From assembly GCA_009602735.1 (NCBI GenBank), contig WELA01003305.1, positions 137,752-201,751 on the forward strand: DNA of 64,000 bases, read 5' to 3'. A program made the translations under genes and the position numbers. Below the pieces are notes generated by a model, which was not told where the DNA came from, did no database searches, and worked only from the letters and a program-made list of their open reading frames with translations. This DNA comes from Mesotaenium endlicherianum. Lineage: Eukaryota. This document shows positions 1 to 64,000 of this stretch, in pieces (the stretch's first letter is position 1; every line of letters begins with the position of its first letter).

Positions 1-96
1 GGGGGGGGGAGGAGGCTTGGTTTTCTGCGGCATGGCCCTTTCTGGGATGAGCTCCCCAGGTTCTGAGCCTCCTGGATAGCCGTTGACACGTGGCAG

Positions 97-3000
97 ACAC
101 GCGGAGGGCGATCGACGTTGGGCGCATCGAGTTCCCGCAGGAGGGCACCGAGCATTACTTCGTCAACGTCGCCAGCTTACACCTGTCAGTGCCAGCAGGC
201 TCTGGGCACACTTGCCGCACTCGTCACTTGTTCTTGCCGGTCACCCGGTCACGTCAGTCACTGGCCCCGCCCCCCCATTCACTTACCGCACACGAGGCCC
301 ACGCCTGTTCTTGTGATCTAGGGGTAGGGTAGGATCTAAGGGAGCCAGGCGATCGGTCTGTCTCTCTTGCCCCATGACTCTCGTCACACTCGCCACTAGC
401 TTTGGTGCGAACTTTTACCCTGCTCTGATGCATTAAATCCGTGATTTTTATTGTAATGTTTATTGATGGCCTGTGTATGCACAAACGTGTGTGCATGATG
501 GACGTTTCGCAGAGCGGAGGAATAGTGCACGTGAGAGGAGCCTAGGCACAGGGAGATGCCAAGTGGCAGTGCAGCTCGCCATTGCCCTCCAGCTTACCCT
601 ATCGCTATGGCTGATGTCTGCTGCTTTCAAGGAGAGCTGCTGGGCAATTACAACCTGCCTGCGGGCTTGTGCGCGCTCAACCTGCCCACGTGTGTGCGTG
701 CCTGCATGCACGCTTCACGTACCCACCAACCTGCGTGCGTGCGTGCGTACGTGCGTGCTTGCGTGCTTGCATGCTTGTGCGCTCAACCTGCCTGAGTGCG
801 TGCGTCTGGGCTCTGCGCGGAGCACAGATGCACGCGCTCGACTTGCATGTGTGCGTGCTCAACCTACACACTCGCACGCACACTCAACGTGGCTACCTGC
901 GCTCTCAACCTGCCTGCCTGCCTGCCTCCTCAAGCTCTGTGCACGCGTGCTCAAACTGCCTGCGTGCGTGCCCAACCTAACTGCCTACCTGTCTATGTGC
1001 GTGCTCTGTGTGCGTGCATGCGTGCTCTGCGTGCGTGTGTGGCTGTGTGCGTGCGTGCTTGCAGCTCCGCAAAGGCCAGCCAGGAGGCGCTGAAGTTCAA
1101 GGCGCTCGGCGGCCTCTGCTACTTGCTCGGCACCGTACTCGCCTTCCAGGGCTTCCGCGACACCAGCATCAGAACGCGGGTGAGAGACGAGCGCGCCCAC
1201 GCAGCGCACGCGCGTGCGCACGCCCGCTTCTCCGTCTGTCCTTCTGGGTGCCCCGCTCTGTCTGTGTGGCTCCTTTGCACTCTTTGTGCCTGTGTAAAGT
1301 CAAAACACCTACCTCTCTCCCTTTGTCTCTCCCCCTCTCTTTTGAGAGTCGGGTGTCGGCAGCCTCATCCACTCGAGTGAGGGCTGCACTTGCAGCACCG
1401 CAGGATGGGAATGGGGACTTCTTGCCCACCACGCCTGCGCCCATGCCGCGTGCCACTTGCAGATGCATCTGCGGACTTCTGGCTCATCTTCGTGCAAGCC
1501 AGCACTGGCCCGCACTCCCTCCCTCCCTGCAGAGCAAGCCAGGAGAGGGAGCGAGTGCGACAGCGAGAGAGCAAGAGCGAGAGCCAAAGAGCGAGAGTGA
1601 GAAAGCAATAGAGCAAGAGAACGAGGGAGGAAATGGCTGGCCCACTCAGTGCGTGCCGGCTACGGGGGCGTGTAACGCTATGGGGGTGCAACAGGTGGAC
1701 GGAGGAGAGTGGGAGAGTGTTCGGCACCTGACCACGCTCGCAATTGCCAACGGGCAGTTCTTCGGAGGGGGCTTAAAAATTGCGCCCTCTGCCGGCGTTG
1801 ATTCCAGACGGCTTGAGGTTAGCTTCTCAACCGCTGCAACTCCTGTGTTGTAATTTAACTCTGCTCTGTTCTTGTAATTCACATCTATGTTGATGTTAGT
1901 TATGCGCGTACAGTATGCTTCGTATTTTGTGTTAACGCCTTCAAAGCACGTACCGTACACTCCTACATTTATGCTAGTGTATTAAAAAGGCGCGTACAGG
2001 CACACAAGCACACGCGGGGAATAGCGTGCAGCAAGAGACCACTTTCAAAACTGCGCTCCTCTGCCAAAAGTTCACTCAATTTTGCTGCTACTTGGCGCTG
2101 TTCCTCAGCGCAAAGGATCTAGGATCTGGGAGGGAGGGAGGGAGGCTTTAGTTGTGGGAGGCTCCTAGGCTTAAGTGTTTGGGTTTCTTGCGTGCGATGG
2201 TCAAGGTGCCAGTCACGGTGCGATTCACACTGTGAGGAGATAACAGTGGCCCAGTTGTCACAGCAGGCTTCCTCCCTCCCTTCATCTCAAGCTGCATATC
2301 TGCGCACGCCCCCTCTGCACAAGTGGAGAAACTCTGACGCGTGTGTGCAGGCGCCCACACGCGCGCACGCATGCACGAACATACGCTCGCACGCCCACAC
2401 GCACGCACGCACGCACGTAGCAGGGAGGCGGGCGTGGGCATTTGTCTGCGCTGAGTTTGTGCGGGGGGCTAGGCTTGGTACAAGGAGTAGGTGACCTTGG
2501 GAAGAAAAGAAAGCAGAGGAGTGTCGTGCGTTCGTAGGCCATGGGCAGCCATGGGCAGCGCTGCGAAGAGTGCCTCAGTTAGACCAAGTGTGGTCAGTCG
2601 TCTTGGGGAACCGATCATATTGGAGCCAGCGGCATACAGCGCGTGCCACGCAGTGGCCCAGTAACCACCCCTTCCTCATTTTACCGGGAACCAGCAGACT
2701 TCCAGGGAGAGGAGGCTGAGCAGGGGGGTGTGTTCCAGCTGGAGGCGCAGAGCTTGCCAGCTGGCACAGGCCTCTCCACCTCCCCTGCCAGTAAACTTGG
2801 TGGCGCTTGAAAGCACATATTTACACCTCCAAACGCATGCCTTCGTTGCATATGTGCATACATGCGTATACGTATATGCAAAGCAACATACATAGGAATA
2901 CACGCATATTACATTTATGTATATACGTACAGATGATTTTTCATCTCTCCGTCTGCATGTGTTTCTATATGGCTGAACTCGTATATTCATGGAAGAACAA

Positions 3001-4148
3001 GGAGCACCCCCTGGAAGAGTCACGCTGCTGCTCTGCTGCTACTGCTCTTATGAAGAGCCAGTCCTTCACCGCACTCAAACGCCCCCTTGCTCCCCCTCTT
3101 CTCTCTCGGGTCTGAAGACCCAAAAGCAAAATTGGTGGAGACGTTTGTGCGGTGCACTTTATATTGCTTTCTGTTCACGACTCGAGCGTCTTCTTCCTCC
3201 TCCTCTTATTCTCGTCCTGGGGGCTGCTTTTGTATTTGGGGGGCGAAACAGGTGGTGACGTTTGTGCGGTGGACGTGGTTCCGCTTCCTGGTCCACGTGT
3301 TGCGCTTCTTTGCGGGCACCCACTATGCCCTCCCAGGCTGCACCCACCAAAGGTGAGAGCCTGCCAGATTCAGCAGCCCAGAAGGCCCAGCTGTCTGTGC
3401 GCCTGGAGCCCTCCCGTCGTGACAGCTGGCAGAGGCACTGGCACTGGCGCTGGCAAGTCTCCTGGCCTTTAAGTTGACGCACGCGATTTGCGCTCCACGT
3501 TCCGCGCCCCGCAGAGTTTCGCCTGTCCCAGCAGATGGATGCCAGACAACCCTGTGCGTAAAATTGAGCTGTCTGAGAGGCAAGGGCTTTGATGAAATGC
3601 GTCTGCTGATGAGATGAGCCTGCTGGCATAAGCCTCGGGCTCTACATCTTGCCTGTCCTCTGGTCTCCTTAAGGCTCGGTGGGCAGGAGATCAAGCGTGA
3701 AGTATGTACGGACTGCTTCCATGTGTGCGCGCGCACATGTGTCTCTATCGCTCAGAATGTGTGTGTATGTGTGTGCGCGCGCGCGCGCGAGAGTGCGTAC
3801 GTGTGCCTGTGTACGTGTGTGTCTGTTTGTGTGATGTTGTAACTGTTTTGACTGTATGAGTGTTATGCGTACCTACAAATCTGCTCTCTCGCGTACCAGC
3901 GTACACGTGCAGTGAGTGTGCGTGTGTGCGCGCATGCATGTGCATCACTCTTGGTCTAGCTGGCTGCCCAGTCAACGACCTCAGTTGCGCATGTTTGTGT
4001 CTGAGTTGGCCGGTCCAGTGTGAGGCGAATACAAGTGGAGCCCACAGGCGACGCGCGAGACATACTGGTGGAGGCGGAAGGCCAGCTCGCTGGAAAGCTG
4101 CCAGCTGTCTTCACCGTGCTGCCCCAAGCCATCGACTTCCTTGTCTAG
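97..4148 (+). CDS. 3' part of a spliced sphingoid long-chain-base kinase 2-like / DAGK (YegS/BmrU) family lipid kinase; 5' exons lie upstream of the window
   Basis: Phase-compatible GT-AG exons 97-184, 1065-1179, 1695-1817, 3252-3352 and 4019-4148 (TAG). They join to ...IDVGRI..HYFVNVASLHLSAKA..LCYLLG..VDGGEWE..LAIANGQFFGGGLKIAP..LEVV..GTH..VLPQAIDFLV*, collinear with plant LCBK2-type proteins as I recall them. Confidence 0.85.
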
Positions 4149-7039
4149 AGAGCTTGGATGGCCGGGAGTTTGCTGTGATGCCACGAAACTTTCTCCACAA
4201 ATTTCTTTGCATGGTGAGGGGAAGATCTCTTGTTGCCCTGCACGCAAGTCCATGCTTGTCCGTGGCAGCCTTGTGAACCCCTTTCAAGGCTTCTGAATAG
4301 CGGTCGCTTTCCAGTTCGTTTCCCTGTTTACTAGTGACACTGTTAGAAATGATGAATATGGGAGGATGGGCCGACTTCTGAATAATCATTGACAGCATAG
4401 CCGTCTTACTGCAGCCTGTCTGCAGAAGTTCTCCAACGTGAACCATTTCTGCTCGACATATGATCATTAAATGAAAAGTCTTGTGGTCTTTCTTGAGATT
4501 GTTGGTTGAACAACCATCTTCTAGGTCCATGTCATGTGGAGCCCACAGACCTTCACAATTGCAGAAATATTGATGGATCGAGGAGAACTCAGCCAGAACG
4601 TAGCATGTGCATCAGCATGACTTGAGCTTTTGCAGTCGCTAACTATCTACATGCATAACGAGACAAGACATCTATCAGTCCAGAGTCAATTTCACTCTTG
4701 AATGCACGCGTACAAATAGTATGTGCCTTAACATAGACCTCCTCAAAATTGGTGAATGCAACACCTTCCAGAAGCCACATGCATGCCAAGATATTCAACT
4801 CACACAGGAGAGCCTTGCACAAAATAGGACATATGGGTCAGAAAATCATGGAATCTTAAGTCATGATATCTTAAGGCAAACCAATAATATACCACCCTAC
4901 CTCCTAAAATTGTAGCCAACTATATCGTCAAAAAAGTGACTAGCTAAATGCATTACCTCCTCCATATTTGTTTCATCCACACTTCCTGATACTGATTTAT
5001 AAACTCCTGCTTAGTAGGCTCTAGCAGCTTCACATTTAAAAAAAGCCCATATGGGCATAATAGGAAGCAAGTTCCATCATATGAAAGCCACCCAACTCGA
5101 TCAAGCCTTACGCAGAAGCAAAAGAGATGCCCGTGCAAAGTGATGACGCATAGGGCCGCCTACGAGAACCCTTCGGACCTACCTCATATCCAAACCTACA
5201 ATAGTGCCCACAACCCTTCCCTTCACAGAAAGGTCCACCACATCCGAATCTAGACAAAAATGAAACCTGAGAGACACGACATCAGGGCAGGTGCCAGTCT
5301 TCCTGGCGACAACGACGCGCGCGCGTGGCGAGATCTTATCAAGCGCGGTCCCAGGCAGCCCGGCCATCCTGCCGAGATGGATATTTATTGGCAAACAGAA
5401 TAGCAGCCCCTTCCCATCTATCTGACAGCAACAGTGCCAGCCACTCTAGACCACAGGCCCCTCTGTATACACAGCCACCGAATGCGACATGGTACGAAAA
5501 GCTCTACCGATACTACTTCCACTCTTTTTCCCTGTTTTGTTTTTCCCCCTTTCCCCAGGAATTTGCTACCCCACACAAGACAAATTCCTGACAATTCCAA
5601 CACCGACAGCTGTGCCAAGCCACGGGCCCCTCGCAAGGCTTAACGCACCACCACAACCACCACCCGCCGCCATCATCGGACGACGCACACAGCCCACCAG
5701 TACAATACAGGCGGATGATGATGCTGCTGCTGCTGATGGCAACAACGACGGCGTCGGCAGGAACAACGACCACAATAGCACTGGTCTGCCATCAGTCGTC
5801 GCATCACGTTACGTAAGACGCTAGCATCCCCATGGCATGCATGCCAGGAAATCGCGTCGAGCCTCATGCCGGCCCGGGCACGTCGGCTGAACGAGGAAGC
5901 TGGCTCTGTCCCGTTCATGTCAGCAGAATCATCCGGCTGCCACCCGCCTCGCCACCTGGCGCTGCCTGACGCGCCTCTGACCTCCACCGCTACCACGTAC
6001 CTCTTCACTGCTTCGTCAAAACTTCTTCTTCTCTCGACTAGCCCCTAGACAGGAAAACTGCTCTGGGCCACCTGTCTGCGCCTCAAACTGCCAGAGTCAG
6101 ACAACGAGGATGCCTCCTCAGCTCTGACCCCTGGCCTTTCCGTCCAGGTCAGCAGAGACGAAGCACTACTGGGCCTGGAAAGCCCTCTCTCTGCCTCCAG
6201 CCTCCTCCCTTCTTTCCTCCCTCCTCAGCCGCCAGAGCAGAGGGTACCAGAGCAGGAGCAAGCGGGAGATCCCCCGAGCCTATGCGCTGCCCACCTCCAA
6301 AGAAGGGTGGCTAAAAAGCAATCCATCTCCCTCCATATTAACTGGAGGCCACAGCGAACCCTGAGCCGGCACATTTCCTGCAAACAAGCTTCAGGGCCGC
6401 GTCCTCCCCGCGCACTGACGGCTGCCGGTTACTCTGAAGGCTTCTGCGTATGTACAGCAGAGTATACACCGCCAGCACCTCTTGCTGCTGCTATTGCAGC
6501 TGCTGCTGCCGTCGGCCCTCTTCTCTGACCAACGGCTTGGCAGACACGCCGCTGCTCCTCAGCACTCAGCGCGCAAACGGGCGCAGCAGAGTCGTGCAGC
6601 AGAGGCAGGTCCCAATCAAGGCCTCCGCCTACTGGGTGGACCCGAGTCGCCAGCCAAGGTCGTGCTCGCGCTTGCACTCGCGCTTGCGTGTGCGCCAAAG
6701 CCACAACCGCACGACGGGATGCACACTCCCTCCTCCTCCTCTCCTGCCAGATGAGTAAGACCTCATCTTCCTTTTCTGTCCTCCTCTGCTGCCAGGTGAG
6801 TGAGATTTCGAATCTACGTTCCGCGCGCACAGCCTGGCGTGGCTGGCGCAGGGTGCAAGCAGCTCGCTCTCTTGACCTATCTCCGGCTCCAAGCTCATCG
6901 AGCTGATGCACAAGGGTATGAGTACAGGCTATGCTACAACACACACTGGCCCGCCGGCACTCTCCGCCCGCCAGTTGACTCGCAGTTGACTCGCCAATCG
7001 ACTCCTCATGATCGTCATTGTCGAGGAAGGGACGCATAT

Positions 7040-7896
7040 CTACACGGAGCGCTGCGAGGACCTCGATTCCGAGGGCTGGCCGGTCGTCCAGAGCCTGACA
7101 CCTGGCCTGGGGGCAGGCATAGAAGTCTTGGGCACACTTGGCGGCCTGGGAGCCATCATCATGAAGTGGCTGCTGCTGGCTGGCGGCGGTGGCGTCACGA
7201 AGCCCTGCCCCTGCCCCTGCCCCTGCCCCTGCCCCTGTCGGCACATCTGCATGGGCTGCGGTTCTGAAGCTGGAGGGAATACGGCACTGCTAAGAGCCCC
7301 AGCTGCCCCACTGACTCCCCCATTGGCTCCCCCAAAGGCTCCGCCGCTCCCATTGGCACCGCTGGCAGCGGCGCCGCCCACGCCACCACTGGGGAGGCAC
7401 GAGGGGCTGCCCCTCTCGGCGGAGCAGAGCTTCTGGTAGAGAGGCACGTCCGGCAGGTGGTGACCGCCGCCGCCGCCGCTGCTGGCGCCGAGGGCGCTAC
7501 GGCCGGGCACCCCCATCTGGATGCCAGCTGGCGTGCCGCGGAAGCCCGGCAGCAGCTTCTCGCTGCCGGCGGTAGTGCACGGGGCAAAGGGGCCGCTGGC
7601 AACGGGCCGAGGGGCAGCCGGCACGAAGCGCGACGAGGCCGCAGTGCCCTGACAGGTGGCGGGCGCAAAGGCCGCCAGCGGCGGGCCAAAGGCGAGCAGC
7701 CACGTGTCGGAGATGACCTCGGCCGCCGTCGGCCGCGCCGCGGGGTCCATGGAGAGCATCCGCAGCACCAGGCGCTTGGCAGCTGTCGACACCGAGGACC
7801 ACGGGTCGGACGTCATGTCCAGCTGGCCCCGGCAGACGGAGGCGAACGTGAGCTCCGGGGTGTTGCCCCAGAATGGCAGGAAGCCTGCACGCGCAC

Positions 7897-7976
<80 letters not shown>

Positions 7977-7977
7977 N

Positions 7978-8012
<35 letters not shown>

Positions 8013-11000
8013 GGCGACGTGAGGCGGATCTTGACGAGGTGCATTCACAGACACACGAACACACAAGCACACGCGCGGCCAAACATGCACACAAGCACAG
8101 GCATGCACAGACGCACGTACCCACAGCCAGGCAAACACGCGCACGCACGCACGCACGCAGACACAGAAACAGAAACACGCAGGGCACATGCACACGCACA
8201 CACTGGTATGGTACTGCCCAGCGGCACAATTTTGGGCAGCTCATTTCGCACAACCACGACCACACCACCACTGCTACCAGCTACAAAAGACGACTAGGAT
8301 CAGCGAGAGCAGTTAAGAAGCGAAGTCACGATGGAATGCGGGGATGAGGCAACGGCAGCAGCACCAGAACAGGCAGGGCAAGGAGGCAGAGGAGGAGGAG
8401 CAGGCCTTGAGGAGGCTTACAATGCACAGCACAGAGGCAGGGAAGCAGGCAGGGCGGGAGCGAGGCAGGAGGGCACAGGGAGAGGGCGAGGCAGAAAAGA
8501 AGGCAGGGAGGGAGCGACCGAGCAAGGACGGGAAGCAGGCAGCAAGCGAGCGAGCGAGAGACGGAGGGAGAGGAGCAGGAGTGCCGTACCCGACAGCATG
8601 ATGAAGAGCAGCACCCCCAGGCTCCAGATGTCGGCGGGAAAGCCGTAGGGGTGCCCCCAGATGACCTCGGGGGCCATGTAAAAGGGGCTGCCGGCGAAGC
8701 CCTGCGCGCTCTTGCCGGGCGGGTACAGCACGGCCGCCAGCCCAAAGTCGGCGAGCTTGGCCTCCACGGTGGCGCCCACGCTGAGCAGAATGTTCTCGGG
8801 CTTGATGTCGCGGTGCACCACGCGCTTGCAGTGGCAGAAGTGCACAGCCGACGCCACCTTGCTGCAAACACATGCACGCACACATGCGCACACGCATGTC
8901 AGGAGGCACTCACGGAAGTGTGCTCGCGCAGCAGGGGCACACATCAGGACGGGCACAAGCGCACACACACACACACATGCACGCACATCAGGACGTGCGC
9001 AAGTGTAAGGGAGGGGGGACAGGCAGCAATGTCTGTCAGCAAAAAGCACTGATTGAGACCACGGGCAACAGCGAAGCACGACAAGGCGCAGGATGGAGGG
9101 TGGGGGAACGCGGGCGGGCCCTTCGGCCAGCAAAGAGCACACTTCTCAGCCTCCTTACTGACCGTTTCCACAAAGCAAGCAGACAAGATGGGGGGAGGGG
9201 GAAGAGACGGAGGGGGANNNNNNNNNNNNNNNNNNNNNNNNNNNNNNNNNNNNNNNNNNNNNNNNNNNNNNNNNNNNNNNNNNNNNNNNNNNNNNNNNNN
9301 NNNNNNNNNNNNNNNNNNNNNNNNNNNNNNNNNNNNNNNNNNNNNNNNNNNNNNNNNNNNNNNNNNNNNNNNNNNNNNNNNNNNNNNNNNNNNNNNNNNN
9401 NNNNNNNNNNNNNNNNNNNNNNNNNNNNNNNNNNNNNNNNNNNNNNNNNNNNNNNNNNNNNNNNNNNNNNNNNNNNNNNNNNNNNNNNNNNNNNNNNNNN
9501 NNNNNNNNNNNNNNNNNNNNNNNNNNNNNNNNNNNNNNNNNNNNNNNNNNNNNNNNNNNNNNNNNNNNNNNNNNNNNNNNNNNNNNNNNNNNNNNNNNNN
9601 NNNNNNNNNNNNNNNNNNNNNNNNNNNNNNNNNNNNNNNNNNNNNNNNNNNNNNNNNNNNNNNNNNNNNNNNNNNNNNNNNNNNNNNNNNNNNNNNNNNN
9701 NNNNNNNNNNNNNNNNNNNNNNNNNNNNNNNNNNNNNNNNNNNNNNNNNNNNNNNNNNNNNNNNNNNNNNNNNNNNNNNNNNNNNNNNNNNNNNNNNNNN
9801 NNNNNNNNNNNNNNNNNNNNNNNNNNNNNNNNNNNNNNNNNNNNNNNNNNNNNNNNNNNNNNNNNNNNNNNNNNNNNNNNNNNNNNNNNNNNNNNNNNNN
9901 NNNNNNNNNNNNNNNNNNNNNNNNNNNNNNNNNNNNNNNNNNNNNNNNNNNNNNNNNNNNNNNNNNNNNNNNNNNNNNNNNNNNNNNNNNNNNNNNNNNN
10001 NNNNNNNNNNNNNNNNNNNNNNNNNNNNNNNNNNNNNNNNNNNNNNNNNNNNNNNNNNNNNNNNNNNNNNNNNNNNNNNNNNNNNNNNNNNNNNNNNNNN
10101 NNNNNNNNNNNNNNNGGGGAGGGGGGGAGGAGGGGGGGAAGAGGGAGAGGGAGAGTCTAAACGTACCTACAGCAAGATGCAGCCTGAGGTGTGGAAAGGG
10201 GAGGGGGGATGAGAAGGGGAGCCACACATACCGGAAGATCCAGGCCGCCTCCGACTCCTTGAAGACCTTGGCGGACGTGATGAGGTCAAAGAGGTCCCCC
10301 CCGCGGCACACCTCCATGACCACGTGCACGCTGGCCGCGTCCTCGAAGATGGCCACATGGTCCACCAGGTTGGGGTGCCCTGCCAGGTACTCGGTCACGG
10401 CAATCTCCGTGCGCAGGCCATCCCTCTGCTGCGCGTTCTGCAGGCAGAGCAAATAAGCACAAGCACAGGCACACACACGCGCACGAGGGCAGGCACAAAG
10501 ACAAGGGGCTGTCAGCGGCTGGGCTACGCACCACAGAAGGGCGGCACAGAGGGAAGAGGCACACGGAGGAACGAGGCACACATACAGAGATGTAGGCCTG
10601 AGAGATGGCGGAGAAGGAGGAGGAAGAGGCCAGCCGCTGTTCCGGACAGAGAGAGAAGCCGCGCAGACAGGCAGGGCAGGCAAGGAAGGGAGCATCACAC
10701 AACGCACACTGCGGGCCCTGGCATACATGTCGGCGGTTTCGTTTTGGACAGCTGCTCCCGACGCACCTTGACAATGGACCAGCACGAGCACCCCCCCTGC
10801 AGGTAGGTAGGAGATATATATCTTCCACAATGCACCACTCACATGCAGACACGCAGACACACGGACACATAGACAGACCACACATGGTCGTGTCGAGCAG
10901 GCGGGTGGACCCCTGCCAGCCGCCACCTTGCGTGCACTGCTACTCCAAATTGGCGACCTGGAAGGCGCTAGACCAGCAACGGCTCCGCAAATCTCTTGCG

Positions 11001-12918
11001 CAGATCCCCACCAGTGTTGGCTTGAGAAAGCGCTTGCAACGAAAGATGCAGGAACGTTGGCGGGGATGTCAGAAGAGGTGTGTGTTTTTGTGTGTGTGTG
11101 TGTACCTGTGTGTGTGTGTATATGTGTATGTGTGTGTATGTGTGTGTGAGAGAGAGAGGGAGAGAGGGAGGGAGAGAGAGAGACTGGGTGTAACCTTAAG
11201 GCCGGCCTTGCGGACAGTCTTAACAGCAAACTTCTCGCCGGTGGAGCGCCGCACGCACGCGCGCACCACGCCGAACTGGCCCTTCCCCAGCACCTCGTCC
11301 TTCACCTCGTACTCCTCGTGGATGCTCCCCGTGGTGTAGGGTAGGATGGGGTTCTCCACCCCGCCCGCCACAGGGGCCGACTCGCCATCGGCTGTCTCCA
11401 CGCCCGCTGCTTGCACTGCGGGGCATGGACAGGGCACAGGAGGAGCCATTCATGGGCCACATCACCACGTCAGGATACATCGCCAGGTGCCATTGTACTA
11501 AGTTGCAAAGTGCCGGTGCTGAAGCGTTGGAGTGTTGGAAAGCATGCATGCTGGCGCCGACAACAGATGGGGAACAGATTCTCCGCTTGAGCTACCAGCA
11601 AAGATGTAGAGATGAGACAGGGATGCACAAACACCACCCGTCACGGCTACACCTTGCACCTTCCCAGCTGGGACATTCACCACACACCACCTACTAACAC
11701 ACCATTGCCTCATTGCCCGGCAATCATCCACCACCAGAAGCACCTGAAGCCCCTGAAGCACCTGCAAGCGGCATACTGGCTGGACACCATTGAACCACAC
11801 ACGCATCTACATCACCAAAAGTCCAAGAGTCTGGCAGACTGGGCAAGCAGGCAGGCAGCTAGGCAAGTAAGCAGCAGGACAGGCAGACAGGCAGACAAGG
11901 AGGGAGGGAGGAAGATAGTGAGGCAGAGAGACGAAGGGAGAAAGGCCGGCTGTGATGCAGACATTCAGAGAGGAGGGGAGGCAGGGAGAGAAAGAGGCAG
12001 GCAGGGAGGCAAGGGGGGAGGCGGTCTCACCAATTGTGGAGTTGCTTGAGTTGCTCCCCTGGGGTTTCACATCCCGCAGCCTGTCATATGGGAGGTAGGC
12101 ATACTGGTAGGAGGAACACGAGCTCTGACGAGCCTCTCCTTTGTGGCTGCTTGCCGGGTGCCCATCTGTGGCACCTGTCACGTCCGTTGCGGACGCCTCA
12201 GATGCTGCATCAAGAGATGTCAGACAAGGACAGCGCATGAGAGGAGTAAGAGGTGGAACCACCAAGCACATACTCACACTTGCACATGCGCCTCGACACA
12301 CTCCCCACGTATCTCAACAGTCTCATCACCCATCTGCAGCAGCATCAGCAGCAGCAGCAAGTCACTTATCATCCTACTCGGAAGCCGCCACCATCGCTCA
12401 CTCCTCCTCTCTCTAGAGGTCTCCTCACACATCTGCTGCAGCAGCAGCAAAACCAAGTCGTTTGTATCATCCTCTGAAGCCGCCGCCGTCACTTCATCAT
12501 TTCAAAGCAATCAAGAGAAGTAGCTGCAGGATGCACCAAATTCCAGATCCTCAAATTACACAGCATCCACCACATCTGCAGCAGCAAGAAGTAAACTGTA
12601 ACATCCTGTGAAACCGCCAGCGCCAACGCCGCCGCCACCGACACTTACTTCCTCTAGAGTCATCCCGAGAACAGGTCGCGGGGATGCATCAAATTCCAGG
12701 TCCCATCATGCAATGCATCCGGAGACGGTGCAAGAACAATGAGTGACATCTGTGAGTATGAAATAAAGAGTTGGAAGTTTGCAACTGGATCTGGCAAGAA
12801 GAACCATTTCCTTGGTAGCAGAGAGAACAGCCTCACCTAGGCGAGCACGCTTCCTTGCAGCCTCCTCCTCCATGCTGATGCCAGCCGCACGCTTCATCCC
12901 TGATGCGCCATTGGCCAT
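7040..12918 (-). CDS. Spliced CAMK-group Ser/Thr protein kinase (CDPK/PEPKR-like, no EF-hands seen)
   Basis: Exons on -: 12918-12837 and 12204-12031 (both tentative), 11415-11195 (LGKGQFG..FAVK), 10437-10232 (HPNLV..VMEVCRGGDLFD), 8861-8590 (HRDIKPEN, DFG, GSPFYMAPE, DIWSLGV) and 7884-7040 (PFWG..RPTAAEV plus low-complexity tail). Splice phases are consistent. The C-terminal tail may be spliced further. Confidence 0.85.
7899..8008. repeat. (AG)n microsatellite in the kinase intron; forms a (CT)n pyrimidine tract just before the acceptor
   Basis: About 55 AG units read directly, with one N. Confidence 0.95.
9218..10115. other. Assembly gap (N run) within a kinase intron
   Basis: Run of N. 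Confidence 0.99.
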
Positions 12919-15900
12919 GTCTTTGCTGTTCAAGTTGACGCCTCGGGCCAGGCAATAAGCATACACAATCGCCTGCAACTGCTCCTCGCTTGCTCCCTGT
13001 GAAAAAAGACGAAGACCATACCTTCAAAAGGGTCATTGGCAGGTACATATAATACTGCTGATGGTCTAGGTGTCAGAAAAAGCACACATAACATGCAGCA
13101 CACGTGAACCAGTGTCTTGCTACTCCACCTCGTGAGGCCAAGACGAGATTTCGAAATTTTACATACAAGTATCTTACGATGCCCCAGGTTTGCACCAAAG
13201 GAGTGAAGTATGCATGTGTTGCAAAGAGATGGGCGCAGTCAACATCTTACATGCAGATTGTTGCAACTACTGCCACTGAGGGCACGCGCATGGAATGATG
13301 ATCATGACGTGAAGAGTGATCTACTGGTTCGAGCAGCGTATACATCAGACTATGAAGAATGTGACCAGGTCCTAAAAATACTCAAGTGCATGAATTACTA
13401 TCTCGATCTCCTCAAGTGCACGAATAGTAAGCAAGGAGACTGCCTCAAACCCTAGCTTCTCACACATATGATAAGGGATCCCACTCCACTATTGAAGTCA
13501 ACTCCAGAGAAGCCAATAGATGAACAATCCGGCGGTAATGCCTATTCAAAACGAGCAAGCAAAGAAGCATAACATTCCCTATGTAGCTGCATCCTCACAC
13601 AAGCCAATCCCTATTGCTTGACACAAAAGTGCAACTACACATGATAAGACTGTCCATAAAACTCTATCTGCATGTTATTAACAATAACCTACATAACCCA
13701 TCTGTTCTACTCAATATTTACCACAACTACCAAGAGTACTACTCTCAATCTCACCATTCCGCGAAGCTCCAGCAGCTGCACCTTCAATTCCGCAATGTTC
13801 GCCATGGTGAGTATGACCTAATTACAAGCCTAGCACTCCTGCTCAAGATTCGAGGGCTAGCAAGAGCCAGCAAATTTGCGCCACCATTTCTGTGCAACAA
13901 ATAGCTACCAATATTCAAGCTTTCCGCATTCACAATCCTACACTTCAGACAACCATTCTCTACATGAACCCTGTCACGATTGATATAGAAAAAATAGGAA
14001 TGAAGAGTGATACCATCGCATGCGTTAGAGCAAGGTAAACAACTTTGTGCCTGGGTAGGGTAGGGCAAGGGAGCTAGCCTCTGGCCATGTGCGATCATGT
14101 GCGTATGTTTGACCCTCCAACCCAAGCTGCCGCGGGCGAGCAGGCCATCCACCGCAATATTTTTTATCGCAGAGCGCTACCCAGCGAAAGTCTAGAAGGT
14201 ATCTGTCGTGGCCTCGATATTAACGGGTGCTGAATATCTGACCACGTCGATACGTCCAAAACGCACCATACAAAATTCATCTTGGGGAAAAGTCGCGAAG
14301 TGGAGAGGGAAGCAAAGCTCAAAAGTCGGGACTCGGAGTGGCATAATCGCCTGCCCAGTCAAAATCAGTAGTGGTTCTTCGTGGCCGTTGGTGGCCGTCG
14401 TAGTGGCACCCCCTGACGGCATCATCGAACAAGATCGAACGTCTGTATTGGGCCTTTACAGCTAGCACGACAAAAAAATGGATAATGTAGGAATTAGAAC
14501 GGCACCGTCGGAACGGCCGTAGATGGTCGTGGAGGGTGGACTACACCTAAATTTCAGCAGCCTGTCCACGTTCCAAATCTGTGCAACCTGGTACAACCTG
14601 TACAAAGTGCTAGAAAATTGTTATGGAGGACAGCTGGATTCTGCTGGACTGTCATGCTGGGCCAAAGATAATAGAATGCAGATATTTAACTAACGATTTG
14701 CCGTCAAAAAGGTCCGAATATCTATCTGACGGATAAAATGCATCCGGAGTCTAGAATTGCCTTCCACGGACCCTAGCTTCTATGCTCGTTCGCAACATTT
14801 ATGTCATCATTTGTCAAAACTGTTCCAATCTTAGTTTGCAATTTATAGTCAGCATCAGGCAGTTGCCTAGAAGAATTGCCCTGGTCGCCGCCTAGCTTTG
14901 ATTTGTCTCATCTTTTCTGCTCCTTTTGACAATAAAGCGGGACCACGCTTTTCGAGGCGGAAGATGGGCCCCGATGATCACCGGTGACTACCTTTCGGGT
15001 TGTGGGCTCCGCGTGCTGACGGGGCACCAGGGGGGTCGATATGTTGGTCTATACATCGGGTCCCAAGGGTAGCTGGTATAAGAATCGTTGGGCTATGTGT
15101 TTCCTTTTCTCGCCGTGTCGAGAGTCGAGACTCGAAAACCACTGCGACTGTTAACATATAAGCGATATCGTCCAATATCTATTCACAAATTCCAAGTGCC
15201 AGTCCCTATCCCGATAGCGATCGTCAAAAGACTGCAATCAAGTCGCCACGAACTTCCAAGGAGCAGTAAGTATCCAGCAATTCATGTACCTGCCAAAATG
15301 TGTCATGTGGGATTGTATGGGGTCGCTTCCTAAAAACATGACTTGCGGCTGCTCGGAACATCTGATTATCTTTGACATTGGATGGAATCAAATTAACTAT
15401 GATGGAAGTCGAAATTCGATTATGTTAGGAGTCAGGACTGGCCAGGCCTGGCGGTAAGGGCAGGCAGGAGGCTGCAAGTTGGCCTTGTTGTGGCCAGTGC
15501 GGTGTATCGTGCGGCGTGGTGTAGGATGCTCTAGCGTGCTGCTTCCGCTGATGGCCTGGCCCAGCCGGGCCTAGTACCCACCTAGTGCCTCATCGTCTTC
15601 CGAGTATGTGCTGCATGGGGGGGAACTGGCGCTAATTATTCAGATTTATATATCTGAAACCTAATCGAGCCTATCCCGTGTTGGCATCCCTTGCACGCGT
15701 ATAGGTGGCGTATCGAACGTTGACTGCCGACTTTGCGCGTGTGTTGGTTGCTGGTCCTGCTAATGGTTGACTCTGCTCCTTCATTGACCTGAGCTGGACT
15801 TTGCCAAGTTACTTGGGTTGGTGGCCTTAGTGATCACACACCACAAGCTTTCAATCTATGGCTTCTTTTCTCGAAGTTCCCCTCATTTTGCAAAAAGATT

Positions 15901-16189
15901 GAATGCCTTTGGCCTATCTTACTCCCCTCCCTTTTAGCTAGAGCGTTTCGCTTTACGATTGAAGCTACTTTTGCTTTCCAACTTTCTTGCTGCTAGGGGT
16001 TTTGTCATAATTGGGGCATTTGCACCTTCATGCCAATACTTTTTCATTGCAATGCGAAAAGTGTGCCATCTAGCACTTCACTAATTACACATTATTATGT
16101 TTTTTTGACCGTCCAGCAAAACTAAACCCTATTCCTGCTTATCATATCCCAACCGATTATTCTGCATTGCCAATTTAATGGTTAACAAA

Positions 16190-16485
16190 CTCTTGCTTAT
16201 ATACTTGTTACACAAATGAATTGTAAGAAGGTGCATGTTGATGTGTTAACCCCCCAACTGCCATTTCCTTCTAAATTAATGTACACATGTTCTTTTGGCC
16301 TAGACTAAAATATTTGACTTTTGCCTTATGGAGTTTTTCTAGATCATTCTTCTAGATACAAAAATGTATGAGAAGGTTCAAAGGTGATGAACCAAGTCAC
16401 TAGAGTGTCTATCACACTTGAATCCACACAAAATTACTCAATTAATATCAAGACCAAGTAGTACAGTCTAACTTATATCGCTACA
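16190..16485 (+). repeat. Repeat family F fragment (probable LTR 3' part)
   Basis: Similar to 22030-22144 and 25040-25364 (gtacacatgt, agaaggttcaaagg, gaaccaagtcactagagt, cacacttgaatccacaca); ends in ...ctaca. Confidence 0.6.
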
Positions 16486-16619
16486 TCACTCTCCCAACAA
16501 AAAAAGTGACGTCTCGGCGCTTCAAGTTAAGTGTCATACATGAATTGAAGACTAGTAAGAGGTCGTGGGTGGTGGTGACCCACGTGGCTAGCATAATCCA
16601 CAATGTTAAGGGAAAATGT

Positions 16620-18445
16620 GTTAGAATGAACCTTTCTTATTCAAGGAGCTTATTTCATTTAATATATAATATTAGAGTTAATTGGAAATGTGTAATTTGG
16701 GGAGCGATTTTCGCCCTTATAATGAATTCCGTTTACTCATTTATACCCCCTCAATCACTTACCGTAATGTGCCATAGTCGCGCACTAACTCAAGGCACGA
16801 AAAAGAGACAAACTTGAGGACGAGAGCTTCTCCTTTCGAAACTCATGGACCCTTGCCTACTAAGCATACAAGCATATATAGGTCCACACACAACATCAGA
16901 GGACTAAATAGCAAAGGTGCTCTCATTCAGATGACCTTAATGTAGCTAAAACACATCCTACTGACTTAGGTGCAAAACCATGCAATATATTCACTGTGTG
17001 ACCCTGAAATACCAGATGCAATAATTCTGTAAATAATTAATTAATTTGAGCGAATTTAACTGCAACGAGACCTTTCCAAAAAGTCCTAGTTCGCTTAGTT
17101 TGGTGCACAAATGAAGACGTTATGTCAATTTGCGTGAAAGCTGGTCATAATAACAAACCAAAAGGGCACCACATGACTTGCAAGAGAAATCCAACTGTGA
17201 AGCCTACTGTCTAGAATAAGGGACCACAAGATCCCAGCCTGCTGAAACGATCTGAGCTTTTTAGGCGTATTTAGAACGTTTTTCTAATCTCCTAAAAGAC
17301 GTTATACTTTTATTTTGTATATGATTGCATGTTTATTGAATTATTTTGACACACACGTGTTTCGACTAATTCCCAGTCGATTGGCGAAACGACCCGAATA
17401 CTATTGCAAAAAGAATCGTAAAAAGTAATTCGATTACTTCGCAAAAGTATAACGTAATTAATCATAAAGTAGTTTGATTAATTATAACGGAATAAGTTAA
17501 TCAATCATGGATCGATTAACTTATTTTGACTGTCACTATTTCTGATATTAACAGTCATTGTTTTCGGTTAACGACGCGTCGCTAAACCGAAAGAAAACAC
17601 CAAGTTGTGGCCCAAGGGAGCCACCGGTTGGAATTGAACCCGCGACCTCCCGGTCGTCGCGTCGCGATTCCAAAAATAGTCGTAAAGTAAAACGAAATAT
17701 TACATGCAAAGTTACTTTGCATATCGGCGGATTCAAACCCGCGACCTTTCGTTAAAACGTTCACACCAAGCCGATTGGCCAAAGTAGTTATTATAACTAC
17801 CGGTTCATGTCGAATTAATGTGTACGCGATCGCGCGAGCAATCGCGACTTTTAAGAAAGTCGCGCAAACGCGAAAACGCCCGTTTGGCGTATAACGGTTT
17901 TTCGGAAACTGTCGAAAAGTCCCCTAAAGGCCAAACGGCGCGCTAGGAGCATTCGGCCAAATTGGTTATGTCCAATTCAGCCGTTTTTCGTTGAACATGC
18001 ACCAGTGCCCTAGGTGGTGACTTGAAGCACTCCAGTGCCTCACATTGTGCAAGTATACATACTTGCAAGAGTCATTGTGAGTGCAACTCTCACAAGCACG
18101 AATGCTATTAGATATCATTTTCGCTTTCACAAGGATTGTGCATTTTCTCGAAGTTATCGTTATTTCTTTCTGCTAATATTAAATTATCCTTGAATACCGA
18201 GCAAAGATCCTCGTGGAAAGCAAAAACGTTACACCTGCTATGTACGTAGTGACCACCTGGTTGACCAACCCGTTAAGTTGGGACCCTCGTATCTAGGCAT
18301 AACGACCATATTAATTGGTTAGTTAAGTGAAGTCCTAACTGTTCAACTAACTGACGACGGCTCCGCCAACCCAGAATTTAATCACACTGACAGGAAATTG
18401 GTTCACCAAATCGCAGTCAACCTTCCAACTTTTAGTATACTATAT
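16620..18445 (-). mobile_element. Diverged partial LTR of family E, split by a solo LTR D
   Basis: Homologous to 35984-36832 (ttcgcccttataatgaattcc..., agatcccagcctgc|tatgtac...). Boundaries are approximate. Confidence 0.75.
17243..18233. mobile_element. Solo LTR, family D
   Basis: Termini TGAAACG...CGTTACA; exact 5-bp TSD CCTGC (17238-17242 and 18234-18238); homologous to 19094-20016. Confidence 0.9.
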
Positions 18446-18469
18446 ACATCCGCTTGATAGTTACGCCAT

Positions 18470-18999
18470 CATGACGTAGTTGCTCCTCAAAACCAGATAA
18501 CGGCAAATACAACGTAATCCTCTTTGGGTACTGTAAGGAATGCAAGGTACGTCTCCACTTGGTGGAACCAAAAATTCAAGTTGGGTCCTTTTTCAAGCTT
18601 GAAAGTGTTAGGGCAGCCGGGCTTGATGAGTTTCTTTGTCCCCATAGGCTCTTGTGGAAGCTCAAAAGTCAAGGCTGGACTTGGGATGTTGCTTGCAATA
18701 GGGGCAGTTATGGCAGCCATAGCTTCTCTTGGTGCTTATACGGTTGTTTCATAGGTGGCCAAGCCCACTTGGTTGTGGATAGCCATTAAGAAGGATGCCC
18801 ACTCATTTGAGGGAATTCCTTGCGGTGGGGTCAACCTTGCCACAGCGGCTGCCACGGGATCTGATGGTGCTCCTCCTTGTGGTGCTTCTTGTGGTGGCAC
18901 ATTTTCTTCATTTGGCTCTCCCGTCGGCACTGGAGGAGGGTCTCTTGGAGGTGTATTGCCTCCTTCAAAAGCTTGTTGTTGATCTTGAGGATCAGCCAT
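18470..18999 (-). pseudogene. Retrotransposon gag N-terminal/capsid fragment
   Basis: ORFs 18736-18999 and 18487-18720 are in the same frame, separated by a stop: MADPQ...KLIKPGCPNTF..FWFHQVETYL..FAVIWF*GA. This is a gag-capsid-like pattern. Confidence 0.55.
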
Positions 19000-19093
19000 C
19001 TTCTTGTGCTACCAAAGTGCCTGGCTGAAAGGGGCAGAGTGCCCTAGTGGAAGCGTAACTCACGAGGAAAGAAACTAGTTACAATCATACTAA

Positions 19094-20016
19094 TGTAACG
19101 ATCCGAGCTATTTTAGGCGTATTTGCGACGTTTTCCCAATTACCTAAAGTACGTTATACTATTTATCATATTATTTGATAAATGATTGCATCACATTCAA
19201 TTATTCGTCACACGTGTGTGTCGATTAATTCCTGGTCGATTGGCGAAACGACCAAGATACTATTGCAAAAAGCGTCGTAACGTAACTCGACTACTTCGCA
19301 AAAGTACGACATAATTATTCATAAAGTTACTTTGATTAATTATAAGATGATAACTTAATAAATCACGGATTGATTAAGTTGATTTGATTGTCATTATTTC
19401 GGATAATGCACAGTCACAAACTTCGCATTTACGACCGGTCGTTAATACGAAGAAAGCGTCGTAAAATTCAGACAACAATTAATATGCAAAGCGACTTTGC
19501 ATCCGAGCGGATTCGAACCCGCGACTCGTCGTTTGAAACGTTCACACCTAACCAATCGGCGAAGTAGTTATTCGTAACTACCGGTTTATGGCGAAAGTAC
19601 CTGTACGCGACTCCGCGAACCATCGCGACTTTTCAAAAGTCGCGTGAACGCGAATACGCCCGTTTGGCGTGAAACGGTTATTTCGGAAAACCGTCGAAAA
19701 GTCTCCAAACGTCCAAACGGCTCGTTTGGAGCATTCGGCCGAACGGTTTTGTAACCTTTCGTCCGTTTTCGTTGAACATGAACCTGTGCCCTAGGTGGTG
19801 ACTCGAAGCACTCCAGTGCCTCAAGATTTGCAAGTATATATACTTGCAAGAGTCATTGTGAGTGCAACTCTCACAAGCACACATTCTACGTTAATTTACA
19901 TTTTCGCTATTTCAAGTATTCGTCGATTTGCACAAGTATACAGATTTTCTTTCCACTTGAATTAAATATTCCTTGAATACCGAGGAAAGATCCTCTTGAA
20001 AAGCAGAAACGTAACA
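19094..20016. mobile_element. Solo LTR, family D
   Basis: Termini TGTAACG...CGTAACA; exact 5-bp TSD ACTAA (19089-19093 and 20017-20021). Confidence 0.9.
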
Positions 20017-20693
20017 ACTAAAGAGTGCAGCGGCATATCACTAAGAAAGCTTAGGAAAATTACTCAACATTTTGAGTAGCAAGAAACTGCTCACAAATGA
20101 TGTAGGATGGAAGGCCTTGTCATTACCAACTTGTAAAAATTTACAAAAGTGAACTGCCAAGAAATAAAGAAGTTATGCCTATTTATAGTGTTCTGCCTAA
20201 GTGCTCCTCTCTAGGAGAAAGCTACGGAATTTTCTAAGTGTTCGTCAAATCGTCCCTTCTAGAATATTCGTGAGTAGGCCAGATCAGTCTCATCTGACGT
20301 GTTGGGCCGGATTGACGTCCACATACATGCATCGACATTACTAGAATATTCTATCTTAGACGCGCTAGGCTAAACCGAAACTTCTAGGTAAATCGACCTA
20401 GTCGGCACTCCGTGTCAGCCGAACTTACGTGAAAGTTCGAGTTCACCCTAACGGGCCAAATCGCTCGACGTCGTTGGTCAATCCGAGGGTCGCTCGCACC
20501 GCAAATTAAGGACAATCGTCAACCGACCTCAAAACTAATTAAACTTTGGAAATTTATAACTCTCTCAATACTTGACCAAATTCGATGAACTTTATATCCA
20601 AATGACCACAAAAATGCACTCTACGCTTCTATGCAATTAAAATATACTTTCAATGAACTCAAAAATGCACTCTATAAATCTATGACCTTACAC

Positions 20694-20707
20694 TGGCTCC
20701 GATACCA
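20694..20707 (-). promoter_or_regulatory. Primer-binding site (initiator tRNA-Met type) after LTR C
   Basis: Minus strand TGGTATCGGAGCCA, one base after the LTR-terminal CA. Confidence 0.85.
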
Positions 20708-20708
20708 C

Positions 20709-21997
20709 TGTAGTGAAACAGATTGATAAAGTACTTAATAAAGGAGAATACTTTATCTTTTCAAGACTAGGATCTTTGAATACAAGTGGTAGCTTCTTGA
20801 AAGAAATATAGTTTTTAGATAGTTGATACATGTCTCAAACTTGGCAAGTGTGTCGTGGGTTACGAGGTCGAGTGCGCAACATAGGTGTAAGCAACACATC
20901 ATAAGCAAGCAGGCTTTGCTGCAATGAAGTCTATAATACATGTGGCTTTATAGCCAAAAAGGGAGTCACGTCTCAAATGTTTCAATTAAAGAGTGTGTAC
21001 TCTCCGGAGTGAGCACCTCAAAATTGTAAATTGGTAGGAATACAATTAATGAAGTATGGTCCAAAAGATCACTAAAAGCACATCATGATCTTCAAGAGTA
21101 GTCCTCTGCAAGGATTTAAGCTGTGACTTTGCTCACCACTGGTGAAGTTCTTCAAGTGACTGGAAGCCAGGAGGGCTTGCTCTTCACAAGAGAGTAACTG
21201 AGTGGTCCTGAAAACACAAGAGATAAAAGTGTAAGCTTTACTGATAATCTCTGCTACTTACACCTGGCATAATGGGACTTTTAAAAAGATGTTTCTCTAA
21301 AGACATCTCTAGTACTTATACTCTTGAAAATTCGGCGTGGTATGCGGCGGATCCAATGCATTTAGTCACTCTAGGCGGCTCTCCTATGTCCACTAATGTG
21401 TACAAGGCATGTACTAGCGCTCCTATAGGCTAAGCATAATTCATACCAATCAAAGCAAAGCACGTAGAATATGCTATGTGTCTCTCATTGGTGGAGCTTA
21501 CCTTGGGTGATTCTACCTAGATAGTGCCTCAAAAGTGAATCTGGAACTTGAGGAAGCTTCCTCTAAGAGTAGGTGATGCAGGCACCAAGCTATAGCCTCA
21601 ATGATGTACGTATACTATGGAACTGCAAGACTTATGTAGTTTAAGGGGCTCGCAAATTTGTGCGTACAAAGCTAGGGGTCCTTGGGATCACGAAGAGCCA
21701 ACAATGTCACCTTTTGGGGACATTGAGTCACAAGTTGGCCCTTAGGAAAGTTCCGCAAAGGGTCGGTAGGTGACGCGGACTAGATCGCAAATATCTTGCT
21801 CAATACTAGACCAAATGACGCGAAACCGGTGCCATTCGGAAGATGCTTTGACGCGCTACACTTTGGTGACTTTAAAATCTAGAAAATGTCAACATATAGA
21901 TGCGTAAGGTCAATGCAAAGTCGGTCTTCCTAGGTTGATGGTTCACACAAGTGGAGCTCGATTTTGTACGTCAACCTCGACTCAATAAATCATGACA
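20709..21997 (-). mobile_element. Full-length ~1.29-kb LTR, family C (5' LTR of a truncated element)
   Basis: Minus strand TGTCATGATTTATTGAGTCGAGG...CACTACA followed by the PBS; diverged homologue of 52964-53824 and 63166-64000. Confidence 0.8.
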
Positions 21998-22144
21998 AGT
22001 GCGAGAGTGATTGTCGAATGCCCTTTGTACGTGCTAGCTCTTGATTATGTACTTGCTACACAAGTAATTTCTAAGAAGGTGCACGTGGATGTGTTGGCAC
22101 CCAAAACTTGCCACCTCTTTCTAGAATAATGTACACATGTCCTT

Positions 22145-22865
22145 TGTAATGAATCAGTAGATTAGTAGATATATTATTCATTTAAATATAATAGTTATTT
22201 AAGTTCAGCCTACTAAACTCTAGTTGAAAATCAGTCTGCTGGACTTAATATTTAATATCAGTTTAATGACTCTGCCGGAAGCAGCAGGCTGAAGTCCACT
22301 TAAGTCAGCTTGCTGACACATTCTTTGACAGCCAGCTGACTTCCGTACTCGGTAGCAGCGAACTGCCTCGATATGCATCTAAGTACAATATGCTAGATGA
22401 ATGGCCAGATGACATCCCTATGATGGATGGCTATTCGGGATGATGGGAGATGGCGGTGGATTTGGTTAACCGAGGTCCTACCAACGTGGTTAACTCCCGG
22501 GTAGGCGGTGCCATCGCACTGGCCGTTGAGCGGTAAACTCATTCCATGTACATATGCTAGGCATTGCTCTCGAGTTCGGCATTCGGAAACGAGGCCAACT
22601 CTCTTGTACAGCTTACTGAGAGAGATCTGAATCCAAGGCGAGAAGCCATTGATACGCACTGTCTTCTAACCTTGCTTATGTATGAGTTTACTGATTTGCA
22701 TTATTGATGCTAGTTTACTCGCATTTGACTGACGAGTATTATTCACTGCTAGTGTGTTGTCCTTTTGCCGTTTAATCTATTAACGAAAAATCCATAAAGA
22801 TTACTTGCTAATATAAAGATCTTTATTAATTGTTAATCGCCTATTTGGTAAGTCGATTCATTTCA
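22145..22865 (+). repeat. LTR A (5')
   Basis: TG...CA, followed by PBS; four copies in the window. Confidence 0.92.
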
Positions 22866-22899
22866 GTGGTATCGGAGCAGTTATCACAGTCTTCTTTGT

Positions 22900-25009
22900 A
22901 TGGTAAGGACAAGATCTCAAACTAGCAACTCCAGAGACATGGAGAACCAAGATAACGAGAATGTCAAAAACCAGGCGGAAAGCCATGTAGCGGGAACCCG
23001 TACCTATTCTGAAGCAGTGGCAGATACTGTAGCTAGAGAGGCTGCAGATGAGGCAGTTGCTATTGCCGCAGTCGCAGCACAGCAAGCTGAGGAGGAGAGA
23101 GCTAGATTAGCTGAACAATTAGCAAAGGCTGCTGAGGATACGGAAAGGAGGGAAGGACAGCCCGCTGTCGAGCGTACGGTTGAAGAACTTATGGCATCCA
23201 GGGCCAATGATCTGAACCCACCTCCTGCTCTACAACTCAATGTACCCCTAGGTCAAATACGTGACCGGCTGAATGCGGCAGGAATTGCTGCTGCAGGAGC
23301 GAGAGGGACTGTTGAGGACACTACTCAGCGAGTAGATGCCAATGCTGCTGCTGCATTTGCTAAACTACCACCCCAAAGTGTAGACTTGGGAGCATTGTTC
23401 GTTCAAATGCAGTCGCAAATGGCGACCATGTATCAGTCCCAACAGGAGGACAAAAGAATCATAATGTCCCTACTCCGGGACAGAGACCAACTGGGGTCTC
23501 AAACCACTGGTGGTGGTGGCACAGGGCTTAGTAAGCCCAAGCCGAAACCTCCCCAGGACTATGATCCTGAGGGAAACAGAAAATTTTACCTTATCAAATT
23601 TCTCGGCGGATGTTGAGCAGCGGCTGGAGAACTACTCAAAACTGCAAGATTACGAGAAGGTCAGGCACACCGGTGCGCTACTGAAAGGCAGTGCCGCAGA
23701 CTGGTGGCTTTACTGGAAAGTGGAGCGTAAGGCTCCGCAACTCGGTGACCCTACGTGGGTAGAGTTTGTCGAGAAGTTGCATGAGAAGTTTGAAGTCATC
23801 AACCAGCAGGAGAAAGCTATCTATGCGATGATCTCCCTGACACTGTAGCAGACCACTTCAGTTGCTGAGTTTGCTCAAAAGTTCCAGGAGAACATGATGA
23901 AACAGCCAGACTTGCCAGAACGGTATAGGATAGCATACTTCAGGTATAGCTTGAGATCCGAAGTCTCTGGTCATTTCGTTGAAAAGAAGTATGAGAAACT
24001 TGCTGACTTGATCCAGGATGCTGATGCCTGGGATCAGCAGCAGTTCAATCACAAGCGGCAGAGTAATGCTTTGGTGTCGAAGGTTGTCAAAAAGCCCCAC
24101 GGTTACTACAATGCAATTAAAGGAGACCAGGCTGAGGATGATCAGGGTGATGAATATGGGTATGAGTACAATGCTATGCAGTCTAGAGGAAGAGGTGGTT
24201 TCTCTTAAGGCGGCTATGGAAGAGGTGGTGGTAGGACTAAGCCGAGACCAGCCTCAGCAAAATCGATTTGCTTCCATTGCCAGCAGCCAGGTCACTTCAG
24301 AGAGCAGTGTCCAGTCAAGCACCTGCCCAAGGTCGAGAGAAAAGACCAGCCTTTAAAAGACAGCAACAGTCAGTAATCCAGTCTACTGACTGTGAGGATG
24401 CTAGAGATAGTGAGTCGTCACTAGCTGCCCTCGTAGCAGGTATTATGGGTCCTGCTGAACTGGATTCACTATGCATGCCTGACAACCAGATAAAGGAGAC
24501 CATCAGCAATATGGACGTGTAGAGAGTGCACACTCTGGATGCTCTTGTTCCACCTGATGTCTAACATTTCTTTGCTAAGTCAGGAGAACAATGCGAAAGT
24601 CAGGAAAAGACAGTCCCCCCTATCCTACTGCATTGCATGATTGCAGGTAGGAAGGTGAGGGCATTTGTTGACGGAGGGACGTCACATACTTTTATCCACA
24701 AGGACTTAGTTAAGCGGCTGAGGCTGCCTACTGTCACCCAAGGGAATAGAAAAATATTCCTTGGAAATGCCTCAAGTATCCCGGGAGGAGTTATAACCAA
24801 GCCTATTGAGGTCCAATTAGGTTCTGGCATTGCAGTTCTAACTGAAACGCTTACGTTTGAGGTACTCAACACTAGCTTTTATGATCTCGTGCTAGGCAGG
24901 TCCTGGCTTAATAGACATCAAGCTGAAGTGTGTTGGAGCAGAGGTACAGTTAAAGTGAGAGGAGACAATGATGGGCAGACTAACTTTGCACCCACCAGTG
25001 CTCTTCCTC
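22900..25009 (+). pseudogene. gag (capsid, CCHC knuckle) and aspartic protease of chromovirus copy 1
   Basis: MVRTRSQ.., [46 protein letters not shown]; stops and frameshifts relative to 41002-43110. Confidence 0.88.
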
Positions 25010-25364
25010 AAGTACAAGAGTGATTCTGGAATGTCTTTCTATGTTCTAGCTCTTGTTTATATACTTGCTAAATAAGTAATTTCTAGGAAGGTGTATGTTG
25101 ATGTGTTGGCACCCAACACATCCCAAAACTTGCCACCTCTTTCTAGAATAATGTACACATGTCCTTTTGACCTAAAAATGGCACATTTGACTTTTGCCAT
25201 GTGGAGTTCTTCTGGGTCTTTCCTCTAACTTCGAAGATGCCTTAGAAGGTTCAAAGGACATGAACCAAGTCACTAGAGTACCTATTCACACTTGAATCCA
25301 CACAATACTACTCCAAATATATTTGAAAACATTAAAATATATGCAAATAACTCAAATCACTACA
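25010..25364 (+). repeat. Family F LTR 3' fragment replacing the RT domain
   Basis: Homology to copy 2 stops at 25009. F sequence ends CACTACA at 25364, then pol resumes ([13 protein letters not shown]). Confidence 0.7.
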
Positions 25365-27522
25365 TAGATCCTTCCTCGGGTTGGCTAACTACTATAGGAG
25401 ATTTATTGAGAATTATTCTACAAAGGCCAGTAAACTGACTGACCTTACCAAGAAAGACATAGGGTATGTGTGGGGGGAAGAGCAGCAGGCTGCCTTCCAG
25501 ACCCTTAAAAATGCTCTTTGTTCTGCCTCAGTGCTAGTCGTGTATGACCCCAGCAAACCGGTGCAGGTGGTTACTGATGCCTCTGACTTTGCCATGATTT
25601 TGTTGCAGCCTGCTCACAAAACCACAAAAGATGGTAAGGTACGGCAGGAGTGGCAACTTGTGTTGTACGAGTTTATGAAATTGAATCCAGCGGAGATTGA
25701 TTACTCAGTGCATAAATAAAGAGCTGCTAGCTATCATTCATGTGCTCAAACAGTGGAGAGCATACTTACATGGTAAAGCTTTTAAGGTGATTACAGATCA
25801 TCTAGCTCTGACTCACTTTCAGAAGAAGTCCAAGCTGTCGAGGAGGGAGAACCGCTGGAGCCAGATGCTGGAGCAGTTCCAAGTCCAGATCGACTACAAA
25901 CCAGGGAAGTTGAATCCTGCTGATGCACTCTCTAGAAGACCTGACTTGCAAGAAAGGAACTTTAGTCAGCATGCTGTAGATAAAGTACTGTGTGCACTCA
26001 CTTCACTGAAGGTGAAAAAGTCCTTCCTTGAACAACTTAGGAAAGCCTACCTTTCTGACCCAACATTTGAGCCCAGCCCCACTACTGGTATGTGTCGTGC
26101 TACTGCACTCGGGTATAAGGTTAAGGGAGGGTTCTGGGTGACTGAAACCACTTCAGGCAAGCTGAAGCTGGTCATTCCTAATAACGTGCAAATAAGGTCC
26201 CTTTTATTGAGTCAAGCACATGACAGTTTACTGGGTGGGCATTTGGGGCAGGCCAAAACTGTTGGCTAACTAGCAAAACATTATCATTGGGAGGGATTAC
26301 CTCGGGAGGTCTTGAAATACGTTAAGTCCTGTGACCAGTCTCAAAAAAATAAGTCTAGGCACACACCACCGGGGGGCCTCTTACAACCGCTGCCCATCCC
26401 AGCTGGACGCTGGGACACTATATCCATGGACTGGGTGGTCACACTGCCACGAACTGCCAATGGGCATGATTCGATACTGGTAGTCGTGGATAAACTGACA
26501 AAAATGGTCATTTTCATCCCCACAACCGTCAAAGTAACTGCACTCGAAACAGCAAGATAGTTCTACAACCGTGTAAAATGCCAACATGGGCTACCCTCTA
26601 ATATAATCTTAGACAGAGACTCAAAATTTACCTCTAAGTTCTGGAGGGCTTTAATGGGGTTAATGGGAGTCACACAGCTGCTTAGCACAGCAAACCACCC
26701 TCAGACTGATGGGCAGACTGAGAGAACTAACCGAGTTCTGCAAGAGGTACTAAGAGCCTATAATAACCAAAAACAAGATAATTGGGATGACCTGTTACCT
26801 CAAATCTAGGTTGCGATCAACAGTGCGGTGCACACGTCAACGGGCAAGACTCCTTTTGAACTAAGCCTGGGTAGAGTCCCTAAGTCTCCTTTAGATGTCC
26901 TAGGGGAGTCTTTAACTCACCCTGAAGGGATTGACAATCCGGTCTTCCTCCAGTTAACTCAGGAGTTTGCTGACACCCTGTCAGAATTCCAGCAAAACCT
27001 GCACAGAGCCCAAGAAAACCAATAAAAGTACGCTACTCAGCACCGTCGCGAACTGACCTTTTCTAAAGGCGATTTGGTCAAGCTACATTTTCAGCACCTG
27101 TACCTTCCTGGTGTGGTCAAGAAAAACCTTGGCCCTGTGTGGGTCGGTCCATATTCGGTGGTGCGTCGTGTCGGTCAGAACGCTTACAAACTGAACATGT
27201 CAGCCGAATACAAGGGTCATCCGGTCTTTAATGTCTCCTTCCTGGAACCTTACATCAAAGGTGATACACTGTTCACAGGTCGGTTACCTGTACAACCGGG
27301 ACCGGTCCCCGCTGTCCGAGACGGCGACCCTAAGGAATATGAGGTTGAGGAGATTATAGACGCGCGCTCGGTACGTCGATCGTCTAAATATGTCATGAAG
27401 TACCTCATACGATGGAAGGGTTGAGATGCCTCTGGGGACACTTGGGAATTTAAAGACCATTTGACTAATGCTAAAGGGGCGTTGAAACGATCCACCTTCG
27501 GGCGGCTGGAGCACCTCCCTAA
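25365..27522 (+). pseudogene. RNase H - integrase - chromodomain of chromovirus copy 1
   Basis: VTDASDF, ITDH, PADALSR, AHDSLLGGHLG, ISMDW, HPQTDGQTERTN, WVGPY, EYEVEEII..YLIRWKG; several in-frame stops. Confidence 0.9.
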
Positions 27523-27891
27523 CAGTCATTTCAGTTGACACGGGAAGGTGACAGGAGGTCCTGTCTCCATTTAAGTCGGAGGGGAAAATATATGACAGTT
27601 GGTGTGCGAGAGCGAGAAAGGGATAGTTATGTGAACCCTTAGTGTCAGCATAGTGACAGAGGGGATAGCTTGGCCCACATAAAGCACCTTAGCGAAAGGA
27701 CAAAGGGCCTCACACAGCCATACATCACTTAACACACCTTTAACCACCTTCATATGTTTATGTCTAGCGCACTGCAACTACGTCAACTCCTAGCAAGCAC
27801 CCTGTAAGGTAAACAGGAACGAATACACCATACTAATACAAACTTACTCCCTTCCTGCAACTTCTAGGACAAAGGTCGATATCCTACTAAC

Positions 27892-28758
27892 TTGTGCCCT
27901 GGTTACATGTGCAGAATGGCTCCCACCGCACAGAAGGAGGATAGGAAGCGCAAGGCAAAAGAAGCCAGGAGGACAATGGAGCAATACCAGAAGGAGCTGG
28001 CGGCGACGTCCCTCACCGGGAGAGAACAAGAAAGGGTCCGCAAACAACAAGAGGCGGCAGAAGAAGCACAGAGGAAGAAGGATGAGGAAGCGGAAAACCT
28101 CAGGAAAGCTGAGGAGGAGAGACAGAAGAAACAACAAGAAGAAGTTGCAGCGGCAGAGGAGGAGAGAAGGAAAAAGGCTTAAGCGGACAGGCAGAAGAGC
28201 TTGGCCATTTACAGGTATACTGTGGTGGGTGGCCAAAACTTTGATAACCTGAAGGAAGCATTGCTGGCAGCCCAGGAGATCAACAAGCTGGAACAGACAA
28301 CACTGCTACAGAGGGAAGGAACTGCAGCACTGGATAGGTACATTGAGACACACACTGGTGTGGTCCTCTACGAGGATTATGCGAAGATGGTGGGCTATAC
28401 AGCAGAGCAGGCCCGGTACCTTGCCGATGATTCAGAGAACAAGCCAGTCCCAATATCGGGAATAGTGGGAGATCAGAGACTCATCAGGATGGTGAGCATG
28501 CGGCCCAATAGCTTTAAGGATACGGTATTCTACCTCACACTATTGCCAGCTTACAATGAAGTTGAGAGAAGGAGCTGGGAGTACTTGACCAAGGAAGCAG
28601 GACAGCAGATATTCTCTCCCCACTGGTTCCCATGTAAACTGAGAAAAGCTGAGCAAACAGGGTTCTTTAGAAGGCCAGCTGACAGACCTAGAGGGCTGTC
28701 CAGATCCAGGTCCAGATCTTCGTCTCCTGATCCTGAAGCCCCAGGAACAACCCCTTAA
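27892..28758 (+). pseudogene. Extra 3' ORF of family A, with a premature stop and internal deletion
   Basis: Homologous to 46430-48130; stop at 28180-28182; lacks 834 bp. Confidence 0.8.
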
Positions 28759-28870
28759 GGTGACAGGCTGAAAAGGCAGTCAGTTTGGGAGGCTGGTCAG
28801 GTTCAGTTCCTTTATTTAAGGCTTTGCAGTTTAATGTTGTCGAGGCGACAACAAGTTAAGTTGGAGGGAT

Positions 28871-29590
28871 TGTAATGAACCAGTATATTAGTAGATATAA
28901 TATTCATTTAAATATAATAGGTAATTTAGTTCAGCCTGCTGAACATTAGTTATTAATCAGTCTGCTAGACTTAATATTTAATACCAGGTTAATGACTCAG
29001 TCGGAAGCAGCAGGCTGAAGTCCATTTAAGTCAGCTTGCTGACACATTCTTTACCAGCCAGCTGACTTCCGTACTCGGTAGCAGCGAACTGCCTCGATAT
29101 GCATCTAAGTACGATATGCTAGATGAATGGCCAGATGACATCCCTATGATCGATGGCTATTCGGGATGATGGGAGATGGCGGTGGATTTGGTTAACCGAG
29201 GTCCTACCAACGTGGTTAACTCCCGGGTAGGCGGTGCCATTGCACTGGCCGTTGAACAGTAAACTCATTCCATGTACATCTGCTAGGCATTGCTCTCGAG
29301 TTCGGCATTTGAAAACGAGGCCAACTCTCTTGTACAGCTTATTGAGAGAGATCTGAATCCAAGGCGAGAAGCCATTGATACGCACTGTCTTCTAACCTTG
29401 CTTATGTATGAGTTTAGTGATTGCATTATTGATGCTAGTTTACTCGCATTTGACTTACGAGTGTTGTTTACTGCTAGTGTGTTGTCCTTTTGCCGTTTAA
29501 CTAGTTAACGGAAAATCCATAAAGATTATTTGCTGATATAAAGATCTTTATTAATTGTTAATCGCCTATTTGGTAAGTTGATTCATTTCA
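28871..29590 (+). repeat. LTR A (3')
   Basis: TG...CA, preceded by PPT AAGTTGGAGGGAT. Confidence 0.92.
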
Positions 29591-32477
29591 ATGCGGGTGA
29601 GGGCGACTGGGAGGCCGTGCGGTACTGGATGGCGACCCCCACAGGCTCGTCATGCCGTACGCGGACGTGTGATCTCGAGGAGGGTCCACTCGTCGCAGGA
29701 GGCTGTGGCCGAGGTATGGCTGCTGCGGCTGTGGCTGCGTCATGAGCGTGAGCTGCAGCAGTAAGGGCGGCCGTGACAACAGCGTGTGCCTCTACGGCGT
29801 CTGCCGCCATCTGACGCATCATGGCGTTATGCGCGGCGTAGATCCGCACTGGCTCCCTGGCTTGTGCGGCCGGAGCGTCAGCCTGCTCCTGGGGCGTGAG
29901 GTGGAGCTTGGCACCAGACAGCTCGAGATCCTCCTCCTGCGTCTCCAGTAAGTCAGCGCCGACGGAGACCTTGTCATCCTTGGCCCCCCCCTTATCGGTC
30001 TGAACCACGAACCGACCGTCGTCCAGCGCCATGAAGCCGTAGAGGGCGGACTCAGCTGAGCGACGATCCAAGATGTCAAGTGGCACAGATGCAGTGCGGG
30101 TCCCCCCTGTCTGCCAGTCGGGTCGATAAAAGACCCGCTCCACCCAATTATCCACGGCGGCGCCGATAGGAAAGAGCACGTCCTGTCCAAGGAGCACGTC
30201 CAAGGTCTCGGAGCGAGTGACCAACGCATGCCGGTGGATGGTCGTCTCATCCGGAGTGCCGGGCCAAAAGGTGAAGCGGAGGGCCAGCCGCGTGCGCCCG
30301 CTGACGGTCTCGGACGTGCCGGCAGCGGTGTTGATCCGCGTAGGCAAATCCTCTAGGTCGGCTGACAAGAGGCCCAGCTGGCGAAAGTAGCGCAGGCTGA
30401 TGAGGACTGGCTGGGCGCCTGTGTCAAACATGATGCGCTGCGGGGCCTGCGTGTTGACCAGCACGATGCCCTGCGAATTATCCAAAAACGCAGCGTTAGG
30501 CGTGCTGATCACCTTGCGCTCATGCGCAGGTCGCGCGGGTGCAGAGAGCACCGCGGCTGCCGCGTCTGACGTTGGCCTGCTGTCAGAGGCGCGCTGGCTG
30601 GCCCTGCGTGACTAAAGCAATAGCTGGGTTGCATGCCGTGTGGCTTCCATCGACACGCCAAGCTCCGCGAAGGAGACTGCGGGCATGCGGTGAAGCGCCA
30701 GCGAGATGACCTCGGCGCTGACCTGCACCGTGGTCATCGGCGAGGCCATCGCGTGAGGCGCGAAGGCAGCTGGTGCTGCGGGCGTGTCCAGCACGCGGAT
30801 TGAGCGGGGCAGACGCGGCGCCTCCTCCGTGCAACGCCCCTGATCCGGCCCGGCGCGCTTCTGTGCCACCGCTGGGCGTCCGGCTGCCACCAAAGCGTGC
30901 TTGCGCCGTGCGCTGCCGTCTGCTGTGCGACCTCCAAGTGGCACTGTGCGTGCGCAGCAGACCAAAATGGGGCCGCACGCGGCTGCAACAGCAGGCGCAA
31001 CCACTCGGACAGCCAGTACACGAGCGACTGGCACACCTGGCGCTGGCGTACCTGGCGCTGGTGCTCCCAGCGCGGATGCACCTGGCGCTAGCGCACCTGG
31101 GGCTGGCGTTGTGGGGGTAGCGAGAGCGAGTGCGGCCGCTCCTGAGCATGCCTGCGCAGTCGCCGGCGCAGGTGCCTGGCATGCTCACTCAGCCGTCGCT
31201 GCTGGCGCTGCCTCGGCGACCAAAAGGCCGCCAGGTGGCGCTGGCCCACTTGGTACTGGCGCCGTGAGATGCGCTGGCTTGGGTCCCTCTGCAGCTGGCG
31301 CCTCGGCAAACGCCGGTGCCTCCGTCGGGGCGGCTGTCCATGCCAGCGCCGCTTCGGCCGCAGGCGCTTCGGCTGCTGGCACGAACGCCGGAGCTGGCGC
31401 AGGCTTGGCTGCTGGCAGCCTAACAAGTGGCGCTTTGAGGGCGCCGCTGGGCCTGCCAGGTCGCGTCGCCCGACCGGGGCCGGTGTCGGTATTGGCTGCC
31501 CTAGGCAAGGCACGTGGCGCCCTCCAGGTAGCGCGCGCGCTCGCCGGGACCCTTGCCATGCTTATCGCGCAGTCCCAAGGGTTTTGTGCGCAGTCTGGGT
31601 TTAAGCCCTGGCTGTGCGTAGCTAGGGTTTAGGCCCTGGCTGTGCGCAGCCGTGTGCGTGCTGTTGCAGCTCCGAACGGAGATGCAACCGCACAGCGCGA
31701 TCGGAGATGTCGCTCCCTGACTTGGGACGACAGTCGCGGCCGCCAGATCTGCGCTGGCTGGGCCGGACTTTGTGCGCGTGCCAAATGGCGGCACGTGTAC
31801 GCAGCTGCTGTACGCAACAGCTGACGTGGCTGCCGTGAGGTGGTCACGTGGCTGGCTGCTGAGCGAGCCCTGCAGTGCGGTGCGCGGCGTGTGCGGGCGT
31901 GTGCAGACATACGCAGGTGTGCAGCTACCGTCAGGCAAAGTCTCGCCAGCCGCGCACGCGTCAGGTGCGACGGTTGCTGGCGCGGCTGCCAGGATTGGCG
32001 CAGGTGTGGTTGCTGGGGGGCTGCCAAGTGGCGCCTCCCAATTGCTCCTGGGGTTGCGAGGGCTGGTGTCCGATCCAACATCTAGGTCGGTGTTGGCTGC
32101 CTCGGACGCCGCTCGCGACGCCCTCCCCCCGATGCGTGCGTACGCCGAAGCCCCCGTAGCGCAAATTGCGTCAGCGCGAGGGTTTTGTGCGCAGCCAGAA
32201 TTTAAGCCCTGACTTTGCGCAGCCGTGAGCGTGCCGTCGGCGCTCCGCACGGCAATCTGGCCGCACAGCGCAATCAGGCATGCCCCCTCCTGACTGGGAA
32301 TGGCGATCGCGGCCGCCGAATCTGCGCTGGCCGTGGCGGACTGCGTGCGCGCGCCACGTGGAAGGACGTGTGCGCCGCTGGCGTGCGCAACTGTTGCTGT
32401 GGCTGCCAAGCTGCGATCTTGTAGCTGGCTGCCTGGCAAGCCTCGCGCCGCCGTGTGAGATGTGAGCAGAGGCGTGA
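29591..32477 (-). mobile_element. Second, diverged and truncated copy of the DNMT-Gypsy family (repeat/Ala-rich region and protease)
   Basis: ORF 29583-30551 (QRIMFDTGAQPV..LLGQDVLFP) is collinear with 55996-56955. The upstream GC-rich repeats resemble 53825-55930. Cut by LTR A at 29590. Confidence 0.88.
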
Positions 32478-32479
32478 CA

Positions 32480-35400
32480 ATTCATTTATTTAATAATACA
32501 CTTTAATCAACTAGGTGAAGCAAAGCAACCAAACAAAACATGAGCGTGATATATTCACCTACCCAATGCAAGTAAAAATTAATCATAGCAAACTGTCCTG
32601 CAAGCCACCATCTGACTTCACCATCAATAATTGAAGACATGCATGGACTTACCCCTACTCACAATAGTCCTTCCAGTTGAAAGACACAATAGAGCACCTC
32701 ACACCATGCAAACCACACCCAACTCGAACAGCCTCCTTTCGAGGTCAAACAATCAAAGATTGTTATTAAGGCTCAGCCAACAGAACTAAGCCTTTTCTCC
32801 TTCTTTTGGTCTTCAACTCCTGCCGTGCTCACACCTTGAAAGCTCCTCACAAGCAAATTCTTGTGACTTAGGTACGTGCTCAAAATTCAGCGCACTGAAG
32901 GAAAAGGGAGACCAACTGATTTGATGGCATTGAATGCCCTTGCAAGATGAGTAGCATCAGGTTAATGAGCCCAAGAAAAGTTTAAATTTAAACCACATTT
33001 TCAAAACACACTAAGTTCAAAGGAACATATGATTTTGAGCAATATGCTGGTCACCTCAAGCAGGTCCTTGATGTGCCATGCATCATTGCTACCCAATCCC
33101 AACTTATGGCAATGTACTTACTCAAGTAGTACGTACACTTGCTCCAACAGTGTACTGCAACTCACAGTTTACACCAGTCAGTCATCGATGCTCCTGCTAT
33201 TAATGCAGTACACACATAGGAAGTGGCAGTGTATGACCCAGTTAGTACATACACTTGCTGCTGAGTATGCAGGTAAGCACAGCTTACTGAATACTCCTAA
33301 TACACATCCCATCTCCCTCTTCCCAACTTAAATAGCTATCGACCCGACAGCTCCAACCACATAAGCACACCGTGAAGTACCTACAACTCTGCATCATAAG
33401 AACCACACAGAGTGACAGTCACAGAGGAGTACGGCGGTACGAGTGGATGGAGAAGAAGCAACAAAGGAAAACCGAGAGAGGACACAAAGTGCAAACACCC
33501 AAGTAAGCAAGAAAGAAAGTCCCCCCCCCAAAAAAAATAGTCCATTTTTCAGGATTAGAGCAACTCCCAGAGTGGCATGGGGAAGAGTGTACTGTCATTC
33601 AGACCCTCTCACCATAAAGCTCTATCCATGAATAACCCAATCTCAAGCCAGCGTATTACACCCCTCCATTTAAAAGTGTAGATAGCTTGCTACGAGATAA
33701 AGACAACTGGCCCCATTAGCAAGTTTCTCCAATACCAAAGAGTAGCTCAGTTAGCTGACTCTACCAACGCATGCATACAATGACTCATACCAGTCATTCC
33801 TAGCAAGACATACGCCAAAATGACAACCACCAAATAGTGAGAGTCAACAATCCAAGCGAAAAGGGAACAGAAGCAACCAACTATATCATAATTTTGATGT
33901 TTCAGGATACTCCTTCATTCAGGCCTTACTGTCTGAAGTTGCCCAGAGGACAGGTGGGGAAGCGTCACGTGGCAGCGTCCAGCATGCCAACTCCTCGGCC
34001 TCTCTCGACCTGTATGTCACCAATGCTTCACACTCTGCTTGCTGGTCTCAATCTGTCAAACAGACGACAAGTCAGTGTGTAAGTTGCCTTCCATGAGCTT
34101 AGCTACGCGTGGTAAACACCACACCCTAGCTGCATCAGTCTACTCAAGATCTGATGACTCCATCTTACATAGTTCCCGGGAGGGCGAGGCAAACATTGGG
34201 ATCACATAGACTCAACCAATGACAATGGGCACTCATATAGCTCAAAACTAAGTTCCTCTCTGGAGGCACATACATGGCACCTATTGCAATTGCAGCAAGC
34301 ACTTAGCAAGCCAATAAAAACAGCGTGCATAAATCATTGGTAAGACTTTCGCACTGTAACCCCAAGCTAGCAAGAAGAATGTTTGTGCATCAGACTGAAC
34401 AAGATCATTCAAGCCATACATTGCGAGAATGTCTATAATGTCAATGGTCTCTTCTGTCTTTACTTAGGTGTGCACAGTGAATCTATTACAGAAGGGCCCA
34501 TTTTACACCTGCTCTACGGTATGCTAACGGCGATCCACTACCTCTAGCACCCGGGATCCAAATTCCATGCACCTGACGCATATACAAATGCATCTTGCAT
34601 GCTACCTAGCATGCGCCTCTAGCGAGCTCAGTTAGCTGCGAGGCCGGCAGAGACTTAGCACACTGCTAATATGCCCAGTTCGTCCCTATGACAAAGACAC
34701 AATCCTCCTTACACTTGACCAAGTGTACAGGTGGCATTCAAAAACAAAAAGCCAACTGGACCTAAGGCAAGTAATCAAACCCCCTCTAGTATCCACGTTG
34801 ACTTTCCATACGTCAGTCAACACACGGTACAACCTAAGTCCCAATATGCTGATCTATAGCCTGGCAACACCCAGAGCTCATTAAAATCAAGCACTCAAAG
34901 TACTCATTGTCTGCGGCTGCTCTCGGACCCTTAATAAATCATGCAAAGTAAAAGCGAGTCAAAGAAAAGCCATTGCGTCCATAAACCCAATCCTTCATTC
35001 CTTTAACCACATTAGGTCAAATAAACCAGCAGGGTGACTTAACCTAAGTCAGCAATCACATAAGACCCGCATCCATAAACCTCAGCCCACTGACTAAACC
35101 CGTCTTAAGCTTAAACCCAAGCTCCTACGATCCCATCAAGTACCACAAAGCACCGTCTAATACATAGCATTCAAGCACAAGGCACATACCCTAAACCCTC
35201 CGAGCACAAATCAATGTGACAAACGAGAGAAGCACACAATGTCACAGCCACGGTTGGGAGTAGGGGGTATCTGTAGGATGCCATTGTTGCTGCCGAAGCC
35301 TCTTCACATAGAAGTTGCAGCTAACTGAAGCTTGTGGACGACGTAGTGCACTTGGACCGTGGCGAGGATAACCTGTTGTTAATCCATACTTGGAAACTTA

Positions 35401-37222
35401 AGTTAAATCATGTGTGCACGTACTGTCTCAATGTTTCAACACATGCAGCCATACTCAAGCTCCCTCAACCGAACTGCCACACAAATAACGAGAGAGGTAC
35501 GTCTCTTGCAAAGCTTAAACCCGAAGGGATAGCACAACAGACCAACAAGTCCTCTAGCACCGCCGGAGTGCACACCTTTCTCTATACTAGCCGTGGATTG
35601 TATATAACAACACACAACGACTATGATCAAGTGAGGTAAATGAGTCATATCCAGCTTGCTATGATGCAACTCCCTTGAGGCAGCCCTTGATGCTTACAGA
35701 CACCTCTTCCATCAAGTCTCCACTTTAGGCTTCTCGTTGCGTGTAACTGTACACAAGAGGCTAGGAAAGTCAAGTTAGTATGCCGCATAGTACACTGAGC
35801 CAAGAGACACACTAGGTGAGGAAGTGGAAGGATCCTGGACAAGACGTGCAATGCTCTACATTCATACACTTCCCAAGCTCCACCTAGACTCATCATACCA
35901 CACACGTAAGCCTCACACACTTACCTCATGAGACAAAGAAGACAAGCACGGACTTTTAAGAAAGGACTTAGCTCCGATACCACTGAATCTTGCTTATTCA
36001 AGATTGATATATTTCATTTAAATATATAAGATCAGAGATGGGTGGAAGCGTGTGAAACCAGGGAGAGATCTTCGCCCTTATAATGAATTCCATTTACTCA
36101 TGTACACCCCTTGACTCACTTACCGTAGTGTGCCAAAGTTGCACACTAACACGAGGCACAAGTAAGAGGCGAGCTTGAGGACTTGAGCTTCTCCTTCAAA
36201 AATTCATGGCCTCTTGCCTACAAGGCATGCAAGCATGTATAGCACAACATCAGGGGACTGAATAGCAAAGGCGCTATCCTTCAGGTGACCATAATGTAGC
36301 TAAAACACATCCCACTGACTTTGGTGCAAAACCATGGAATCTGTCCGCTGTGTGACCCAAAAATGTCAGAGGGCATAATTCTTCCAATACTACTCCAAAT
36401 TGAGCAAACTTAACGACAACGGATGCATCTTGACGGGACCTTTCCGAAAGCTCCATTTGGAGCGCAGACGAAGCAGCCATGTCAATTTCCGTGAAGGCTG
36501 GTCATTACAACAAACCCAAAAAGCGCACACATGACTTGCAAGTAGAAATCCGACTGTAAAGCCTACTGTCCAGAATGAGGGACCACGAGATCCCAGCCTG
36601 CTATGTACCTAGTGGCCACCTGGTTGACCACGGCGCAAGGTGCGCCGTTTCGTGGGAAACCCGTTAAGTTGGGACCCACGGATCTAGGTATAACGACCAT
36701 ATTAATTGGTCGGTTGACTGAAGTCCTAATTGTTTAGTTGACTGACGACGGCTCCGCCTACCCAAGAGTTAACCACACTGGTAGGACATCGGTTTACCAA
36801 ATCTCAGTTGACCTTCCCACTTTCAGTATACTACGGTCACATGTGCCAATCTACAAATAATCATCTAAATGAATGTATCTATCCTCAGCGTACTGAAGCT
36901 AAGTATACAGACTAACATGAAGAGAGCTTACTATATGTCAACCTACTGATACTACATCCTATATATAACTGATATACAAATCTCAGCAAACTATACTATG
37001 ATACAAAAGTCATTCTGCTGACCTTCTCAACAAAGTCAGCAAACTACACTGTGATACAAAAGTCATCCTGCTGACCTTTTTGACAAAGTAAGTAAACTCG
37101 CATTATATCGACATACATTCATTTAGATGAACTCGCGCATGTGAGTATATTGACATAATACTTATTTAGGGTTGTATTTATACATGCAATTAATTAAATA
37201 AATAATGAATTGATTCATTACG
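32480..37222 (-). mobile_element. Family E element: 5' LTR (35984-37222), PBS (35971-35982) and apparently non-coding internal region
   Basis: LTR closely matches 38528-39784; minus-strand PBS TGGTATCGGAGC; no recognisable ORF in 32480-35970. Assigning that whole stretch to this element is uncertain. Confidence 0.65.
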
Positions 37223-37289
37223 CGTCAGGTAGCACTCCAGATAGAATGCATAGAGTCCGGCTTAGACAGATCCATTATCAGCCACTCTC

Positions 37290-37804
37290 AAGCCTTAGAA
37301 ATTGATGATTTCACTCTAGGCATAGCATCTTTCTCCACCCTGCAAACTAGGTGGGGTCCACACACTATAGACAAGTTTGCATCCCCACACAACAACAAGG
37401 TCAGTAGGTACAATGCCAGGTGGCTCTATCCATCAGCAGAAGCTTTGAATGCTTTCACTGAAAACTGAATTGGAGAGATAAACTATTGCTTTTCCCTACC
37501 CCAGCTTACCTATGATGTGATACAGCATACACTGAGGTGTGAGGCATCCTGCACACAAATCATCCCTCTATGGAAGTCAGCTAGTTGGTGGGCCAGATTG
37601 TTGAGCAGCCCTAACCACTGGGCCCCCTTTGTTACTGATTTTCATATTTTTAGGCTACAGTTTGGATGTCTGGATGTCCTCAGACCAGGCTATAATAAGA
37701 AAGCATTTGGAGGGAAGGGTATTCCCTCGTGTTCCATCATTGCCCTGAGGATCAGTAGCATGGTGACTGAGCAGAGGCCTGGATTGCTTGTCACCCTGCC
37801 TTGA
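37290..37804 (+). pseudogene. DIRS MT (Dam/N6-adenine methylase-like) domain
   Basis: RWGPHTIDKFASPHNNKVSRYNARWLYPSAEALNAFTEN*IGEINYCFSLP..VIQHTLRCEA..IIPLWKSASWW matches the post-RNase H domain pattern of DIRS elements. Confidence 0.75.
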
Positions 37805-40020
37805 GGGAGCTGGAGGAAGGTAGCGTAGAGATGGCTTTCCAGATGATGGTCCCATCCATCCTCAAGACATACAATACATATTGGAAGCGCTTCCAAGAGT
37901 GGTGTGACCTGATGAAGGTATCAAATCTTCCTGCTTCTGTACTTACAGTGAGATTATACTTATTACACCTCCTCCAGGAAGGAGTTAGTATAGCTATCTT
38001 CAGTCTATCCACAGCTGCCATCTTTTGCATGCATAACCTGCTCAATCTCCGAAGCCCTACTGAATCTACAGCAGTCAAGAACCTTAGAAAAACAGCTGAG
38101 AAGATTCTTCCCAGACCCCAGCAGACTAAGGCCCTTTTAGCAGCCTGTGAAACTTACTGAAATTCTACAGATATATGCACAGCCAGGAGCACCAATAGCT
38201 AGTCTGATGAAAGCAGCCTGCCTGCTGTTCATGTACAGTGCTGCTCTAAGATACTCTGACTTGAAAGTTATTTCCACAGCTCAGGTACCGATGATAGGAC
38301 AAAAGGAGATAGAGTCTGTCTAGCTGCTCATTCCCAAGGCTAAGAATGACCAGCTAGCAGAAGGCACGTGGGCCACATTGCATGCTACACACAAGTTGTG
38401 GTGTCCGGTCAGTACATTTTGCAGGCTACTAGCAGAGTGCCCAGAGTATGACACCCCACGTCCCTTGATTCAAGAGATCAATGCAGCAGGCAGGCCATCT
38501 GGGAGGGCAGTTTCTTATGTGACAGAGTGAAATGAATCTTGCTTATTCAAAATTGATATATTTCATTCAAATATATAAGATTACAGATATGTGGAAGCGT
38601 GTGAAATCAGGGAGCCATCTTCGCCCTTATAATGAATTCCATTTACTCATCTACACCCCTTGACTCACTTACCGTAGTGTGCCATAGTTGCACACTAACA
38701 CGAGGCACAAGTACGAGGCGAGCTTGAGGACTTGAGCTTCTCCTTTAAAACTTCATGGCCTCTTGCCTACCAGGCATGCAAGCATATAAAGCACATGCAC
38801 AACATCAGGGGACTGAATAGCAAAGGCGCTATCCTTCAGGTGACCATAATGTAGCTAAAACACATCCCACTGACTTCGGTGCAAAACCATGGAATCTGTC
38901 CGATGTGTGACCCCAAAATGCCAGAGGGCATAACTCTGCCAATACTACTCCAAATTGAGCAAACTCAACGGCAACGGATGCATCTTGACAAGACCTTTCC
39001 GAAACGTTCTACTTCGCTCCATTTAGAGCGCAGACAAAGCATCCATGTCAATTTCCATGAAGGCTGGTCATTAGAACGAACCCAAAAGTGCACCCATGAC
39101 TTGCAAGTAGAAATCCGACTGTAAAGCCTACTGTCCAGAATGAGGGACCACGAGATCCCAGCCTGCTATGTACCTAGTGGCCACCTGGTTGACCACGGCG
39201 CAAGGTGCGCCGTTTCGTGGGAAACCCGTTAAGTTGGGACCCATGGATCTAGGCATAACGACCATATTAATTGGTCGGTTGACTGAAGTCCTAATTGTTT
39301 AGTTGGCTGATGACGGCTCCTACCCAAGAGTTAACCACACTGGTAGGACATCGGTTTACCGAATCTCAGTTGACCTTTTGACTTTCAGTATACCACGGTC
39401 ATATGTGCCAATCTACAAATAATAATCTAAATGAATGTATCTATCCTCAGCGTACTGAAGCTAAGTATACTGACTAACATGAAGAGAGCTTACTATATGT
39501 CAATCTACTGATACTACATCCTATATATAACTGATATACAAATCTCAGCAAACTATACTATGATACAAATGTCATTCTGCTGACCTTCTCAACAAAGTCA
39601 GCAAACTACACTGAGGTACAAAAGTCATCCTGCTGACCTTTTTGACAAAGTAAGTAAACTCGCATTATATCGACATACATTCATTTAGATGAACTCGCGC
39701 ATGTGAGTATATTGACATAATACTTATTTAGGGTTGTATTTATACATGCAATTTATTAAATAAATAATGAACTGATTCATTACACAGTGTGTCAGTGGTG
39801 CAAGGAGTGCTTTGAGAGTGTAGGACTAGACACTAAACTGTTTGACACTCATTCTCTAAGAAAAGGAGCAGCGTCGGCAGCTGCCAATATGGAAGTACCT
39901 GAGAAGATTACTTAGGCCTTAGGAAGGTGGAAGTCCCAAAAGGGCAAGGAGCCCTACATGGTAAACATAGAAAATCAGGAAGCCAAAGCAGCCATTATGA
40001 TAGCCTCCCAAACAAGATAG
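37801..40020 (+). pseudogene. DIRS tyrosine recombinase, split by the solo LTR at 38528-39784
   Basis: TYNTYWKRFQEWC, ALRYSD (catalytic R), KAKNDQ, CPV; after the LTR, HSLRKG, LGRWKS and Y, with stop at 40018-40020. Confidence 0.88.
38528..39784 (-). mobile_element. Solo LTR, family E
   Basis: Plus-strand termini TGAAATGAATC...GATTCATTACA; near-TSD CAGAG/CAGTG; removing it restores the YR frame. Confidence 0.9.
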
Positions 40021-40247
40021 AAGAAGCTCAATATTCCCTGGAGCAGCTGTTGTTAGCTTTCCTCAAAAAGAGCCGTAGGAGGTAGATTTGAGTCCCTATA
40101 TTTACCTGCCTGTTGCTCTTGCTAATCTTGCATACTTGCTTGCAATGCTACTCTGTGAACCTAGCTGTCTAAATGTGTGCTATCTTTGCATCTGTATCTA
40201 CTGCCTATTGTGACTAAATGTGCCCTATTCTATACCCTAGTATATAT

Positions 40248-40967
40248 TGTAATGAATCAGTATATTGGTCGATATAATATTCATTAAAATAATATAGTCA
40301 AATAAGTTCAGCCTGCTGAACTCTAGTTAACAATCAGTCTGCTGGACTTTATACTTAATATCAGTTTAATGACTTGGCCGGAAGTAGCAGGCTGAGGTCA
40401 CCTTAAGTCAGCTTGCTGACACATTCTTTGACAGCCAGCTGACTTCCGTACTCGGTAGCAGCGAACTGCCTCGATATGCATCTAAGTGTGGTATGCTAGA
40501 TGAATGGCCAGATGACATCCCTATGATGGATGGCGATTCGGGATGATGGGAGATGGCGGTGGATTTGGTTAACCGAGGTCCTACCAACGTGGTTAACTCC
40601 CGGGTAGGCGGTGCCATCGCACTGACCGTTGAACAGTAAACTCATTCCATGTACATATGCTAGGCATTGCTCTCGAGTTCGGCATTCGGAAACGAGGCCA
40701 ACTCTCTTGTACAGCTTACTGAGAGAGATCTGAATCCAAGGCGAGAAGCCATTGATACGCACTGTCTTCTAACCTTGCTTATGTATGAGTTTACTGATTT
40801 GCATCATTGATGCTAGTTTACTCGCATTTGACTTACGAGTATTATTCCCTGCTAGTGTATTGTCCTTTGCCGTTAAACCAGTTAACGGAAATACCATAAA
40901 GATTACTTGCTGATATAAAGATCTTTATTAATTGTTAATCGCCTATTTGGTAAGTCGATTCATTTCA
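40248..40967 (+). repeat. LTR A (5')
   Basis: TG...CA followed by PBS. Confidence 0.92.
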
Positions 40968-41001
40968 GTGGTATCAAAGCTGTTATCACGGTCTTCTTTG
41001 T

Positions 41002-42479
41002 ATGGTAAGGACAAGGCCTCAAACTAGCAATTCCCGAGACATGGAGAACCAGGAGAACGAGAATGTCGAAACCAGGCAGAAAGCCATGTAGCGGGAAACC
41101 GTACCTATTCGGAAGCAGTAGCAGATACTGCAGCTAGGGAGGCTGCAGAGGAGGCAGCTGCTATTGCCTCAGTCGCAGCTCAGCAAGCTGAGGAGGAGAG
41201 AGCCAGGCTAGAAGTTGAACAAGTAGCAAAGGCCGCTGAAGATATACAAAGGAGGGAAGGACAGCCAGCTGACGAGCGCACTGTTGAAGAACTTATGGCA
41301 TCAAGGGCCAATGTTCTGAACCCACCTCCTGCTGTACAACTCAATGTACCCCTAGGTCAAATACGTGACCGGCTGAATGCGGCAGGAATTGCTGCTGCAG
41401 GAGCAAGAGGGATTGTTGAGGACACTACTCAGCGAGTAGATGCCAATGCTGCTGCTGCATTTGCTAATCTACCACCCCAGAGTGTAGACTTGGGAGCATT
41501 GTTCGTTCAGATGCAGTCGCAAATGGCGACCATGTATCAGTCCCAGCAGGAGGACAAAATAATCATAATGTCCCTACTGCGGGACAGAGACCAACTGGGG
41601 TCTCACACCACTAGTGGTGGTGGCCGAGGGCGTTGTAAGCCCAAGCCGAAACCTCCCCAGAAATATGATCCTGAGGGGAACAGAAAATACTACCTGATCA
41701 AGTTTCTCGCGGATGTTGAGCAGTGGCTGGAGAATTACCCAGAACTGCAAGATTACGAGAAGGTCAGGCACACCGGTGCGCTACTGAAAGGCAGTGCCGC
41801 AGACTGGTGGCTTTACTGGAAGGGAGAGCGTAAGGCTCGGCAACTCGGTGACCCTACGTGGGTAGAGTTTGTCGAGAAGTTGCATGAGAATTTTGACGTC
41901 ATCAACCAGCAGGAGAAAGCTATCTATGCGATGATCTCTCTGACACTGAAGCAAACCACTTCAGTTGCTGAGTTTGCTCAAACGTTCCAAGAGAACATGA
42001 TGAAGCAGCCTGATTTGCCAGAACGGTATAGGATAGCATACTTCAGGTATGGCTTGAAATCCAAGGTCTCTGGTCATTTTGCTGAGAAAAAGTATGAGAA
42101 ACTAACTGACTTGATCCAGGATGCTGACGCCTGGGATCAGCAGCAGTTCAATCACAAGCGCCAGAGTAACGCTTTGGTGTCTAAGATTGTCAAAAAGCCC
42201 CACGGTTCCTACAATGCAGTTGAAGGAGACCAGGCTGAGGATAATCAGGGTGATGAATATGAGTATGAGTACAATGCTATTCAGTCTAGAGGTAGAGGTG
42301 GTCCCTCTCGAGGTGGCTATGGAAGGGGTGGTGGTAGGACTAAGCCGAGACCAGCCTCAGCAAAATCTACTTGCTACCATTGTCAGCAGAAAGGCCACTA
42401 CAGAGAACAGTGTCCGGTCAAGCACCTGCCTAAGGTCGAGAGAAAAGACCAGCCTTTAAAAGACAGCAACAGTCAGTAA
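41002..42479 (+). CDS. gag: gag (capsid, RGG tract, CCHC zinc knuckle); one frameshift near 41070
   Basis: ATG 41002; ORF 41295-42479 with LKGSAADWW and CYHCQQKGHYREQC. Confidence 0.85.
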
Positions 42480-43736
42480 TCCAGTCTACTGACTGTGAGG
42501 ATGCTAGAGATAGTGAGTCGTCACTAGCTGCCCTCGTAGCAGGTATTATGGGTCCTGCTGAACTGGATTCACTATGCATGCCTGACAAACAGATAAAGGA
42601 GACCATCAGTAATATAGACGTCCAGAGAGTGCACACTCTGGATGCTCTTGTTCCACCTGATGTCCAACATTTCTTTGCTACGTCAGGAGAACAATGCGAA
42701 AGTCAGGAAAAGACAGTCCCCCCTATCCTACTGCATTGCATGATTGCAGGTAGGAAGGTGAGGGCATTTGTTGACGGAGGGGCGTCACATACTTTTATCC
42801 ACAAGGACTTAGTTAAGCGGCTGAGGCTGCCTACTGTCACCCAAGGGAATAGGAAAATATTCCTTGGAGATGCCTCAAGTATCCCGGGAGGAGTTATAAC
42901 CAAGCCTATTGAGGTCCAGTTAGGTTCTGGCATTGCAGTTCTAACTGAAACGCTTACATTTGAGGTACTCAACACTGGCTTTTATGATCTCGTGCTAGGC
43001 AGGTCCTGGCTTAATAGACATCAAGCTGAAGTGTGTTGGAGCAGAGGTACAGTTAAAGTGAGAGGAGCCAGTGATGGGCAGACTGACTTGGCACCCACCA
43101 GTGCTCTTCCTCTTGTCCTGTGTGGATGGCAAATGAAGGAAAAGAAGAGGCTTCCAGAAGGATGCAAGTTGCTGAATGCAATGGAGTTCGTCAAAAGCTG
43201 GAACCAGAAGGAGGACAGAATGTTCTGTCTGCTGCTAAGAGAGGTACCTCCTCAACCTGAAGAAGTGGTTGAGAAAAAGGTAAGCCCTCCGAAGCACCCT
43301 ACTGCTGCAAAAATTGTTGCTCAGTACACTGATGTATTTAATATGCCTCCAGGACTACCCCCTAAAAGGGAAGTAGATCATAGGATTGCTCTATTACCTG
43401 GGAGTCAGCCACCTTGGCAACGCACTTATGGCTTGTCTTATGTGGAGAGCGAGGAGTTGAGAACACAGATTGCAGAGCTNNNNNNNNNNNNNNNNNNNNN
43501 NNNNNNNNNNNNNNNNNNNNNNNNNNNNNNNNNNNNNNNNNNNNNNNNNNNNNNNNNNNNNNNNNNNNNNNNNNNNNNNNNNNNNNNNNNNNNNNNNNNT
43601 GTGTGGATTGCAGAGCCCTGAACAGAATTACAGTAAAGAACAAGTATGCTTTACCCGGGATCGAGGACTTGCTTGATACCCTGTCTGGTGCTAAGGTGTT
43701 CAGTAAGATAGATCTCAAGAGTGGTTATCATCAAAT
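42455..43736 (+). CDS. pol: pol 5' part: aspartic protease and RT N-terminus (N gap 43480-43599)
   Basis: [61 protein letters not shown]; -1 frame relative to gag. Confidence 0.9.
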
Positions 43737-43737
43737 N

Positions 43738-45632
43738 GGATTTCCAGGAGTATAAGTACCAGAGATGTCCCTAGAGAGACATCTTTTTAGAAGTCCATTA
43801 TGCCAGATGTAAGTAACAGAGATTATCAGTAAAGCTTACACCTTTATCTCTTGTGTGTTTTCAGGACCACATAGTTACTCTCTTGTGAAGAGCAAGCCCT
43901 CCTGGCTTCTAGTCACTTGAAGAACTTCACAAGTGGTGAGCAAATCGACCCCGTGCGCACATCTGCGCACACGCCGGTCCGGCTGCCCCCTGCAGACCGT
44001 GTCACGCCGCAGGTGTCAGCAGGAGCCGCCACCTGTCACGCTTACGGCAGGCGAGGCAGCTCTCGCCAGCTGCCGCACGCTCGCGTCCGCACGCACGTCT
44101 CGTCACCCGCTGCGGTCCACGCTACGCAGCCGGCAATATGACAACGGCCTCGCAATCGCAGCAGCGCTCGCGCTCGGCAGCCGCTCACACGCGTCGCCAC
44201 TTGGCACGCGCACACGGCCCCGTACGGACCGCACAGATCAGGCCTGCGCAACCGCCACCCTCAGTCAGGGGGGGGCATTCCTGACTGCGTTGTGCGTCCG
44301 AATTCCTAGACGGGGCAAAGCCGGCACACGCACAGCCGCACACAGCCAAAGCCTAAACTCTGGTCGCACGCAAAACCCCAGCTGCAGCGCGCATCTCGCT
44401 GCCGGGGTCCCGCCGAACGCACGCGCCGAAGGGGGCGCGCCACGTACTTCATGCCAGGTAGGCAAGTCCGACGCCGGCACTCGCCAGACAAGACGCGCCA
44501 GAGCTGCCAGGAGTCCCCAAGGGGCGCCACCTGGCGGCCCCCTGACAGCGGCTGCAGCAGCGCACGTCTGCTGCGCGCACGTGCCGCCACTTGGCACGCA
44601 CGCGCAGCCCGTTCCAGCCAGCACGCATCTGGCGCAGACGGCCGGCACTACCAGCCAGGGACGGGCATCTTTGACTGCGCTGCACGGCCGGATTTCCGGT
44701 CTAAGCGCCGACGGAGCCCGCCAGACACCAGGCAGCCGGGGCCTAAACCTTGTCCGCACACAAAACCCCAGCGCCAGCGCTATCTGTGCTACCGGGGTTC
44801 TTGCGTGCGCGCGTATCAGGACAGTCGCACCGCGAGCGTCGCACGCAACAGCCGGGGAGGACGCTGCCACCGCATTAGCGACGCGGCGACGTCCCATCAG
44901 GAGCGTCTAGGGGGTGCCACTTGGCAGCCCCCTGGCAACCGCGCCAGCCACAACTGTGCCAGCAGCAGTTGTGCCAGCTGCAGCCGCACTGTCCGCAGCA
45001 GCAGCTGGGCCAGCAACGCCCGCGTCACCTGCGCCAGCAGCAGGTGCGCTTGCAGCGTGTGTGTCAGTTGCGACGGCAGCAGCCGCGCCAGCAGCAGCTA
45101 CGCCTGATGCAGGCGCGACGGCAGCAACCGTGCCAGCAACAGTTGCGCCAGCAGCAGCTGTGCCTGTTGCAGACGCACCGGCAGCAGTCGCACCAGTCGG
45201 AGCCACGTCAGCGGTGCCAGCAGCATCCACAGCAGCCCCTGATTTGGCTGCGCCAGCAGCGTCTGCTTCAGCTGCTCCAGCAGGGTCTGCAACAGCTCTA
45301 GCACCAGCGGCGCCAGCAGCCGCTGTGTCAGCTGCGGCCACTTCAGCCGCGACGGCAGCAGTCGCGCCAGCGCGAGCTGCGCCTGTTGCAGTCGTGCCGG
45401 CAGCAGTCACGTCAGCCGCAGCCACTTTCATCGTGCCCGCAGCAGCCACTCCAGCTGCCCCAGCGGCGTCAGCAGCTGTGCCAGCAGCGCCCGCGTCAGC
45501 TGCGCCAGCAGCAGTTGCGCGAGCAGCGTCGGTGACAGCTGCATTGGCAGCAGCTGCGCCAGCCTTGTCGTCAGCTCTCGCGGCGCTTGCGTTCGCAGCT
45601 GCGCTCGCCTCCGCCGCATCCGCACCAGGGCC
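43738..45632 (+). repeat. Exact duplicate of 53618-55512, bounded by single Ns (likely misplaced contig)
   Basis: Constant offset 9880, identical ORF translations, N at 43737 and 45633. Confidence 0.85.
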
Positions 45633-45633
45633 N

Positions 45634-46186
45634 AGACACCCTGTCGTAAGTCCAACGAAACTTGCACAAGGCCCAAGAAAACCAACAAAAATACGCTAAT
45701 CAACACCGTCGGGAACTGACATTTTCCAAGGAGGATTTAGTCAAACTGCATTCTCAGCACCTGTACCTCCCTGGTGTGGTCAAGAAAAAGCTTGGCCCTG
45801 TCTGGGTCGGTCCATATTCGGTGGTCCGTCGTGTCGGTCAGAATGCTTACAAACTGAACATGTCAGCTGAATACAAGGGGCACCCGGTCTTTAATGTCTC
45901 CTTCCTGGAACCGTACATCAAAGGTGATACACTGTTCACAGGTCGGTTCCCTGTCCAACCGGGACCGGTCCCCGCTGTCCGGGACGGCGACCCTGAGGAA
46001 TATGAGGTCGATGAGATTTTAGACGCTCGCTCGGTCCGTCGATCGTCTAAATATGTCATGAAATACCTCATTCGATGGAAGGGTTACGATGCCTCTGGGG
46101 ACACTTGGGAGTTTAAGGACCACTTGACCAATGCCAAAGGGGCGTTGACACGGTTCCACCTTCGGGCCGCTGGAGTCCCTCCATAA
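45634..46186 (+). CDS. pol: Integrase C-terminus with GPY motif and chromodomain
   Basis: WVGPY..HPVFNVSFL..EYEVDEILDAR..YLIRWKGYDASGDTWE*. Confidence 0.9.
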
Positions 46187-46429
46187 CTGTCATTTCAGTT
46201 GACACGGGAAGGTGACAGGCGGTCCTGTCTCCATTTAAGTTGGAGGGGAAAATATATGACAGTTAGTGAGCGAGAGCGATAAAAACACACTCATACGTTT
46301 ATGTGTAGCGCATCGCAACTACGTCAACTTTTAGCAATCATCCTGTAAGGTAAACAGCAGCGAAGCCACTATACTAAATACTAACATACTTCCTGCAATC
46401 CCTATGACAAAGGTCCATATCCTACTAAC

Positions 46430-48130
46430 TTGTGCCCTGGTTACATGTGCAGGATGGCGCCCACCACACAAAAGGAGGACAGAAAGCGCAAGGCAGAAGA
46501 AGCCAGGAGGACAATGGAGCAATACCAGAAGGAGCTGGCGGCGACGTCCCTCACCAGGAGAGAACAAGAAAGGGTCCGCAAACAACAAGAGGCGGCAGAA
46601 GAGGCACAGAGGAAGAAGGATCAGGAAGCGGAAAACCTCAGGAAGGCTGAGGAGGAGAGACAGAAGAAACAGCAAGAAGAAGCGGCAGCGGCAGAAGAGG
46701 AGAAAAGAAAAAAGATTGAAGCGGACAGACAGAAGAGCTTGGCCACTTACAGGTATACTGTGGTGGGTGGCCAAAACTTCGATAACCTGAAGGAAGCATT
46801 GCTGGCAGCCCAGGAGATCAACAGGCTGGAACAGACAACACTGCTACAGAAGGAAGGAGCTACAGCACTGGACAGGTACATCGAGACACACACCGGCGTG
46901 GTCCTTTACGAAGATTATGCTAAGATGGTGGGCTATACAGCAGAGCAGGCCCGGTATCTCGCAGATGATTCAGAGGACAAGCCGGTCCCCATACCGGGAA
47001 TAGTGGGAGATCAGAGACTCATCCGGATGGTGAGCATGCGGCCCGATAGCTTTAAGGATACGGTATTCTACCTCACACTCCTGCCAGCTTACAATGAAGT
47101 TGAGAGAAGGAGCTGGGAGTACTTGGCCAGGGAAGCAGGACAGCAGATGTTCTCTCCCCACTGGTTCCCGTGTAAACTGAGGAAGGCTGAGCACGGACCC
47201 CAGTACTACCAGCAGCCAACAGACTGGAGGTGGATGACCGTCACAAATAAGAAGCAGGAGTGTGACCGAGCCCAACCGGATGACTTCCACTATGGCCTAG
47301 ACGGCTATCTCATCCTACCACCTCACATTGCCCCTTGGGACCCCAGGCTGAATGGATGCCTGAGCAATATGAATGCAGAGACCAAGGAACATAGGAGGAG
47401 GGGAAGAGACTACTTCTCTAAGGGAAAGCATGCCTTTGTCAAATGGGCAAAGAATGCAGGCCGGATAGATATCAGTAGGCTGAAGGCCAAGCAACCTCCA
47501 GCGCGCCCTAAGAAAGGGAGGTCGGTAGACTACTCCATGTCTACTAGGGAGCAGGACGACTTAGTGGACGAGACCCCTACTCTCTCCGAGGAGGAGGATG
47601 AGGAGGATGAGGAAGAAGAACAAGGCAGAGGAGAAGCATCAGCAGCAGGTACTCAGGATACCCAGGGACAGGCAGTGGCACTTCCTAAAGAACCACGATC
47701 AGGTGTGTGGAATGTGATCCCCGTTATGGCGACAACTGGACCCCGCGCTCGCTCCCCCAGCCCACCTGCCCAAGCAGGGGAAGAAGCTGATCTGACTGTA
47801 CTGGGCAGCAGACACAGACAGAAATCCCCAGAGGACAGGGGTGCCAGAAGAGGGACACGCGGGTGGGCCAGAGGTATGCCAGCCTCCCCCTCCGCTCAGG
47901 GGCATGTACCTCTAGCCAATGTATTTCAGCATCCTACTGGAATGCCTGTCTATGTGGGAATCAACACCCAAATAGTTGAAGAGCAGGCCACCATCCTCCG
48001 TTCTCCTCGAGGGCCAACTTTAGAGCAAACAGGGTTCTTTAGAAGGCCAGCTGACAGACCTAGAGGGCTGTCCAGATCTAGGTCCAGATCTCCGTCCCCT
48101 GATCCTGAAGCCCCAGGAACCACCCCTTAA
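46430..48130 (+). CDS. Extra sense ORF (~560 aa) of unknown function between pol and the 3' LTR
   Basis: Uninterrupted ORF (first ATG 46445) with an E/K/R/Q coiled-coil N-terminus, a globular-looking middle, an acidic tract and an RS-rich tail; homologue in copy 1. Confidence 0.75.
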   Translation: MCPGYMCRMAPTTQKEDRKRKAEEARRTMEQYQKELAATSLTRREQERVRKQQEAAEEAQRKKDQEAENLRKAEEERQKKQQEEAAAAEEEKRKKIEADRQKSLATYRYTVVGGQNFDNLKEALLAAQEINRLEQTTLLQKEGATALDRYIETHTGVVLYEDYAKMVGYTAEQARYLADDSEDKPVPIPGIVGDQRLIRMVSMRPDSFKDTVFYLTLLPAYNEVERRSWEYLAREAGQQMFSPHWFPCKLRKAEHGPQYYQQPTDWRWMTVTNKKQECDRAQPDDFHYGLDGYLILPPHIAPWDPRLNGCLSNMNAETKEHRRRGRDYFSKGKHAFVKWAKNAGRIDISRLKAKQPPARPKKGRSVDYSMSTREQDDLVDETPTLSEEEDEEDEEEEQGRGEASAAGTQDTQGQAVALPKEPRSGVWNVIPVMATTGPRARSPSPPAQAGEEADLTVLGSRHRQKSPEDRGARRGTRGWARGMPASPSAQGHVPLANVFQHPTGMPVYVGINTQIVEEQATILRSPRGPTLEQTGFFRRPADRPRGLSRSRSRSPSPDPEAPGTTP

Positions 48131-48243
48131 GGTGACAGGCTGAAAAGATAGTCAGTAAGGGAGGCTGGTCAGGGTCAGTTTCTTTATTTAAAGCTTTTGC
48201 AGTTTAATGTTGTCGAGGCGACAACAAGTTAAGTTGGAGGGAT

Positions 48244-48962
48244 TGTAATGAATCAGTATATTAGTGGATATAATATTCATTTAAATATAATAGTTAATTA
48301 AGTTCAGCCTGCTGAACTTTAGTTAATAATCAGTCTGCTGGACTTTACATAATTATCAGTTTAATGACTCGGCCGAAAGCAGCAGGCTGAAGTCAACTTA
48401 AGTCAGCTTGCTGACACATTCTTTGACAGCCAGCTGACTTCCGTACTCGGTAGCAGCGAACTGCCTTGATATGCATCTAAGTGCGATATGCTAGATGAAT
48501 GGCCAGATGACATCCCTATGATGGATGGCTATTCGGGATGATGGGAGATGGCGGTGGATTTGGTTAACCGAGGTCCTACCAACGTGGTTAACTCCCGGGT
48601 AGGCGGTGCCATCGCACTGACCGTTGAACAGTAAACTCATTCCATGTACATATGCTAGGCATTGCTCTCGAGTTCGGCATTCGGAAACGAGGCCAACTCT
48701 CTTGTACAGCTTACTGAGAGAGATCTGAATCCAAGGCGAGAAGCCATTGATACGCATTGTCTTCTAACCTTGCTTATGTATGAGTTTACTGATTTGCATC
48801 ATTGATGCTAGTTTACTCGCATTTGACTTACGAGTATTATTCCCTGCTAGTGTATTGTCCTTTGCCGTTAAACCAGTTAACGGAGATACCATAAAGATTA
48901 CTTGCTGATATGAAGATCTTTATTAATTGTTAATCGCCTATTTGGTAAGTCGATTCATTTCA
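48244..48962 (+). repeat. LTR A (3')
   Basis: TG...CA, preceded by PPT. Confidence 0.92.
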
Positions 48963-49507
48963 TATACCTACCTCTATTATATTCTACCACATTAATGAAT
49001 ATACCTCACCAACACTCTAAGCAGCTTGACATACAACGTCAGATTCAGAGAAAATCGCCCTTCAGGCTTTCGCTTAACTTTCACAAAGTCACAGCTTACA
49101 AAACTCTGAAACTACACCTCTATGCTGGCCTGGGTCAAGCTCTTCACTTAACACCGCGCCTTAACAGCTCTTCACTGCCAGGCTAAGCTCATTCAGTTCT
49201 TCACTGAGAGCTTTATCTGCCAATACTACTCTCTCTCTTCGAGATGCGAATGCGACTTCTGAGAACTTGGAAACTAACACACAACTCACCATTTTAAGGC
49301 TGCTTCACCCACACTTGTGGCGTTCGGCCGAATCTGTGCTAATCTCCTAGCAGATTCTATTCTGCAGTTCTCCTACTTTCAACAGTGAGATTCCCTCTTG
49401 GGAACTCTTACAATCCTAACTTATCTCTGATACACTGAGAAGAATCTTCAGCGTCGGCAGAAGCGTGGGGCCTCGGCTCTCCAATGACCTTGGGAACTCC
49501 TTCTTCN

Positions 49508-50226
49508 GACGGCCGGCACTACCAGCCAGGGACGGGCATCTTTGACTGCGCTGCACGGCCGGATTTCCGGTCTAAGCGCCGACGGAGCCCGCCAGACACC
49601 AGGCAGCCGGGGCCTAAACCTTGTCCGCACACAAAACCCCAGCGCCAGCGCTATCTGTGCTACCGGGGTTCTTGCGTGCGCGCGTATCAGGACAGTCGCA
49701 CCGCGAGCGTCGCACGCAACAGCCGGGGAGGACGCTGCCACCGCATTAGCGACGCGGCGACGTCCCATCAGGAGCGTCTAGGGGGTGCCACTTGGCAGCC
49801 CCCTGGCAACCGCGCCAGCCACAACTGTGCCAGCAGCAGTTGTGCCAGCTGCAGCCGCACTGTCCGCAGCAGCAGCTGGGCCAGCAACGCCCGCGTCACC
49901 TGCGCCAGCAGCAGGTGCGCTTGCAGCGTGTGTGTCAGTTGCGACGGCAGCAGCCGCGCCAGCAGCAGCTACGCCTGATGCAGGCGCGACGGCAGCAACC
50001 GTGCCAGCAACAGTTGCGCCAGCAGCAGCTGTGCCTGTTGCAGACGCACCGGCAGCAGTCGCACCAGTCGGAGCCACGTCAGCGGTGCCAGCAGCATCCA
50101 CAGCAGCCCCTGATTTGGCTGCGCCAGCAGCGTCTGCTTCAGCTGCTCCAGCAGGGTCTGCAACAGCTCTAGCACCAGCGGCGCCAGCAGCCGCTGTGTC
50201 AGCTGCGGCCACTTCAGCCGCGACGG
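49508..50226 (+). repeat. Exact duplicate of 54517-55235, bounded by single Ns (likely misplaced contig)
   Basis: Offset 5009; N at 49507 and 50227. Confidence 0.85.
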
Positions 50227-50643
50227 NTCGTACCTAGGTGGCCGTAGCTTGCGCTGCGTGTGCGGCACCGTCAAACGGATAGTAGTCGCAACAGCTGTTG
50301 TACCTAACAGTGTCGGTCCTTGGGCACGTGCGTAGCCTTCCAGCACGTGTGCCTTTGACCTGGTCGATGTGTCGGTGGCCTTCCTCACGTGTGGGCAAAC
50401 ATGGTCGATCAACCTTCGCATGTGTGTCGGTGACAAGCCTTACCAAGGTTGACCCATCCCTGGGCTCCTGAACTTGCACCATGCAACCATGACCAACACT
50501 CAGAGCAATGTTCTCCTTCACCCATCTCTCACCATCTGCTTATCCTAAGACTTAGCAGAAAATTTTAAAAATGCTTGCCTTGCCTTAATTCCTTTTACAC
50601 CCCTCCCTTTCAGCTGAGGCGTCCTTGCCTTTTCTGCTGAAAG

Positions 50644-52963
50644 CTATTGTTTTCCAGTCCTGCGGCTAGGGGGTTTAGGAAGGCAGTCAGGACATTCCCA
50701 TCGTCCTGCCATAATCTCTTTCTCGCCAATGCAGAAAGTGTGCCAACGGGTACCACACTTATCGCAAGTTACCATTGCTTCCTAATCATCCAGCACTTTG
50801 CAGCTGGCATAAGGCGTGGCTGGCACCAATTCCTCGGGCACAACCCTAATCGTAGGATCAATATTCGGCAAATGGCATAGCGAGCAATTCTGACGTGGTC
50901 TTTCATGGTTTTACCATCAGAACCTTCCAGTTCTAACACACCATTGTGAAACGCATGTTTCACAAGTAAGATCACTGCACCCGAATTGGTGTCGATGGTG
51001 GTCTTGGTTTGGCGCTTGCGGTAGACGAAGTCTTCTTATTGAATCTGCGTCATCTGCAGGCGGTAGCTCCCGTCTCGCGTCCTGGCGTAACGCTGCGTAT
51101 CTCTTTTCTGCGAGATCGCAGCTCCAGCGGTAGCCTAGGCCCATGATTGGCAAAGGTTGCAAGTGTGGATGTTGCTATGTAAAACCAGCCTTGACGCGAT
51201 CACAGCTTTGACAGGCCTTGATCACATCTTCACACTGCTGCTTCCTGCCCCTCCACCAGTAAAACAACTCCAAAAGACTATACGTCTTCTTGACACCATA
51301 GTGTCCAGTGTTCTCGTGCATTTCTTGCACAAGAGCTCTTCTTCCGATGGGTTCTGGCACTAACTTCTCCGGACCAGTTTCTTCAATTTTGAAGAGGTTG
51401 TTGCATTTCCAGCAAAACCTTTTAGCTCGATGGCTTACCTGGTCCTTCTCCTTCACTGATAGCCCTTCCAAGTGAGTTCCCGTCTTAAGCCAGTGCATAG
51501 TAGCTTGATCTTTCCAGATCTCTGGACTGAACAGGGGTAGAGGCTCAGCTTCACCTGATGCTACCATTCCAGCCATTTCGGCTAGGCAGGCCACCAACTC
51601 TGCTGGGCTGCTCGGGTCTTCGTCCTCTCGAGCTCCTGTTCTGTCGTCTGAAGATGGGTCTGGGTTCCTGCTGAGTCCATCGGCGTCGTTGTTGAGCACT
51701 CCTGCTCTGTGCACTACCGTCATTTGGTACTCTTGCAGCTTAAAAGCCCAGCGAGCCAACTTACCATTGAGGTCTCCATTCTTCATCAGCCATAGTAACG
51801 GTGAGTGATCCGTGATCAGCGTGAAGGGTCTTCCCCACAGATTCTCTCTGAAGTGTGTGACAACCCAAACCACTGCCAGCAGCTCTCCTTTGTAGGACGA
51901 GTAGTTGCTCTCCGCTCGATTGTCAAAGCGTGAGGCATAGGCAATGACATACTCCTCTCTAGGGCTTGCGGCCTGAGTGAGTACTGCGCCAATTTCCACA
52001 CGACTCCAGTTAGTGTGCAGATTGAACGGCTTGGAGTAGTCAGGCATTTGCAAGACTGGGGCTGTTACCAGCTGCTCCTTAAGCTCGTTCATGGCTTTCT
52101 CCTGAGCTTCTGTCCACACTAAAGGCACATCCTTTTTCAGGAGTTCCGTCAGAGGTTTAGCAATTCTGCTACAATCCTTCACAAACTTACAATAGTATCT
52201 GCTTAGCCCTAACAGAGCTTTCAGCTTAGACACATTCGCCGGTGCAGGTATCTTGTAATGAGCCTCAGTCTTCACAGCCTGAGGGGACATAGCATTGTTC
52301 CCAATCTCATGTCCTAGGTAAGGCACGTGTGCCTCAAAGAATCTGCACTTTCCAGGATGCAGCTTCATCTGGAATTTCTCCAGGCGCTGGAACACTTGTT
52401 CCAAGTGCTCGAGGTGCTCCTCTATGGACTTGCTGAATACTACCACATCGTCAATGTAAGGCTTAGCAAAATCCAGCCCCTCCAGCACTTTATCCATAGT
52501 CCTCTGAAATATGGCTTGGGCATTTTTCAGCCCAAATGGCATTACTGTCCATTGCCAAAGTTCCCTTCGAGCCCAGAAGGCGGTCTTACCTCGATCTTCT
52601 GTTTTCACAAGGATTTGGTTGAAGCCTTGGTGCAGATCGATGATGCTAAACACCTTCCCGGTGGTGACATTCGCAAAGATCCGCTCCGGCGTAGGCATCA
52701 CATAGCTGTCTGGCTCCGTGTAGAGATTCAGTCGCCTGTAATCTCCACACATACGAGTGGCAATATAATTGCCGACCTCGTCTTTTTTAGCGACTACTAC
52801 TGCGGAAGCCCCATGCAGTGAGGTTGATTTTCAATCATGCGGAGCTTATGCAGCTCTTTGCAAGTTTTCTCCACACAGTCCCACTCTGTCTGACTGAGCT
52901 TATGCGGCCCAATTCTGACTGGGTTATCAGTAGTGAGTGTGATCTCACACACACTGGCAGTAG
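50644..52963 (-). pseudogene. pol: Gypsy pol fragment: RT - RNase H - integrase HHCC (core deleted) - PHD finger
   Basis: ORF 51175-52752 (MCGDYRRLN, MPFGLKNA, YIDD, HENTGH..CQSC); then GVLELEG..NCSLCHLP and CDKCGTRWHTFC..WECPDC, with stop at 50644-50646. Confidence 0.9.
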
Positions 52964-53824
52964 TGTCATGATTTATTGAGTCGAGGTTGTCGCACAAAAC
53001 CGAGCTCCACACGTGTGAACCATCAATCTAGGAAGGCCGACTTTGCATAGACTTTACGCATCTATATGTTGACCTTTTCTCAATTTCCAAGTCACCAAAG
53101 TGTAGCGCGTCGAGTCACCTTCCGAATGGCACCGGGTTCGCGTCATTTGGTCAAGTATCGAGCGAGATATGAGCGATCTAGTCCGCGTCACCTACAGGCC
53201 CCTAGCGGATCCTCACCAATTTGTGTTTCAATGTGCCCAAGGGACACATTCTTGCCTATTCGTGACCCCTAAAACCCCCAGCTTGTGCGCACAAATCCGC
53301 GAGCTCCTAGAGCACACATACCTTGCATTTCCATACTATAAGTGCATCATTGAGGCTATAACTAGGTGACTGCATCAACTACGCCTAGAGGAAGCTTCCT
53401 CAAGTTTCAGATCTTCGTTTGAGGTGCTATCTAGGTAGAATCACCCAAGGTAAGCTCCACCAATGAGAGACACATAGCATATTCTACATGCCTTGCTTTG
53501 ATTGGATTGAGTTATGCTTAGCCTATAGGAGTGCTAGTACATGCCTTGTACACATTAGTGGACATAGGAGAGCCTCCTAGAGGGACTAGATGCATTGGAC
53601 TCGCCGCAGACCCCGGCGGATTTCCAGGAGTATAAGTACCAGAGATGTCCCTAGAGAGACATCTTTTTAGAAGTCCATTATGCCAGATGTAAGTAACAGA
53701 GATTATCAGTAAAGCTTACACCTTTATCTCTTGTGTGTTTTCAGGACCACATAGTTACTCTCTTGTGAAGAGCAAGCCCTCCTGGCTTCTAGTCACTTGA
53801 AGAACTTCACAAGTGGTGAGCAAA
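52964..53824 (+). repeat. LTR C, 3'-truncated (~860 of ~1290 bp)
   Basis: Starts TGTCATGATTTATTGAG; highly similar to 63166-64000; leaves family C homology after GTGGTGAGCAAA. Confidence 0.85.
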
Positions 53825-55995
53825 TCGACCCCGTGCGCACATCTGCGCACACGCCGGTCCGGCTGCCCCCTGCAGACCGTGTCACGCCGCAGGTGTCAGC
53901 AGGAGCCGCCACCTGTCACGCTTACGGCAGGCGAGGCAGCTCTCGCCAGCTGCCGCACGCTCGCGTCCGCACGCACGTCTCGTCACCCGCTGCGGTCCAC
54001 GCTACGCAGCCGGCAATATGACAACGGCCTCGCAATCGCAGCAGCGCTCGCGCTCGGCAGCCGCTCACACGCGTCGCCACTTGGCACGCGCACACGGCCC
54101 CGTACGGACCGCACAGATCAGGCCTGCGCAACCGCCACCCTCAGTCAGGGGGGGGCATTCCTGACTGCGTTGTGCGTCCGAATTCCTAGACGGGGCAAAG
54201 CCGGCACACGCACAGCCGCACACAGCCAAAGCCTAAACTCTGGTCGCACGCAAAACCCCAGCTGCAGCGCGCATCTCGCTGCCGGGGTCCCGCCGAACGC
54301 ACGCGCCGAAGGGGGCGCGCCACGTACTTCATGCCAGGTAGGCAAGTCCGACGCCGGCACTCGCCAGACAAGACGCGCCAGAGCTGCCAGGAGTCCCCAA
54401 GGGGCGCCACCTGGCGGCCCCCTGACAGCGGCTGCAGCAGCGCACGTCTGCTGCGCGCACGTGCCGCCACTTGGCACGCACGCGCAGCCCGTTCCAGCCA
54501 GCACGCATCTGGCGCAGACGGCCGGCACTACCAGCCAGGGACGGGCATCTTTGACTGCGCTGCACGGCCGGATTTCCGGTCTAAGCGCCGACGGAGCCCG
54601 CCAGACACCAGGCAGCCGGGGCCTAAACCTTGTCCGCACACAAAACCCCAGCGCCAGCGCTATCTGTGCTACCGGGGTTCTTGCGTGCGCGCGTATCAGG
54701 ACAGTCGCACCGCGAGCGTCGCACGCAACAGCCGGGGAGGACGCTGCCACCGCATTAGCGACGCGGCGACGTCCCATCAGGAGCGTCTAGGGGGTGCCAC
54801 TTGGCAGCCCCCTGGCAACCGCGCCAGCCACAACTGTGCCAGCAGCAGTTGTGCCAGCTGCAGCCGCACTGTCCGCAGCAGCAGCTGGGCCAGCAACGCC
54901 CGCGTCACCTGCGCCAGCAGCAGGTGCGCTTGCAGCGTGTGTGTCAGTTGCGACGGCAGCAGCCGCGCCAGCAGCAGCTACGCCTGATGCAGGCGCGACG
55001 GCAGCAACCGTGCCAGCAACAGTTGCGCCAGCAGCAGCTGTGCCTGTTGCAGACGCACCGGCAGCAGTCGCACCAGTCGGAGCCACGTCAGCGGTGCCAG
55101 CAGCATCCACAGCAGCCCCTGATTTGGCTGCGCCAGCAGCGTCTGCTTCAGCTGCTCCAGCAGGGTCTGCAACAGCTCTAGCACCAGCGGCGCCAGCAGC
55201 CGCTGTGTCAGCTGCGGCCACTTCAGCCGCGACGGCAGCAGTCGCGCCAGCGCGAGCTGCGCCTGTTGCAGTCGTGCCGGCAGCAGTCACGTCAGCCGCA
55301 GCCACTTTCATCGTGCCCGCAGCAGCCACTCCAGCTGCCCCAGCGGCGTCAGCAGCTGTGCCAGCAGCGCCCGCGTCAGCTGCGCCAGCAGCAGTTGCGC
55401 GAGCAGCGTCGGTGACAGCTGCATTGGCAGCAGCTGCGCCAGCCTTGTCGTCAGCTCTCGCGGCGCTTGCGTTCGCAGCTGCGCTCGCCTCCGCCGCATC
55501 CGCACCAGGGCCAGCAGCAGCGCCCGCATGGTCAGCGGCAGCGGCTGCGTCGGTCCCTGCGGTCATGAAGACGGCCATGCTGGCCTACTGTGCCCGCACG
55601 CTGCCCCTTGGCAGCCGCACAACCATCAGCAGCGCAGGCCGCGAGCACACGCTCGTGGCAGCCGCGGGGCGAACCACGGTGGCACAGAAACGCGCCGGAT
55701 CGGATCAGGGTCGCCGCACGGAGGAGGCGCCGCGCGTGCCCCAATCTTTTTGCGTGCTGGAGACGCCTACAGCGCCAGTGGCGACCGCGCCGCACGCGCT
55801 TGCATCACCAATGGTCACGGTGCAGCTCAGCGCCGAGGTCATCTCGTTGGCATACATCGCATGCCGGCGGTGTCCTTCGCCGAGCTTGGCGTGTCCATGG
55901 AGGCTACGCGGCAGGCAGCCCAGCTGCTGCTCTAGTCTCGCAGTGCCGCTTCCCGCGCCTCCAACGGCAGGCCGTCTTCCGACGCCTTAGTCGCA

Positions 55996-56433
55996 ATGCG
56001 AGCCGCACCTGCGCAACCTGCGCATGAGCGCAGGATGATCAGCACCCCTAACGTCGCGTTTTTGGATAATTTGCAGGGGATCGTGCTGGTCAACACTCAG
56101 GCCCCGCAGCGCATCATGTTCGACACTGGAGCGCAGCCGGTCCTCATCAGCCTCCGCTACTTCCGCCAGCTGGGGCTATCTTCAGCCAACTTGGAAGACT
56201 CGCCCACGCGCATCAACATCGCGGCCGGCACTTCCAAGTCCGTCACCGGGCCCACGCGACTGGCACTGCTCTTCACGCTTCGCCCAGGCACGCCGGATGA
56301 GACAACCATCCACCGGCATGCGTTGGTCACCCCATCGAAGACCTTCGACGTTCTTTTGGGACAGGACGTTCTCTTTCCCATCGGTGCCGCAGTCGACAAC
56401 TGGGCAGAGCGAGTCTTCTATCGGCCCGACTAG
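55996..56433 (+). pseudogene. Retropepsin aspartic protease domain
   Basis: IMFDTGA (DTG at 56122-56130) and VLLGQD; the TAG at 56431 aligns with W in the copy at 29583-30551. Confidence 0.85.
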
Positions 56434-58509
56434 CGATCAGGAGGGACCCGCACGGCGTTCCTGCCACTCGACATTGTCGACCGGCGCCCCGCAGTGACCG
56501 CCCTCTATGGCTTCATGGCCCTTGACGACGACCGGCCAGTGGTTCAAACCGATAAGGGAGAACCCGAAGAGGATGATGTTTCCGTGGGCGTCGATCTGCT
56601 TGAGCCACAAGACGAGGAGCCCAACCTACCCATGGCAAAGCTGCACCCTACGCCCCACGAGCAGGCCGCGTATTTGACCGCTCAGGCCAAGGAGCAGGTG
56701 CGCATCGCCGCGGCACATACAGCCATGGTGAGGCAGATGGCCGCCGATGCCGCTCAAGCCCACACACTTGCAGCTGCCGCTGTCAGTATGGCCGCACGCG
56801 CCCACGAAGCAGCCTCGGCCGCCGCAGCCGTATATCGACCTCAGCAGGCTGCCTCTAGCGGTCCCTCAGCCCGTTTCGACATCCGGGTGCGCCACGACGT
56901 GCCTGTGGGTGTCCGCTTGGAGTACCGCATGGCCTCTTGGTCTCCGTCCCCTGCACCATCACACCGCACAGGCGACTCTTGGCCTCGCACTACAGCATCA
57001 AAAGAGGAGGCCATGCGACAAGCCGCTTACCCTGGCAGGTCCGACGATGAGTCCTTGGAGAGCATCGAGGAGGACGAGGAAGACCTCTGGGAGGAGCTGC
57101 CTCCAGAGTTTTCCAAGGAGCCCACGCCGCCGCCTTCAGGGGAGCCCCCACCTCCTACTCCAACAGCTCGCGCGCGGCGCAAGCCTACGGGCCCGCCAGG
57201 CTTCAGCGATCTTTCACATGAGGCCGCAGCAGAGTCTGGCAAGACTCCCCGAGGCGCAGCCGGTCCTAGCCGACCGCAGCAGCACGACTGCTCCACTGGC
57301 AACAAGTGCCGCACCACGCACTTGTTTGCCTCCGCTAGAGCTGCCCGCGCTGCCTCCAGCTCCGCAAAGACGCACCCCTCAGCGTTCGCGTCTCCGCACG
57401 CAGCTCCGCTACGGCCCACACCCCTACGCAGCAGCATCCTCGGGCCCCCGCGGACAGGCCCGTCCCCTTACGCAGGTCCGCCGCTACGGCACGCCCACCG
57501 CACGTGGCCTACCAACACGCACGCCCAGGGTACCTCTCCGCGCAGGCAGCCCAGGGGCTCCTGCAAGATAACACCGCTTCAGGAGGCGCGGCATACCCAA
57601 AAGCTCACTCCGCTGCGCACCGCGCGGGAGATCACTCCCCTCCGCGAGACGAGGGCTCGCTCCGTAACCCCGCCATACGACGCGACTCGTAAGCGCGGCA
57701 CCACGCCGCCCTACCGCGCGCAACTCGACGACGGCGACACGCATTCTTCCTTAATGCACACCCATGGCGCGTTGTACCAGGTCCCTCTTGCCCGCCGCAC
57801 TTCGGTCCCGCGCAGTCACATCGCAGGAGATGGACCGAGCGGTCTGCCTTCGCAGAAGGCACCTGGCATCGGCAGCCAATCCTCCGACCGTCACGCGTCT
57901 ACGACAGCCGCTCGCAAAGAGCTCATGCGCCGACAGCAGCTCGGCCGCATCTACCTCGCCCCTTGCGCACGGCCTGCAACACATGTCCAGCTGGCACCAC
58001 GGCAGCCAGTGCGCGCACGGCAGGTGGCAGACAGCCCCGAACACTCGGCCTGCACTATTCCTATGCAGTCAGTATTGCGCGAGCGCCAGCGCGAGTACTT
58101 CGACCCGCACCTGTTCATGCCGCCGCAGCGCATCGTCATGGACCAGCTAGCCCATGCTGCCTCGCACCGCGACAGCCAGCACGAGCGAGACCGATGGCAG
58201 CTGCTGTGCGTCCGTGCTGTACAGGCTCAGGTCCTGCCTGTTCCTTGCGAGGCCCTGCAGGACGCACGAGCCCGCTGGCGTACCTATCAGGCGCACGCTC
58301 GCAACGGGAGTCCGCAGCCCCTCGCAGACCGCATTCCCGGGCTCACCCTTGACTATGCCAGGCAGGCCGTGGCCTTGCTCCGCATGGCGCCGCATTAGCA
58401 CAGCCCACAGCGTACCTATCCGCCACCAGCCGAGCCCGGGGACGCCGCCATGGGCTGCAGCATGCTGCCCACGCCGATCTTCACCAATCAGCTCGACAAG
58501 AAGCCTGGT

Positions 58510-59460
58510 GGTATCGTCTTAGTGGAGCTCTTTGCTGGCATCGCGACAGGCCTGCTGGCCACCTTGCAGGCCGGCATTGCCGTGCGCCGCTACGTCTATG
58601 TGGATCCCAACGCAGAGGCCCAGTAGGTGGCTCGGCGCCAGATGGCCCTGTGTCACGAGCGCTTCCCTGACCTCTTCCCTGCGCACGCTTTCCGCCGTGC
58701 ACAAACGGACTGGCCCATGGACATCCGCGACATCACTACAGAGCACGTCACGCGTCTAGGGCCCATCGACCTGGTCATCGCAGGCTGGGAGTGTCAGGGT
58801 TTCTCCAGGGCAGGGACCGGTGGCGCCCTTGCGGACCCCCGCACTGCGCTCTTTTGGCACCTGCTCCGCGTCCTCAACATGATTGAGGATCGCCAGCCTC
58901 CCCACACTCTCGCATGGGTGTTGGAGAACGTGGCCGCGCGCTTCAATCGACGCGCGCACGTCCGTGTCGACTTTGCCCTCTGCAGCAGCTACGTCGGTCG
59001 CGAGGCCGTCATCGACGCTGCCCAGATCAGCTCCTTCGCGCACCGCGTCCGCGCATACTTCACCAACCTGGCCATGCCAGGCACACTCGAGGCTCTAGCT
59101 GCAGCCCACCCACGCCACACGCGCAACGTGGACTCTATTTTGGACGGCCCTGGCCTCGCACAGCGCGTGACGACTATGCCTCACCCCTCCATGGCGCAGT
59201 GTGAGGTACTCCATAACGTCACGAGGGCTCTCCCCACCTTCGTCAGCCGCTTCGACAGCGACGCCTACGTGGGGGCCGCGCGCGGCATGGTCATTGACCT
59301 CGAGACAGGCATGTTTGACCGCCCTCGCCCTACGGAGATGGAGCGTGCCATGGGCTTCCCGCCGCATTTGACCCAGGTGGATGGCATCACCAAAGTCAAC
59401 CGCATTCGTCTCCTCGGCCAGGCCATTGATGCCAACGTCCTCACATGGATCCTGCTACAG
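58510..59460 (+). pseudogene. C5 DNA cytosine methyltransferase domain embedded in pol
   Basis: Motif I LVELFAGIATG (58519), III DIRDI, IV LVIAGWECQGFSRAG (Cys 58792), VI WVLENV (E 58924), VIII AHRVRAYFTN (H 59041), IX EMERAMGFP, X RLLGQAIDANV; one in-frame TAG at 58624. Confidence 0.92.
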
Positions 59461-59482
59461 ACGCAGGCCTTGACGCCCCTCT

Positions 59483-62400
59483 ATGCCGAGGCACAACACC
59501 CCGAGATGGAGCAGTCTTACACCCAGATGGATCGAGACTCTGACACGGACGACGGTCGCCCACCTCTCGGCACGGCCAGGCATTCTCAGCGCGAAGGTCC
59601 TGGGCCCCCGGCGCCCTTCCGTCCTCGCTCGCCGCCCGCACATGTTTCAGACGCCAATTTTTGGTTCGCTGGGGGGGGGCAGGAGGCGAGAAGAGTGCTC
59701 ACAGCAACCCAGGGAGTTCCGGTCGCCATTTCTTTTTCCTCGCTTACGTTCTCAAGCAGGTGTGCCAGGGCAGCTTGCGGCAGCTGCCAAGGAGGCAGCA
59801 CCTACGACAAGACGCGCGCAGACAGCTGCAGGGCAGGTGACGCCGGCAGCACCACAGTTCACGCCAGCAGCAGGGCAGGAGGCGCAAACTGCGAGGCAGG
59901 AGTCTCCACCAGCTGCCCCTACATGGAAGCTGCGGGGGACTCTCACCGAGGCCCAGGCCGCACAACTGACGGCACTGCTAGATGAGAGACGCAGTGTCAG
60001 CTTTGCCAGCAGCATGCACGACCTTGGACGCTACAAGGGGGACCCCATGCGGATTCCTCTCACGGCACAGGAGCCTATCTTTCTCAAGCGTTATCGCTAC
60101 AGTCACTTTGAGGATGGCCTGATTGGCACGCAGACGGGCAAGTTGGAGGACAGCAAGCTCATCAGGGAGTTGTCCTTGGGCTACGCTGTGCCCACAGTGA
60201 TGCCAGCCAAGAAGGACGCCTCGGGTAACTGGTCCAAAAAGAGGATGTGCGGTGACTATCGTCGGCTGAACGAGGTCATCGAGCAGGACAGATATCCCAT
60301 GCCAACACCCAATGAGATCTTCGATGACATTGGCACCTGCACTTGGTTCTCAGTGTTGGACCTGCGCCAGGGTTTCAACCAGATTCCCATCGTCAAGGAG
60401 GATCAGCATAAGACGGCGTTCTGGGGAGCACAGCGTCTCTACGAGTGGGTAGTGATGCCCTTTGGGTTGAAGAACGCGCCTGCCACCTTTCAGAGGGTCA
60501 TGGACAAGGAGCTGGCCGGTTTGCCCTTTGCACGGTGTTACATCGATGACGTGCTCGTCTACGGTGAGACGTTTGAGGAGCACGTGGCTCACGTCACTGC
60601 TGTGTTGGAGCGCTTGGAGAACGCAGGGCTCAAGTGCCATCCTGGCAAGTGTACCTTTGGGACCCGAGAGGTGGAGTACCTCGGACACGTGCTCTCTTTG
60701 AGTGGCTTGGCTCTCCAGCTAGCCAAGATCACGGGCATTCCGCCACCCATTGATCTCTCACAGCTGCGCGCCTTCCTTGGCATTGCCAACTACTACCGGC
60801 GCTTCGTGCCCGGCTTCAGCAAGTTGGCCAAGCCGCTCAACGACTTGCTGAGGAAGGGCGTCGCCTACGTGTGGGGGCCTGAGCAGCAAGCGGCGTTTGA
60901 CAAGCTCAAGGAGCTCTTGGTGAGCGCTCCTGTGCTGCGATGGCCTGACTATGGGAAGCCCTTCATCCTGCACACCAACTGGTCGCAGGCAGGCCTTGGG
61001 GCAGTGTTGGTACAGGAGCACAACGGCTTTGAGCATGTGGTGGCCTACGCCAGCCGCAGCAACAACCGCGCGGAGGGCAACTACGACTCCTATGAGGGGG
61101 AGTGCTTGGCGGCAGTCTGGGCCATCGTCCACGTCAGGCACTACCTTTACGACACCCAATTCCGCTTGGTCACTGACCATCAGCCGCTCAAGTGGCTCAT
61201 GACGTCGGAGCGCTTGACCGGCAAGTACGCGCGGTGGGCCCTCATCCTGCAAGAGTACACTTTTGACGTGCACCATCGCCCGGGTTCGACCAACATGGAC
61301 TCCGACGGCCTCAGCCGCAACCCCCTGCCCTCCTCGAGGGACCTCTTAGTGGCTCAACATGACGAGGATGAGCCAGTGGCCTGGCACGCGGCGGCGTACC
61401 TCGCCTTCACCGTCGACGGCTACGTGCGGCCCGCGGGGCTCACTAACCTCGACATGGTGACGGTTACCACTCGGCGACTCGCTCTGACTGCAGCAGAGGA
61501 GCAGGATACCTCGCAGCGCGGGCCCAAGGATGTGTGGGACAACGCCCCCGTCCTTCATTACGTCACCACCAAGGAGGTGGCACTTGGTGTCACCTCAAGG
61601 GAGCGCGACCGCATCCTCAAGCGCAGCCGCGACTTCGTCTTCATAGACGGGCGCATGCGACGAGTGATGGCTGACGGCTCCGTCCTTGTGGTGCCTGAGC
61701 CAGCCATACGCAGCCAGCTGGTGCGCCGTGTGCACGAGGCATTGGGGCACTTTGGTGTCAGGCGCACCCTCAGCCTTCTTCAGGCTGAGTACTGGTGGCA
61801 CGCCATGACTAAGGTCGTGGCCGATGCCGTCAGCAGCTGCTCGCTCTGCGACCGCGTGCGCTCGAGCTTCACCGCTCGCACAGTCGCTTTCAGCCCTCTC
61901 CCAATTCAGGGGCTGTTCTACAAGTGGTCGCTCAACTTGGCGGGGGAGCTGCCCAAGTCTCGCCGAGGCAACCTCTATGTCTTGGTGATGATTGAGCACA
62001 TGTCCAAGTGGATCGAGCTTGTGCCTTTGCCCAGCAAGGCCAGTGAGGGGATCGCTCAGGCCTTCCTTGATCAGGTCCTTAGCCGCTTCGGTGGCTGCGC
62101 AGAAGTGCTGACCGACCAGGGCAAGGAGTTCCAGGGCTGCTTCCAGACGCTACTGGAGCGCTCTATGATCGACCACCGCACCACCTCCCGCGATCACCCA
62201 CAGGCTGACGGCCTTGCAGAGCGCATGGTGCAGACCGTCAAGCTTGGGTTGTGGAAGTACTGTCTTGCCCACGACAGCACCCACTGGGACGACGCACTCC
62301 CGTGGCTGGCCATGGGGTACAGGTTCAGAGAGCAGGCCTCATTGGCCTCGCATTCTCCCTACTTCCTCCTCTACGGCCGCCAGCCAGTCCTACCCGCAGC

Positions 62401-62980
62401 AGCCAGGATCGTGGCCAAGAACGTCGTGGACTTGGACAGTCCCGAGACGTGGAGCGCTCTTATCGGGCAGCGTGCTCAGCTCTTTCAGCGCCTGATGCCC
62501 ATGGCCATGGATAAGCTCGGCATTGCACAGCATCGCAATACGCTAAGGTATGCCATGACTCGTGGAGGAGCCTATCGTCCTCGGGTGTTGCAATTTTCCG
62601 CAGGTGACTTTGTGTACCTGCGACGCCAGACGAAGAACACCCTCGACACCAGCAGCTCGCCAGTCGTCCTGCGCGTCAAGCGCGTCTTACCCACAGGTGT
62701 GCTGGAGCTGGAAGGCGCAAATGGCCGTCTTCACAAGGACCACACGAAGAACTGTGTGGACCATGCCATCTTCCAAACCTTGACTCGCAGGTCCGTCCCC
62801 ACAACGCGCGGCCGCCCAAGGACTGGGCGTGCCAGATCTGCCACAGCCCTGGCCAGGAGGCCAATATGCTGCTCTGCGACAGCTGCAACCTCGGCTTCCA
62901 CATCAGCTGCCTCGACCCTCCGCTGGCCCGCGTGCCCGCAGGAGACTGGTTTTGCTATGGCTGCTCTGAGTTGGCCTTAG
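59483..62980 (+). CDS. pol: pol: reverse transcriptase - RNase H - integrase
   Basis: RMCGDYRRLN, LDLRQGF, MPFGLKNAPATFQ, YIDD (60539), LHTNWS, VTDHQPL, HEALGH..CSLC, LTDQGKEF, HPQADGLAER. Confidence 0.95.
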   Translation: MPRHNTPRWSSLTPRWIETLTRTTVAHLSARPGILSAKVLGPRRPSVLARRPHMFQTPIFGSLGGGRRREECSQQPREFRSPFLFPRLRSQAGVPGQLAAAAKEAAPTTRRAQTAAGQVTPAAPQFTPAAGQEAQTARQESPPAAPTWKLRGTLTEAQAAQLTALLDERRSVSFASSMHDLGRYKGDPMRIPLTAQEPIFLKRYRYSHFEDGLIGTQTGKLEDSKLIRELSLGYAVPTVMPAKKDASGNWSKKRMCGDYRRLNEVIEQDRYPMPTPNEIFDDIGTCTWFSVLDLRQGFNQIPIVKEDQHKTAFWGAQRLYEWVVMPFGLKNAPATFQRVMDKELAGLPFARCYIDDVLVYGETFEEHVAHVTAVLERLENAGLKCHPGKCTFGTREVEYLGHVLSLSGLALQLAKITGIPPPIDLSQLRAFLGIANYYRRFVPGFSKLAKPLNDLLRKGVAYVWGPEQQAAFDKLKELLVSAPVLRWPDYGKPFILHTNWSQAGLGAVLVQEHNGFEHVVAYASRSNNRAEGNYDSYEGECLAAVWAIVHVRHYLYDTQFRLVTDHQPLKWLMTSERLTGKYARWALILQEYTFDVHHRPGSTNMDSDGLSRNPLPSSRDLLVAQHDEDEPVAWHAAAYLAFTVDGYVRPAGLTNLDMVTVTTRRLALTAAEEQDTSQRGPKDVWDNAPVLHYVTTKEVALGVTSRERDRILKRSRDFVFIDGRMRRVMADGSVLVVPEPAIRSQLVRRVHEALGHFGVRRTLSLLQAEYWWHAMTKVVADAVSSCSLCDRVRSSFTARTVAFSPLPIQGLFYKWSLNLAGELPKSRRGNLYVLVMIEHMSKWIELVPLPSKASEGIAQAFLDQVLSRFGGCAEVLTDQGKEFQGCFQTLLERSMIDHRTTSRDHPQADGLAERMVQTVKLGLWKYCLAHDSTHWDDALPWLAMGYRFREQASLASHSPYFLLYGRQPVLPAAARIVAKNVVDLDSPETWSALIGQRAQLFQRLMPMAMDKLGIAQHRNTLRYAMTRGGAYRPRVLQFSAGDFVYLRRQTKNTLDTSSSPVVLRVKRVLPTGVLELEGANGRLHKDHTKNCVDHAIFQTLTRRSVPTTRGRPRTGRARSATALARRPICCSATAATSASTSAASTLRWPACPQETGFAMAALSWP
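62830..62964 (+). other. PHD finger at the integrase C-terminus (frameshifted near 62760; stop 63010-63012)
   Basis: CQICHSPGQEANMLLCDSCNLGFHISCLDPPLARVPAGDWFCYGC, a complete C4HC3 pattern. Confidence 0.92.
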
Positions 62981-63165
62981 GCAGCAATCACAGCTCATCA
63001 GCTAGAGGCTGAGAGCTGGGGGGGGAATTAAAACATTTGACGCTTGACTCCCTTTTTGGCCTATAAAGCCATTTGTATTATAGACTTCATTGCAGCAAAG
63101 CCTGCTTGTCCATTGTGTGTTGCTTATGTCGACAATGCGCGCCCGATCTCTTAACGCACGACAGC

Positions 63166-64000
63166 TGTCATGATTTATTGAGTCGAGGTTGTCGCACAAA
63201 GCCGAGCTCCACATGTGTGAACCATCAACCTAGGAAGGCCGACTTTGCATAGACTTTACGCATCCATACGTTGACCTTTTCTCAATTTCCAAGTCATTAA
63301 AGTGTACGCGTCGAGTCACCTTCCGAATGGCACCGGGTTCGCGTCATTTGGTCAAGTATCGAGCGAGATATGAGCGATCTAGTCCGCGTCACCTATCGGC
63401 CCCTAGCGGATCCTCACCAAAGGGCAATTTGTGTTTCAATGTGCCCAAGGGACACATTCTTGCCTATTCGTGACCCCCTAAAACCCCCAGCTTGTGCGCA
63501 CAAATCCGCGAGCTCCTAGAGCACACATACCTTGCATTTCCATAGTATAAGTGCATCATTGAGGCTATAACTAGGTGACTGCATCAACTACGCCTAGAGG
63601 AAGCTTCCTCAAATTTTCGATCTTCGTTTGAGGTGCTATCTAGGTAGAATCACCCAAGGTAAGCTCCACCAATGAGAGACACATAGCATATTCTACATGC
63701 CTTGCTTTGATTGGATTGAGTTATGCTTAGCCTATAGGAGTGCTAGTACATGCCTTGTACACATTAGTGGACATAGAGAGCCTCCTAGAGGGACTAGATG
63801 CATTGGACTCGCCGCAGACCCCGGCGGATTTCCAGGAGTATAAGTACCAGAGATGTCCCTAGAGAGACATCTTTTTAGAAGTCCATTATGCCAGATGTAA
63901 GTAACAGAGATTATCAGTAAAGCTTACACCTTTATCTCTAGTGTGTTTTCAGGACCTCTTAGTTACTCTCTTGTGAAGAGCAAGCCCTCCTGGCTTCCAG
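63166..64000 (+). repeat. LTR C, runs off the window end
   Basis: Direct repeat of 52964-53792 with scattered transitions and small indels. Confidence 0.9.

Follow-up and report, generated by a model that had tools for sequence, protein, structure and literature searches.

A dead Gypsy retrotransposon with a DNMT3-type methyltransferase and split end-repeats in Mesotaenium endlicherianum

Described methyltransferase-bearing and split-repeat elements

The closest described system is KnitGypsy-Dnmt3 of Klebsormidium nitens, a Gypsy element reported to carry a Dnmt3 domain within Pol, to have a DIRS-like repeat layout (Fig. 4 legend) and to be under purifying selection in its DNMT (de Mendoza et al., 2018; PMC5890265). 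The K. nitens protein GAQ92009.1 has the order protease (PR)-DNMT-reverse transcriptase (RT)-RNase H (RH)-integrase (INT). The accessible sections of that paper treat Gypsy-Dnmt3 as acquired within the lineage of K. nitens, and those of a preprint name elements of this kind Gypsy-DNMT3 of streptophytes (bioRxiv 10.64898/2026.05.21.726589). As far as its accessible sections extend, the 2018 description mentions neither target duplications nor recoding, gives no junction sequence or analysis of primer sites, and lists no members from land plants (PMC5890265).

Single features of the element analyzed here also occur elsewhere. REM1 is said to be a PHD-bearing Gypsy element of Chlamydomonas. A PHD finger in a Gypsy polyprotein is likewise described for Chlamydomonas Gypsy-7a_cRei, but the accessible text names no DNMT among its domains (PMC9940879), whereas the present element has one. 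The EpiLTRs of Euglena and Cymbomonas are Gypsy-like and combine a DNMT with a chromatin reader; as described in the accessible text, they carry a DNMT that groups as sister to DNMT4, together with Dam and a chromodomain, in contrast to the DNMT3 and PHD finger found here (bioRxiv 10.64898/2026.05.21.726589). PAT-like/Ngaro elements, including SymbioDIRS-Dnmt3, share the A1-coding-B1-A2-B2 repeat layout; according to the accessible parts of these sources, their internal end-to-end junction is thought to rebuild the ends, and the primer is unexplained there as well (PMC4157794, PMC7192593, PMC5890265). As the DNMT fusion is already known, the copy described below adds, by itself, only a host.

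Identity and state of the window element

The window, the whole 64,000-nucleotide stretch that was analyzed, contains the following coding-region features.

53825..55932, + strand: Ala/Pro-rich ORF1 region in Gag position, no capsid or zinc knuckle detected
55933..55935, + strand: in-frame TAG, common to the 75% identical second copy
56086..56430, + strand: aspartic protease with DTG kept (PF13975, E 1e-6; PF13650)
56434..58509, + strand: low-complexity linker of ~690 aa, containing TAG 58396 (dN/dS 0.18 over 174 codons)
58510..59460, + strand: DNMT3-type C5 cytosine methyltransferase domain (PF00145), broken by TAG 58624
59474..59795, + strand: +1 frame-change zone from DNMT to RT, exact site ambiguous
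60029..61273, + strand: RT and RNase H (PF00078, PF17917, PF17919)
61694..62755, + strand: DDE integrase and C-terminal part (PF17921, PF00665)
62830..63012, + strand: C4HC3 PHD finger at the integrase tail, plus stop (PF00628, E 1e-12)
29592..30970, - strand: second, truncated copy (ORF1 end, protease, linker start), 75.5% identical, with weaker likeness to ~32400

Judged by its sequence, the element belongs to the Ty3/Gypsy retrotransposons, carries a DNMT3-type methyltransferase between protease and RT, and is of the same lineage as KnitGypsy-Dnmt3. Pfam profiles and relatives give the PR-RT-RH-INT order with a DDE integrase that is expected of Ty3/Gypsy, and the family profile has Ty3 Gag-Pol as its best match; a pair of ordinary LTRs, the 5' one followed by a tRNA primer site, was not found, the repeats being split. 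In K. nitens, GAQ92009.1 carries PR-DNMT-RT-RH-INT in one ORF, 44% identical to the window element over RT-INT and 38% over the DNMT, and relatives are also found in Closterium and the liverwort Calypogeia. An RT tree, rooted on a chromodomain element and lacking four proteins (three of them intended outgroup), places the window copy amid K. nitens, Closterium, Coleochaete and Calypogeia elements, apart from an RH-DNMT-INT clade, with support of 0.988 at the node uniting all and weak support (0.6 and below) at the nodes separating the window group from that clade. From algae to a liverwort, the lineage is maintained under selection, in contrast to the K. nitens-lineage acquisition presented in 2018 (PMC5890265, accessible sections). 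Compared to KnitGypsy-Dnmt3, the window element has another host, the ~690 aa linker, an Ala-rich ORF1 without recognisable Gag and a conserved stop before the protease.

Membership in DIRS, PAT or Ngaro was rejected, given the DDE integrase and the lack of a tyrosine recombinase family match among the ORFs scanned; unlike the PAT-like/Ngaro tyrosine-recombinase elements, the window family has TG...CA ends and 4-bp duplications. Identity with Troyka was also rejected, as Troyka has CG...CG termini and a 3-bp duplication and is confined to animals (PMC12440569).

An earlier note on this DNA had described a Gypsy retrotransposon with a DNMT of the kind reported by de Mendoza et al. (2018), and Pfam, the family profile and the relatives agree. 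Its suggestion that the order PR-DNMT-RT-RH-INT-PHD might be undescribed does not hold, as GAQ92009.1 already has PR-DNMT-RT-RH-INT, and the span it marked, 55996..63012, is too small: the element starts at 52964 and passes the window end, beyond which lie B2 and the target duplication of this copy. Coding sequence under selection reaches upstream of 55997, across the conserved TAG 55933, and ATG 55997 is absent from the second copy. Frame and Pfam analysis confirm that the protease (from 55996 in the note), linker and DNMT share one frame broken by TAGs at 56431, 58396 and 58624; this frame runs from 55936 and, after these stops, is open until TAG 59983. RT, RH and INT do lie in a separate frame (59474-62980), as the note had proposed with a single frameshift, but a second shift near 62753, which returns the PHD finger to the protease/DNMT frame, had been overlooked.

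The window copy (52964 onward) is dead. The first catalytic Asp of RNase H is replaced by Asn in comparison to relatives, the first Asp of the integrase also reads Asn, and the RT YIDD is kept. TAG 56431, directly after the protease, is absent in the second copy; TAG 58396 is absent in 5/5, 7/7 and 7/7 contigs; and the frame break near 62753 is absent in 11 X1 contigs, 10 X2 contigs and 10 of 21 X6 reads. No contig spans the element and N-flanked, 100% identical duplicates nearby are gap-filled, so the window copy could be a mosaic. These assembly features would suit a one-off capture or nested insertion of the DNMT in this single copy, or a chimeric assembly, a reading that we consider very improbable and that the relatives have already largely refuted: the DNMT is present family-wide, the same order occurs in many independent loci and proteins, and runs from the host itself cover the DNMT at high contig depth. 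Taken as a whole, the best explanation, and a likely one, is a dead Gypsy copy of the KnitGypsy-Dnmt3 lineage, with the DNMT made with Pol and with end-rebuilding replication.

In neither window copy was Gag (capsid, zinc knuckle) found by Pfam in three frames or by tblastn with four relative Gags. Relatives do have a Gag-like start of the ORF, with zf-CCHC in relative protein P0006. Our own profile gave weak matches near the ORF1 end only, the likeness to the post-Gag spacer of relatives is weak, and the pairwise ORF1 match to a relative is not significant (E 0.09). Against the second copy, dN/dS is 0.29 and 0.03 for ORF1 and 0.09 for the protease. The same frame is selected on both sides of TAG 55933 (0.03 over 26 codons and 0.38 over 50 codons), and this stop is likely a programmed ORF1/pol boundary. 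ORF1 would end there, and PR-DNMT-RT-RH-INT-PHD would be made by readthrough or splicing. The linker, about 110-170 aa long in relatives, is matched in its window form by no relative protein.

The methyltransferase and the stops around it

The PF00145 search that the earlier note had proposed gives a match (E 5e-9), and the alignment agrees with its list of main motifs in order: I (58525), IV with its Cys (58780), VI ENV (58921), VIII RxR (59038), IX (59335) and X (59410). Motif IV reads AGWECQ, with the Cys kept and Glu for the usual Pro, as in 6 of 30 aligned relatives; most of the 31 sequences in the alignment retain the catalytic Cys, ENV and RxR. The best PDB sequence match is DNMT3A (E 4e-16), with DRM and DNMT2 at ~1e-6, and Foldseek aligns the predicted model (pLDDT 85.5) to DNMT3A with TM 0.70/0.82. 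By sequence and predicted fold, the domain is DNMT3-type and unpermuted, and lies in the Pol region. A dN/dS of 0.10-0.18 in four of five pairs, all among relatives, shows purifying selection on the DNMT in those elements; one decayed pair has 0.49 for the DNMT and 0.47 for RT. DNMT matches in the viral collection comprise 29 loci, all short and weak and of bacterial or phage type. Most of the DNMT shows no RNA signal: with 6-24% of the reads of each run covered, depth over the domain is zero in runs X6 and X12 and does not exceed 0.71 in X9.

In active copies, the DNMT would likely be produced together with Pol and would likely methylate new cDNA, and the integrase-borne PHD finger, whose nearest structures are those of KMT2D/C, KAT6A, PHF12, CHD4, BAZ2 and PHF21A, would likely direct insertion. 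The ratio of observed to expected CpG is 0.96-0.99 across PR-linker and DNMT, compared with 0.57 and 0.42 for two Gypsy elements nearby that differ in GC content, and this lack of depletion gives no sign of long-term CG self-methylation. In the accessible sections of the 2018 paper, CG methylation in yeast is described for related Dnmt3 domains of Symbiodinium retrotransposons, and no activity is demonstrated for any Gypsy-type Dnmt3; the K. nitens domain was negative in yeast, a result that the authors graded inconclusive (PMC5890265). The missing CpG depletion, this yeast result and the Glu of motif IV would all fit a DNA-binding or chromatin module, or an enzyme whose target is host DNA, at the insertion site or in trans, with the cDNA left unmarked. 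Such a role is unlikely in our view, with the retained Cys, ENV and RxR and the purifying selection speaking against it and methylation of new cDNA remaining the preferred reading.

The site of the frame change between DNMT and RT is placed differently by the codon model, which favours 59550-59595, and by likeness to relatives, which favours a position after 59697. In the window copy the shift is probably decay, a call made with some hesitation. It is tentatively possible that the shift is programmed instead, which would yield far more methyltransferase than RT and integrase and make the enzyme a structural-level part of the particle. In keeping with this, three runs from one sample list no majority indel in 59474-59985, but the 55% threshold used also missed an indel at 55852 listed by another comparison. 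With 17 of 53 relative loci (L037-L053) excluded beforehand for short or weak matches, an in-frame stop lies 159-183 nt upstream of RT in all 24 loci checked (about five distinct subfamilies) and is followed by CAR in 23. Four of the relative loci (L003, L008, L012, L013) have the exact UAG-CAR-YYA, a plant-virus readthrough context (PMC3542737), and in L013 this is the sole stop in a single frame from Gag to PHD. In the bryophyte-like relatives, a programmed DNMT/RT stop with DNMT excess appears to operate. In the window family, however, a conserved stop already precedes the protease, and recoding twice would leave little RT; DNMT and RT share one called ORF in K. nitens, Closterium and several other relatives, which also speaks against a programmed shift. 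The position of the readthrough stop predicts the amount of methyltransferase per particle and bears on the role of the enzyme.

Split repeats and the replication route

The repeats form the layout A-coding-B-A-[B], of which A1, B1 and A2 are inside the window.

52964..53824, + strand: repeat A1, left end of the element, starting TGTCATG, 96.8% identical to 63166-64000
62991..63025, + strand: predicted hairpin (fold z -4.4), then a polypurine-tract-like G8 run directly before B1
63026..63163, + strand: repeat B1, ending CACGACA, 82.6% identical to 20987-20851
63157..63172, + strand: internal end-to-end junction CACGACA-GC-TGTCATG, same or nearly so in relative loci L005, L008, L013 and L031
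63166..64000, + strand: repeat A2, cut by the window end (17 mismatches to A1 in an 837-column alignment), with x and B2 expected beyond
20851..21997, - strand: solo A-x-B unit belonging to this family, bounded by TG...CA and carrying the 4-bp duplication CACT

Family contigs and RNA reads exit A1 at 53824 into segment x, and the full A-coding-B-A-B layout of split direct repeats is present in L031. Integrase-type TG...CA termini with a 4-bp target duplication occur in all three checkable units (the window solo, L031 and L023). A tRNA primer site with a TGG start, judged by eye, was found behind A1 in none of the three units inspected (window, L005, L031), and Rfam and tRNA scans gave nothing above curated cut-offs. 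The G-run stands upstream of B1 in at least seven units, all 7 of those listed, and precedes B1 only; the hairpin ahead of it beats shuffles in just two of five units.

These split end-repeats suggest a copying and inserting route that is unexplained. The combination of a DDE integrase with split repeats, where no tRNA primer site is visible, implies a replication route that is intermediate between those of LTR elements and DIRS. The RNA would run from within A1, with its start predicted near A+334, into B2, the plus strand would begin at the G-run before B1, and the internal B-GC-A junction would be the template for rebuilding both ends; the integrase would then open or trim the rebuilt junction and insert with a 4-bp stagger. 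The A-B-A-B layout could also be a relic, with the integrase ignoring the internal junction and the short forms (A-x-B solos and A-coding-B) arising solely from repeat recombination. Recombination of A1 with A2 or of B1 with B2 yields exactly those forms while preserving the target duplication, and two of eight units with a visible B1 end (L016, L017) pass straight into flank. A relic is rather doubtful, however: the junction and its 2-nt spacer are conserved out to bryophyte-like relatives though the elements are only ~50-55% identical in RT and 38-40% in DNMT, and the three inspected units have no TGG primer site behind A1. End rebuilding from the junction is the preferred reading.

A joint reading, quite conceivable although short of probable, is that of an ancient green-plant Gypsy-Dnmt3 lineage, spread from algae to liverworts, which would have dropped the tRNA primer and ordinary LTRs for DIRS-like end rebuilding, with a DDE integrase opening the junction. 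Its DNMT3 dose would be tuned by moving the readthrough stop from before the protease (window family) to behind the DNMT, as in the bryophyte-like relatives, whose enzyme would then reach Gag level. The use of circle junctions by integrases is a long-standing question.

Matches to the junction pattern inside the DNMT of 21 loci, all of one family, are a coding stretch and not junctions. In L031, a further palindromic junction considered at A2/B2 was rejected because the spacer there is longer in L023. Considered as an A-coding-B form, L023 was likewise rejected, as this locus ends in A2-B2.

Coding capacity and relatives of the element

Translation and domain search place an aspartic protease (PR), a C5 methyltransferase (DNMT) and the long linker between them in one frame from 55936, broken by three TAGs, as the earlier note had read it. 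Its claim that reverse transcriptase (RT), RNase H (RH) and integrase (INT) follow after a frameshift holds for their separate frame but not for a single shift, as a second precedes the PHD finger:

56431, 58396 and 58624, + strand: in-frame TAG stops of the protease-linker-methyltransferase frame
59474-62980, + strand: RT, RNase H and integrase, in a separate frame
Past a second frame shift near 62753, + strand: PHD finger (domain search)

The methyltransferase motifs stand in the expected order, as had been described, and alignment with relatives shows the catalytic Cys retained; the Glu ahead of it also occurs in 6 of 30 relatives. By sequence, the closest solved structures are DNMT3A, 3C and 3B (E 4e-16 to 2e-9), with DNMT2 and DRM matching far less well (E about 1e-6). 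The methyltransferase model, with X put at the stop position, has a pLDDT of 85.5 and TM scores of 0.70/0.82 against DNMT3A. The DNMT-bearing Gypsy is real.

Searched with the DNMT, 7994 candidates yielded 19 long proteins at 30-44% identity, those named coming from Calypogeia fissa and Closterium. With RT-RH-INT as the query, 1305 proteins reached E 1e-100 or better, among them ones from K. nitens, Coleochaete, Closterium, Calypogeia and Riccia. Judged by these relatives, the host is probably a streptophyte alga. Among the 36 metagenome loci analysed out of 53, L013 carries Gag-PR-DNMT-RT-RH-INT-PHD in one frame. Further DNMT-bearing copies exist among relative proteins and metagenome loci, and DNMT dN/dS, run on relative pairs, is 0.10-0.18 in four of five and 0.49 in one decayed pair.

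The domain order, once thought possibly undescribed, already occurs in K. nitens GAQ92009.1 (PR-DNMT-RT-RH-INT, single ORF), and is therefore that of KnitGypsy-Dnmt3, the K. nitens Gypsy with Dnmt3 in Pol (de Mendoza 2018, PMC5890265); the comparison draws on the text of that paper, whose Fig. 4c or supplementary figures may show the domain order, PHD or termini. The window element is an additional representative of the known Gypsy-Dnmt3 type, its main interest lying in replication and recoding. Searches of the open literature found no further paper on Gypsy-Dnmt3, the junction, recoding or land-plant members beyond those compared (PMC5890265, PMC12440569, PMC6338049, PMC9940879, PMC8557442, PMC3542737, PMC4157794, PMC7192593, bioRxiv 10.64898/2026.05.21.726589, 10.1101/2021.11.30.470311).

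In a second group (P0015, P0107, P0110, P0130), the DNMT lies between RNase H and integrase. With Tetrabaena, these proteins form their own RT clade (support 1.0), inner nodes being weakly supported in both trees. Taken more broadly, this second group has a related DNMT3-like domain directly ahead of integrase in P0015, P0016, P0019, P0049, P0107, P0110, P0130 and P0149, and between RNase H and integrase wherever both are visible; it reflects either relocation or a second capture. P0145, a Gypsy with PHD whose RT branches beside the DNMT3 lineage, has a precomputed PF05869 (Dam) annotation. P0185 (CAA9586175.1), a family RT-INT-PHD ORF labelled uncultured cyanobacterium, probably comes from plant DNA within a metagenome bin.

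Stops, recoding and condition of the window copy

All 24 relative loci that show both the DNMT and the start of RT have an in-frame stop 159-183 nt ahead of RT; many of these loci are near-identical copies, and together they represent about five subfamilies. CAR directly follows this stop in 23, and four have UAG-CAR-YYA, the tobamovirus readthrough motif (PMC3542737). It is the sole stop between Gag and PHD in L013. The window family instead has TAG 55933, which both copies share and which interrupts a single frame that is under selection before and after it; the context of this TAG differs from CAR-YYA, and a splice acceptor may be present. Searches with relative Gags, Pfam and profiles found no recognisable Gag in the Ala-rich region upstream. 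The DNMT-to-RT frame shift of the window element may be programmed or may be a product of decay.

The main window copy is dead. Compared with relatives, the first catalytic Asp is Asn in both RNase H and integrase. TAG 58396 is absent from 5/5, 7/7 and 7/7 covering contigs (three runs, one sample), the TAG at 56431 from the second copy, and the frame break at 62753 from 11 and 10 contigs. Reading 6-24% of each run gave an RNA depth of zero over the DNMT in two of them and no more than 0.71 in a third. Between A1 and A2, the two copies of the element's repeat A, 17 differences occur over 837 columns, which makes the insertion fairly recent, and the thousands of contigs on the stretch indicate a large family. 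Since the 100% duplicates near the element are gap-filled and no contig spans the whole element, the main copy may be a mosaic. The duplicates at 43738-45632 and 49508-50226, 100% copies of its 5' region with single Ns on each flank, are probably assembly gap-filling artefacts.

Split repeats and a possible replication route

The element has split direct repeats, which also occur as a solo unit:

52964-53824, + strand: repeat A1, recurring as A2 from 63166
63026-63163, + strand: repeat B1, between the coding region and A2
21997-20851, - strand: solo unit of A, 140 nt and B, bounded by TG...CA and flanked on either side by CACT

Seventeen contigs, and 10 and 22 RNA reads, read out of A into the 140-nt segment. 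Locus L031 has the complete A-coding-B-A-B layout and a duplication of AAGG; in L023 the duplicated sequence is CACA. The B1 end is visible in eight units: five have the junction CAYGACA-G(C/T)-TGTCAYG, two run into flank and one meets a contig end. A G-run precedes B1 in all seven units printed and is absent ahead of B2 in the solo unit, L031 and L023. Behind A1, none of the three units inspected has a TGG primer site. A strong hairpin (53833-53850) lies directly behind A1, at the expected primer-site position, with a fold z of -3.2 for 53825-53880. In one run, 16 of 26 RNA molecules end at 63499, which hints at a start about 334 nt into A. Past the PHD stop and ahead of the G-run, L005, L008, L013 and L031 carry a conserved motif (GATGGGGC...GCACCC.GCC) that spans about 25 nt, is non-coding and may be a stem-loop or internal primer site; the window copy lacks it.

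In active copies, PR-DNMT-RT-RH-INT-PHD would most likely be made behind the stop of ORF1, the Ala-rich region. Plus-strand synthesis would begin at the G-run, the internal B-GC-A junction would template both ends, as proposed for DIRS, and integrase would open the rebuilt junction. One figure legend notes a DIRS-like repeat layout for KnitGypsy-Dnmt3 (de Mendoza 2018, PMC5890265). The short forms are consistent with this junction model, but fit equally well as products of plain recombination.

The DNMT3 domain would most likely methylate new cDNA inside the particle, a proposal based on its position and on CG methylation in yeast by a Symbiodinium retrotransposon Dnmt3, as the text of PMC5890265 describes. 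Against it count the inactivity of the K. nitens Dnmt3 domain in the same yeast test, described there (PMC5890265). The lack of CpG depletion in the window element counts likewise. The nearest structures to the PHD are the fingers of KMT2D/C, KAT6, CHD4, BAZ2 and PHF21A, several of which read unmethylated H3K4, and by analogy it may do the same.

Genomic surroundings

The element interrupts the RT gene of another Gypsy (50889-52963, - strand) of the same RT lineage, with 55% RT identity and its 5' part beyond the window. A different LTR family, which has a Ty3 capsid Gag and a protease, is present twice, at 22144-29593 and 40247-48965; one of these two insertions truncates the second DNMT-family copy. 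A host protein kinase gene (PF00069) with introns rich in simple repeats lies at 7000-11300 (- strand).
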